NCBI RefSeq assembly: GCF_016432865.1 | Contig: NC_067401.1 | Coordinates: forward strand, 190,030,001 to 190,094,000 | Source: Antechinus flavipes | Taxonomy: Eukaryota | DNA: 64,000 nt | Direction of reading: 5' to 3' | Shown: positions 1 through 64,000 of the stretch, piece by piece | Layout of the letters: each line of letters begins with the position of its first letter | How positions within the stretch are numbered: position 1 is the stretch's first letter | Position numbers and translations under genes: made by a program | The notes under the pieces: model-generated | What the model saw: the letters and a program-made list of their open reading frames with translations, nothing else | Databases searched by the model: none | Told to the model about the DNA's origin: nothing

Positions 1-250
1 TCCAATTCTCCCTGTGCAACAAGAAAACTGTTTGGTTCTGCACACATATATTGTATCTAGGATATACTGCAACCCATTCAACATGTAAAGGACTCTTGCC
101 ATTTGGGGGAAGGGGTGGAGGGAGGGAGGGGAAAAATCGGAACAGAAATTAATGCAAGGGATAATGCTGTAAAAAATTACCCTGGCATGTGTTCTATCAA
201 TAAAAAATTATTTAAAAAAATAAATAAATAAATGATTCAAAAAAAAAACC
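1..250 (+). mobile_element. L1 3' UTR and A tail, running off the window start
   Basis: Near-identical to 52741-52968. Confidence 0.9.
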
Positions 251-1439
251 TGTCTCTTTATTTTTCCTCCATGTATACTATGCTGAAAATAACTTTATGT
301 CCTTAGTCCAAAAGTTATGCACAGGCTTGAAAGCCTTTGAATACAGCATAATGTTCTATGCACTACAATCTTTTGGCAGTTACAGGAAATGGTCAATGGA
401 TCTCTTCATATATGATAGCCCTAGGGACCACAAAGGGCTGAAGGGACACACCAGATAGGATACTATCCTCTTATCTCTAGTGGACAAACTAGTTGTTGGT
501 TTATTATTGTTGGTTTTCTCATCCCCATTAGGGGACTATATCATGCAGAGCTCCATGTCATCCACAGCCATGGAATTATGGTCTGTTATCTTGACCCTAT
601 TTCCTTCTTAGGAAACCCATCTCCCAATGAAAGCATTCTTGTATATACACTCCCCATGGCTTACATACTCTTCGACTTATTGTTTTTCCTGCCTCCCATT
701 CATCCCCCTTATGTCACCAGGCAAGTAGCAGCAGGTGGACTTAGGAACTTAAAAATGTTCTCAGGATTAGGGGTTTTATAGATGAGGGGTAGAGAAGGAA
801 AGGTGGCCTGAATGTTGAGGAATGAGACACCATAACAGCAAATTAATTTCTCCCTTTCCGAGTCTTCCTTCCTATAAAAGAAATTTTCTTTCCATTCTCC
901 TCCCCAACTCCATTTTATAGTTTGAGGCAGAGTACCTTCCCACAAGTAATATTAATAATATGAAAATTTATATAATGCTTATTACATGACAGGCATTATG
1001 CTAAGTAAGCACTTTACAATTAATATCTAATTTACCTCACAACAATGCTGGAATAGAATTATTATCCCTATTTTACAGATCAGGAAACTGAAGCAAAACA
1101 GATTAAATGACTTGTCCAGAGATACATAGGTAGTTGTTATCTGAGGCTACATTTGAAGTTAGGTCTATTCACTGTGCCACGTAGCACAACCAAGAACATG
1201 ACAAAACTTACTAAGAAGAAAGGAAGAAAGGGATCAGTCAGGTGAAGTTAGGATGGGGTCTGCTACCTCTTGCTGGAATAACCTATCACTGACCCTCCTT
1301 TTTCTTCTTCTTCTTATCCTTCTTATTATTATGAACATATGAGTGTTCATCAATACCAACAAAATAGTTGTCATGTTTATCAATACGAAAGTACTTGTCA
1401 AAACAGAGTAGTAAATAGCAGAAATTATCATACTAATGT

Positions 1440-2520
1440 ATTTACCTCAAGTATGTCCTTAATTCATTGTTAAGGAGTAAATAGTATAGTTAAAATTCCT
1501 TATTCCTGTCACATGAATTCTCCATCAAGATTATCCTAAATTTCTCTCCAGTATGTCTTTATAATTCATTGTTAGGGAGATGGTAAGCCAATAGTTTAAA
1601 CTGCTTGCCCTAACAGATAGCAGGTCTCAAGTAATACCTGAACAGGACTCTTGTTGTTCATGGGCTTATTCAGTACTGGTCCTCTACAACCTTCAACCTG
1701 TCCTGAATCACCAACTTGTATGGAAATGAGATGCTTTCATGGTACCAAAATCCTGTGTCTGGATCCCTTACTATTCCAAGGTCTTGAAGAGGTGTGAGAA
1801 TGGACTCAGAGGTAGACGCAGATTCATTGTGAAAAGAATTCATGAATCCCAGAAACTGTGGCAAAAAAGAAAGTTTTATTTTTCACTAAGAAAGAATTCT
1901 CTGTGGACAAACCCTTAATAAAATCAGGAGATTTGTAAGGAGTGTACCAACAGTTTTCAGTTTTATGGGGCTAGGGGCAATTTGAGTTGATTTATCAGAC
2001 CAAGATCGCCAATTGAATAAGCTACTAGGAGTGGGCCTGGACTAATTTTGTGTGTGTGTGTATTTCAAATGTATTCTTTTTTTTTTTTTTTTTAATAATT
2101 ATAACTTTTAATGGACAGAACCCATGCCAGGGTAATTTTTTACAACATTATCCCTTGCACTCACTTCTGTTCCAGTTTTTCCCCTCCCTCCCTTCTGCCC
2201 CTCCCCCAGATGGCAAGCAGTCCTATACATGTTAAATAGGTTACAGTATATCCTAGATACAATATATGTGTGCAGAACCGAACAGTTCTTTTGTTGCCCA
2301 GGAAGAATTGGATTCAGAAGGTAAAAATAAATCTGGACTAATTTTCAATTCAGTAGGGTTTAGCTGTTCAATAGAGGGTTTAGTTAATCAATAGAAGATG
2401 TTGCCATTCCCTACCAGGATAACAGAATAAATCTACTTATCTTGATTCCCTGGGGCGGTTCTCTCCCAGAGAAAAGCTCCTCAGTTTCCCTCCCATTGCC
2501 CCCCAAAATTCAAGGGGAAC
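1440..2520 (-). mobile_element. Probable older LTR sequence interrupted by an L1 3' fragment
   Basis: Internal ~100-bp-period repeat GTATGTC..AATTCATTGTTA.GGAG at 1451 and 1551, a minus-strand AATAAA, and a GGATAACAGAAT block shared with about 3845. Boundaries are uncertain. Confidence 0.4.
2050..2332 (-). mobile_element. L1 3' fragment with 13-bp TSD
   Basis: Poly-T tail and reverse-complement L1 3' UTR; CTGGACTAATTTT at 2037-2049 and 2333-2345. Confidence 0.9.
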
Positions 2521-3087
2521 AGTATTTGCATCAGTCTGATTTCCCATGACCAACAATGTTCCCAAGACTAAGAAGATCTTGAGGAAATTCAGGCTGACTT
2601 TGCTGGGGAATAATTCCCTCTGGCTAGAAGAGGCTAAGGAGGAGAATGCAGGATGATACTGGTGCACCGTGCTTGGCAATTATGTCAAGTACTAGAACTA
2701 GAGGGTATATGGTCTTTCTGTGATCAGAGGGGGTTTATGGAATTTCTTGGGGATAGGGAGAAGAGGGGGGATACAGGGAGTCAAAGGAGTATTAAAGGAA
2801 ATGGGGAGACCTCTAAGAAGAGGATAGAGAGAGAGTATTTGATTATGGGGCCCCATGCCAGGTTCTTCAGTCATCACAACCATCCATTTTACTGAGAACA
2901 ATGGGCTCTGAAGATGAAAAAAGCTAGACAAAAGTGACTGATTGTCTCAATTGTTCATGGTGGCTGCAAGGGTTTGGTGAACATGGATAATATTCTGACA
3001 CCTCTTCTTTTCCCCAAAGGCTCCCAACTATCAGCAAAGACTACTTGATACTGTTTGAGTGGTCTAGATTAGTGGCTGTAAGAGAAT

Positions 3088-3926
3088 TGTTAAAAATCCC
3101 CTTTAAATTCCCAATCCCTCTATTTTTGTCTACCTGCATTTTTGATCTCCTTCACAGGTTATTGTACACTATTTCAAAGTCCGGCTCTTTTTGTGCAGTA
3201 AAATAACTGTATGGGCATGTATACATATATTGTATTTGACTTATACTTTAACATATTTAACATGTATTGGTCAACCTGCCATCTGGGGAAGGGGATGGGG
3301 GAAGGAGGGAAAAAGTTGGAACAAAAGGTTTTGCAATTGTCAATGCTGTAAAATTACCCATGCATATATCTTATAAATTTAAAGATATATATATGTGTAT
3401 ATATATATATATATACACACACATATATATATATATATATAATCTCCTTTAAATCGGCTGCAGGTTTTCAGAGTGAAAGAATTCACTTATTCACGAAGTA
3501 TTAGTTGCAAAATGAAAGTTTATTGTTAGATAGAAATCAGCTTACCAAGAGACTGACTTCTATAGTAACAGATCTATGGAAAATGGAGTTTTGGTGCTGA
3601 GAGAATGCAGTTCTCAGTGGACAGAAGGTCCTGGCAGCAAAGGGAGCTACCAAGGTCCATCTGCAAAAGACCTTTGTTGAAGGAAGATATTATACTGGGT
3701 CTTAGTGGGGTTGGGATATCCCAAGTTGGCTCATCTACAAGCTGGATTTCAGCTTGAGCTGCAATTTGAATAGAACTGAATGAGTTTCTTTAATTGAAAA
3801 GGGTTGCAATGTTTTTAGCTCAGGACTGAACCAATCCCACCTAGATAACAGAATTAAGCTGTTTGTCTTGTTTCCCTCAGGCCGGATTCCTTATTGAGGC
3901 AGAATTGAAGGAGATTTTCTCCTTCA
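3088..3926 (-). mobile_element. LTR-like element interrupted by an L1 3' fragment (3110-3440)
   Basis: Minus-strand poly(A) signal (AAGTTTATT on plus) and similarity to the 50261 and ~2400 LTR sequences. The L1 insert is flanked by AATC(C/T)CCTTTAAAT repeats. Boundaries are approximate. Confidence 0.55.
3385..3441. repeat. (TA)n microsatellite (others: (TA)n ~18178-18197, (CA)n ~33971-33992, (TG)n ~40171-40194 and ~40247-40263)
   Basis: Read directly from the sequence. Confidence 0.9.
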
Positions 3927-4699
3927 AAGAGTTTTAGCGTTTTGGGGTCCCTTCTTCATACCTCTGAGAGAGAGGTTCTCTCTGCTCAATCCTGATGTGT
4001 TCAGTGGTCTCAACAGTGTTCCTGGACCTCATGGTTTGACGGAAAGGAAAGGGGAAAGTGAAGGGTAGGGTAGAAACTTTCATGGGAAAGGATGTTTCCC
4101 TTCCCATAGTGTGTTTTGTGGAGGAAACCTCAGAGTTCCATATCCAAAAGGTCAGGGAAATCCGTTGTATTTTCCCCCAGAATAAGAGCATCAGTTTCAA
4201 CCTGACAGGTGAATTTGGGGAATAAAAATAATATCACATTTGTATAGTTCTTCAACTTTGAGGAAAAAAAACACTTTCTTTTCAGTAACCTTGTATAGTA
4301 GGTAGTAAATTAGAATTATGTTATTACTACTATTATTATCATAAAATAACCCATTTTAGAGTAGGAAGTGAAATTGTGACTCTGATCAAGTGATTTAAAC
4401 TCTCAGAGTCTGTTTATTCATCAGTGAAATATGGATAGTAATACCTGTAGTTCTTATCTTTCAAGGTCAGTGTAAGTCAATCCCATTGCAAACCTTAAAG
4501 CACTATTATAAATTTGAATTGTAATAATAACACATACAGGAGGGAGGATAATAAAACTCAAGTACTTTTGGTGGAATGATTAGTAATCTAAAATGATCAA
4601 ATACAATGCTTTTTTGATAGAGGAAGAGAAAGGAGAGAAAATAACACATGCAAAAGAAATTTCTGATAGAATTGCTATTAAAGAAAAGGTAATGGATGG

Positions 4700-4848
4700 G
4701 GGCAGCTAGATGGTACAGTGGATAGAGCATTAACCCTGGAAGCAGGAGGACTTGATTTCAAATCCAGCCTCAGAAACTTAACACTTCTTAGCTGTGTGAC
4801 TATAGGTGAGTCATAACCCCAAATGACTTACAAAAGGAAAAAAAAAAT
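4700..4848 (+). mobile_element. tRNA-derived CORE-SINE (marsupial Mar1/SINE1 type)
   Basis: GGGGCAGCTAG.TGG..CAGTGGATAGAGCA head, B-box-like TTCAAATC, CORE GCTGTGTGAC and an A tail. Confidence 0.85.
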
Positions 4849-5199
4849 TAAGAAAGGACATCTGTGCACTGATATTAGAGAACTACCAGGAAGCTAGAGA
4901 TTCGGTAACTGGAATGTTCCCCTCCTAAGATTAATCAAGGGCGCATTTAATTTTGAAATCATGAAAAAACATAAGGTCCTGTCACATTTGCTGGGGCACT
5001 GTGAACCTTACACAAGATTGAGTCTCCAGAAAATAACAACATGCTTCAGAGAATTAGATCATAGAAAACAGAAACCAGAGTTGGTCACAGAACAATGCTT
5101 TTCATAATAACCTATGGTTTTAAAATAGATAAGCAGCATGATTTCCCTTACTAAATGGCTCTGTTGAATTATCAACAATTCTGTTTCCTTATTTCCAAC

Positions 5200-5325
5200 T
5201 GCCACTAGACTATTTGTGTTGTTCTGGTCACAACAAATGGCTCCCAACATGGAGCCCTGGTCTTGTCAGGCCCTGATCATATCAGGGACTGATAGTGTCA
5301 AGCAGCCCACAAGGGAAGCAGAGAC
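5200..5325 (-). pseudogene. Second degenerate LU-domain exon
   Basis: The acceptor ttctccttcag followed by a phase-1 reading gives GLCFPCGLLDTISP*: a C-x2-C-x8 pattern with TGA where the third Cys is expected. It is followed by frameshifted GAIC/CVTRTTQ-like sequence. Confidence 0.35.
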
Positions 5326-5383
5326 CTGAAGGAGAATGATACTGAAGATGGTCTTCTAGTGATTGGTACCGCCTGGGTAGCTG

Positions 5384-5923
5384 TGTTATGCCACAGTTTT
5401 CTTTAACTGTCCTGACTCAGTTTCCCTGTCTCAGTTACCTTAACTGTTCTGTCTCTGACCCAGTAAAACTAAGGATTATTCGCTCTCGGGTTATGAATTA
5501 GCAAGATAAAAGAGAGATCTCCTGACTCTTTTAGGGATTTACAATATCCCTTAAAATATTCCAAGATTAACCCATGATATCTTTACTTCTTTGTCTCTGG
5601 AATTTTTAGGTTTTATGGCTTCCCCTCCCTGATAAAAAAACTTTCCCTCCCTTTCTCTTCTTTGTCTCCAAAAAGGTATTTAAGAAGTTGGGGTTCCTTC
5701 ATTCATTGCTGGAGAATGGCGTCTGGCAGCTGTATGCTGGACGCTGGATTCTTTGGGTCCTCCAGCCCTGGGACCAATATGGATTCCTTGGTCCCAGTAT
5801 ACTTATCTCTGTCTGACTGGATAATCTGAGATGAGAGTCCTGTCCAGTCAATCTTACTCTCCCATTAATAAAATATTAAAAACTCTCTAATCTCTCTCCT
5901 GCCTCAGTTTCTCTGACATTACA
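5384..5923 (+). mobile_element. LTR, family A copy 1
   Basis: TGTTATG...ATTACA termini, TATA-like GTATTTAAGA and AATAAA near the 3' end; near-identical to the reverse-oriented copy at 7509-8045. No TSD is visible, and it is followed by AT-TGGAGG. Confidence 0.9.
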
Positions 5924-6033
5924 ATTGGAGGACAAAAGGCCTTGGTAAAAGTAAGGGAAAGCTCCAGTAGGGCTGATCTTCATCCCTGCTCACTTTTACT
6001 TTCATTTTTCAGGGCAAAAGGAGACATATAACA

Positions 6034-7170
6034 ATGGAAGAGCAAATAGTTAAAGGACTGAAAGATGAAGGGAAAGATCTTAAATTTTTACAGTTAATCA
6101 TGTTAAAATAGTGAGTAAGGGCTAAGAAAAATAAGTTAAGAGCATTTCTTCAGGATGTTTACAACAATGCCTCTGGTTCCCCAGTGGTCCCCAAATCACT
6201 ATCAGTGAATGGGAAGTCTCCAGAGAAATTTTATACAAAGCATGCAAAGAAAAAGGTCCTCAGGCAATCTCTGCTGATACCCTTGTTGAGGTGTGAGAAA
6301 TGAGGATTGAGAGATCCCCTGACAGCAATGGGATCCCCTGGCTGGTTGCACAGGCTTTGCAAAAAAAATTCGCAAACCCCAATTACACTAAGAAAATAGC
6401 TTTCTTAGCGGGCCAGTTCCTGTTAGGATTTTTGCAAAGATGAATTTACACTGAGAAGCAACTCAGTGGGCATTCCTAATTAGGAATTAGCAGAGATGGA
6501 TTGACAGGCCTTCCTTTAAATCGGGTTTGTTTTGGCCTGGAGCTGGGGGACCTTTCCATAGAGGGTCGTGCCCCTGGCCAAGATCTCCAATCGAATAAGA
6601 GATTACTATCTGGGAGTTTTCCCTATGAACAGAAGGGTGGGGTCCCTCCCAGAGGCCTGGAGGGTTTGAGACTCAGCACCACCCTTCCCCCAAAGATTAA
6701 AGAGGCCTTTCCAATCCTTCCTCCCCAAGATTAAAGGGGACACAGTTTACATCATCCTCTCTTTGTATAATATTGTAAAAATTTGCTTATTAAAATCAGA
6801 AGTAGAAGGTAAGAATAGAACTTTGAAAGTCATTCTTGATAAGCAAAAGGGTGGGGGGGAGAATCCCCCCAAGGACAGACTTACTAAAGCACTATAAACC
6901 ATTAATTACCTCACCTTGAATAACATGTCCCATACCCCAGCTGACTTAATTTTTTCTTTACTACATCATTCTTCCTCAAACAAAGAGGAACAGAAAAGGT
7001 TAAGGGGCCAGCTCTGCAGCCTGATCCTTCCCACGATATGTGATGTGCAAGGATGTCAATGGGCGGTGGAAGGGCCCTGATAAGATAATAATTCGGGGTT
7101 GAGGTTTTCTTTTTATTTCCATAGATGAAGGAGACACATGGATCCCAGAAAGATGTAGTTGCCCTATCCA
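6034..7170 (+). mobile_element. Highly deleted betaretrovirus-like internal remnant (gag matrix plus integrase C-terminus)
   Basis: Matrix-like M-EQIVKG..VRAKKNKLRAFLQDV..CLWFPSG..EW at 6034-6260. Integrase VEGKNRTLKVILDKQKGGG, RLTKAL*TINYL and YVMCKDVNGRWKGPD..GFLFIS..WIPER at 6802-7160. All with stops and frameshifts. Confidence 0.8.
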
Positions 7171-7381
7171 AATTCATCCAGAGCATGAAGATAAAAGAAA
7201 AGACTTGCCTATGGGGAATCGAGCAGCATGGCTCCAGCAAATGGCCCTAGTGGTAGCACAACTTAAATTGGGAGAAGGAAAAACCAAGACCTTCTGGAGA
7301 ATTATACAAAGCCCTCCTTGGGTGAGAATTTGGATGGGGAGAATACATTCCTGAAATTCTATTGCATGGTAATGGATCTGA

Positions 7382-8305
7382 TGTAATAGGATTCTTTGGT
7401 CCCCTGATTTTTAGGGGCCTGAGTCAGGAAACCCTCAATCTTCTGGCTTGAAGTCTGTCTTAGGAAACTCTGGATTTCTGACCACTCCTTAGCCAAGATA
7501 CCTTCTAGTGTAATGCCGGAGAAACTGAGGCAGGAGAGAGATTAGAGAGTTTTTAATATTTTATTAATGGGAGAATAAGATTGACTGGACAGGACTCTCG
7601 TCTCAGATTATCCAGTCAGACAGAGATAAGTATACTAGGACCAAGGAATCCATATTGGTCCCAGGGCTGGAGGACCCAAAGAATCCAGCGCCCAGCATAC
7701 AGCTGCCAGATGCCATTCTCCAGCAATGAATGAAGGAACCCCAACTTCTTAAATACCTTTTTGGAGACAAAGAAGAGAAAGGGAGGGAAAGTTTTTTTTA
7801 TCAGGGAGGGGAAGCCATAAAAATTCCAGAGACAAAGAAGTAAAGATATCATGGGTTAATCTTGGAATATTCTAAAGGAATATTGTAAATCCCATAAAAG
7901 AATCAGGAGATCTACTCTTTTATCTTGCTAATTTATAACCCAAGAGCGAATAATCCTTAGTTTTACTAGGTCAGAGACAGAACAGTTAAGGAAACTGAGA
8001 CAGGGAAACTGAGTCAGGACAGTTAAAGAAAACTGTGGCATAACACTAGCCTCAGAAAACTCCTATGCTAATCAAATTTCAGAAACCACCCTTAATTCAT
8101 CTGTAGATTAATCCTTAGTCTCAGATCATAGAATCAACTTGTACTCTTTAGTCTTAAGCTATAGAAGACTAGATAAAGCTGTTCTCTGACTAGCCCATTG
8201 AGAATTCTCAGTGTCAATAAACCCTTTTTTGCCAACTTAACTTGGAGACTGGGACTGTAAATTCTTTCACAATACCTGTGACAGCGACCTGGGAAACCCC
8301 AAACA
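7382..8305 (+). mobile_element. LTR, family B, interrupted by LTR A2
   Basis: Shares GGTCCCCTGATTTTAGGGG, GCCTCAG(A/G)AAACTCC and the AATAAAC..GCAAATTCTTT..GTGAC..ACCCCAAAC 3' block with 15570-16064. The two halves rejoin across the CTAG duplication. Confidence 0.75.
7509..8045 (-). mobile_element. Solo LTR, family A copy 2, 4-bp TSD CTAG
   Basis: Reverse complement of 5384-5923; CTAG at 7505-7508 and at 8046-8049. Confidence 0.93.
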
Positions 8306-10517
8306 TTGTTAGGATGTCTCATCTCTCAATAGAACTCAATATTTAATTAAGGAATTTGGTATTAATGAGCATGGAAAGGAATCAAATAGTTCAGTAATTG
8401 ATTTTAATTTTACTGGACTTACCATAGATCCTCCCCTGTATTGCTATAAATGTTAGCTTTGACAGCTGTAGTCTGAGATAACCTACTCATTTTTATTATA
8501 AATATGACCCTTTTCACAGGCTTTAGGCTAGTAGGAAGGTTGCAATCCTCTAATTGTGTAAAAAAGGCTTTAAATCTGTGGTGCCACAGAGCATAAAACA
8601 TTTCCTCAATCTAACAACTACTGTTATGGGTATATTGGGACAGAACTGTGAAACAACAGTTTCCCAATTGGGGAATTCACATCCCTGTCTGGATCAGGAC
8701 TTAAGAGAATCTGAAGAACACAGTAGAAGTCCCTGCCTCTAAAATCTATGATTTCTAATGGTAGGAGAGTGTGGGCAATAAAAAGAGAACAGAAATACAG
8801 TTTGGGGGTAGGGTGGAGTGTGATCCTTCTGCCACTTTTTTAAACACCTCCACAAATGATTCTCATTTCAAACCAGAAACCCAGGTTTATGAAAACATCC
8901 ATTTAGCTATCACCAGGTAAAGAAGGAACTAAAAGACCAGGTCCCTGAATCCTTAATATAGTGTGGTGAGAGGAAGGCTAAGATCCTGGGTATTTAAAGA
9001 GATGGGGAGTATGTTAATGGTCTGTTTCTCTACTTTCTTACCCATCTTCTCCCTTTCCTATTTCTCAGCCCACATGCCCCCAGACCCATGTAATCTTGAT
9101 AATGTCAGATGGAAGGATAATGGAACCACAGGTCTCCTGGAAATCCAGGATGAAAAGAAGCTCCTGTTACCTCATCAAAAACATGGGGACTTGAAAGATG
9201 TACTACCACTGTTCCTCTTGTCTCCTCTGGGGAGAGCAGGGAAAGGGAAGAAAAGGGAAAGGATATTTCACAAATGAAATGATGTTGTCATCTATCTCCT
9301 AGTGTATACCCAAGCTAGTTTCAACATGTTGGGGAATGCTGTGGTCAACTAGGGTGAAGGTGTGGAGCAAACTGCTGAAGGAATGAGGTAATAATTAAAG
9401 GTAGAGAAAAAAGAGACTAATAAACAAAGAAAAATAAGACCAAGGAAAGGAGGGGGACCTAGAAGAAAAAAGTGAGAGGACAAAGAGAAGGAATGAAGGT
9501 CAGTGAGAAAAAAAACTAATAAAAATATTGAAAAACAAAAATCTAAATATGGACCCAGCCCCCATCTTCTTAAAAGTGAGTCATGAAAGGAATCAAAAGG
9601 ATTTGGTAGTCTGGCATTACATAGCTAGAGAGAATTGTCATTTTCCTAAAAGGATGAATGAATTCAGGCCACAGAGAGCTTCAGGGAGCAAAAGTCCACC
9701 AGTCTTTTTCATAAATTCACCCACACACACACCTACATCCACACACACACACATATTCTTCACTTTATTTTCCTAGAAAGAAATGTCCAAACCACAATTC
9801 CCAGAAAGGGTATTATCCATACCACTCTCCATTTCCCATGAGTGCTCTTTGTGTGTCTCCACCCTATTTGTCTCCATATCTCCTGAGAGTGACCATCTTA
9901 GAGTAATTGTGGGTCCAAGGATTAGATGTTATGGTCATTTTCTTAAACATTTAGACTAAAGGGAACATTTTATCCCTTTCCTCCTAGGACTTTAAAGGTT
10001 GGTTAACATTTGGCTACTTGCCAGTGTTTAGATTAAACCCAGTCTCTTAAGCCATAATTGCCTCTCTTTCCACAGCCAACTCTCTCATACCTCTTCCCCC
10101 AAGCCCCCTTTTTTTCCTGCAACAGAGAAATTTAAACGGGAGTTTATGGTAGGATGAGGAAAGTGTGACACCAACTTTCTTTATCTCCTGATGACCCCTA
10201 GAAAAGAAGGAACATGCAAAAAAGTGAAACTTTACCTCTGTCACGTTCTTGCCCCTTGGAAAAGTTTTGTTGTTGCTATGACTTACTAAGAAGAGGGGAG
10301 GAAGATACTGATTGAGTCTTGGTTTCATCTGTTGAATCCACAGTTCAGAGTAGGAGTTCTCAAGTTTTGGGGGGTTCCTGTACACCCTGGCTTTTAGTAA
10401 AATTCCATATCCTTATTCAATGGAAAACTCTAAATAAATAAAATAAATTCTGGAGTTTACCATGCATGTATACAGGAGTAACAAAGTAGAATATTTTCAA
10501 TTATATGATATAGTTAC

Positions 10518-11367
10518 GACTGGAAAAGATAGTGATGAATGTTGGAGGGGATGCAGGAAAACTGGGACACTGATGCATTGTTGGTGGAGTTGTGAATGGA
10601 TCCAGCCATTCTAGAGAGCAATTTGGGACTATGCTCAAAAAGTTATCAGACTGTGCATACCCTTTGATCCAGCAGTGCTACTACTGGGCTTATATCCCAA
10701 AGAAATACTAAAGAAGGGAAAGGGACCTGTATGTGCCAAAATGTTTGTGGCAGCCCTGTTTGTAGTGGCTAGAAACTGGAAATTGAATGGATGCCCATTA
10801 ATTGGAGAATGGTTGAGTAAATTATAGTATATGAACGTTATGGAATATTATTGTTCTGTAAGAAATGACCAGCAGGTCATTTGAATACAGAGGGGTCTGG
10901 AAAGACTTACATGAACTGATGCTAAGTGAAATGAGCAGAACCAGGAGATCATTATACACTTCAACAACGATACTGTATAATGTATTCTGATGGAAGTGGA
11001 TATCTTCGACAAAGAGAAGATCTAACTCAGTTCCAATTGATCAATGATGGACAGAATCAGCTACACCCAGAGAAGGAACATGGAAATGAATGTGGATTGT
11101 TTGCATTTTTGTTTTTCTTCCCAGGTTATTTTTACTTTCTGAATCCAATTTTTTTTTTTTTTTGCAACAAGAGAACTGTTCGGTTCTGCACACATATATT
11201 GTATCCAAGATATACTATAATATATTTAACATGTATGAGATTATCTCCCATCTGGGGGAGGAGGTGGTGGGAGGAAAGGGAAAAGTCAAAACAGAAGTGA
11301 GTGCAAGGGATAATGTTATAAAAATTACTCAGGCGTATATTCTGTTAATAAAAAGCTATTATAAAAA
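10518..11367 (+). mobile_element. 5'-truncated L1: ORF2 C-terminus plus 3' UTR, 15-bp TSD
   Basis: CWRGCRKTGTLMHCWWSC (L1 cysteine-rich motif)..YPKE..MFVAALF..CP..W; G-rich 3' UTR with AATAAA and an A tail. TSD ATATGATAT(A/T)GTTAC at 10503-10517 and 11368-11382. Confidence 0.95.
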
Positions 11368-11873
11368 ATATGATATTGTTACCTATCGATATTCCCCATA
11401 CTCTTTTACAAGCTTCTCCTACCTCTCTGGGGGTATGCATACTTCAGGTTGGGAACCACAGTTTTAGAGTCTCTATTCATCACCCTGCCTTCATCCCAGC
11501 TACCCCAATCTCTAGCTATCTGATCCCAGAGGATATTACTAGTAGAATGTGGTCAAAATCTTTGGGGTTGGAAAAGTTGGGGAGGAACTGGATTGTGTTA
11601 TCTCCCTTTCCTCAATATATTAGCATCCTTGGAGAAATTTGTTTCTTTTTTCTGAGAATTCTGCTGGCTGCTCCAGATCCAGAAATCATTTGCCTTTCTG
11701 GAAGCTTCCTTAGGGTTTTATGAGCTGTTTTCAAGCCTGCACTCCTTCCCCCTTTTTTCTATAGTTCAAATCCTCCCACCACAACCCCCACCCCTCATTC
11801 CTAGGCTCTACCTAAATCTATTAACCAAATGGATTAAGGAGGTGATTAAAATATCTTTAAGAGTATCTATAGG

Positions 11874-12025
11874 GGCAGCTAGGTGGTGAAGTGGATAGAG
11901 CACCAGCCCTGAAATCAGGAGGACCTGAGTTCAAATATGACCTCAGACACTTAACACTTTCTGTGTGACCCTGGGGAAGTCATTTAACCTCAATTGCCTC
12001 AGCGCCCCCACCCCCCCAAAAAAAG
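11874..12025 (+). mobile_element. CORE-SINE
   Basis: Same head, GAGTTCAAAT B box and CORE segment as 4700. Confidence 0.88.
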
Positions 12026-12393
12026 AATATCTATAAAAATGTAGTTATTTCTAGGTTTCTGAGGTGGCATATGTGGGGATATCCAGGGTCTCAGACAGTG
12101 CATTAGTGATGTAATATAGCATTTGAGGTCCCCCAATTTTGGGAGGGGTGCCATTACTGGATCTGTATCCCAAGGAACTCATAAAGGACAGAATAGGATC
12201 CACATGTGCAAAAATGTTTGTAGCAGCTCTTTTTAGGGTGGCAAAGAAGGAAAAGGAGAGGATGCCCATCAACTGGGGAATGGCTGAATAAGCTGTGGTA
12301 TGGAAGATAATGGAATATTATTGTTCTATAAAAAATGATGAACAAGCTGATTATAGAAAGGCCTGGAAAGATTTACATGAACTGATGCTGAGC

Positions 12394-15140
12394 TGACTTC
12401 ATGACTTTCAACAGTTGGTGGGAACTTTACAGTGGCTGAGGGCCACACCTCTGGTCCCCCCTTCTTTATGCACCCTTTTATGATATTTTGAAAGGCCCTT
12501 CTGCCCTGACATCACCACGGTTGTGGTCTGCGGAGGCCCGTGCAGCACTACAATCTGATCCCTTGCTGTGCACTTGTCCTGCCTCTAGAATTGGTCCTTT
12601 GGGGCCCTTGATGCTGCCGGCATTTGTTGTTAAGCCCTTTTCTCTGCATGGCACATGGTGAGCCCTCTGCAGAGAGGCTGTCCCCTACCAGGCCTTCACG
12701 GGCTCTGACCAGTGAGACTGAAGGACGCGGTTCCTTCCTGTGGCAATGTTGCCAGTAGGCCGGACTTATCTCGGGGCCACCCCCTCAATTGGCCCTTGGT
12801 AGAGCAGCACAGCAGGCGCTTGCCATTGCCCAGGAGAACTTAATGGGGGCAGTTCTGTCCGGCTTTGTCCCTTAGCGCCTTTGCCTACTTCTCGGCCACT
12901 TAGACAATTGTACAAAAGACTAAGAGGAAGTATTGCCCCTGGACCTCTTTCCTCAGAGCCAGTGCCAGGCCCTGATGTTTTTACTGATGCTACCAAAGAT
13001 CACAGGGCAGACACTCAGGAGACATATGTCCTTGACACCCCCTATGATTCCACACAGAAAAATGAGTTATAAGCCATCAGACACGCCATGCAACGGCATA
13101 AAGAGGCTATTTGTGTCCTCCCGGACAGTCTTTATGTCTGCCAAGCCATCCGGCAGCTACCACACGCGGATATGGATGACAGGCCCTCCACCATCACTGG
13201 TCTCCTTCAGGCTCAAGAAGCTTTCAACAGCAGAGCCGCGCCCCTTTTTATCAGGCGTGTTAGTCTCAGACGGACGGCCCGGCCTGTATTTGAGGGCAGT
13301 GAGGTGGCTGATTCCCTCCTTTACCCCGTGTGTGGCCTGTACTCGGTTGCCCCCGCCCATAAGGCACATGCTTCGTGTCACTTATCTGCCTGCAATGGGC
13401 GGCTGTATGGCGTCTCTAAAGCAGAAGCTGTGGCCATCGTTCGCCGCTGCACTACTTGTGCTCCTTTTCCTCCTGCTCCTAGAAATACTGCAACAAATCC
13501 TAGCGGTGAGTCGCCCAACGCCCTCTGGCAAATGGATGTGGCTCATGGTAAAGGCAGAGCATCCACGTAACCCTGGATACACCCCCCCAATTCCTCATGG
13601 TTCACTCCCACCAGGAGAAGTACTCAGGCACCGACCAGCCATCTTTATCACTGCTTCTCCATTGCAGAGTCCCACGTGCACTTAGGACAGATAATGGATC
13701 ACTTATGCATCCTCGCCTTTAGGTCCTTTTGCACTGAATCTGGCATTGCCCATCCCACTGGCATCCCCTATAAGCCTATGGGCCAAGCCATTGTTGAACA
13801 GGCTAATCGTACTCTCAAGAGGCTCCTGTCTGAGCAGGAAAAAGGCGTGTGGGGGTTTACAGGCCCTCCACCGACTCACGCCGGCCCGCTTAGAAGCGGT
13901 GATATATACGGAGAATTACTTACAGTTTTCACACTCCTTGGACCTCACCCCAGAGATGCACTTCTGGCACACGCTTCTGCCTAACTAACTAACTAGCTAA
14001 CTTCTAGCTAACAGACTGGCCGACAAAGACAAGAGCCCTCTCTCCACGGTGATGTGGAAGGGCTTAGATGGCATCTGGAAGGGCATCTGGGTCAGGATTG
14101 GGGCCCCGGGTATGCTCTTGTCATTCCGGATGCAGACCCAACAGCAGAGGAGAGGATCCCAACCAGGAACATCCGGGACCTGGGGAACCAAGAAGAGAAG
14201 GACCGGACAACGACGACGTCACCGCCGCCGGCGGCCCAGAAGGATGGGCCGGATGTCAGAGCCCTGCAGATGCTCCTGGCAGCCGCGTCCCTCCTGACCG
14301 TGACACCAGAGACAGCAGACACAGCTCCAGTGCCGCAGCTGGATTGGTCTGTGCAATACCTACAGACTGATAAATGGACAATGGCGACTCATATGGTGGC
14401 CTGGGGAGGGGCTTCCTCCTGTTTTCCACTTATAGACAATGACTAAGTTAGTGGATGAAAAACCAACAGGCCCACCGGCCAAAGCTACCGAGGCAGGGCT
14501 GCGGGACAGGACTTTGCTTGTATGCATCCTCCTCTGTGCCTTTCTTTACTAAAAGGCGTGCACAGTTGAAAGCACAGACTTATGACATCCTCCCTCCTTG
14601 AACATGACTTTCTTGAATGGATTAAACACTATGTTATCCATGCTTGGTTGTGGCCCCGTTGGGCCTAGTTCTTACTGTTTTATTTTGTTTGCCTTTGTTC
14701 TGTTACAGACACTGTAATCTCATGGATCAGGCGAGCTATTGCCGATGCTAAAGCTAGCTGCATGTGGTGAGTGGTCCCGCTTTACAAGAGCAGGGAATTG
14801 TAAGGGTCGGAGGAGGAGGAGGAGTCACAGACGGTGCAACAGAAGTACGCGGGCTTTGCCTGAGAGCCCTGGAAGTGGGTTTGCTGCGTCCCAGCAGGGA
14901 CCCCTCATGGGCGGGAGCTCTGGTCGCTTTGAGATCCGCATCATCTGCGGGAGTGTTTCCTTCTCTGAGTGACCCTATGTAAGCTGTGGGGACCAGGAAG
15001 TTGGCCCTTTCCCCCCCGGAGCTCTGTTGGGAGTAGTAACTAAGAGTGTGCAGGAGGTCAGAGGGTAGTATGTGGACACGTGAACAAAGATCCTGAGCTT
15101 GCATACAACTGCTCTCGAGTGCTCTGTCATGTAGCTACCA
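12394..15140 (+). mobile_element. 5'-truncated betaretrovirus-like (ERV2) provirus remnant: RT thumb/connection, RNase H, integrase, internally deleted env, 3' LTR
   Basis: Across frameshifts: LHDFQQLVGTLQWLR and PFYDILKGPSALTSPR (RT); VFTDATK..STQKNEL (RNase H); H..C..CTTC and NALWQMDV, GIAHPTGIPYKPMGQAIVEQANRTLK, WKG..W, WGPGYALV..ERIPTRNIR (integrase); an env leader and a TM-like FLEWIKHY..GLVLTVLFCLPLF; purine tract 14786-14798; LTR starting TGTAAGGG at 14799. Confidence 0.92.
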
Positions 15141-15331
15141 GGGGTCCTCAAACTTTTTAAATAGGGGGCAAGTTCACTGTCCCTCAGATTGTTGGAGGGC
15201 CGGACTATAATAAAAAACAAAACTTTTGTTTTGTGGGCCTTTAAATAAAGAAACTTCCTAGCCCTAGGTGAGGGGGATAAACGTCCTTAGCTGCCGCATC
15301 TGGCCTGTGGGCCGTAGTTTAAGGACCCCTG
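15139..15331 (-). mobile_element. hAT/Charlie non-autonomous MITE, OposCharlie1 (OC1)-like, 193 bp
   Basis: Terminal inverted repeats CAGGGGTCCTCAAAC ... GTTTAAGGACCCCTG (14/15 match). The right flank GTCTAAAC fits the Charlie NTCTAGAN target preference. The OC1 assignment is from memory of the family termini. Confidence 0.85.
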
Positions 15332-16162
15332 GTCTAAACTATCATTCTTACGAAATAATGGCCAGCGATCTCTGAAGACCTCAGAAGGAGGTAAGCTTGG
15401 TAAAATTGGTTTAAGCACTGCAAAAGACAGTGACCAGAGATTTCCCTGAGGGCCTGGGAATTAGGAGAGACTGGCAATAGTGAATGCAGAGCGGGCATTC
15501 ACACTGAGCAAAACAAGCAGACCCAGGAGGAACACATTGTACACAATAACAGCAAGAATGTGAGATGGATATAACAATGATTTTGAGGTCCCCTGATTTT
15601 AGGGGGGCTTCTGTTCTAACAATAAGTCAGTAGTCCTAATCTTCTGACTTTGCAGTCTCCCTCTGGAAACTGATTCTGAGTAGATCACACCTCAGTCAGA
15701 TAGCTTCTGGCCTCAGGAAACTCCCACAAATGAACTGCTGAGACAATAGTGAATAGACCACTCCACTGTTCATTGCTGACTGTCAGATAGATAATCTGTT
15801 GGTCAGTGATAACCAAATTTGGGAGCCACTCCTCTGGGCCATAGAACTAGCATGTCAATGATAGAATGCTGGATAAGGGGGTCTCCTCTCTCTTAGCATG
15901 CTGCTGATTTCTTCTGGAACTCAGCTCACTTGCAACGGCATTACAATTATAATAAACTTTGCCCCTTGACTGGGAAATGGGTTCAAGCCTGCAAATTCTT
16001 TTGAGATACCCCATGACACCGGTCTGTGACCCCAAACTTTTGGAGTCCCTTCCTAACCTCCACATTAGGATGGTGGTCTGCAAGATTATATTGAGGAGTG
16101 CTACTGCCTACTGGGATCGGGTAAATGAAACTCAACCAAGGAGGTTATAGCTCAGCTTGGCT

Positions 16163-16553
16163 CTACTCTGATCTCTCAGTAGTATCAGCTGTGCATATAG
16201 CCCTAGGGCCACAAGTTGTAGAAAGTCCCCTCCCAATAGTTTGTAGTGGGGGAAAGTAGCCCAACATCTCTATCTCTGAAAACAGAAAGGAATGTGAGTC
16301 AAAACTAGAAGACGAAAGGGTGAGACTGAGAGAAAGGGGGGGGGGGCCTGAGGACAGAGGGAAACTCGGGATAGGTTAAATTCAAAGGATGTCTAAAGTA
16401 AAACCTGAGCAAAGGTTCAAGTGTAATAGTGGAACCATTAAGCAGGTGGGGTAGAGAGTCCAGTTAGTAGAGCAGGTCTCAGACAACACAGGACAGTCAG
16501 AGGGGATGGGGCTGTGAGGGGCACAATAGCGACCACAAAAATAATCAGAGATT
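16163..16553 (-). pseudogene. Candidate LY6/uPAR (LU) domain exons 2 and 3, degenerate
   Basis: Exon 16405-16553 (AG acceptor, GT donor) encodes FCGRYCAPHSPIPSDCPVLSETCSTNWTLYPTCLMV, with five Cys in LU-like spacing, but is 149 nt, one short of phase 1-1. A strong acceptor at 16275 opens EIEMLGY..TTCGPRAICTADTTERSE*, read as a decayed GC..CC..D.CN motif. Confidence 0.4.
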
Positions 16554-17037
16554 CTTGGTGTAAGAAAAAGCAAAAAGGAATTAACAAATCATAATAATGA
16601 TCTCAAGAGAAAGGGCATCTCCCATCTGATAAGATGTTTGTCAGTCAAAGGAGTGCAAAGTAAAAATTGCAAAACACAAGATTAAATAGTCTGAATACAG
16701 AAGCCCCACCCCCTATTTCTTCCACACACACCCCTGGCCTTTTCTCCCAAAGTTTGAGGGCATCCTGGTTTACATTCTAATCAAGGAAATCTATGCCAGA
16801 AGTGAAAGAATAAATTGTCTTTAGAAGAGGTACTTAAATGCTAATTGAAGGTGGTGGAAAGAGGAGGGGATGAACACCTGAAACTTTTTTAGCTATAGCT
16901 TTATTTGTTATTATAGTCTCAAGTCACAATTATAGTTTAAGTATAGTTTAAGGCTATATTCCCATGAGAGGGTCTTCACTCAGTTAATTCCATACAGGTG
17001 GGAGAGAGACATAGAAAGGAAGAAACAGACATTGAAG

Positions 17038-17559
17038 TGTAATGTCAGAGAAAACAAGGCAAGATATAGATTAGAGAGTTTTTAATATTTTATTTGGGTT
17101 TCTATGAGGGAAAGATAGTCTGGAGGCAGAGCAGAATCCATTCTGCCTCCAGGGCCAAATTGTGACATTTGTCTCAAAGAATCCAGCAGCAAATGTGAGA
17201 TTCCAATGAGCTCCAAATGATCAGGGGAGACAAAGGCAAAGGAGTCCAAACATTGGTAAACTCAGGAATTTCCAAGCAGGTCCCATTAATTTGGTTCTGA
17301 CAATTTGGGGGGTGAGGACCATAAATTCTGATAAATTGGGAGTAAAGAGGGTAGTCAGCTAGAGACAGAAAATCTGGAACTTAGAGATACTTCAACATAT
17401 CTCTTAGTAACTTATCTGCCTATGGAATGCTAATGGTCAGTGCTCCCAGCCCTAATTATCTCAGTCCTAATGGTTAGAAAGGAGTGTTGCAACCAGGGGG
17501 ATTGAAGCAGGATAATTTAGAGAAACTGAGGCAGGACAATAAAAGGAACTGGCACAACA
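17038..17559 (-). mobile_element. Solo LTR related to family A, 4-bp TSD GAAG
   Basis: TG...CA termini; GAAG at 17034-17037 and 17560-17563. It shares the GATTAGAGAGTTTTTAATATTTTATT block and the terminal TGTAATGTCAGAG with family A. Confidence 0.9.
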
Positions 17560-18197
17560 GAAGGAAAAATAAACAGAGAAGGTGCACAATGAAGAATCCA
17601 GAAAGGATCAAAGAATTTGAAGATGAAAGGACCCCAGAGATCATCTAATTCATGTTCCTCAGTTAGCAAAATAGTAATTGGAGGTGAGAAAGAAAAATTG
17701 AGAAGGGGGAAGAAGGAAAGAGAGAAGAGATATCAAGCAGGAGAGAAAAGAAAGAGGAAGAGGAAGAAGACATCAGAGAAGAAAAAGATGCTGAGATAGA
17801 AGGGATCCAAAAACTTGAAGTTTTAGAAGGATAAGAAAAAACCAGAAAAAGTAGAGAAGGAAAGACAAATGAACCAAGACAATTTTATCCATAATGATTT
17901 CACCTATAATTTGCAATTTAAGAATAATAGCACTTTAAGTCAAGCACCATGCACATATCTCATTTAATTTTAAAAAATTCTGTGAAGTTTCCCCTATTTC
18001 CCTACCATTTCCTATTCTCTTCTCTTCCTTCCCAACATAGGTACACTCATTTCCTAGCTCCCACCTTTCAGTCACTTACTTCCAGCTTATTTGAATACTC
18101 AAGATCTTATATCCTTTCCCTCTTTTCCAAAACTACTTTCACCTATAATTCTATTTTTTTTAGAAAGGCTTGAAAAGATATATATATATATATATAT

Positions 18198-18402
18198 ATT
18201 TTAAATTTTTATTGACAGAACCCATGCCAGAGTAATTTTTTACAACATTATCCCTTGCACTCACTTCTGTTCCGATTTTTCCCCTTCCTCCCTCCACCCC
18301 CTCCCCCAGATGGCAAGCAGTCCTTTAAATGTTAAATAGGTTACAGTATATCCTAGATAGAATATATGTGTGCAGAACCGAACAGTTCTCTTGTTGCACA
18401 AG
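18198..18402 (-). mobile_element. Short L1 3' UTR fragment (similar ones at 19590-19820 +, 27170-27300 +, 30960-31077 +, 60295-60445 -)
   Basis: Each matches the recurring L1 3' terminal block (GGGAAAAATCGGAACAGAAGTGAGTGCAAGGGATAATGTTGTAAAAAATTAC or its older variant). Confidence 0.85.
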
Positions 18403-18599
18403 GACTAGAAAATACAACTAGCTTTAAATTCCTCATTCTGAACTTTTACTCTACAATCTGAAGAAGAGAATTGATTGTAGAGAAAGAATCATATAAATAC
18501 TCCCAAAGAAAATTCTAAGTATGGAAGAGTGAATTCAGAAATCTTTGCCCTATTATTTTCAGATAATTCAAAGTTTATGATGACAAATAATCTCATCAA

Positions 18600-19305
18600 T
18601 GTTGGGTTCTTGGAAATTTAATCCTTGGAGAGGCTAACCACCTGGACCCCAAGCTGAGTATTTGAAATGGAAGCCTATTCATTCTCCCACACACTACCCC
18701 AAAATGCCCTGCCCATAGAATGATTTGACTCAGCAACTATAGTGATGTCTCCCAAAGGGATCTAGGGATCTAGGGACTGTTCTGAAGGTGACTCAAGCTA
18801 CAAACCACTTCGAAGGTCCTTTAGTCCAATTGATGTAAACCGTTCTGATCTTTGGCGGGGTATGGGGTGTTGGGGAGGTAAAGGTTGGAAAGGCCATGGT
18901 GTAAACTGTGTCCCCTTTAATCTTGAGGGAAAGGTGGTTCTGGGTCTCAAATCCTCCTGTTCATAGGGGAAATTCCCAGATAAATAATCTCATTCAATTA
19001 GAGATTTTGGCTTCGGGCATAATCATTATCCTCTATTGAGTTGAAAATTAGTCCCTCAAATTCATTTGGAGACTGGCCCCAGCTCTGGGCCAAAAGAACC
19101 CAATATAATAAAACACTGTGTGCAAAAACCTTTGCGAACAATCCTAACACGATTTTGCCTGTTAAGAGAGCTGTTCTTTTAGCATAATAAACCCATTCTT
19201 GCCACAAACCTCGAGCCTATATTTATTGGGGTTTGCAAATTCTTTCTTTTGAAAAGCCTGTGACTGGCCAGGGAGACCCCAACCCTCATTTCTCCCACCT
19301 TAACA
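18600..19305 (+). mobile_element. Solo LTR (ERV1-like)
   Basis: TGTTGGG...TTAACA termini, AATAAA at about 19186, and a 3' block GCAAATTCTTT..GTGAC..GACCCCAA shared with family B. The flanks carry a near-TSD CAA(T). Confidence 0.7.
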
Positions 19306-20130
19306 CAATGAGATGGAACTGAACTAAACCTAGGCTTTAGAGAAGATGATAGCTGGGTTCATAAGGGGAGCAGAGGCTATAAGAGCAAGGACTAGGAAAA
19401 TTATATTTTTTGACCCATAAAAAAGTGGGTGCTGCTTCAAGAAAAGGGGGAGAATAGAGCAGGAAAAAAAGAATGCTAAATACTGGAGAACTAACACAAA
19501 GAGGACATGCTGTTTGGGGAACTTAAAGAACTTAGTCCTTGAGGAATGAGAATTTGGAAAAGTGCATTTTGTTTTCTTACTCATTTTCATTCCTTTTTAT
19601 CTGATTTTTCTTATGCAGCAAGATAATTGTATAAATATGTTTGCATATATTGGATTTAACATATATTTTAACATGTATAATATATATTGGATTGCTTGTC
19701 ATCTAGGGTAAGAGATGGAGAGAAGGAGGGGAAATTTTGGAACAAAAGGATATGCAAGGGTCAATGTTGAAAAATTATCCATCCATGTGTTTTGAAAATA
19801 AAAAGCTTTAATTTAAAAAAGAGAGAGAGAACTGGGAGAGGGAGAAAGAGGCTTGGGAACATCAGGGAGCTAAAACAAAAGATATCTAAGTCACTGAGAG
19901 GAGTGTGTGATGGGAGTTGGCCAGTAGAACAAAGGGCTTTTAGGGGACTGTGATCCCTTGAACCCTTGAATCTTGAAACCCTGAGAAGAGTTTTACCTCT
20001 TCTTCCTCTTTGCCTTCTCTTCTCAGAGTTTTTATTAGGGGCCAAGAAGCTTAATATCTAGATCCCTAAGCAGGAACTAGGGATTGAAGGGAGAAACTAA
20101 CTGAATACTTGAATCCCCTACAGAGCTCAT

Positions 20131-20182
20131 CTGAAACCCAGCAGACCAGCACTGAGAAGCTGAGGAGCAAGAAGGCACTCAT
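20131..20182 (-). pseudogene. LY6G6C-like signal-peptide exon with a broken splice donor
   Basis: 52-nt phase-1 exon MSAFLLLSFSVLVCWVS(G|) resembles human LY6G6C exon 1 (MKALMLLTLSVLLCWVS) in sequence, length and syntenic position: head-to-head with MPIG6B, about 0.7 kb from its ATG. The following intron begins ATGAGC rather than GTGAGC. Confidence 0.75.
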
Positions 20183-20759
20183 GGTAGGGCTGTTGGAGAT
20201 GATAGAAGAAGCAGATAAAGATTTCTAAATATTTGAGATTTGTAGCTAGAAAGGCCCCTCCCCTTCTGATCCAGGCAGCATCTCCTTTCCAAGTTTCATT
20301 TAACTGGGGACAGAGAGTATAGGGTAGAGAAAGGAAAGTTGAAGAGGGAAATGAGGAAGACCCTCTCCCCCAAAAAAGATGGACAAGAACTATCTTAGTA
20401 CAGGATAGCCTGTTCCTCTCCCCAAAATTCTGTTACCTTCTCAAGAGAAGCAAATAGAGAAGGAATTGTAACATCACCAAAACCCATTGTGATGTCAGAG
20501 TTCCTGGGGCTTATAGATTTTGGAATAACACCCTATAGGATGCAGCTAAACTGAATGAGTAAAAATAGCCCAGTCCCTTTTCTTCCCCTTGGGTGAAGAG
20601 TGCAAACCCTCTACACCTAGTGGTCCTCTCCGTCCTCGTGAGGATATGGGCTGTAATGGTCCCCATGTAGAATTTAGAGTCAACAGCGAGGGGTAAATAA
20701 GAATGTGGTCACTAAAATTCCCCTTAGGATTTGGTGTCCAGGAAACTGAATCTCCACCC

Positions 20760-20860
20760 CGTCCTTTATCTGTGTCCCCAACCCAGCAACTGCTCCCTCC
20801 CTCTAGCCAACTTCCCCCCTCCCCAGTCACTCAGCTCCCTCATTTCTGTCCCCACCAGAT
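20760..20860 (+). promoter_or_regulatory. MPIG6B proximal promoter with GATA and ETS motifs
   Basis: TTATCT (AGATAA) at 20766-20771 and ACTTCC (GGAAGT) at 20810-20815, the usual megakaryocyte GATA1/ETS pairing. Confidence 0.5.
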
Positions 20861-20868
20861 GCCCGATC

Positions 20869-22723
20869 ATGGTCCTAGTCCTGGGACTTTTGCTGCTGCT
20901 CGCAGGGACTGGAGGGAACCTGGACGGTGAGTGGAGGTGGGGTGGGAAGTGAATGGGAAAGGGGAAGAGAAACAAGGACTGGGGTGGGGGGGGGGCAGAG
21001 GGGAGGTGATATGGGATCGGACCTTGAATCCTAGGAAAAATCCAAGAATGGGGGAGGAGAGAGGAAGGGATGCCTGGATTCTCCAGGAAGACGAGCTTTC
21101 AGAACAAAGGCTGGTGATAGAAGGTGGGACTCAGAATCCCCCCTTATCCCAACTCTCCGCAGTTCTTCTGGAAGGACGCCCTGGAGATCGGGTGAGTATT
21201 TCTTGCACTGGGATCTCTCAGGCGACCCGCTGGGTTTGGGCTCCTACCTACCCAGGCTGTATAGGCTTGTCTCCGGGTCGCCGCCCGGTGGTCTGGGCCT
21301 CCCCCCCAGCAAATCTCACCCGAGCTTCCACCTCGCGCTTTGCTGGTCGTCTGCGTGTGGTGAGCCCCAGTGGCATTCAGCAGCTGGAGCTGCTCCTCGC
21401 TAGAGGAGACTCGGGGACCTTCTTCTGTTTGGGAACTGGCGGCCGCCAGGGCAATGAGAGTCGGACCTGCCTCACAGTGCTGGGGGACAAGGCTGCTTGC
21501 AGAGCCTCCAGGCCCACCTCGGGTGAGTTGGGAAAGGCTGGCCATGCTCTGCAGTTGTTAGAACAGGCCGAACTTCTCCCATGGGGGTAATACTATTGTA
21601 TCTCCTGCGCTTTGCACAGGGTCGGGCACCTAATAATTTGTGTAATGAATGGATGGAGATGGAAGTGGTCCTGCTGTGTGTTGGTTGAGTTCCTTGTAAA
21701 GAGGACTCTAAGTGCTCCCTTCTGACTCTGCTCCCCTCTTTAGGATCCTCGTACCCTCTGTTCCTGTACCCTCTGCTGGGCATCGGGTTGGCTTTGGGGC
21801 TGACAGGGCTGGGGATGGCTTGGAGACTTCGTCAGTAAGTGCCAGGAAGCAGAAGATGGGGGATGGAAAGAAGGGGAAGGGGTAACTGGGATCGGAGATG
21901 AAGACATAAAAAACTGAGGAGCGGGGGTTACCCAGTGTGAGAGTGGAACTGATTTCTGGGTGGGTGTGGAGAAAAGGGAGGCATGAAAATCTGAGTGGCG
22001 TGCCAAAGGCTAATAAAGCCTGGCTGGAAGTGGGAGGAAGAGCTAAGGGGCCAGCTCTGACCAACCAGTGAGGCATTTATTAAGTGCCTACTGAGTGTTA
22101 GGCACAGAGAAGACTATGTGGTTGGAGGAAGTGACAGGCTGGATAGTAGGAGTCTTGGTTTTCTAATTTTGTGCAAGAAACTTAAAGAGATGGCTGGGGC
22201 TTCCGTTAGCTAAAGATAAGAGAGTACAAATTTGGTCAGAGCCCCTAATTTCCCTCTCTAACCCATTCTAGGAAACTCCCTTCCGGGCTAGTCAGAACCA
22301 ACCCAGCACGTGGTGAGAATAGCTCCTCTCCCCAGCTCCATTCTGTGACTGGACATGTGCCCTCTTCCCATCCCTCAGCTCTGCACCCGTTCCCCAAAAC
22401 AAAAGATCCATCTATGGACACTGAGATCCAGAGTCGATGGAAAAAAGAGACTCGGGAAACAGAGAACTTGGAGGATGAAAAGGTAAGAACTGGAGGGAGG
22501 AGGGAGCTGGAGAAAAAAAGGGAATGCATGGAAACGGTCTATTGCCTGAGTCCCCAGGGATACAATAGTCCTGGACTACATGGTGGATCCCTATTCTGCA
22601 TCCTGTCTTCTTTTCCCATTTTTCCAGAGCCTTCTCTACGCTGATCTGGAGCACATTCCTCTCAGAAATCCTAAAAACACCATCCCCAAGGACACCGGCA
22701 CCATCTATGCTATAGTGGTTTGA
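20869..22723 (+). CDS. MPIG6B: Megakaryocyte and platelet inhibitory receptor G6b-B, 6 coding exons, 249 aa
   Basis: Exons 20869-20926, 21163-21522, 21744-21834, 22272-22312, 22379-22482, 22628-22723; all GT-AG, 750 nt in frame. Signal peptide MVLVLGLLLLLAG; IgV domain LEGRPGDRVSISC..WVWAP..GDSGTFFC; transmembrane exon YPLFLYPLLGIGLALGL; ITIM LLYADL and ITSM TIYAIV at the C-terminus, as in human G6b-B. Confidence 0.95.
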
Positions 22724-23190
22724 AAAGAGCTTATCCCATAGCTTGCATTGTGATCCTCCTGACCTTCCTTCCCACGGCCACGTTCTCACTCCCAACGAGT
22801 CATCGGAAGCTAATTCTGAGCCCATCTGGGCCTTGGATACTCTCTGCTCCCTACAACTACTGAAAATAGACCTGAATTCTAAATCTCACCCTTTCCCCTC
22901 TGGGCCTCCCGCCCCTCCCCACATTGTGCTGTTCCACTCTCATGGCGCCAGACAGAACAAGACCAATTCACCAGCGCCCAAATCCACCTTCCCTAATCAA
23001 ACACTAACACACAGTGAAGCCTAAAAGGTTAGTTCCATTTTATTATCAGGGATCCGATCTGTTCCCCCTTCCCCACCCCAAACCCTGGTTCCTACCCCAC
23101 ACCTAGCTTCTTCTACTTCTCATCCCACAGGTAAACTCATCTTTCCTTTTCTATTCTTCCTACTTCACTGATTCCACATTTGGAGATCTC

Positions 23191-24885
<1,695 letters not shown>

Positions 24886-26614
24886 CCCAGCCACACACCT
24901 TGGCTGTCTCTCTTTTTTCCTTTTACTTTTTCACCTGCCAAAAGGGAGAGCCAATAGACTGAGATAAGCAAGGAAAGGGTAGGGGTTTAAGGATTCCTCA
25001 ATATCCAACTATCCCCTCTTGGTTTCTATCTGTCGACAATTTTAATTCCTTTTTGAATCCAATAGAGCCTGCACTGGGGAGAAAACTGGGACCTCCTACA
25101 CGCTCCCCCCAAAACCACCTGTAGTCCCTTCAATGACCAACTCCGACTTCCCACCCCACAGCCCTCCCCACCCCACCCCACCCCCACTCCTGTGCCTCTC
25201 CATTAGCCTCTTCGCGACCAGTCACCGCTAGGATGCGCTCACTGCCTAAATATGAGACGAACTCACCCCCTTAACCCTTCGTTATTAGTAGTCGATAAAG
25301 GACTCCCGGGTCAGATGCTTGAGACTCCGAGGGGAAGCAAAGGCTGTTCGGGAGGAAGGAGGAAAGAAAGGCAGGAGATGGATTGGAAGCCTCGCTCCTT
25401 AAAGGAAGCGAGGAAGACTACGGAATCCAGCCGGATTCATGCAACCTTTAGTGCACCCAGTATAAAATCAGGCGAAGTCTCACGGGACTGGGAGAGGTCT
25501 GGAGTGAAACTATAAGGACCAGAGAAAAGGGGGAGGGCATCATTTTAGACAATGAGAGTACTCCCCTTGATCGCTACCCTCAACAAATTTTCTCAATAGA
25601 ATCCTATCTTCCCAGTCCTGAGAATTCAGGCGTTTGATCTCCCCACCCTGCTTACTTTTAAGGTGCCAAGGGTTAGACTCCTCTACCGCTCATCTCTCAG
25701 CACTCCAGACATCTGCTTCCTACCTCTGGACCACAAATCACAAGCTGTCTGCACTTGCTCTCTCCTTCCCCCGCCTGGACCCCTTCTCCCCCGCCCTGCT
25801 CCCCTATCATAAAGTCACTCACCGCTGGCTGTCTCACCCCGCCCCTTCCCCTTGGAGATCAGTGTTCGGGGGCCCCTCAACTCCCGGGTAAGGGGGTGGG
25901 GGAGGGGAATCCCAGTCTGTAGGCCTTGGGAGGGGCTGGGGCCCAGGACTGGGGTGAGGGTCCTTGGACTGGCGGCTTCAGGGTATTGTCTGATCCGATA
26001 CGGGCTGGACTTCCAGAGGCCCCGCCCCTCTAGACCACATCCACTCCTTTGGGGCTTCCTACACTACAGCGTATGGCCACACCCCTTCCCTTCCAGGATT
26101 TCTTCTTTCCCCCTGGTGTAGTTCTCCTCAAATTCTTGAAGATTTGGGACGTCATCCTTCATCCCAGCCTTCCTCAAGCTCCCTATTACGTCGAACACTC
26201 GATTGAAAATACAACTTTTGGCTCTCTCTGCTTTCACTTCAAAATACTCTTCGGGGAACTTGAGGGCTCTGCTTCCCAACTCTCATAACATCTGATCCCA
26301 CTTCTACAATCTCCCTTAATGCTTCCGATTCATCTGTCCTCTCCAATCAGACCCTGGCTTCCAACCTCCCAATACTCAGGATAAGAACATACTATTTTCA
26401 TTTGTTTTATTTATGAAATGTTTTCATCCTAACCCCTTCAAAAAAAAATCCCCCCCATTTTCCTCCCCATCCTGTTCCCAACAATCTTCCCTACCCTTCT
26501 GTGCTTTATTTCAAAATTCTGTGCTCAGTGGCCATCTAGAAATGTGTTCATTGAGAAGCTTTATCAAGTCATTTGTGAAAGAAGTAGGATAGAAGAAAGA
26601 AGTTTTGTCCACGG

Positions 26615-32186
<5,572 letters not shown>

Positions 32187-32419
32187 GGCTACGACTGCGA
32201 CCAGGAAGCAGTAGGCACGGGGGGAACTGGGTGGGGCCGGAGTTGAGGGAAGGTGGGTTGTGAAGTTTCAGAAGCTTTCCCCACAGATGTCCTGGGACTT
32301 CTCCTCGTTGCTCACCAACAAAACACAAACACACACACTTAGACACTCCAGCTAGGTCCTGATTCTTCCCCCACCCCCACTCCCACTCCCACCCCCCATT
32401 CACCCCTAGCTCCTCCTCT

Positions 32420-32480
32420 ACCTTTCCTCCGCCCAGGCTAGAGTTATGAGCTGATGACTCACCAACCAATCCAGCCCAAG
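32420..32480 (-). promoter_or_regulatory. CLIC1 proximal promoter motifs
   Basis: GC box CTCCGCCC (~32427), AP-1 TGACTCA (32455-32461) and a CCAAT-like site, about 250-290 bp upstream of the ATG. Confidence 0.45.
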
Positions 32481-34829
32481 AGAAGTAGGGAGGACTCCTG
32501 GATCCTGGAAATGGAGAGGAAGGGTAATCCAGCTCCCAGAGAAAGTCCTGATTAGGGGAAGGGGAGAATAGGACTAGTTATCTGGAGCTCTTTCAATCTT
32601 CTAGTCTCCCTTAGACTCCTTCCTTTTTGTCTTATTTCCAATGATTGTTGACTCCTGTTTTTCCTCTACTCCATACATGCAACCTGACACCTTGAATTAA
32701 GGAGCCTTGAGAACCTGGGTAGAAGTATTTTAGGGGGCGAAAAAAGACCTTCTTTCCAGCCCCATCCAAAGGGGAAGATCCCCTCAAAACTCCCATCCTC
32801 TCTCTCCAGCCCTTCTCTGAAGCTCATTCTTTGTTGACTGTTTAGGGAGAAAGTGATGGAGTTGGGGGAGGTATATAATTGCTTGAGTTATAAAAATGTA
32901 CCTGAACCCTGAGGTTTACTCTACTGGTTCCACACTAAATCAAACCAAAAGTTAGACAGATGAGGTGACAAAACTTAATAGTGAAGAACTTAAATTACTT
33001 TCCATTACCACACTACTGAGATACTCGGGGAAGAGGTGGGAAGGTGATGGTTAAGTTTTCATTGTTCAGTATTTCACAGTATTTCCACAGAACCAGTCTC
33101 CCAGCTACCATCCCTAGATCTTGAACGTCTCTTCTCTCTCTACTTTCCTAGTATTAATCCTGTTATTCCGTATTCCTTCACTAATCAGTGCCTTTCCTTC
33201 CGAAACAGAGAAGCTCACTCCAGGGAGAAAGAAAAGGATTAGAAGAAGCAGATGAAATTTCATGGACAAGGAGAAATGAGGACGTAGTAGGAAAAAAAAC
33301 CTAACAGTTGGTGGTTTCCTCTTTGGTTTAAAGACGTTTCTCTCTACCTAGATAGCACTAATAGCCTTCACCAACTAGAAAGTGTCCCTGGTTTGGAATG
33401 TTCTAGAGGCACAGGAACAACCACACTGTTTTTAGAGTGTGTTTTAGGCTGTTTATGGATGATTCCCAAAGCTCAAACTTCTTTCCCACGAAGAAGGTGG
33501 AAGTAGTTGTTGTTTACATTTTATTTGGCTTTAAATGTGACCCTAGTTAGGGACAATAAGGGAGTGAGTGGCAAAAGAATGGATTTTGTACTAAAATAGA
33601 TACTATTGTACCTGTATTGTACTAAATTGTACTTCCTATTGCAGCTTCTTCCATCTCCCTCTCCCCATACTAGCCTCTCAACTAGTAAAGCAGCTTTAGC
33701 TGTCTTTATTATCAATAACTGTTTTTAGCCTGCAACCCTGTGCTACTAAACTTCTCCCCAATTGTTAGGGTACTGCCACCTTTTCCTTAGGGCATCCATC
33801 AAAGTTCCATGGATTTGATAGGGGGTTTCATCTCTGAATTAGGCCATCAGAGACAAATCCCATTCTCTACCTTTCTGGACACATTTTGTCTCTTGTTCCC
33901 ACTTCCTTTTTTCATTTTTTTCCTCTATCTCCCTCTATCTCTGTCTATCCATTTCTCTCCTCTCTGTTTCTCACACACACACACACACACACATATACAC
34001 AGACACATCCTCCTTGAGCACATATTCAAAAAAATTTTCTTCCCATTCTTCCCTTAATCTTCTCTCAGTTTCTATTCCTTTGCCTTTCCTTACCTTTCTA
34101 TAAATCTGCTCTAGTTTCTGTAAACCAGTCCACAATCTATTCTCACCCTGATTTGAGTTAATCTGCTACAGTGTGGCCCTCTGCCCATCCCCCCATTTGA
34201 CACTCCCTAACTCTAGTATCCTCCTCCCATGTATTTCCACATTCCACTTCCACATTCTTATTATTGCTCCATAACTCACCCAAGTCTCCCCACTCCTACC
34301 TCTGTTCCAACCACTAGTCTTTTAATTGTGGTTACCCAAATCCTTACCCTCTCCCCAATTCCCATCCCTCCTGTAGGGTTCATTTCTGTTAACTACTTTT
34401 TTAAAATTAATTTTTATTAATATCTTTTATTTTTACATCATCAAAATTTCTCCTATTATCTCTCACCAACCCCTTTCCAGAAAGCTATCTCATATAACAT
34501 ATATTTTTGAAATAAAGAGAAAGAGACAAAAAATTCAGCAAAACTGATAATACATTGAAAAGATCTGAAAGCATGTTTATTTTTTGTACTTTTGCAACAT
34601 TCACTTTTGAGAATTTTTTTCCATTTATATTATTATAATCATTATATATATTGTTCCATCAAACTAGATTTACTTTACTCTTCATCAGATCATCCAGTCT
34701 TTTGACTATCCACCTGTTGACATAACAAAAAAGAGGAAGGGGACTTTGGGAGGTACATAACCAGGCAGATATTTAACCAGGAGCTTTCCAAAAAGTACTA
34801 TGTATAATCTGCATTATGAACATTTTCTC

Positions 34830-35138
34830 CACCAAGAAGAAGACTTCTCTTAAGTTTTCATAGCCAACAATATAATAAAGCATAAGTTTAAATCAATAAT
34901 TAAAAGACCAAATCAATAAAAATAAATTATTTATATTAATTGCAAATTTCTAAGTTGTAAATACTAATACTAAAAATTAACAGTCCACTAAGAAGAAGAC
35001 TTCTCTTAAGTCTTCATAGCCAACAATATAATAAAGCAGTAAGTTTAAATCAATAATTAAAAGACCAAATCAATAAAAATAATTTATATTAATTGCAAAT
35101 TTCTAAGTTGTAAATACTAATACTAAAAATTAACAGTC
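34830..35138. repeat. Tandem duplication, two ~155-bp AT-rich units
   Basis: Unit 1 is 34830-34985 and unit 2 is 34986-35138; they differ by a few substitutions and small indels. Confidence 0.95.
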
Positions 35139-36449
35139 AACACTTTCCAGCTAATACAGTCTGTCTCCAACATACTAGTATATCCTACTCAGGAAGTAAG
35201 GTAGACATTTTGAGGAGTTTCTGGGAGCAGTAGAAGGTGCTTTCCTAGGAGAATAGAAAAGTGGCTCCACTTTACAGTTTAGCCTTAAGGTTGTCTTCAA
35301 ATGAAGAGGTGTAGGGTATGTCCTCTGTGTTGGAAAGAAACATTATGTAAGGGGTAAAAATAGGAAACAAGTTACCTTTATGACCCATCTCACTTTGTCA
35401 GTCAGAGGGAAATGATCATGCTTTTGGAATTTAGCTGTCTTTTGTAAAGACAGGTTTGGCCCTAAAGCAGAGAAAATTCCCATCTGTCTCTTCTTCTTCA
35501 AAGAGTTTGGGAATATGGCCTATAGCATCAAACTTGATAGAGGGGCTAGTTTTGCTGAATTACTTTTAAAAAACATATTTCTTTTAAGTTAAAAAAGTAA
35601 TTAAATTTCTTCTGTTATAATGGATGGTTCTCTGGGTAGCAGAGAGGAGAGATATACTTGGACATAATAAAAAGAATGAGAAATTCATTTCTAAAGTAAA
35701 ATTAATATTGTAACAAAAAAACTAAAATTATACATCCTTTTTATTTTTATGTTGTTCTTTATCTTTATTCTATTGTCTTTTTTAAATTAAGAAGTATTTA
35801 TTTTTTCTCTCACTGATTAGGAAAAATAAAAACCTTATCACAAATATACATTGTCAAGCAAAAAAAAAAATTTCCAGGTCTAAAACTGTATGTCTCATTC
35901 TGAGTATTTTGAGTCCATCATTTCTTTGTTAAGAGGCAGGAAATGTCTTTGAATGCTTCACTTATCAGTGATAATGCTCTTAAATTAGTCATTGCTTTGA
36001 TCAGAGTTAAGTCTTTAAAAATTGTTCGTTTTTACAGTATTGTTCTTTTATAAATCGTTTTCCTGGTCCTGACTTTGCTCAGCCATTTGATGGGCACTCC
36101 CTTAGTTCGCAGTTCTTTGCCACTACAAGTACTTTTTGCACAGAGAGCCTTTTCTTTATTTGATCTCTTGGGACACAGACCTTATTTACATGGATATTGG
36201 CTGGGTCAAAAATTATGCATAGTTCAATGACTGGATACATCTGCTTTTTATGTCAAGATGAACAGATTTTAAAATAAACTCAGAATTCACGTAATCATTA
36301 TTACTTAATTAGCACGTATTGTTTATTTGCCATTGAATCTTCTTCCCTTCCCAGGAGCCTTTGCCTCTTTAAGAATCTCCCCCTCCTCTACCCTCCCCAG
36401 CTCTCCGGCTCATCCTCCACTCCAAGTCCAAACAACTCCCTTCCCCCTT

Positions 36450-36960
36450 CCCTTCAACTCGAAAAGGCGGGAAGTTTGAAAGCAGAGCTCGACCCCTGAG
36501 TGAAGATCCTCCAATAAGCTTTCGGAATTGAGTCACGCGCCTTCATCTGCTTTGCCCAGAAAGCGAATCCGACCTTTCTCCTAGACTCAGAGCGCTTCCG
36601 GCCAGACTCACCCCACCCTCCTTCCCCCGCCTTTCCGGGGTGCGCGTGCGCAGTGGAAGTGAGCGCCCCTCCTTCCTTTCTTTCCACACTTCGGGTCTCT
36701 TCCCCTTCTCTCGCAGACTGTGGGTGTGGTCGATGTCCAGAGGAAGAGCCCGGAGAACCCGTTTTAGCGGGTTTAGTAAAACTGATTTGGGGCCTCCCCA
36801 CGAGTTGATTTACTTTATTTAGTTCCCTAGCTTTTCTCATCCCCTCCCCGCCCCCAACTCTCGAAGTGGAAAAAAAAAAAAAGGCAAATTCCAAACTCTC
36901 CTGGCCCGGGCGGAGCTAGTGCCCCTCCTAGAGCGCCCCCGCCTTGTATCGTATGTCATT
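36450..36960. promoter_or_regulatory. CpG-rich promoter region of MSH5
   Basis: Locally high CpG content, an NRF1-type palindrome TGCGCGTGCGCA at 36641-36652 and GC boxes. It lies about 0.5 kb upstream of the acceptor (37284) of the first coding exon. Confidence 0.7.
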
Positions 36961-37306
36961 TTCCACAATCTTCCTCCAAGAAAGTCTACCCAAACCTACC
37001 GTGCATTAGTGGCCACAGGCTATGGAGTCCGAAGACTTGCTGTGTGATCCTGGGCAAGTCAATCAATTACTCTGGTCCTCGAGTTCTTTCTTCACCTATG
37101 AAATTGAGGAGGATGAGCTAGATTAGCACTTAAATTGTCTTTTATCTTGAAATTTAGGATCCTCCATTCGCTGATTCAACATTTTTATATGTGGGGATTC
37201 TGCCCCAGGTTGAGCATGGGGGAAGGGCTGGGGTTAGGTGAAGAAAAGGAAAACTCAGGCTGGCATTTTTTTTTCTTTTTCTAGACCCCTGGGGTCCCCA
37301 AGTGCC

Positions 37307-40163
37307 ATGGCTTTCTTGGGAGCCCAAACCAGTGCCATCCTCCAAGATCAGGGAGCAGAAGCGCCTACTCTCCTCTGCCCTTCAGTTCTAGTGCAGGATG
37401 GAGAGGGCGAAGAGGAAGAACAAACAGAGGTGTTGGGGGGGGAAGGAGGACCCCAAAGGGGGTCAGCAAGGGACCAGGGGCCCCACTGGAGAGGTGGGGA
37501 TGGCAGGAGTGGTTTGGAAATGACAATGGTTACTTCTCCGACAGACTTACTTGTGTGTGCTGTGGCATTCTGGATGCCTGGGCTTAGCCTACTATGACAG
37601 TGCTGACTCCACCATCTATTTCTTGCCAGACACCCCTGACTGTGATCACCTTAAACTTCTCCAGAGAGGTGAGAACAGTCCTCAGGAGTACCAGGACTAC
37701 ACCCGTACTCATGAACACAAGATAATATCTGCCCCTAATTCATTCTATTCAGTCCTTAAAGCTCATTTTAAGCAATCTCCAGGAATGAGCTCCACCCTGA
37801 TGACTTTATTGCCTTTCCTCCCCACGCTCCCAGTTCCTGGCAGTCCCGTCCAGGTCCCAACATCAAGTCGCCTCTTGGGGTGACAAGATTGAGTGCTTTG
37901 GCAGAGAATGGGAGGTCTTCTAAGTTGCACTTAACCAAGTCTGTTTTCTCCTGTCAAGTTGTGGATGAAATCCACCCAAGATCCATCATCACAAGTGCCA
38001 AGCAGGATGAGAACATGGCTCGTTTTCTAGGGGGCCTGGGTGAGGGCTTGAGGGAGAACTTTGTATATGGTGTCTTGTGAGTGTATGAATGTATTTGATG
38101 TCTAGGAGAGTAGGTGTCAGCTAGAAATTTTGGGGGAGGACTAGCAATATCTGGAAGAGGGCTGGGAGACAACTAGATATATCTAGGAAGGGCTGACAGA
38201 ATCTTGGGGGAGGCTAAAGATGTCTGGTCAAGACTAAAGGGAAAGAGATAAACTGGGGGCCTCAAGCTAAAGCTATCCTTCTTTGCTTCTCCTGCAGTCT
38301 CACCTGAGCACAAGGAACTGGGGAGCCCTGAAACTGTATTGTTGCCCCGTGTGGATTTTGGTATCAACCCACCCATAACTTTTATCCTGACTCAATAGTC
38401 CCATTCCTCACTCTCATTCTTTAACTTTTCTTATACTTTATCACCATCACCAAGGGTACCTACCTCCTTCCCCCAACTCCAGCCCTAAAATGAAAGCATT
38501 AGACTAAATGATCTCTAAACACACTACTAGTTCTGATATTCTGTGATTTGTATCTTCAACTACCCTATTTCCACAGGTCTAGAAATCAGCAAACAGCGCA
38601 TCCTCTCTGGTAACTTTTCCTTCATCCCAGAATCCTTGACATGTACTGAGAAAATCCTCTTCCTCTCTTCCATCATCCCATTCGATTGTCCTCTCATGGT
38701 TAGAACGGTTTTTGAGGGTGGCAGAAGGGAAAGTTGGTCTGGGAGAAAGAAAACTGCCCCAGAGCTGATCAGAGGCCATGGCTGATGGGTGATCCTAAAA
38801 AGCTCCTATTTAGGTTCTATGATACCATCCATGACTTCAGAGGGACTTGACACATCTCTCCCCTTGCCCTTGCCTTTGCCCTTGGCCCTCTTATCACTAG
38901 ATACAAGCTCTAGGAGGATTGCTCAAGTTTCTGAATCGGAGAAGAGTCAGCGTGGAACTGGAAGACGGTAGTGTCAATGTCCCAATTCTAGGCTTCAAGA
39001 AATTTGTCTTGTAGGTAACCCAATGTGGGGGTGGAGGGAGAGGAAGAGAGAATAAGACTAGGGGAAGGTAATAGAAGTCAGAGAATGGCAAGGAATCTTA
39101 GAAACCACCAGTACTGATTTATACGTGAGTGAGTGAATGAGCAGAAATCCCATGCACAACATCCTCTCCTGACAATAGATCATCCAGCTTTTATTTGAAG
39201 TGATAGGGAATTCATTATTTCATGAAGCAGCCTTTTCCACTTTCCTATAGTTTCTAATTTTTTAGAAGTTTTTCCATATAGATTTTGAGGATAACAACAC
39301 AAGGTCAACATAGAGGACACAGATGATCAAAAGCTAAGATGACTTTGGGAATAACAGGAGTCTCTCCAATGTTACTTGCCTTTTTGTTTTGTCTCCTATC
39401 CTCAGAGCAGATCTCGTGAGCATAGACCAGGATACTTATAGGTGAGGTGATAAGAGACAGAAGGGTCTTAAGAGAAGGTAAAAAGGAGGATTAAATCCCT
39501 AATGCTCTAAAAAGCCTAATGATGCATCTTCTCTAATCCTAGATTTATCTGGAAAAGAGAGCAGAATGGATGGGATTAGGGGAAACAGATGTATATCAAT
39601 TTTATAAAAGGGAAAGGCAATTGAGGGAAAAATTTATTTCTAGATCCCAAGATTGTGTATCTCACCCCCACCTAAAAAGATTCTTCACCCATTTAGGTCA
39701 TGTCATCTGGATTCCTAGATTATACCTTCCTTTTCCCTCTCTCCCCCAATTGTTCCCCATAGTGTCCTGCAAATATTTAAGAGTGAGACCCATCCATCGG
39801 TGTACAAAGTGGCCAGTGGACTGAAGGAGGGGCTCAGCCTGTTTGGTAGGTGGCAAATCCTCCACTGTCCCAGAAAATGCAGGGCATTCATTCTCTTTCC
39901 CCACAAAGGCTTTATCTGCTTTATGCATTTGTGCACACATCAGCTAGTGCTAGCTATTTCACTCATTATGTTTCTGTCAGTTTTTGGGTCCCCTTTGATA
40001 GAGCTTTTCTATTATTAATAATCTTGGGATTTTATTTTTCTTTGATGGAGAGAATCAGTGTCATTGATTTATATATTCCTTTTCTTCATTATCTTTGTTT
40101 CTTTTATAGGTTCTGACTTTTCTTTTGTCCTGATTTACACTTTTACCCATGTTTCTCTCTCTC

Positions 40164-40194
<31 letters not shown>

Positions 40195-43100
40195 ATTTCT
40201 GTCACATAATTTGCTATCTTTATGTGAAATTCTGTGATTTGTGTATGTGTGTGTGTGTGTGTGTTTACCCAGCCCTGCCCTTTTCCTAAGCTGGCTCAGG
40301 ATGTGGCCTGGCACCTGGCTCTGGCTCCCTTTGTGTCCTAAATCCGGGAACGCCCCTGAGCATGCCTCACCAACACTAGGGCCCCAGGCCCTGATGCCTC
40401 AATCCTAATCTCCCTATTGGGTCATGCCCCTACTTGGTCTGACACACCCATTCCTCTTCCCCAACCCCTGATGTGTCTACTCCACTTTCTCAGGAATTCT
40501 CAACCGTTGCAGATCCAAGAGGGGCGAAAAACTGCTCAGGTGAGTCTGTTAAAATCGTAGCACCTTACATTACTTAGCTATTTACAATTTACAAAATATA
40601 TTCACATCTATTATCATAGTTTCAACGTTAAAAAATATTACATTGGGGGAAAAACGTGATCAGCTCTACATGTCTAACCCATTGAAAGCCCCCAAGGATA
40701 AAATAGAGAAGAAGCTTTGCTGAACTCCAAATGTAGCATCCAGGGAAAGCAGGAAATGGTAGGAGAGATTACAACCCCTTCTATAGTTTCTGGTTGCAGC
40801 AAGGGTTACTGGGCAAACAAACAATTTGCATGGAGATAGGGAGGACAGAGATTATTTTCCCTGTTTCTTTTAATAAAGAAACTGTGACCCAGAATGTTCA
40901 CAGTCCAAAGTCACATAGGTAACAATCATCAGTTCTGAGACTTGAAACCTAGGCTTCTGCATCTTTAATAATATAATGAACTACCTTACATACAAACACT
41001 CATGAACAAAACCATATAGTATCTACAGACACACATGCCATACCATAATATATGGTATGAATATGTATTATATATAAAATGCATGAATACACCATAAATA
41101 TATAGAAAATGCATCCAAAAATCCAACATGGCACAGTTTTACACATATACAATAATATTATACATTAATACAAATGTATGGTTTGTATTAGTATTGATCG
41201 TATTTATACACACTTATCCTAGCACCCAGACTTAGCACCTGATTCTGTTTCTTCTTCTTCATCTGTATAATGAAAAAATTTGGCTAGATAACCTTTTAAG
41301 TTTCTTTCAACATAAGACTAGAGGCGGTGAAGAGTGGATATTTGTATAGCATTTATATACTATGTACCAGGCATTGTGCTAATCACTTTACAATCATTAT
41401 TCCATTTGATTGTCACAATGACCCTGGGAGATAGGTGCTGTTATTAGACCTCAGCCTCTCTTCTGCATGCATCCCAGGCTGTGGTTGATGCGGCCAACTC
41501 AAGACTTGGAGGAACTGAATTCCCGTCTAGATGTTATCCAGTTTTTCCTGCTGCCTCAAAACCAAGAGATGGCACGGACTCTGCACGGACTTCTGAGCCA
41601 CATCAAGAATGTACCTGTAAGCCAGGAAGGGTAGGAGAAGCGAAGTAAGGGGAGAGATTAGGGCTATCCTGGGAGTTTAGATGCGAGGGTCCCTTTGAGA
41701 AGAGGACCAATGACAGATGTCTGGTTTGTCTGTAGCTTATCCTGAAACGTATGCTCCTGTCACAGACAAAGGTTAGCGACTGGAAAATTCTCTATGAGGT
41801 AAGGATTCCAATTTCCTCCATCCCTGGGTGACTTTTTGCTCCTACTCTATCCCCTACCTACCGGACTCCGGAGAACTTTCCAGACTAAGCCTCATGAGGG
41901 CTGGGGCTCTATCTTCTCTGAATTTAGTATCCTCCAATAACTAACATAATAGCTTCACATTCTTACTCTACATCTTTGTATGTGCTGTTGCATCCATGCT
42001 GGAATTCCCTTCTTTGCCTAGTCAAATCCTCACCAACCTTCCAGGCTCATTTCAAGTTTCACCTTCAGGAAAGCTTTCCTCAACTATCCTGGTTTATACA
42101 AATTATAGGAACATGGGACTCAAAGCTAAAAGGCCGTGAGGCCATTTTCTTCATTTCATAGATAAGGAAACTGAGACTCGTAAGAAAGGACTTCAAAAAA
42201 GGCATCCAAGGTCTTTTTCTCCCTATATGATTTCTTTTAGCGTTAATTATACCACATTAATAATCAGTTATTCTGTACTTCATGTACTAAGATCCCATTC
42301 CCATGCCATATTGGGTTATTAAAGGCCTTGGCATTGAAGCACAAGCTTTGGCAGATCACATCAAACTTTCGAGTATGGGTTCACTTAAGTTCTGCCCAGA
42401 GTCCATGTCTCTCCTAGAAATACTCTTTTCCATAATGTACTTTATGTCTATTATCTGAACAGTCTAACAAAATTAGAGAAGCTTTTTTAGCCATAGCAAT
42501 TAAGATTGTTTATATATCAGATTGAATTATAGAAAGGAATGCTCATACTAAGTTATCTTTAAATCATTAAATATATTAAAATATCTACGTTTATTTGTTA
42601 TATATTTTTCTATATTTACATGTATATATATTTAAATACATTGTATTTTTCCAGCTAAAAAGTAAAAGCTTCTTGAGGGCAGAGATTATTTTATATTATC
42701 TTCTCTCCTGATGCTGAAGTGGCAGGAACTTTTTGAATAGTTGTTCCAAATTGATGTCCTCCAACCTTCTTAATTCTTTCTCACCCAAAGACAATTTCTG
42801 CCAATCTCTGCTCTCCCAAGTAGCACTTCCCTTCTTTACCCACGTCATCCCATGCATGCTTTTCTCTGCTTATATTTGTCTTTTGTTTACATGTCTTTCT
42901 TCATGGCCTTTTCTTTTTTTCTCTACTGTTGGTTACACACTATTTCTCTTTTTCTGTGTCTTTCTTTGTCACCGTTTTTTCAGGGTACTCTAGAAAGCAT
43001 CCCCCCAATTCTTTACCATTTCCTTTGCAGACAGTGTATAGTGCTCTGGGCCTTCGAGATACTTGTCGATCTCTGCCTCAGTCCACCCAGCTTTTCCGGG

Positions 43101-46100
43101 ATATCGCTCAAGAATTTTCTGATGACCTCTGCCACATTGCCTGCCTCATTAACAAAGTGGTAAGGGAATAAAGAAAAAGAAGAGATGGGAGAACAGGGCA
43201 GAGGGATAAAACTGGATGGTGGTATAAGGGGAGAAATTAGCAAAGAGGGAGGAGCAGATTATTAAAGACAGGTTTGTGGGGACTGGAAAAGATGTAGGGT
43301 AAGGGGAAGAGATGAGAAATAGAGCAATAAAACTGGGAGTTGAAGAACAAAAGTGGAAATAGAATGGGATTGGAAGCAGGGAAGGATGGGCTACAGTATT
43401 ATTAGAGATTTATCTGGGAGAAGAGAGATAAAATCCAGAAGGCCCAAGACTATAGTGGGGAGCAGGGAGGAATATGAAGTAGATTTGGGACTATGGGTGA
43501 TAGGAACAATTTCTTCCCATCTAGGTGGACTTTGAGGGCAGCATTGCTGAAAATAGATTCACTGTCCGACCCAACATTGATCCAGATATTGATGAGAGTA
43601 AGTTTAAAGAGAGGGGCCCCATCTTCTTGAAACATAGATATGCTTCATCAAAAGGTATCTGTTATTACTGGAAACCTCCCTCTCTCCCCCTATGACTAAT
43701 ATCTGGAGAAGGGTGTAGGGAGGAAATATCAGTCCTTATTTTTGGAAGAGCAAAGATGTGCAGAGCTCAATAAGGTATATACAATTTAGATCAAAGTCCC
43801 TGTCCCATTGAAGTTTACAGCTCTGTCCTCATCTCAAGGAGAATATGTGAAAAGTACATCTGTATTATTCATTTATTACTTTTTTTAGAGAAACGGAGGC
43901 TGATGGGACTTCCCAGTTTCCTCACAGAGGTTGCCCGAAAAGAGCTGGAGACTCTGGATAGCCGGATTCCTTCATGCTGTGTTCTCTACATCCCTTTGGT
44001 GAGAGAAGAATTATGACATCTCCTTTACAACTCATCCTGATACTTTGGGGCAGTGTTGCACTGGTAAATGTTTGACAACTGGTTCTCCAAGTGGAAAAAA
44101 AAATACACTAACACACTGTTCAGTTTAATCTATATTATTGACATTTTTTCCATTACTTTCTTAAGTCTAGACAATCAACAAAGCAGTATAAGTCAAGTTC
44201 TGATTTTTAATATTTGCCAGTTTCTAGCTATAAATGTACATGCTAAAAATTTAATGTTAGCTTATGCTGTTTCAAGCTGACTCTAGCACAAGTCTGCTTT
44301 TAGGGGACAGAAGTCTTATTCTGGTGGAATATAGATGGACCAGAAACCTCTAGGGGAACTCAATGGATATTGAAAGGAACATTGGGGCCTTTTGGGGAAA
44401 AATGGAAGACAGTCCTTTGAGTTCTCCTGGGATAGTTAAGAAGGTCAAGCCTTAGAATAACTTTTAAATTTATTTTCCCTCATTCACCTCTCTAGATTGG
44501 CTTCCTTCTCTCTATTCCCCGCCTGCCCTTTATGGTAGATCGAAGTGACTTTGAGATTGTGGGTCTAGATTTCATGGTGAGAACCTGGTCCTGTGTGGGA
44601 TAGGGATGGTGGTGAATGAGATGAATTAGGGACCAGTGTGTGGGGTAGCAAAGATGAGGAATGAATTGAGTTAGTGACCAAGACAATTCTATCTCTCAGC
44701 CTCAACCCACAGTTTGATCTTTGTAAGCTTTAGAGCAAAGGGAAGAGAATGAGAATGGAAAGGAAGAAGGAGATGGGAGAGGGGAGAGAAGCCAAAAAAA
44801 AAAATCAAAAGTGCAAAAGAAGGGGACTCCCTATGGAGAAGGGTTGTGAGCACCACTATGGGTCCAATCCGTGTCTCCACAGTTTTTGTCTGACGAGAAG
44901 CTACATTATCGAAGTACCCGAACCAAGGAATTGGACTCTATCCTGGGGGACCTTCATTGTGAGATTAGAGGTAAGTGAAGGGGTGGGTGTTGGCCTAGAA
45001 AATCCTCCTCTTTTCTCTAACTGGATCCTCTCCATCAACTTTTCCTTATCATATCCTATTTTCACATTTGCCTTCTCTGTGTCCCTTGGTCTTCTTCCCT
45101 TTCCCCCCTTTTGGGCTCCCTGTTCCCTACCCAGATGGAGAGACACTACTCATGTACCAGCTGCAGTGCCAGGTGCTATCCAGGGGGGCAATGTTGAACC
45201 GCGTGATAGATCTTGCTTCCCGACTAGATGTCCTACTGGCTCTTGCTGGGGCTGCCCGGGACTATGGCTATTCACGACCCCAGTATTCCTCTAAAATTCC
45301 TGGGGTGAGAATACAAGATGGCAGGTCAGTACTAAATGTTGTGGGAATCAAAATGAGACCACAAGAATGAATGGGCATTATGGCTCTCACACCTTCCTGA
45401 ACATCTGGAAAAATCAAGAACAGGCAATATAATTAACATTTTTCAGGTTCTTTATATTTTTGTAAATATTCATCCACATTTGGGTATCTGCCTGCCAAGA
45501 CAAATCCAAGAACTATATGAACACAATTACAAAACACTTCTCACACAAATAATATCTGATGTAAACAATTGGAAAAATATCAATTATTCATGGTTAGGCT
45601 AAGCAGCAATCAAAACCATTTGGTACTGGTTAAGAAATAGTGGTGGATCAGTGGAATAGATTAGATACACATGACACAAATATCAAGACCTATAGCAATT
45701 TATTATTTGATAAAACCCAAATTCCAATTTCTGGAATAAGAACTCACTATTTGACAAAAATTGCTGGGAAAATGGAAAATAATGTGTCAGAAAATCAGTA
45801 TAGACCTATATCTCACACTCCATAACAAAATAAGATCAAAATAGATACATGATTTGAGCATAAAGAATGATACCATAAACAAATTAGGAGAACAAGGAAT
45901 AATTTACTATTAGATCTTTGGAGAAGGGAGGAATTTATGACCAAAGAACAACTAGAGAATATTATGAAAGGCAAAATGGGCAACTTTGATTACATTAAGC
46001 TAAAAAGATTTTGCACAAAAATTTCTCAATTCTCCTGACTTCAGGACTAGTGCAGATTGCACTGTCTAGCTGCCTCCACAATTAACCTTTCTCTGGCCAT

Positions 46101-48285
46101 TCCTAGACATCCACTGATGGAGTTGTGTTCCCATACCTTTGTACCAAACTCTGCTGAGAGTGGTGGAGACAGAGGAAGGATCAAAATCATCACAGGCCCC
46201 AACTCATCAGGAAAAAGCATCTACCTTAAACAGGTGGAGGGATTCCTTCTTTATGATCTATCACCACTTTCACCACCTGCCTGCTTTAGAGCTTTTCATT
46301 TCTATGCTTTGATCTGGCTCTGGTTCACTTTTTGTTGGTTTTCATTCCTTTCACTCAGTTCCTCCTGAGTCTTTAACTTCAGAGTGACATAGAGATATTA
46401 TTTCAGGGATCTTGGGGCTGGTGTTGGACACAAATTGTTCAGTTCCCCACACACAATCTTTAAAGTTTGTCCATTTTTTTCTTCCACAGTTCCCCGACTC
46501 CTTTAGATATCTTAGCCTGTTTCTGACTTCATCCCACAGATTCTGGTCTTTCTTCATTCCCCAACTCTTATCCTCACTACTTTTCTTTTCTCTTCTCTAT
46601 CTAGATAGGTCTGATTACCTTCATGGCTCTAGTAGGGAGCTTTGTGCCAGCAGGCAAGGCAGAAGTTGGAGCAGTAGATGCCATTTTCACTCGAATCCAC
46701 AATTTTGAGTCAGTCTCCCTTGGTCTCTCCACATTCATGATTGATCTAAACCAGGTCAGAAGGAGCAAAGGGAGCCAAAGGTGGCAAAGTGGATGGGAGT
46801 AATTTAGGGAACTTTCACCCTGAAAACCATTCAACATATGAAACATCCCCTCTTCTTGTCTGAGAAAAAGGGGTGAAAGTGTAGAGTCTGAGGAATGAAT
46901 GAAATTAATCTTCCCATTTCCATCTCTATTATCAGGTAGCAAAAGCTGTGAACAATGCCACTGAGAGGTCCCTGGTCCTCATTGATGAGTTTGGGAAGGG
47001 AACTAACACGGTAAGGCAAGAGTGACTGAGAACCAGGGAAGAAGAGGAGGAACTGGGAGGGGGCCGATGGAAAAAGAAGAAAAGCTACATGGAAATGAAA
47101 GGAAGGGTTCAAAGGAGAATAATGGAGGGAGAAGATAGGAACAGGCTCAAGGAACAGGGAAAGTATAGATCTGTATATGACCTGTAATCCTTATTCTATT
47201 CTCCTATATACCCTCCTCAGGTAGATGGACTGGCACTTTTAGCCTCTGTACTCAGACACTGGGTGTACCAAGGACCCAACTGCCCCCAGATCTTTGTTGC
47301 CACCAACTTTGTGAGCCTCATTCAGCTGCAGCCTCCTGGATCCCTTGTGGAGTATCTGGTGATGATATCAGTCTTACCTTTAAGATGAAAGCATCTTCTA
47401 AATCTAAAATTCAGAACCCCAGTTTGGTAGTTTTTTAATAACAATAATCTTCTCTTCTGATAAACTGAAAGCTAAGGGTGAGAATTATTGCTTCTATCAT
47501 CATTCTGGGAACTTCCCAAAGGCTCTTTTTTGTCTCTACAGTTTGAGGGCAGGAAATGTGTCACCTCTTTCCTCAGTCTCTCAAAGAAGCAACTCATCCC
47601 AGGATGTTCAGAAAAATAAAGTATGTGATAGATTTTTCATTTTTCTCTTCTACAAGACCATGGAGACCTGCAGGGATGGAAATGACCTCATCTTCTTATA
47701 TCAGGTCCGAGAAGGTATTGCAAATGCCAGTCATGCCTCTTACACAGCAGCCCAAGCTGGACTCCCAGCTAAACTCATTACTCGTGGATTAGAGGTAATA
47801 GAATATAGCATCTAGCTCACTAATTCATAGCCTTCTTTCCCCTTGAATCCTTAACTCTTTTCATGGATCCAGGTATCTAGTCTCTAAAATCTCTTAGCCT
47901 GTTTCTGACTTCTTCCCACAGATTCGGGTCTTTCTTCATTCCATAACTCTTATCCTATGTCTTGAAGCACATCTCTTGACCACCCACCCTATCTTGCTTC
48001 TTTTCCTTTTCCAGGTCTCAGAGTTGATCCAAAAAGGAAAACCTATTAAGCCTGATAAAGGACTTTTAAAGGACAATCAGATAGAAAAGTGAGCATCCAA
48101 TCCCAGCTTCTTTGTTCCTTCTCCTCTAGAAAACCAAAACATATTCTTTCCTCCAACACTCTCTCCACTTTAGTTGCCAGGCCTTGGTGGATAAGTTCCT
48201 GAAACTGGATTTAGAAGATCCCGAATTGGACTTGAGCAATTTCATGATTCAACAAGTTCTACCTACGGCTTCCTCTATTCTCTGA
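37307..48285 (+). CDS. MSH5: MutS homolog 5 (meiotic), 24 coding exons, 824 aa
   Basis: Exons 37307-37429, 37545-37668, 37959-38039, 38298-38360, 38577-38698, 38901-39010, 39406-39441, 39763-39845, 40494-40539, 41478-41616, 41736-41798, 43031-43159, 43525-43597, 43889-43998, 44496-44576, 44883-44970, 45135-45324, 46107-46233, 46605-46754, 46936-47010, 47221-47358, 47657-47794, 48015-48088, 48174-48285; 2475 nt, frame continuous. Walker A GPNSSGKS, Walker [10 protein letters not shown]-terminus [17 protein letters not shown] at 48402-48407. Confidence 0.97.
45478..46022 (+). mobile_element. L1 ORF2 internal fragment in an MSH5 intron
   Basis: [40 protein letters not shown] and IKLKRFCT motifs. 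Confidence 0.85.
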
Positions 48286-48837
48286 TCAGCCCTCCTTTCT
48301 CCTGCAGGATATCAAGTGTTCTTTTATCCCTTCTCTTCAACTCCAGATCTCCTACCTCTAACTTTAGTATTGTTTGCCTGAGGGAAAACTATGATTTGAG
48401 GAATAAAATATATAATTTGGAAAAAACCATTGCTTTCCTGGACCCTCTAAAAACAAAGGCAAGTGGGAATTGAGGAATACCAACATCACTAAAATCCTAG
48501 AAGGGTAACATATTACTTTTGAAAGACCATATGGATAAGTCTGCCACTGACTTGTAACCATGATCCAGTTGTTTCCCTTCTCAGGATCTGTTTATCTGCA
48601 ATTGATTTCTAAGATATCTTCCAACTCCAATATTCTATAATTCTGTGAAATCCTTCCAGTTCTAAAACAGAATGTCCCAAAAGGAAATAAATACATGAGA
48701 GGAAAGGTGCAGTCAGAAAGAATGAATGAGAAGCAAAGCGAGGGCTGTGTGGAGGGAGGGTGGCTGGCTGGCTGGAGGGATGTGTCCTCTGGTGGGTGGG
48801 GCTATGCCCTGGGCTGCATGTGTGTATTGGTCTCTGA

Positions 48838-50936
<2,099 letters not shown>

Positions 50937-51667
50937 GGACCTTTTCCATCCACACTTTGGTTGATGAGAGAAGACTGCTAGAAATCCACTACCTTCCTCT
51001 GACCCCATTCTTGCCCAAAATTGAAATGACTTTGCTTGGCAAATGTATAGATATTCCTACTTCTCAGGCCTCACATGGCAGAGAAAAATTATTAAAGTTT
51101 CTTCCTAACTGTCTTAGGCCCTATTTTTAAATCTTCCCGGTATATCCAGTTATATATCCCTTATATCCCACATCCCCAAAGAAAGAAACATCATTTATTG
51201 AGGATTTATTAAGGTCATCTTTCCCTACAAAATGTGGGGAATAATAAAACAGAATAAAAAATAAAACAGAAACTGATTCAGGCCCCACATTAAAATTTCC
51301 ATAATCAACAGTCCCTGGACTAGAGAGAAGGGATAGAGGGAAAGAGGGGGAGAGGGTTAAGGCAACAAAATTAATTTTCTCCAAAAACAAGTCTTTTCTT
51401 TGATTCCCAAAAAAGCTTAATAAATAAAGAGGACAAAATAGTGCAATTTAGGAAAATCTTTCTCTCCCCTGACCTCTTCTTCCACACCAATGCTTTTAAC
51501 TGAAAGAAAACAAAATGAATGCCATGAGTTGAAGGAGAAACCACAACTTCTGGAGGTAGAGGAGGAGCAGGGTCAGAGCCCCTCACTAGTAGGATCTGAA
51601 CAGGTTCATAGACACAGCCTCCCTTTCCTACCCAGCACCATGTTTGGGGATGTGGACAGGAAGGTTA

Positions 51668-54600
51668 TCACCAGGTTGCTATGCTAAGCATCAGCAGCAA
51701 CCTCCACCAAGGCTCAGCTCTAATGGTACCCTCAGCCCCATCCCTTTGTGGCTTCAGAGTAGAAGTGTACAGCTCTGGCCTAGCTATATTGTGACTCGGT
51801 CTTGAGGAGGGGCCAGGATCATCCAGCTGCTCCTGGAAAGAAAAAAGGGGAAAAGATAGGGCATAGCAGTGTATGAAAGAAAGAAAAAAAAAGAGAGAGA
51901 AGATAGGAGAGAAGGAAACAAAGATAGGATAAGAAAGTCAGAATAGAATTGACTTATTTTCACTCACCTAGAACTAAAGTCTATTCCTTATGGTTCAATC
52001 TATCAAAAGGGGCTGGAGAAGGGGCAGGTTTGTCTTACCTGTTGGGAGAAAGACTGCACAAAGAGCTGAAGAAAAGCATGTGCAGGGGGGGAAGAGTCAT
52101 TGGACATGGTTTCTGCTGTCACTATCACTGTCACTAATGAATCCAGTGTGGCTGAGCCTGGAACCTGGAACCAGATTTGCCCCCAGACTGATTCATTCTT
52201 CTCCAGATGAACCCTGTGAAATTAGACACAAGCTGTTCACAACCCTTTTACCGAGATCCTAAGGACCCCTTAGCAAGACATCCCAAACCAAAAAGTAGAG
52301 GTTCAGAATTGATCTGAGCTCCAAAGAAGTAGGTAGGGTTAAGCAGACCAGAACTGACAGAAAATCAGGGGATGGTGTTTAGAATTAGGTCTTAGAAGGA
52401 TGTCCATCAATTGGAGAATGGTTGAGTAAATTGTGGTATATGAATGTTATAGAATATTATTGTTCTGTAAGGAATGACCAGCAGGATGAATACAGAGAGG
52501 ACTGGCGAGACTTAGATGAACTGATGCTGAGTGAAATGAGCAGAACCAGGAGATCATTATATACCTCAACAACAATCTGTTTGAGGATGTATTCTGATGG
52601 AAGTGGATCTCTTCGATAAAGAGAGCCTTAATTGATCAAAGATGGACAGAAGCAGCTACACCCAGAGAAAGAACACTGGGACATGAATATAAACTGCTTG
52701 CATTTTTGTTTTTCTTCCCGGGTTATTTATACCTTCTGAATCCAATTCTCCCTGTGCAACAAGAAAACTTCGGTTCTGCAAACATATATTGTATCTAGGA
52801 TATACTGTAACCTATTCAACATGTAAAGGACTGCTTGCCATCTCGGGGAAGGGGTGGAGGGAGGGAGGGGAAAAATCGGAACAGAAGTGAATGCAAGGGA
52901 TAATGCTGTAAAAAATTACCCTGACATGGGTTCTATCAATAAAAAGTTATTAAAAAATTAAAAAAAAAAGAATTAGGTCTTAGGACTCCTATAATTACCT
53001 AGAGAGGTTGCAGGTGAAGGGAAAGCTGGGCCTGACAGACGCTGTAATGATGAGATCCCAGGGTCCTGAGAAGCTAGAGATTCGGAGGCTGAGCAGAGCT
53101 TGGTGGCCAGGGCTAAGAGGATTAGAAGGACCACTGAGCTGGAAAATGGAAATGAAGAGAGCTTGATTGGGGATAGATCAGCATCTTTCCCTCCTCTAAA
53201 AATTCATAAATTCATCCAATCCTCTCATTTCAGAGATAAAAAAATGTCCAGAAAGGGGAACTTAGTTCAATTCACAAACATTCATTAATCACCTACTATG
53301 TGCAAGACTAAGATGCAATGATAAAAAACGAGTTTATTCATCTTCTTCCCTTTCCCTCCTGCTATAATATAATCTCTAAATCTTACCTCAAGAAGGACAG
53401 GAACCACAATACAAGGCTGAGAGGCTACTCTCTGAAGACTGGATCCCCTATCATCCTGGCCAATCAATTCCAGGAAGAAAGGTCTTTGGATGAGGAGAAG
53501 CTTGGGGTCCAGGAGGGCAGTGAAAAGTCCCCGTTTGGGGATTCCAGTGGTTTCCAAGGCCACATGGCCCAACTCTTCACCCTCTGAGCTGCCCCGAAGG
53601 ATAATGTAAAAATGATTCATCTCAAGAATGTCAGAAACCAATCCCATCACTTCAACTAGAAGCAGAGTGTGGAGACCTAGGTTGGGAAAGAGAAGAAAAA
53701 GGTGTGAAGAGAGAAGATGGACTCCAGTTTTCATGTATCTCTGAGGCCTGGAATAGGTGATTATGGAGGAAGAGTAAGAAAGAAGATTATTAAATATTAT
53801 ACCTGTAACTGGTTGGCTTAGAGGATAAAGGCCAGGATGGGGTCCATTCTCAATAGGAATCCCAAAAGAGAAGAGGAAATCCAGGGAAGTCTTAGCTGGA
53901 AGAGGAAAGAGGCATGTGAGACATTTTTTATTTCCTCTCCAGAGGCTCCCATGTTTCCTGCTATTGTCCCCACTCCTTCAACCTCTTCCTTACCTTTCAC
54001 TCTTACTACAGGTGTCCCCTGTGCTGTGATGGCTATCATCCAGGCCCCAACCTGAGGAGGGTCTTTTAGATTGACTGTCCAAAACTGACCAAAACACTGA
54101 ATATGACCCAGAGGCCCCTGATCCTGATATATATCCTGAGAAATACCTGGAAAACATAATGAGGAGACAATTTATTTCTATCTCATATAGGGACATCTAT
54201 ATCTCATATAGAACAACTCTAAGGGGAAGGACTATTAGGTCTCTTGAACTTTTTTGTTTTTTTTGTTTTGTTTTTTTAATGAGGCAGTTGGGGTTAAGTG
54301 ACTTGCCCAGGGTCACACAGCTAGGAAGTGTTAAGTGTCTGAGATCAAATTTGAACTCGGGTCCTCCTGACTTCAGGGCTGGTATTCTATTCACTGGGCC
54401 ACCTAGCTGCCTTTCTCTTGAGCCTTTTTTGTTACCCTGAGCCAGGCATTCTCCAGCCCAAATCTGATCCCTTTAACTACCGGTCCTCTTTTCTAAGTAC
54501 CTGTGGGGTCTGAGATCCTGAAGGTGCTTATCTCTCCATGGAGATGGATGATGACTCCATGGAGTAGCTTGTCCACATGGAATACGAGAGGTCCCTTACA

Positions 54601-57600
54601 GGGTAGGACAGGAGGCACAAGGGCTAAGTTCACCTTGAGGTTGTGAGGAGTGACATAAAAAGAGATACATAGGACAAGGAGGAAGAAGAACAGAGAGAAA
54701 AATTAAACGAAAGAGAAAGGGGTGGACCTAGGAAAAAGAGAAGAAAGAGAAGGAATGATTCATAGGAATTGATGAGGCTGAGTTATGGGTGACCATATAT
54801 CTTGTCCCCAGCCTTATAAGATGATTGCATTTTCAACACACACTCCTAGAACAAGAGACAGTAGCCCAAAATGGTTGTTATTTTTATGATGAACGGAAAC
54901 TGGAACTTTCAAAATAGTCTAGATGGTACCAGAAAAAGTCTTCCTGCTCCCAGACTTATAAATGGTAATATTTTTAATGAGATCTATTTCTTTTGCTCTA
55001 ATGATGAAAAGAAATGGGAAATCTGGAAGAAGACCATGAAGCAGCCTCTACCCCCAGCAAATGATTTATTTCTTGTTTCCCTCACCCTCAGATGATTGCA
55101 TTTTCTATGTCAGTTTTCTTGGATTTCTATTTTCCCAAACCCAGTATTCTAGGGCTACTTACCATATCCATCATGCTTTCCCCCATCACACTTGCCACAT
55201 TCTGAATATGCTTATCCTTGGTAAAAATGACTTCTCCTCCTGAAGCCATGGCTATTGCCTCATATGGCTTAAACCGTTTTGGGAAAAGGACCTCCCTTCT
55301 AATCCGCCTTGATGGGTCCTCTGTCACCAAGAATGTCACCTGTGGTCAGAAAGGCATCAAATTATTTGATTTATTAACAGTTTTTGCTATGGTCCTGACT
55401 TTGAAAGCCTGGAGAATATCTCTAAAACCTGGGTGTTGTGGTGGGATCTCATGCATCCTCTCTGGCTAATCTGTTATTGCAGTTTTCCATTTGTCAACTA
55501 TGTTGAGGAGGAATCTGTGATCTTAGGGCACTGGAAATCCTCACGCTCCAACATCATGTCAGCATTGTAGCTTGATTCTCTTAATGTATTCTTTTGTGTG
55601 TGTGTGCTTTAAAGTTTATTTTTAAATCATGCACGGATAATTTTTCAACATTGACCCTTGCATAGCCTTGTTTTTCAGATTTTCCCCTCCTCCCCACCTC
55701 CTTCCCTAGATGGCAAGCAATCCAATATATGTTATACATGTTAAAATATGTTAAATCCAATATGTGTAAACATATTTATACCATTCTCTTGCTGCACAAG
55801 AAAAATCAGATCAAAAAGTAAAGTAAATGAGTAAGAAAACAAAATGCAAGCAAACAACAAAAAGAGTGAGAATGTTATGTTGTGATTCACATTCAGTTCC
55901 CACAGTTCTCTGGGTGTAGATGGCTCTCTTTATCACAAGATCATTGGAACTGGCATCAATCATCTCATTGTTGAAAAAAGTCACATTTATCAGAATTGAT
56001 TGTCTTATAATACTGATTTGCCACGTACAATGATCTCCTGGTTCTGCTCATTTCACTTAGTATCAGTTCATGTAAATCTCTCCAGGCCTCTCTGAAATCA
56101 TCCTGCTGGTCATTTCTTATAGAATAATAATATTCCATAACATTCATATATGGATGAATACCATAACTTATTCAGCCATTCTCCAACTGATGGGCATCCA
56201 CTCAGTTTCCAGTTTCCTGCCACTACAAAAAGGGATGCCACAAACATTCTTGCACATGTGGGTCCCTTTCCTTCAAGATCTCTTTAGGATATAGGCCTGT
56301 TGGTGTATTCTTATGGTAAGGTCCAGAACAATGTCTCCTATAACAAAACCAAAGTTCTTTAAGGCACACCCTCATGCTACTCATTTGATTATGTGATGAG
56401 AAAGACTTATCTTTGAATACTGAGGGGTAGATTACTCTGGTTGGAAGGGAAGATATCTAACTAGCAGAGTAATGATATATTAAGATAAGGGGGGCACCAA
56501 TGAATAGTCACTGGATCAGGTACTTTCCCAATTCACTGAGAATTAGCCTAGAATTGCAGAAAGAACTAATGAACTTTATATCCAAGACACCACTATAAAG
56601 CAGATAGGAATTGTAGTTTTCACAGCTTTCAAAGAATATTTTAGGTTTTTCAGTATTTTAAAGCATTATACTTTGTTTCTTTAAATGCTATTCCAATTAA
56701 ATTTCCCTGGCATATAATCTCTGAATTTATATACCTGCTTTTTCTTGGAAAACAAACTCTGGAGTTCAAGGGGGAATAGATGTCACAATCAGGTGCAATA
56801 GAAGAACAGGAAAGGGGATTAAGATTTGAGTTCGACAGATCTCTGAACTTGCAAAGTCAAGAATTTGGCATCCAGTGACAAAGAAGTAAGTAGTGAAAGT
56901 TAAAAGGCCCTAGAGCAAAGGCAAGGTTTTCTGTATCAACTGCAGAGAAGATCTGGTACCCAGAGAAGTTGAATACATCAATAGCAAGGTCAAGGGGTAG
57001 GTTTCCTCACAGCTTAGTACAGGATGCAGGATAACATGGGTGTTTGATTCATGTTAAGTATATATGCTTCTTAAAATACATACATACATATATATGCTTC
57101 TTGAATTTTCATTTGTTGAAGTCTCCTGCTAACTTGATTTGTCCAAGTGGATTATTAACTTGGGGTCTCTCTTGACTTATGCATAATGCATTATTGTGGG
57201 GTGTTCACCTTGCAGTGCTGCTTCTGGCTCAGGGCCTCTATACGCCTAGTGAGATAAACATCCTTGGGGGAAGCATCAGTGAAGACAAAGATATCTGAGA
57301 ACTGGGGTGTATGGAGCAGGGCCAGCTGTTATGGAGAAGAGAGAAAAGAAAGAATTAAAAATTGAGTGGAAGGGATGAAAAACTTCCTTTCCATCCAAGG
57401 AAGAAAGGGGAGTAATCTAGAAGAAACAAATTGTTGGGCAAAGAGCAAGGAGCTAAGTTAAAGAGGAGAAAAATTCTTGTTCCTAAGGTGAAGAAGGAGA
57501 GGAGAGGAGGGAAGGATAGAGGATAGAGATGGGAAGAAAGAAGGAGGGGTAGGGAAAATTAAGGGGGAAGGACCTCCAGGGCTGACAGACACATCTCAGG

Positions 57601-60600
57601 CTCATCTCCACCCCCCAATGCATGGATCTCATTAAGATGTTTCCAGAAAGCATCAGGGTCACTGGTCTTAAGGACAGGTCCAAATCCTGAAGAGAAGAAA
57701 AGGAGGGAGGATGAAGTGAGTGAAGAACAGTAATAGGCCCAATTCTACTCAAAAATTATTACAGTAATTTTTTATTCCCTAACCCAGAAGTCCTCTTTGT
57801 CTCTGTAATGAGGAGGAAACACAAACCAAAAAATGTTACTATTTTGAAATCATGTTAACGATAACACCTCCAAAATGTACAGTACTTTTCAAAGAACTTT
57901 CATATCTAATATCTCATTTAATTTTTGTATAGCAACCCCAGGAGGTAAGTCAGATATATATCATTATTTTCATTTTACAAATAACAAAAATGTGACTCAA
58001 GAGAATTAAGTAATTTGTCTTCTTGACAGAACTGGACTAGAACTCTTGGGGTTAGAGTAGAAAATAGCAATAGAATGAATGATTGCCACAACTACTTCTC
58101 AGAACTCTGTTGTTTCATGTTGAAATCTACCAACAGATTCCATTCCTGCTCCCAAAATGGAGGAAAATGGAAATTTCATTTAATCCTCTCCCCCAGCCCA
58201 TTCCCAAGTCCCTACTGGCTTTATACTTCCGAGGCACTCACCCTCCCAAGGATATGCTGCCATTTTGGAAAGAAAGGGAAGACCACTCCCTACTCTTGTA
58301 TTGCCAGAGAAAGGACTGCTGATTTAAAAGGGGAAAACATGGGAAGTGGAGCTATAACCCAGGATCTCTGATCCCTCTGCCCTGGTATCACTGTTACCAG
58401 GATCATGGAAAGGCACAAGAATGTAGTGGGTAGGCTCCATAGGACCACCACGATGTTGATCAATGATCTTCCGAGCCTGCATTTTGGCTGCGTGAATTTC
58501 TTCCCTCATACTGCCTGTAGTGTCCAGGACAAAACTCAGGCCTGAGGCTGGAGAGATTTGCAGGAACCTGGGGGGGTGAAGAACTCGAATGAAGGGCTTA
58601 GTTCTCTGATCCCCACCCATCTCACAGCTCTTACCTCTCACAGGAACTCGGATTGTAAATCCAATGCTGCCTCTCTGCCTCCCACCTCCTCTTTCCTGCT
58701 CACCTGGAAAATCCTGAATCCCCTAAACGGTCTCGGAGGAGATTTAGGGCTTGAATTGAGGCCTGAAAAGCAAGCTGGGCAGCTTGAGGATGCAAAGCAT
58801 GGTGTGGTGAGAACGTTGGAGATGTGCTGTCCTTGTTGATGCCCCCTCGGGGAATATCATGGCTGCTCTGGTCAAAATGGCCGCCATGGCTACATTTCCC
58901 TAAATTGAGGGAAAAGGTCCAAGAGACATAAGAGATGGGACATTAAAACCCTTTATTAACTGAGAAGAGAAAAAAGCTCCTTTCCCTATATTTAGTACCA
59001 AACTCCTTAGAGATCAAGAAACAAATTAGTAGCAACGCAGCCATTTTGTGAAGTTTAAACAAGAATGAGAAGATTGCCATAATTCTCACTAACCCTGAAG
59101 AATCCCCTTATCACCCTACCCTACCCTATCAAAATTCTCTTGTGAGCAATAGAAAGCTACCCCCAGATTTTGATTTTGCTGCCTGATTTTGAGAAGACAT
59201 TCGTTCCATTCATTATATTTCACTCACTATGCCAATTGTGCCACCTCTAATATGATCCTTCTTTTCACAGGAAGTGGCACCTTCCTGAGGAAGCTAATAA
59301 TGGGAAGTGAGTCTTTGGAGGAAATGGGGTCTCATCCTATGGCATACCTGGAGGTTTGGGAGGCTCTGCCCCAAAATAGCCAGAGGTAAGGAATATGGAG
59401 TCCAGCAAATTTCCAGGGCAGCTCAGCTCTTCACAGTCAGAGCACATCTGGTCCCCAACTGAGAAAAAAAGGATTGCCAAAGTAGGGAGAATGAGACAGT
59501 GAAGGGACAGAAAACAAAGAGCTCCCTGGGTCCCCAACATTTTAAATCCTTTCCTTATTTGTTTAGTCTCCTCTTTCCCACTTCCCAAGAAAAGGAAAAA
59601 GACTAACAGGAAGCACAACTGGTGCCTCTATACTCTTAATGGCAGGACAAGGAGTGTACTTGGGGATGGGCTACAAGGTAGGTTTCTTTTCTCCCTCTGT
59701 TCCTTCTTCACCCACTTCCAACAACCAAAAAGAAAAAACAGGTGATGTAGATGGGGGGCAAAACATGATGCCATGAAAGACTTGCCACTTTGGGCAGGTC
59801 AAGCCTTCTTTCTCTGAATGTCTCCATAATAAGGGTTTGACCTTGATCTGTCTTGAAAGTTTCTTCCAGTTCTCTTATTCTATGCAAGACCGCATTGGGA
59901 CACTTTTCCCTAGGAGTGTGAGTTAACCAAAGTGACTCTAGGGACTTCCTTCCCCAGGCTAGGTAGTATGGCTTGTACCCATACCCTGTGCCAAGTTCTT
60001 GAGCTTCCTTCCTGGCCACAGAAGATCAGGGTGGGGCTGCTGCTTTCCCAGCTCTACCCAGTTGCTGTGGCTGTAGAAATCCTGATGGTAGAAAACAGAA
60101 CAATCATAGCCCATTTCTTTCTCCTCCAATTTTAAACTCCATCCTTTCTTTCCCTCTCTCTACCATCCCCTCATGAGATTCACCGCTCCTGTTCACATGA
60201 GACTCATGGGCCAGTCTTCTACCAGTACCTTTCAATTTCCCAACACTTCTGATGACAAAACTCTTTTTTCTGTGTGTATGTATTTATTTTATTTTATTAT
60301 TTTTTAAATAACTTTTTATTGACAGAACCCATGCCAGAGTAATTTTTTACAACATTATTCCTTGCACTTGCTTCTGTTCCACTTTTTCCCTTCCCTCTCT
60401 CCACCCCCTCCCCCAGATGGCAAGCAGTCCTATACATATTAAATATGTGATGACAAAACTCTTATAGGAAGTACTATTATCTTAGAAGAGGGGACATAGA
60501 AAGGGGCCTCAAATCCCTCCCTCATGCTGACTTTCTTTTTATCCTTACTAACATCTAACATATTCTTTCTCTCCCTTCGTCTCCTACACCTGTAAAGTGT

Positions 60601-62480
60601 GTAGCATGGCTCCCAGGTGTTGGCGAGCCAAAGCGTATTCCAGGGCTCGAGCAGCACTGAGGGCTTCCTGAAGGCTCCCCAAAAGGCGGGCCCGACTCCC
60701 AACTAGCCGTTCTGCATCAAAGTGAAGCTCAGGGTTATGCTTGGTTGCTGAAAGGAAGTCCTGGGCTGCATTGGCACGAGCCACCTCACCAAGGGCTGCT
60801 CTGAAGTGGCGGGTTGGGGTCCCAAGCCCAAAGTAAGCACCAAAGAGGTCATCAGCCAGCAGGGTTCGGCCCTGAAAAAGGAGAAAAATATCTAAGGTTT
60901 AGAAATCTAGAAAGAATTCCACCGTTCACCACCAGATGGTGCAGGGAACACCCTAAAAAAATTTCTGTATTCTGCAGGGGAGCCAGGCAGGCAGAGGCCA
61001 TAGAACTAAATCATGCATTGAAAAGACTTTCCTCTGGAAATCAAGATTTCTCAAATTATCTTTAGTTTATTTGTCTTCCCTAGTATAACATAAATTCTTT
61101 GAAGGCAAACATTATTTTGTCTTGATGTAGTCAATCAGTCAGTAAACGTTTATTAAGCACCTACTATGTATCAAGCATTGGATGCTCACAATTTATTGGG
61201 GGAAGCACCATGCAAACAATATACCTTCAAGTAAATAATTAACCAAGGGAAGTCATTAAAATTAAGAGAGATTGGATGTGGTAGGAAAGAATTGGAACTG
61301 GAATGGCTGCCTATCAATTGGGAAATCGCTAAACAAATTGTGGTACATGAAGGTAATGGAATATTAATGTTCTATAAAAAATGATAAACAAGCTGATTAT
61401 AGAAAAGCCTGGAAAGCTTTATGTGAACTGATGCTGAGCAAAAAAAGCAAAACCAAGAATAAGTTGCACACAGTAATAGCAAGAATGTGCTATGATCAAT
61501 GATGAAAGACTTGGTTCTTCTCAATGGTTCAGTGATCCAAAGCGATCAAAAAAGACTTTGGACAGAAAATGGCCATCTACAGCCAGAAAAAGATCTAAAG
61601 AGACTGACTAAATCAACACGCTATGTTGACTTTTTTGTTTTTTTCTCTCCCATGGTTTTTCCCTTTTGCTCTGATTTTTCTCTCCCAACATGATTCATAA
61701 AGCAATGTGTATTAAAAACAAAGAAGCTTGCTACAATTAAAAAATAGAGAGATTGAGAAAGGCTTCCTATAGATTATTTTGTAGCTGGTACTTGAAGGAG
61801 GAGGGACAGATGAAGAGGAAAAAAGTTCCAGGCATAGGGAAACTATGAAAATGCTACTGAAAATGTTTAGAGTCTAAAAGTGGAGTGTTTTATACAAGGG
61901 ATAACAAGGAGGCCAGTGTCACTATATGTACTGGAATATGATTCCCCACCTCCAAACTTGATGCTCACAAGTTTATGACCAGATATTTAAAACTGGAAAT
62001 GGACCTTGGAGATCATCTCATGTGATTTGACTAAAGTCACATAGGTGGTAAGGAGGGAAAATTTGAATTCAGATCCTTTGACTCCAAATCCTATATCTTT
62101 GCCAATTGGTGGGATGCCTCCCTTCCCACTAAATAACTGTTTGTTGAACTGATGTCCTACCCTTAACAACCACAGCCCTGGAGGGATGAGGAGCTCTTAG
62201 GAACCTCAGGGGAATAATTAGCTCTTGAGAGAACTGGGAGCAACACATGGGGTCCTACCTGGAAGTCTTCTAGGTGGAGCGGCTTCCTGCCAGAGGGTGG
62301 CCGTTCCAGGAAGAGCTGTAAAGTAACATTAAGAACAGCTTCCTCTGTCAGGTCCTGATGGGTGATGGAACTGGGGGCAGCTACCAGGCTCCAGATATTG
62401 GGAAAGAAGCCAGATGCTGGGAAAAGCCATGTTATCAGCAGGAGTAGGGAGCCCAGGTAGGAGTGAGACGGAGGGCTCAT
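51668..62480 (-). CDS. VWA7: von Willebrand factor A domain containing 7 (G7c), 16 coding exons, 877 aa
   Basis: Exons 62259-62480, 60590-60871, 59985-60081, 59348-59458, 58704-58899, 58398-58567, 57574-57686, 57209-57325, 55163-55339, 54501-54633, 53994-54146, 53803-53895, 53387-53676, 52999-53138, 52039-52213, 51668-51832; 2634 nt in frame. [34 protein letters not shown]-type [20 protein letters not shown] likely non-coding first exon has its donor at about 62988. Confidence 0.96.
52396..52968 (+). mobile_element. 5'-truncated L1 3' end in a VWA7 intron, perfect 15-bp TSD
   Basis: AGAATTAGGTCTTAG at 52381-52395 and 52969-52983; same 3' UTR as positions 1-240 and 10518-11367. Confidence 0.95.
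54270..54410 (-). mobile_element. CORE-SINE in a VWA7 intron
   Basis: Reverse complement of the same SINE consensus with a T-rich tail. Confidence 0.9.
55600..56290 (-). mobile_element. L1 ORF2 end plus 3' UTR in a VWA7 intron
   Basis: Reverse complement of the L1 terminal motifs [24 protein letters not shown]. Confidence 0.9.
61290..61745 (+). mobile_element. Older L1 3' fragment in a VWA7 intron
   Basis: ELEWLP.IG..LNKLWYM..MEY motif and 3' UTR with A tail. Confidence 0.85.
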
Positions 62481-63469
62481 GGCTAAGACATGGACCTGGA
62501 GGAAGAGGAGAGGGGAGAGGGGAGAGGGGAGGACAAAGACACAGGAGCAAGGGTGTATGTCTGTGGAATACTGAATTAAGTGCCCAAATTTCTGAGGAGG
62601 ACAGATAGAATGGCATAATGAGGTGACACGCCTTCCTCTCTGGCCAACCCTGGATCTGTTTCTGTCTCCTAGGACACCTGCCTTCTCCACCCTCAGCCTC
62701 ACTTATCTTCCTTATTTGGACTCCTGTCTTCACCCAGACAACCAGTTATTAAAATACAAACTGAGTGGCTTTGGCAAACCTGCCAGGGAAAGGCTAAGGA
62801 CCTCTCTGCTTCTCAGTGACCCAGGCAATCAAGCTCTTTACTTCCAAGTAGCCAACAATCTGCTGGTCTGCCACCCCTATCCTCCCTCTCCCTTTTAGGT
62901 TTTTCCCCTCAAGTACCCAGGTATTTTCTTCTCACAGGGAACAGAAGTTTCCCCTTCAGTTTCTCCCCTCCCCTTCCCCGCATCTTACCTGGTCCCTGGA
63001 ATTTCCTCCAGGATAGGGTCGTTAGGCTAGGCAAGCAATGGTATCCTTGTCCCAGACTTTAGATCAGAGTTATATTTAACCCAGGGCAAGGTGTAAGTTG
63101 TGGGTGAGGCAAACTAGGGAGCAAAGACAGGACCTAGAGTGTTCCCAACTGCATAGCCCCCCAAATCCAAAGAAGCCCAAACAAAGGAACTATGTGTAGA
63201 ATGAGAGATATACATAGAGCTGCCCTTACTTGATCTATCCCACTGCATTGCAGAGATGAAATGTGCCAATGAAAGTGCATGAGTCAGGGGCTGGAGCCCA
63301 GCCAGGGCTAGACCAAGTTTTATCCTTTTTGCTCCCTTTCCCCACAGAGGGGACCCAAATTTCTAGTTCCTCAGCTCTGGGGTAGTACCTTGCCCCTAGT
63401 CCTCAGTATTCTCCAGGAACAAAAGCATTCAGTTCCCCTTGAGTTTCCCAGATATTAGACTTTCAACCT

Positions 63470-64000
63470 TTTTTTTTTTTTTTTTTTGGTTTGTTTTTTT
63501 AAATAGCTTTTTATTTACAAGGTATATGCATGGGTAATTTTACAGCATTGACAATTGCCAAACCTTTTGTTCCAATTTTTCCCCTCCTTTCTCCCACCCC
63601 CTCCCCCAGATGGCAGGGTGACCAATAGATGTTAAATATATTAAAGTATAAATTAGATACACAATAAGTATACATGACCAAACCGTTATTTTGCTGTACA
63701 AAAAGAATCAGACTCTGAAATATTGTACAATTAGCCTGTGAAGGAAATCCAAAATGCAGGCAGACAAAAATATAGGGATTGGGAATTCAGTGTAATGGTT
63801 CTTAGTCATCTCCCAGAGTTCTTTCATTGGGTGTAGCTGGTTCAGTTCATTACTGCTCCATTGGAACTGATTTGGTTCATCTCATTGCTGAAGATGGCCA
63901 CGTCCATCAGAATTGATCATATAGTATTGTTGTTGAAGCATATAATGATCTCCTGGCCCTGCTTGTTTCACTCAGCATCAGTTCGTGTAAGTCTCTCCAG
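63470..64000 (-). mobile_element. L1 3' end running off the window
   Basis: Poly-T tail at about 63470 followed by reverse-complement L1 3' UTR. Confidence 0.9.

Follow-up and report, generated by a model that had tools for sequence, protein, structure and literature searches.

Introduction

Retroviral integration duplicates a short stretch of its target, giving repeats of 4–6 bp in general and of 6 bp for MMTV and HTLV-1. In HTLV-1, proviruses without a 5′ LTR have been described in which a 6-bp repeat is joined to an internal site in pol or env at one end and to the 3′ LTR at the other (PMC6950816). Aberrant integration of one end usually leads to much longer duplications or deletions (PMC5041404). 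Short target repeats are also known from duplications made during DNA repair. For example, of 12 human inter-chromosomal duplications lacking a poly(A) tail, 7 had a target repeat of 4–21 nt, 6 of these together with filler; distant duplications reach 3,424 bp with a median size of 204 bp, and for 824 of 1,136 duplications the donor lies within 5 kb (PMC2671141). In the devil, mobilization of ERV RNA by L1 has been reported, the cases having tails and measuring 188–335 nt (PMC4408412).

The locus described here, upstream of the G6B gene, lies in a 64,000-nt stretch of the Antechinus flavipes genome (contig NC_067401.1, positions 190,030,001 to 190,094,000), which we call the window. A sequence-only reading had drawn attention to a composite block of ERV, LTR and MITE sequence that splits an L1. 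On our best reading, this block would be a germline fossil of a process known from HTLV-1 tumours, namely integration without the 5′ half but with a normal target repeat.

Results

The block is 3,110 bp long, is bounded by CTGAGC on both sides (Table 1), and has TG as its first bases (12394) and CA as its last (15503), just as the sequence-only reading had it. The target repeat is exactly 6 bp because the adjoining bases differ between the two sides. Once the block is removed, the L1 halves are collinear with all four further copies of L1 present in the window, and in these copies CTGAGC never occurs twice. The copy at 61349–61489 is of the same subfamily and has a single CTGAGC, followed by the same A run as in the interrupted L1. 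The left half is identical to this copy at 84 of 91 positions; the right half matches 61434–61489 (E 3e-6), with 40 of 50 paired columns identical plus a 3-nt gap. The empty state of the target is read here from paralogous L1 copies in the window. The earlier claim of an L1 split with a 6-bp direct repeat is borne out by these copies. That the L1 then resumes is correct insofar as it is in register, but the resumption covers only ~55 nt, and this L1 is no more than a fragment, truncated at both ends. Since an exact repeat is followed by L1 sequence in register, we judge an assembly mis-join unlikely.

Table 1. Features of the block and its target (positions in the window)
Feature	Position	Strand	Remark
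L1 fragment, ORF2 end, left half of target	12148..12393	+	
Left copy of the 6-bp target repeat CTGAGC	12388..12393	+	
Left junction, TG and one base	12394..12396	+	candidate origins: LTR stub; filler; native to pol, with a small indel right after
Class II ERV pol remnant: RT thumb, connection, RNase H, integrase	12397..14200	+	
Env-like remnant: signal-peptide-like start, membrane-anchor-like end, middle missing	14240..14798	+	layout only
Degenerate polypurine tract	14785..14798	+	
LTR, U3-R-start of U5	14799..15138	+	boundaries from motifs, no second copy
OC1_Das-NA hAT MITE, full length	15139..15331	-	~7% from published consensus (by eye)
Extra 172-bp segment	15332..15503	.	putative U5 or repair filler; ends CA
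Right copy of the 6-bp target repeat CTGAGC	15504..15509	+	
L1 fragment, right half of target	15510..15562	+	

The earlier attribution of the repeat to integrase is reasonable, given that its length is that of MMTV and HTLV-1 repeats and that the block ends in TG...CA. The chance of TG and CA at both fixed ends is 0.079 x 0.072 = 0.57% at the composition of the block. The L1 target also partly fits the marginal MMTV consensus, with ATN before the site and C at +5. In sum, two features of a 5′-defective provirus are present: the 5′ LTR is absent, the left end lies inside pol, and a repeat of integrase length stands at both ends and is single in the inferred empty target.

The pol remnant has profile matches to RVT_thumb (E 0.0019), RNase_H (E 0.00015) and rve (E 0.058), all of them below the Pfam curated cut-offs, and its best PDB matches are retroviral integrases (E 2e-15). 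These matches uphold the ERV2 pol assignment made from the sequence, and the beta-like RT thumb, RNase H and integrase identify the ERV as class II. The remnant has 6–9 frameshifts and 2–4 stops, varying with the reference. Its identity to the best relatives, among them wombat, bilby and platypus pol proteins, is 36–43%. A BLASTP homologue search returned 10 relatives, none above about 40% identity and none close at the DNA level, and the RNase H–integrase ORF used as query among longer proteins found no homologue. As the closest relatives are unnamed and wombat proteins, the ERV lineage is possibly undescribed, judging by these similarities.

Where does the block begin within pol? The middle of the RT thumb had been proposed; the thumb is present, but the match begins at 12397, near the thumb start. 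The first codon carries a lesion: a conserved Thr, present in all 14 relatives with the motif (14 of 95 proteins fit the pattern), is not what 12394–12396 encodes. One wombat protein outside the pattern, P0090, also has Thr at this position. Two residues before the motif, none of the 14 relatives has L, M or V, so an internal TG could be native only if a small indel had occurred within the first few bases. By this comparison, the TG at 12394 looks foreign to pol. The junction forms a 5-nt tandem with the target, which occurs at 70 of 3,080 starts but at 49 of 245 TG starts, and a 6-mer there recurs 8 nt downstream (31 of 3,080 starts). No remnant of the 5′ LTR was found, 108 of 300 shuffles scoring as well as the best candidate, in keeping with the claim that the block is without one. 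The RT N-terminus of a relative gave no significant match upstream of the block.

The env in the earlier description reduces to a remnant of ~550 nt with an env-like layout. It has no Pfam match and its start has no atlas match, so the assignment rests on the layout, compared by eye with MEBrv5. The LTR begins with TG and contains a TATA-like word at 14976 and a poly(A)-signal-like AACAAA at 15083–15088. From the poly(A) signal to the LTR end, there are 66, 87 and 154 nt in MEBrv3, 5 and 1, respectively (by eye); here, the inner candidate end is about 51 nt away and the outer about 214 nt, and neither fits the MEBrv range. A PBS pattern derived from MEBrv1 and 3 only had no match near the LTR (15100–15510) and 10 matches in the window vs 7.7 expected. 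No second copy of the block exists in the window.

The MITE has about 13 differences in 193 nt from the OC1_Das-NA consensus, as counted by eye, in a family with a mean divergence of 5.4%. In length, terminal inverted repeats and consensus sequence (by eye), it belongs to OC1_Das-NA, which puts a name to the OC1-like MITE of the sequence-only reading. Its 8-bp flanks, GTAGCTAC and GTCTAAAC, mismatch at 4 of 8 positions, and the hAT target duplication is not intact. Four mismatches are expected in 0.6–0.9% of cases at 5.4–6% divergence and in 4.8% at 10%. The 8-mer to the right of the MITE fits the OC1 target motif (143 of 63,993 window positions), as read by eye from published loci; the left 8-mer does not. 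Both sides have a common 2-nt suffix. Damaged target repeats at OC1 ends are seen here and at all three published loci, none of these devil loci having a perfect 8-bp flank (by eye). One of them has the same layout as ours, with about 52 extra nt that are absent from two empty sites (by eye). Among the titles found, there was no report of a marsupial ERV LTR carrying a MITE.

Beyond the MITE, the extra segment begins with the OC1 target-like 8-mer and is purine-rich. It contains a diverged direct repeat (15353–15405 and 15425–15479) with a 72-nt period that 0 of 1,000 shuffles equal, an optimistic count since the split was picked after the repeat had been seen. An 8-bp hairpin, of a kind present at 85 of 63,960 window positions, occupies 15480–15502 and stops 1 nt short of the right junction. 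The segment has no match elsewhere in the window and no Pfam match in the two of six frames scanned. When it is compared on both strands with the LTR and the internal region of the block, 144, 212, 174 and 77 of 300 shuffles score as well. For lack of such similarity, a permuted one-LTR circle was rejected, as was an inverted piece of the same LTR. Across the MITE and the extra segment, the TIR with the LTR start is 4 bp vs 3 bp for the outer end as written; the three bases needed for the 4-bp TIR occur at 30 of 3,107 block positions.

Discussion

How did the block arise? The explanation that we favour, with a confidence a little above even, is a single, unrepeated provirus: its 5′ half was lost at about the time of integration, and the MITE inserted into the end of its LTR afterwards. 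A class II (beta-like) ERV would have integrated once into the L1 fragment with everything 5′ of the RT thumb gone, the loss having occurred either in the cDNA before integration or while the integration junction was repaired. Integrase would have joined CA at each end, leaving the 6-bp repeat, and the left end would be either an internal pol site or all that is left, 2–3 nt, of the 5′ LTR. Joining probably took place at both ends in concert, because one-ended integration usually gives far longer duplications or deletions (PMC5041404). The OC1 MITE would have landed later in the LTR end. The 172-bp piece may be either repair filler, which is slightly preferred, or U5. As filler, it would be foreign flank copied during repair of one MITE end off another MITE copy, such that only the last bases of the LTR remain beyond it; as U5, it would be the rest of a long U5, with the MITE target repeat altered. 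The 4-bp TIR, the motif fit of the right 8-mer, the 2-nt suffix and the layout of the devil locus point slightly towards filler at the LTR terminus. A MITE accompanied by repair filler, both seated at the very end of the LTR, is a fourth option beyond the three models of the sequence-only reading (a mobile unit with an internal TG end, an LTR with the MITE inside U5 and a 5′ deletion, and a templated copy of another locus). With only one LTR, such a provirus can neither collapse to a solo LTR nor be recopied. Several points count against this explanation: a native TG calls for an indel near the start of pol, and a 2-nt LTR stub for a breakpoint right at the LTR end; that the MITE hit the final 9 nt of the LTR is a coincidence in itself; neither candidate LTR end has the spacing from the poly(A) signal seen in MEBrv1, 3 and 5; and the hairpin, the recurring 6-mer and the 5-nt tandem at the junctions could also be made by repair.

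Indeed, repair might account for the whole block, although we regard this as unlikely. A staggered break in the L1 would have been filled with 3.1 kb copied from another locus, comprising the 3′ half of a provirus, the MITE and flank, with TG and CA as products of chance or slippage. Short target repeats with filler and lengths of up to 3,424 bp have precedent (PMC2671141), and repair would account for several features at once: foreign bases where the block begins, the junction tandem and hairpin, and the non-LTR character of the extra segment. However, it needs the right CA, the left TG and a repeat of exactly integrase length all at once, and leaves the MITE abutting the LTR end to be explained separately. 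The median distant duplication is 204 bp, and there is no donor in the window, whereas most described donors lie within 5 kb (PMC2671141).

Less likely again is integration of a complete provirus, followed much later by an unrelated deletion that began at base three of the 5′ LTR and reached the RT thumb. The apparently foreign TG fits such a loss, as do deletion-prone surroundings (a doubly truncated L1, an env that has lost its middle, and the remains of a collapsed class II ERV at about 5940–7360). Moreover, two HTLV-1 reviews stress a post-integration origin of defective proviruses, which also speaks against our favoured explanation (PMC2731725, PMC13427564). The deletion must, however, leave the target repeat intact and stop only 2–3 nt into an element of several kb, by our estimate roughly a 1-in-1,000 placement. 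The apparently foreign TG likewise suits the left end of the earlier model with the MITE inside U5; the right end of that model is strained by the mismatched MITE flanks and the purine-rich, 72-nt-period extra segment.

A mobile family, whether an ERV subfamily with the MITE in U5 of a 705-bp LTR or a composite reusing both odd ends, is improbable. We give equally little credence to an undescribed dasyurid class II ERV subfamily having spread an LTR-borne, horizontally acquired OC1 MITE by retroviral copying; that some of its copies integrated via an internal pol end, the block being one of them, is similarly doubtful. In retroviral replication, U5 is copied from the 5′ LTR of the donor, so a MITE in U5 would be inherited. 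Both ends resemble integrase ends, and CpG o/e in the block, at 0.35–0.54, is raised over the 0.19 of the window and the 0 of the L1, but the value for the extra segment comes from 3 CpGs. There is one LTR, no PBS match near it (MEBrv1/3 pattern) and no second copy in 64 kb, and the MITE flanks are mismatched. The internal pol end of the proposed cargo-carrying vehicle has HTLV-1 precedent, so the left half of that model is not new (PMC6950816). The vehicle itself is unsupported, given the single LTR, the missing PBS match and the lack of a second copy in the window. TRIM/ETn-like vehicles have two LTRs and a PBS; the block has one LTR and no match to the MEBrv1/3 PBS pattern near it. Given the established retroviral cycle, one LTR and no PBS match mean that the block cannot be copied again as a unit.

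For L1 endonuclease priming, a target repeat to the left of an A run and not on it is the wrong geometry. It is very improbable that L1 made the block by retrocopying a read-through ERV transcript, with internal priming and 5′ truncation: the block is in sense orientation and 5′-truncated, its 5′ junction has extra bases, its poly(A) signal is weak, and the devil cases offer a precedent, but the block has no poly(A) tail at its 3′ end, CTGAGC lies left of the A run, and the devil cases are short and tailed (PMC4408412).

What would such a locus mean? First, it is most likely a defective provirus of known kind, a single locus with no evident function, and its status as a new mobile element is unsupported. 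Second, the titles and abstract openings found, all outside subscription journals, contained no report of an ERV that integrated without its 5′ half while making a normal target repeat. Should loci of this type prove common, a share of the ERVs called “truncated” would have been so from the moment of integration and would be spared solo-LTR collapse; they could be counted in any marsupial assembly. Third, the damaged OC1 target repeats are a side result open to testing.

Comparison with known systems

The marsupial class II ERVs (MEBrv1–5 and the wombat, bilby and platypus pol sequences) share the pol layout and motifs of the block, and MEBrv5 shares its env-to-PPT layout (by eye). In contrast, MEBrv1, 3 and 5 are unlike the block in LTR and pol by the same by-eye comparison, and its G+C of 54% is a further difference; MEBrv2 and 4 were compared by record ends and motif matches only. 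Five 7-nt words gave no informative match in the MEBrv supplement, a weak search given that the sequence there is set in 10-nt blocks. The window contains no Rfam family. The MITE resembles OC1_Das-NA in length (193 vs 192 nt) and in its intact terminal repeats and differs in its mismatched 8-bp flanks. Repair-mediated duplications (Pace et al. 2009) are alike in that a transposon is interrupted by foreign DNA with a short repeat, filler and no poly(A); they differ in being usually short, with a donor within 5 kb, and TG...CA ends with a 6-bp repeat fall outside their definition. The HTLV-1 type 2 defective provirus has a single 3′ LTR, a left end in pol and a short repeat at both ends (PMC6950816), all of which the block shares. 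Unlike it, the block comes from a class II ERV fossilized in the germline and not from a somatic deltaretrovirus clone, its first 2–3 bases may not be native to pol, and its right end carries a MITE and a further 172 bp.

The block is an insertion into an L1 fragment

The block at 12394-15503 is a real insertion with clean bounds. It splits an L1 whose halves are collinear with four of four other L1 copies in the window, and it is flanked by CTGAGC as a direct repeat of exactly six bases; in another copy of the same subfamily (61349-61489), CTGAGC is present once. The block opens with TG and closes with CA, with a joint chance of 0.57% (computed) at two fixed ends. The sequence-only reading had described the split, the repeat and these ends correctly. 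Because the block is CpG-rich (observed/expected 0.35-0.54, versus 0 for the L1 and 0.19 for the window), it is a separate layer, probably a younger one.

Coordinates of the block's parts and of nearby features (window positions)
Feature	Position	Strand	Remarks
CTGAGC repeat	12388-12393; 15504-15509
ERV	12397-15138		G+C-rich and CpG-rich
LTR	starts 14799		just after degenerate polypurine tract; TATA-like word 14976; AACAAA 15083
OC1_Das-NA MITE	15139-15331	minus	~13/193 positions off published consensus, by eye
72-nt-period direct repeat	15353-15479		diverged
ERV1-like LTR starts	12107-12147; ~15560-16064		40 nt, 75% alike, E 0.006
TTAG	12103-12106; 16065-16068		outside ERV1-like pieces
LTR pair	5384-5923; 7509-8045	opposite orientation	~97% alike
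Collapsed class II ERV	~5940-7360		integrase C-terminal matches 6802-7153
Tandem duplication	34828-35138		153 bp, 95% identical
G6B exons	20931-21590		domain search, E 3.5e-43
MutS-like exons	44999-46368		domain search, MutS_V weak
VWA7 exons	58324-62702		domain search, VWA7_N E 1.3e-20

What does the block contain? First, pol, which was proposed earlier, is present from the RT thumb through integrase, at 36-43% identity to class II proteins of wombat and to unnamed ones. Depending on the reference, it carries 6-9 frameshifts and 2-4 stops. Wombat, bilby and platypus are the sources of its named relatives, and we take its top PDB matches to be MMTV integrase and HERV-K polymerase. Second, the proposed env corresponds to an env-like remnant of ~550 nt, which had no family match. 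Third, no remnant of a 5′ LTR was found in the block, as anticipated, and a pattern search of the window (pattern from the published marsupial ERVs MEBrv1 and MEBrv3) gave no PBS match near the block's LTR. Since the ERV is unlike MEBrv1, 3 and 5 by eye and its closest proteins are ~40% identical, its sequence may represent an undescribed class II lineage of marsupials.

Judging by the G6B, MutS-like and VWA7 exons, the window belongs to the MHC class III region; DDAH2, CLIC1 and MSH5 are presumably further gene names for it. Around the block, LTRs and L1 pieces form a 13-kb nest, located upstream of the G6B gene. The ERV1-like pieces that bracket the L1 fragment and block belong either to a gutted ERV1 provirus or to a solo LTR that a tail-less L1 piece has split. 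Elsewhere in the window, the second member of the LTR pair has CTAG on both sides and the first lacks a matching repeat. By eye, the 3′ end of the pair agrees with that of the published MEGrv1 LTR. The collapsed ERV between them had no Pfam match in the one frame scanned.

The two ends of the block

At the left end, all 14 relatives with the thumb motif (95 proteins examined) have Thr immediately before L[NH]D, and none of them has L, M or V at the position preceding that Thr. The block does not open with a Thr codon, which leaves two readings of its TG: a foreign piece of 2-3 nt, whether LTR stub or filler, or native bases followed directly by a small indel. Given how densely breaks occur in this pol, the second reading would have a chance of only a few percent. 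The junction also has a 5-nt tandem with the target (as in 20% of TG starts and 2.3% of starts overall), together with a 6-mer recurring 8 nt downstream (1.0% of starts); slippage repair could have made both.

At the right end, the MITE's divergence is near the mean of its family (5.4%, age ~17 My; PMC3621081), which is known from dasyurids (PMC3621081; PMC4408412); its presence points to a dasyuromorph marsupial as the host. Its flanks, GTAGCTAC (left) and GTCTAAAC (right), mismatch at 4/8 positions, a level expected in <1% of copies at such an age (computed). The right flank matches the target motif of published empty sites (0.22% of window positions), and the left matches only the looser nTnnnnAn (7.8%). 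By eye, a perfect 8-bp target repeat appears at none of three devil loci of the family (PMC3621081 supplements 5, 6, 7), and neither "target site" nor "TSD" occurs in that paper's main text. Two devil loci have small deletions adjoining the element; one has ~52 extra bases after the MITE, missing from both empty sites, that open with a target-like word and end in the left flank's last two bases (PMC3621081, by eye). The block has the same layout, with a 2-nt suffix common to both sides.

The mismatched flanks and the devil-like layout suggest that the MITE and a foreign flank piece were placed just inside the LTR's own terminus. One-sided gap repair can use another copy as template; with a second MITE copy in that role, the MITE would end up with a foreign flank at the LTR end. 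Filler capture during repair is documented (PMC2671141). Alternatively, U5 may extend to 15503, the left MITE repeat having been altered. The poly(A) signal would be ~51 nt from the inner LTR end or ~214 nt from the outer; three published marsupial LTRs have 66, 87 and 154 nt (by eye).

The extra segment after the MITE (172 bp, 59% purine) matches no other sequence in the 64-kb window. An 8-bp hairpin ends one base from the right junction (0.13% of window positions). The 72-nt-period repeat resembles an LTR enhancer repeat. On the minus strand, the segment begins TGT at 15503 and might therefore be where another LTR has its 5′ end.

Origin of the block

How did the block arise? The best account, on balance a probable one, is a one-off provirus that would have integrated once, its 5′ half being lost during integration or close to it, with the MITE entering later. 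It is favored because integrase repeats are 4-6 bp (6 bp for MMTV and HTLV-1; PMC9410886), because one-ended integrations usually give far longer duplications or deletions (PMC5041404), and because HTLV-1 offers a precedent. The ranking here reflects our own estimates, not computation.

Repair-mediated duplication is a tentative alternative that we consider unlikely, although such duplications, too, can carry short repeats and filler (7/12 tail-less inter-chromosomal cases) and distant ones reach 3.4 kb (PMC2671141). As a counterpoint to loss at integration, other HTLV-1 papers stress loss after it (PMC2731725; PMC13427564); a late deletion is a decidedly improbable origin for the block. A mobile MITE-carrying family, which takes in the vehicle floated in the sequence-only reading, found no support here, the block having a single LTR and no PBS-pattern match near it, and is very improbable; an L1 retrocopy is scarcely credible.

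Loss of the 5′ half at or around integration has its closest parallel in some HTLV-1 proviruses without a 5′ LTR, in which the 6-bp repeat abuts an internal pol or env site at one end and the 3′ LTR at the other; these are interpreted as integration of already defective cDNA (PMC6950816). Most probably, the block adds a new germline case to a known type of defective provirus, with a later transposon event on top.

Follow-up and report, generated by a model that had tools for sequence, protein, structure and literature searches.

In the window (the whole stretch of DNA analysed here, 64 kb in length), MPIG6B (G6b-B) was identified as an intact gene of six exons with five GT-AG introns and no internal stops, and it was used both as a neighbouring landmark and as a control (Table 1). 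Its exon 4 (22272-22312, plus strand) was observed to carry two GT donors situated 3 nt apart (GTGGTGAG), both of which keep the reading frame. Another gene at the locus, which we take to be DDAH2, has a last coding exon of 114 nt, equal in length to that of the published rows.

LY6G6C (G6c, C6orf24) is a GPI-anchored protein with a single LU domain, encoded in the LY6G6 cluster of the MHC class III region. LU genes are described in the accessible part of PMC6600238 as consisting of a signal exon and two LU exons with phase-1 introns, and the available table of PMC4839075 gives LY6G6C three exons in human and mouse. On the minus strand of the window, head-to-head with MPIG6B and with 687 nt from ATG to ATG, a LY6G6C-like exon 1 was identified. 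From its start codon (20182-20180), 52 nt run down to 20131 and encode MSAFLLLSFSVLVCWVS plus one base. This hydrophobic 17-mer ends in phase 1 and fits the signal exon of an LU gene. The original prediction, in which a 52-nt exon is followed by ATGAGC where a GT donor is due, was thus reproduced on the minus strand from 20182 to 20125.

An LU gene requires a spliceable donor after exon 1, and ATGAGC was found in its place both in the window and in all three of the sequencing runs that cover the site. The context of the site (CAG/ATGAGC) matches the consensus MAG/GTRAGT at seven of nine positions despite the A, and among the 18 GT or GC sites of the first 160 nt the best one agrees at five of nine. 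As a U12 (AT-AC) donor the site failed, reading ATGAGCTC against a consensus that we take to be ATATCCTT. The unspliced frame reads on to a stop as had been proposed, although the distance is 21 codons plus TAG (20068-20066) and not about 23 codons.

The name LY6G6C rests on synteny, on the exon plan and on what is presumably a likeness of exon 1 to LY6G6C. The exon lies between LY6G6F/E/D and MPIG6B-DDAH2, on the strand opposite MPIG6B. This is the syntenic position of LY6G6C, as originally claimed, and the assignment is upheld by MPIG6B (Pfam and exon structure), by LY6G6F (through the protein P0002, described below) and by the gene order of camel, LY6G6C-D-E-F (PMC6829570 Table S8, as far as available).

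Table 1. Features identified at the LY6G6 locus of the window (positions are those of the whole stretch)
Feature	Positions	Strand	Details
LY6G6F exon 1, signal peptide	657..720	+	donor CAG/GCAAGT; match to P0002 aa1-22 reached by 0/100 shuffles
LY6G6F exon 2, Ig V-set	1699..2731	+	three aligned stops; donor GG; frameshift near 1716; about 730 nt inserted
LY6G6F exon 3	3016..4208	+	one in-frame stop; interrupted by an insertion of about 930 nt
ERV in LY6G6F span, its two LTR copies inverted relative to each other	5383..8046		Gag_p10 E 0.00097; IN_DBD_C E 3.5e-07
LY6G6F last exon	8856..8920	+	acceptor AA; far end of the LY6G6C/D/E interval
Retrovirus-like pol/integrase remnant in LY6G6 interval	12400..15120	+	borders approximate; broken ORFs
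Candidate decayed LY6G6C exon 2	16740..16820	-	AG 16820-16819; phase-1 NLFFHFWHRFP*LECKPGC; in-frame TGA
LTR-like insertion, former intron 1	17035..17490		upper border by eye; 17035-17094 88% match to LTR end 5867-5926
SINE-like repeat, former intron 1	18178..18404		88-93% identity to several window copies
LTR-like insertion, former intron 1	18605..19308		borders partly by eye
SINE-like repeat, former intron 1	19563..19820		86% identity to 55609-55848
Unspliced read-through to stop	20066..20130	-	38-aa ORF overall
Weak cryptic GT, in phase	20116..20121	-	TCT/GTAGGG; 9 nt downstream; 4/9 consensus matches
Dead 5' splice site ATGAGC	20125..20130	-	+1 is A (plus-strand T at 20130)
LY6G6C-like exon 1, signal peptide	20131..20182	-	52 nt; phase-1 end
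MPIG6B (G6b-B)	20869..22723	+	Pfam G6B E 3.6e-43

Remains of LY6G6F

According to the available part of PMC4839075, LY6G6F (G6f) is a receptor of the Ig superfamily and binds GRB2/GRB7. When an Ig-like frame that contains a stop (plus strand, 2540-2737) was searched with HMMER, 38 proteins came within an E value of 0.001. The top match was P0002 (303 aa, 67% identity, E 5e-19), an intact protein with a V-set domain according to Pfam. Another protein, P0006, is a fusion of a V-set and an LU domain and was named by likeness. We take P0002 to be of the LY6G6F type, partly from its likeness to P0006.

P0002 was found to map in order on the plus strand to 657-720, 1699-1775, 2510-2731, 3016-3042, 3974-4207 and 8861-8911. 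Five of the six exons of LY6G6F were recognisable in order, with aligned pieces that are 59-100% identical to P0002. Exon 2 survives as two pieces, aa45-64 at 1716-1775 and aa59-132 at 2510-2731 (E 3e-22), and so does exon 3, with aa131-139 at 3016-3042 and aa142-219 at 3974-4207 (E 1e-29). At the last exon (8861-8911) all 17 residues are identical to aa278-294, a match reached by none of 60 shuffles. The donor of exon 1 (721-722, plus strand) is GC, either natural or decayed from GT.

LY6G6F (657-8920, plus strand) is a pseudogene: its reading frame is shifted once and meets four aligned stops (a fifth falls in a poorly aligned part), two of its splice sites are dead, and both exon 2 and exon 3 carry inserted DNA. 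The identity of its last exon exceeds the 59-70% of the larger pieces even though the acceptor is AA; this exon may have been under selection for longer, or may be used in another transcript. A transmembrane exon was not detectable in the LY6G6F span, and a place for it antisense to a frame at minus 5235 was unsupported (81/100, 25/40 and 35/100 shuffles). The motif CCDQNNTN in that same minus 5235 frame, which had been considered as a remnant of LY6G6C exon 3 (6/200 shuffles, in one of four tests), was rejected for its location inside the LY6G6F span, beyond 8861. Likewise, an ORF at 8957-9277 was rejected as LY6G6F exon 3, that exon being placed at 3016-4207 by P0002.

Published antechinus 'LY6G6F' rows in the accessible sheets of PMC9618407 measure 186 and 195 nt, lie 1267 nt apart and are situated 20,824 nt from DDAH2. 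The two largest LY6G6F remnants of the window are separated by 1243 nt and lie at a distance of 20,460 nt from DDAH2, and in koala about 310 nt separate the same exons (PMC9618407). We infer that the published antechinus assembly has the same broken LY6G6F anatomy and that the window derives from a marsupial of dasyurid type. LY6G6C itself has rows, with exons 2-3 annotated, in five of the seven sheets (two platypus assemblies, koala, woylie and wombat) and none in the antechinus and numbat sheets, as far as these are available. This absence is weak evidence because antechinus LY6G5B is also missing there, yet is present in the accessible part of an Antechinus expression table (PMC9290055). 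For the opossum scaffold, the available part of PMC1351924 reports that LY6G6D was not found, and LY6G6C is not on its list of missing genes.

Such annotation bears on the possibility that duplication or transposition has left an intact copy of LY6G6C (and of LY6G6F) at another place in the genome, with the present locus dead. The range searched here was the 64-kb window, and the accessible Antechinus expression tables hold values for a LY6G6F gene model, with low counts and at least one differential-expression entry, in ovary (PMC9290055). These counts would, however, be explained by a transcribed LY6G6F pseudogene, and the only antechinus LY6G6 rows in the published sheets, as far as available, are those of this locus with the same two-piece anatomy, LY6G6C being listed nowhere. 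A second, intact copy is accordingly considered unlikely.

Search for LU exons in the LY6G6 interval

Exons 2 and 3 of LY6G6C must fall in 8920-20130, the interval from the exon-1 donor to the last exon of LY6G6F, because the gene order is LY6G6C-D-E-F and LY6G6F was mapped. No intact LU exon was found in this interval by a scan of all six frames for the cysteine pattern, and two exons of an 8-10-cysteine LU domain ending in CCxxxxCN were found on neither strand. Motif scans for CHSCYK.. and CCNKDNCN, the motifs named in the original prediction, gave no intact exon 2 or 3. Pfam returned no LU-family match in 110 frames (58 + 52), a coverage that left out minus 7531-8278 and 12931-14399 and plus 10602-11300, 12404-12923 and 14444-15100, the plus-strand stretches being gaps inside 8920-20130. 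As a positive control, an LU piece of about the size of exon 3 was detected by Pfam within P0006 (E 3e-05). The six-frame, motif and Pfam scans therefore bear out the claim that no intact exon 2 or 3 lies downstream. No exon-3 remnant passed any of the motif scans and shuffle tests, no GPI signal exon was found, and neither LY6G6D nor LY6G6E was recovered in intact form. Word-index protein searches also gave no match, even for the LY6G6F piece that HMMER matched at 5e-19, and these blanks carry no weight because the method missed that piece.

A candidate for a decayed exon 2 was identified on the minus strand. Five single-base changes separate the frame at 16818 from CHSCYK, neither cysteine of the motif survives, and an AG precedes the site by 11 nt. 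A filter for a decayed CHSCYK with an AG was passed by three sites, and 18-40 of 150 shuffles gave at least one; judged by sequence match alone, the putative exon-2 remnant is not significant. Its spacing does fit. In the diprotodont marsupials of PMC9618407, LY6G6C exons 2-3 are annotated about 1.7 kb from the corresponding position, and the rows available there place the start of exon 2 at 4711 nt in koala, 4772 nt in woylie and 4730 nt in wombat, measured from where the DDAH2 coding sequence ends. The distance from the donor to the DDAH2 stop in the window is 3061 nt, so that an intron of 1,650-1,710 nt would be predicted if this spacing were kept. From the donor to 16818 there are 3312 nt, or about 1,670 nt once four insertions (258, about 700, 227 and about 455 nt) are subtracted, a comparison made after the fact and with two insertion borders set partly by eye. 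The frame at 16818 is probably the remnant of LY6G6C exon 2, a good lead and no proof.

Other frames of the interval were considered as LY6G6 remnants. A stop-free frame at minus 16555-16430 has five cysteines in LU-like spacing, and a strong polypyrimidine-AG acceptor is situated at 16275 (minus 16275-16040), 155 nt beyond it. Neither gave a match in the protein collection, Pfam or PDB, and the ESM Atlas value was 0.79. There may be a resemblance to LY6G6E, and the two are possibly an LY6G6 exon remnant. Candidates of LY6G6D type were obtained with the eutherian-type tail of P0006. One of these, at plus 11451, was equalled by 2/40 ungapped and 16/100 gapped shuffles and had no LU-region match by pairwise BLASTP; another, at plus 19496, had an E value of 0.13 and 4/60 shuffles. 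At 11352-11723 (plus strand), a 123-aa open frame, which in its middle part resembles the beginning of an exon 3 of LY6G6D type at these same shuffle values (2/40 and 16/100) and which has a hydrophobic end run, lacks the LU cysteines. The cysteine-dense frame at minus 15554-15480 (CCYCVQCVPPGSACFAQCECPLCIHYC), with a weak B-box match (E 0.091), is probably repeat-derived, and part of it matches 61434-61489.

Among the repeats of this region, the LTR-like insertion at 18605..19308 gave patchy matches of 76-94%, its part 18896-19305 matching 6284-6755, and the pol remnant gave weak Pfam matches to rve_3 (E 0.11), Integrase_Zn (E 0.21) and RNase_H (E 0.28). Of the 11,211 nt of the interval, 1781 belong to repeats that have a counterpart in the window, the single-copy pol-like remnant not being counted. 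Within the ERV in the LY6G6F span, the LTR copies (5383-5931 and 7501-8046, 550 nt) are 94.9% alike, and the further LTR-like piece at 6284-6755 lies between them, indicating nested or rearranged insertions. As the divergence of the LTRs is similar to that between organisms A and E (see below), the ERV insertion cannot be placed before the donor change. The proposed coincidence of the loss with an ERV invasion was consequently not borne out, and neither was a causal role for ERVs; with LTRs 94.9% alike, accumulation after the loss fits equally, and the accumulation of repeats after gene loss is the simpler reading.

The donor base and the read-through frame in other samples

Four of 20 sequencing runs (from six organisms) were compared with the window over 19840-20520, and three of the four cover 20130. 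These were a second sample of organism A, the organism of the window (X2; one contig, 6 other letters in 681), a run of organism E (X8; one contig, 31 other letters in 681) and a metatranscriptomic RNA library of organism F (X19; one 256-nt contig at a depth of 2.9), the fourth (X4, organism C) giving no cover at 20130. Organisms E and F differ from the window by about 4%. At 20130 no other letter was found in any of the three covering runs (organisms A, E and F). In the read check set beforehand, an intact GT donor was thus seen in none of them, and the A of the donor is neither an assembly error nor a private allele. Since the A is common to organisms A, E and F, the change predates their split. 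About 45 nt upstream of the ATG of exon 1, after 20226, organism E (and F too, by a loose end) was observed to carry 26 nt that are missing from the window, and organism E is without 15 nt of the window (20277-20291).

The start, frame and stop of the ORF were kept in organisms E and F. Differences in the ORF numbered 4/117 in organism E, against 23/564 in the flanks (Fisher p=1.0), and 5/117 in organism F, against 12/296; three of the four and three of the five, respectively, change a residue. The former coding sequence therefore appears to change at the rate of its flanks, over 117 nt only. The 70 nt around the donor (20077-20146) showed no difference in any run, for which the chance is about 0.06 at 4% divergence, and this stretch is the sole hint of constraint.

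A gene that still works, splicing by the in-phase GT 9 nt downstream (or by the AT) to diverged or distant LU exons, is considered very improbable. A phase-1 GT is indeed present at 20121, and organisms A, E and F show no differences over 20077-20146. Nevertheless, this GT agrees with the consensus at only four of nine positions, and the AT site is without the U12 donor consensus. LY6G6F bounds the interval, in which the cysteine pattern of an intact LU exon was not found. Furthermore, no spliced joint at the cryptic GT (20116..20121) was seen in the compared contigs, and the contig from the RNA library of organism F crosses both the donor and the cryptic GT unspliced. That contig may be genomic carry-over and uninformative on splicing, because the same library also covers DNA upstream of exon 1.

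It is just as improbable that the 38-aa ORF has been co-opted, either as a secreted micropeptide (a 17-aa signal and a 21-aa peptide) or as a stable intron-retaining RNA. The conserved start, frame and stop in organisms A, E and F would agree with this, and stable intron-retaining transcripts have been reported for LY6G5B and LY6G6D in the accessible part of PMC2562388. The retained introns described there have working splice sites, however, and the ORF of the window is substituted at the rate of its flanks with mostly residue-changing differences. In the ESM Atlas, no look-alike of the read-through peptide rose above chance level (best 0.76).

Slightly less credible still is that the exon is not LY6G6C and represents either some other decayed signal exon or a hydrophobic ORF that arose by chance. 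No match of the exon to a named protein was obtained by word-index or ESM Atlas searching, whereas its position and strand, its length of 52 nt with a phase-1 end and its near-consensus donor context are all in keeping with LY6G6C, and its distance from the predicted exon 2 agrees with three marsupials. An assembly error or private polymorphism at 20130 can be dismissed, given the same letter in a second sample and two other organisms and the presence of 72/72 sampled words of 19960-20700 in the likely source run (X1), even though contigs drop rare alleles and X1 stood outside the comparison at 20130.

Interpretation and comparison with known systems

The exon is best explained as the surviving exon of a unitary pseudogene, the orthologue of LY6G6C, within an LY6G6 cluster that decayed in the ancestor of organisms A, E and F, a reading to which we assign a probability of about 0.8. 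As expected of a unitary pseudogene, disabling lesions were found at the ancestral locus, and that of the donor is the same across the individuals and organisms compared. The pseudogenisation of LY6G6C that had been predicted is retained, with a dead, shared donor and no intact LU exons in a closed interval; that it is narrowly lineage-specific is not, as AT was found in organisms A, E and F. Similarly, the loss stands, but it extends beyond a single gene: LY6G6F, at the opposite end of the interval, is far more visibly broken.

Under this explanation, selection on the LY6G6 cluster would have lapsed in the common ancestor, after which exons 2 and 3 would have decayed and repeats would have accumulated. 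Without a GT the signal exon could not be joined to LU exons, and any transcript would yield a 38-aa dead-end product at most. The change of the donor may have been one of many neutral later hits and not necessarily the first, and exon 1 may have escaped deletion by chance or through its closeness (less than 700 nt) to the start of MPIG6B. Decay of the cluster is probably old and shared and not a recent species-specific event, although exon 1 shows little decay for a pseudogene of such age.

A wider reading, held at even odds, is that the ancestor of carnivorous marsupials (dasyurids, perhaps all Dasyuromorphia) lost all of LY6G6C, LY6G6D, LY6G6E and G6f and kept the flanking inhibitory platelet receptor G6b-B. 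No clear function is known for the LY6G6 genes. For LY6G6C, D, E or F, no knockouts are listed in the accessible part of a 2016 review (PMC4839075). If the wider reading is true, these animals would amount to natural knockouts of four genes for which no knockout phenotype is known, and the published Antechinus 'LY6G6F' gene models would be pseudogenes; homology-based LY6G6F annotations in such genomes may then be dead genes. A lineage without LY6G6 genes would also offer a comparative handle on skin, mucosa and platelet traits against koala or wombat, in which the genes are kept. The mechanism is ordinary pseudogenisation and is not new, and the comparative interest is moderate.

Genome-wide loss tables such as TOGA may already contain the LY6G6 loss. 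Full-text literature searching, which takes in few subscription papers, returned no report of LY6G6 loss in marsupials (for broader queries, among the matches listed), and searches for LY6G6C with Tasmanian devil, LY6G6F with gene loss and opossum MHC class III with LY6G6 gave no matches. The accessible text and supplement of PMC12866920 hold no mention of LY6, and the available part of PMC3528668 holds nothing relevant. The gene content of MHC class III is described as highly conserved between marsupials and eutherians in the accessible part of PMC1351924.

In comparison with LY6G6C as known, the locus shares the position beside MPIG6B/DDAH2, the strand opposite MPIG6B and a phase-1 signal-peptide exon, and differs in having no GT donor, no intact LU exons and no detectable GPI signal exon, so that no LU protein is possible. 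LY6G6F of the window departs from the intact P0002 by its four aligned stops, its frameshift, its two dead splice sites and the lack of a detectable transmembrane exon. Lineage-restricted loss of a single-LU gene has precedents in the LY6G6E pseudogene of human (PMC6829570) and the CD59 pseudogene of guinea pig (PMC6600238), as described in the available parts of these sources, and the former indicates that members of the LY6G6 cluster are dispensable in some mammals. Unlike these losses, the one described here involves LY6G6C and LY6G6F together, and apparently the whole cluster.
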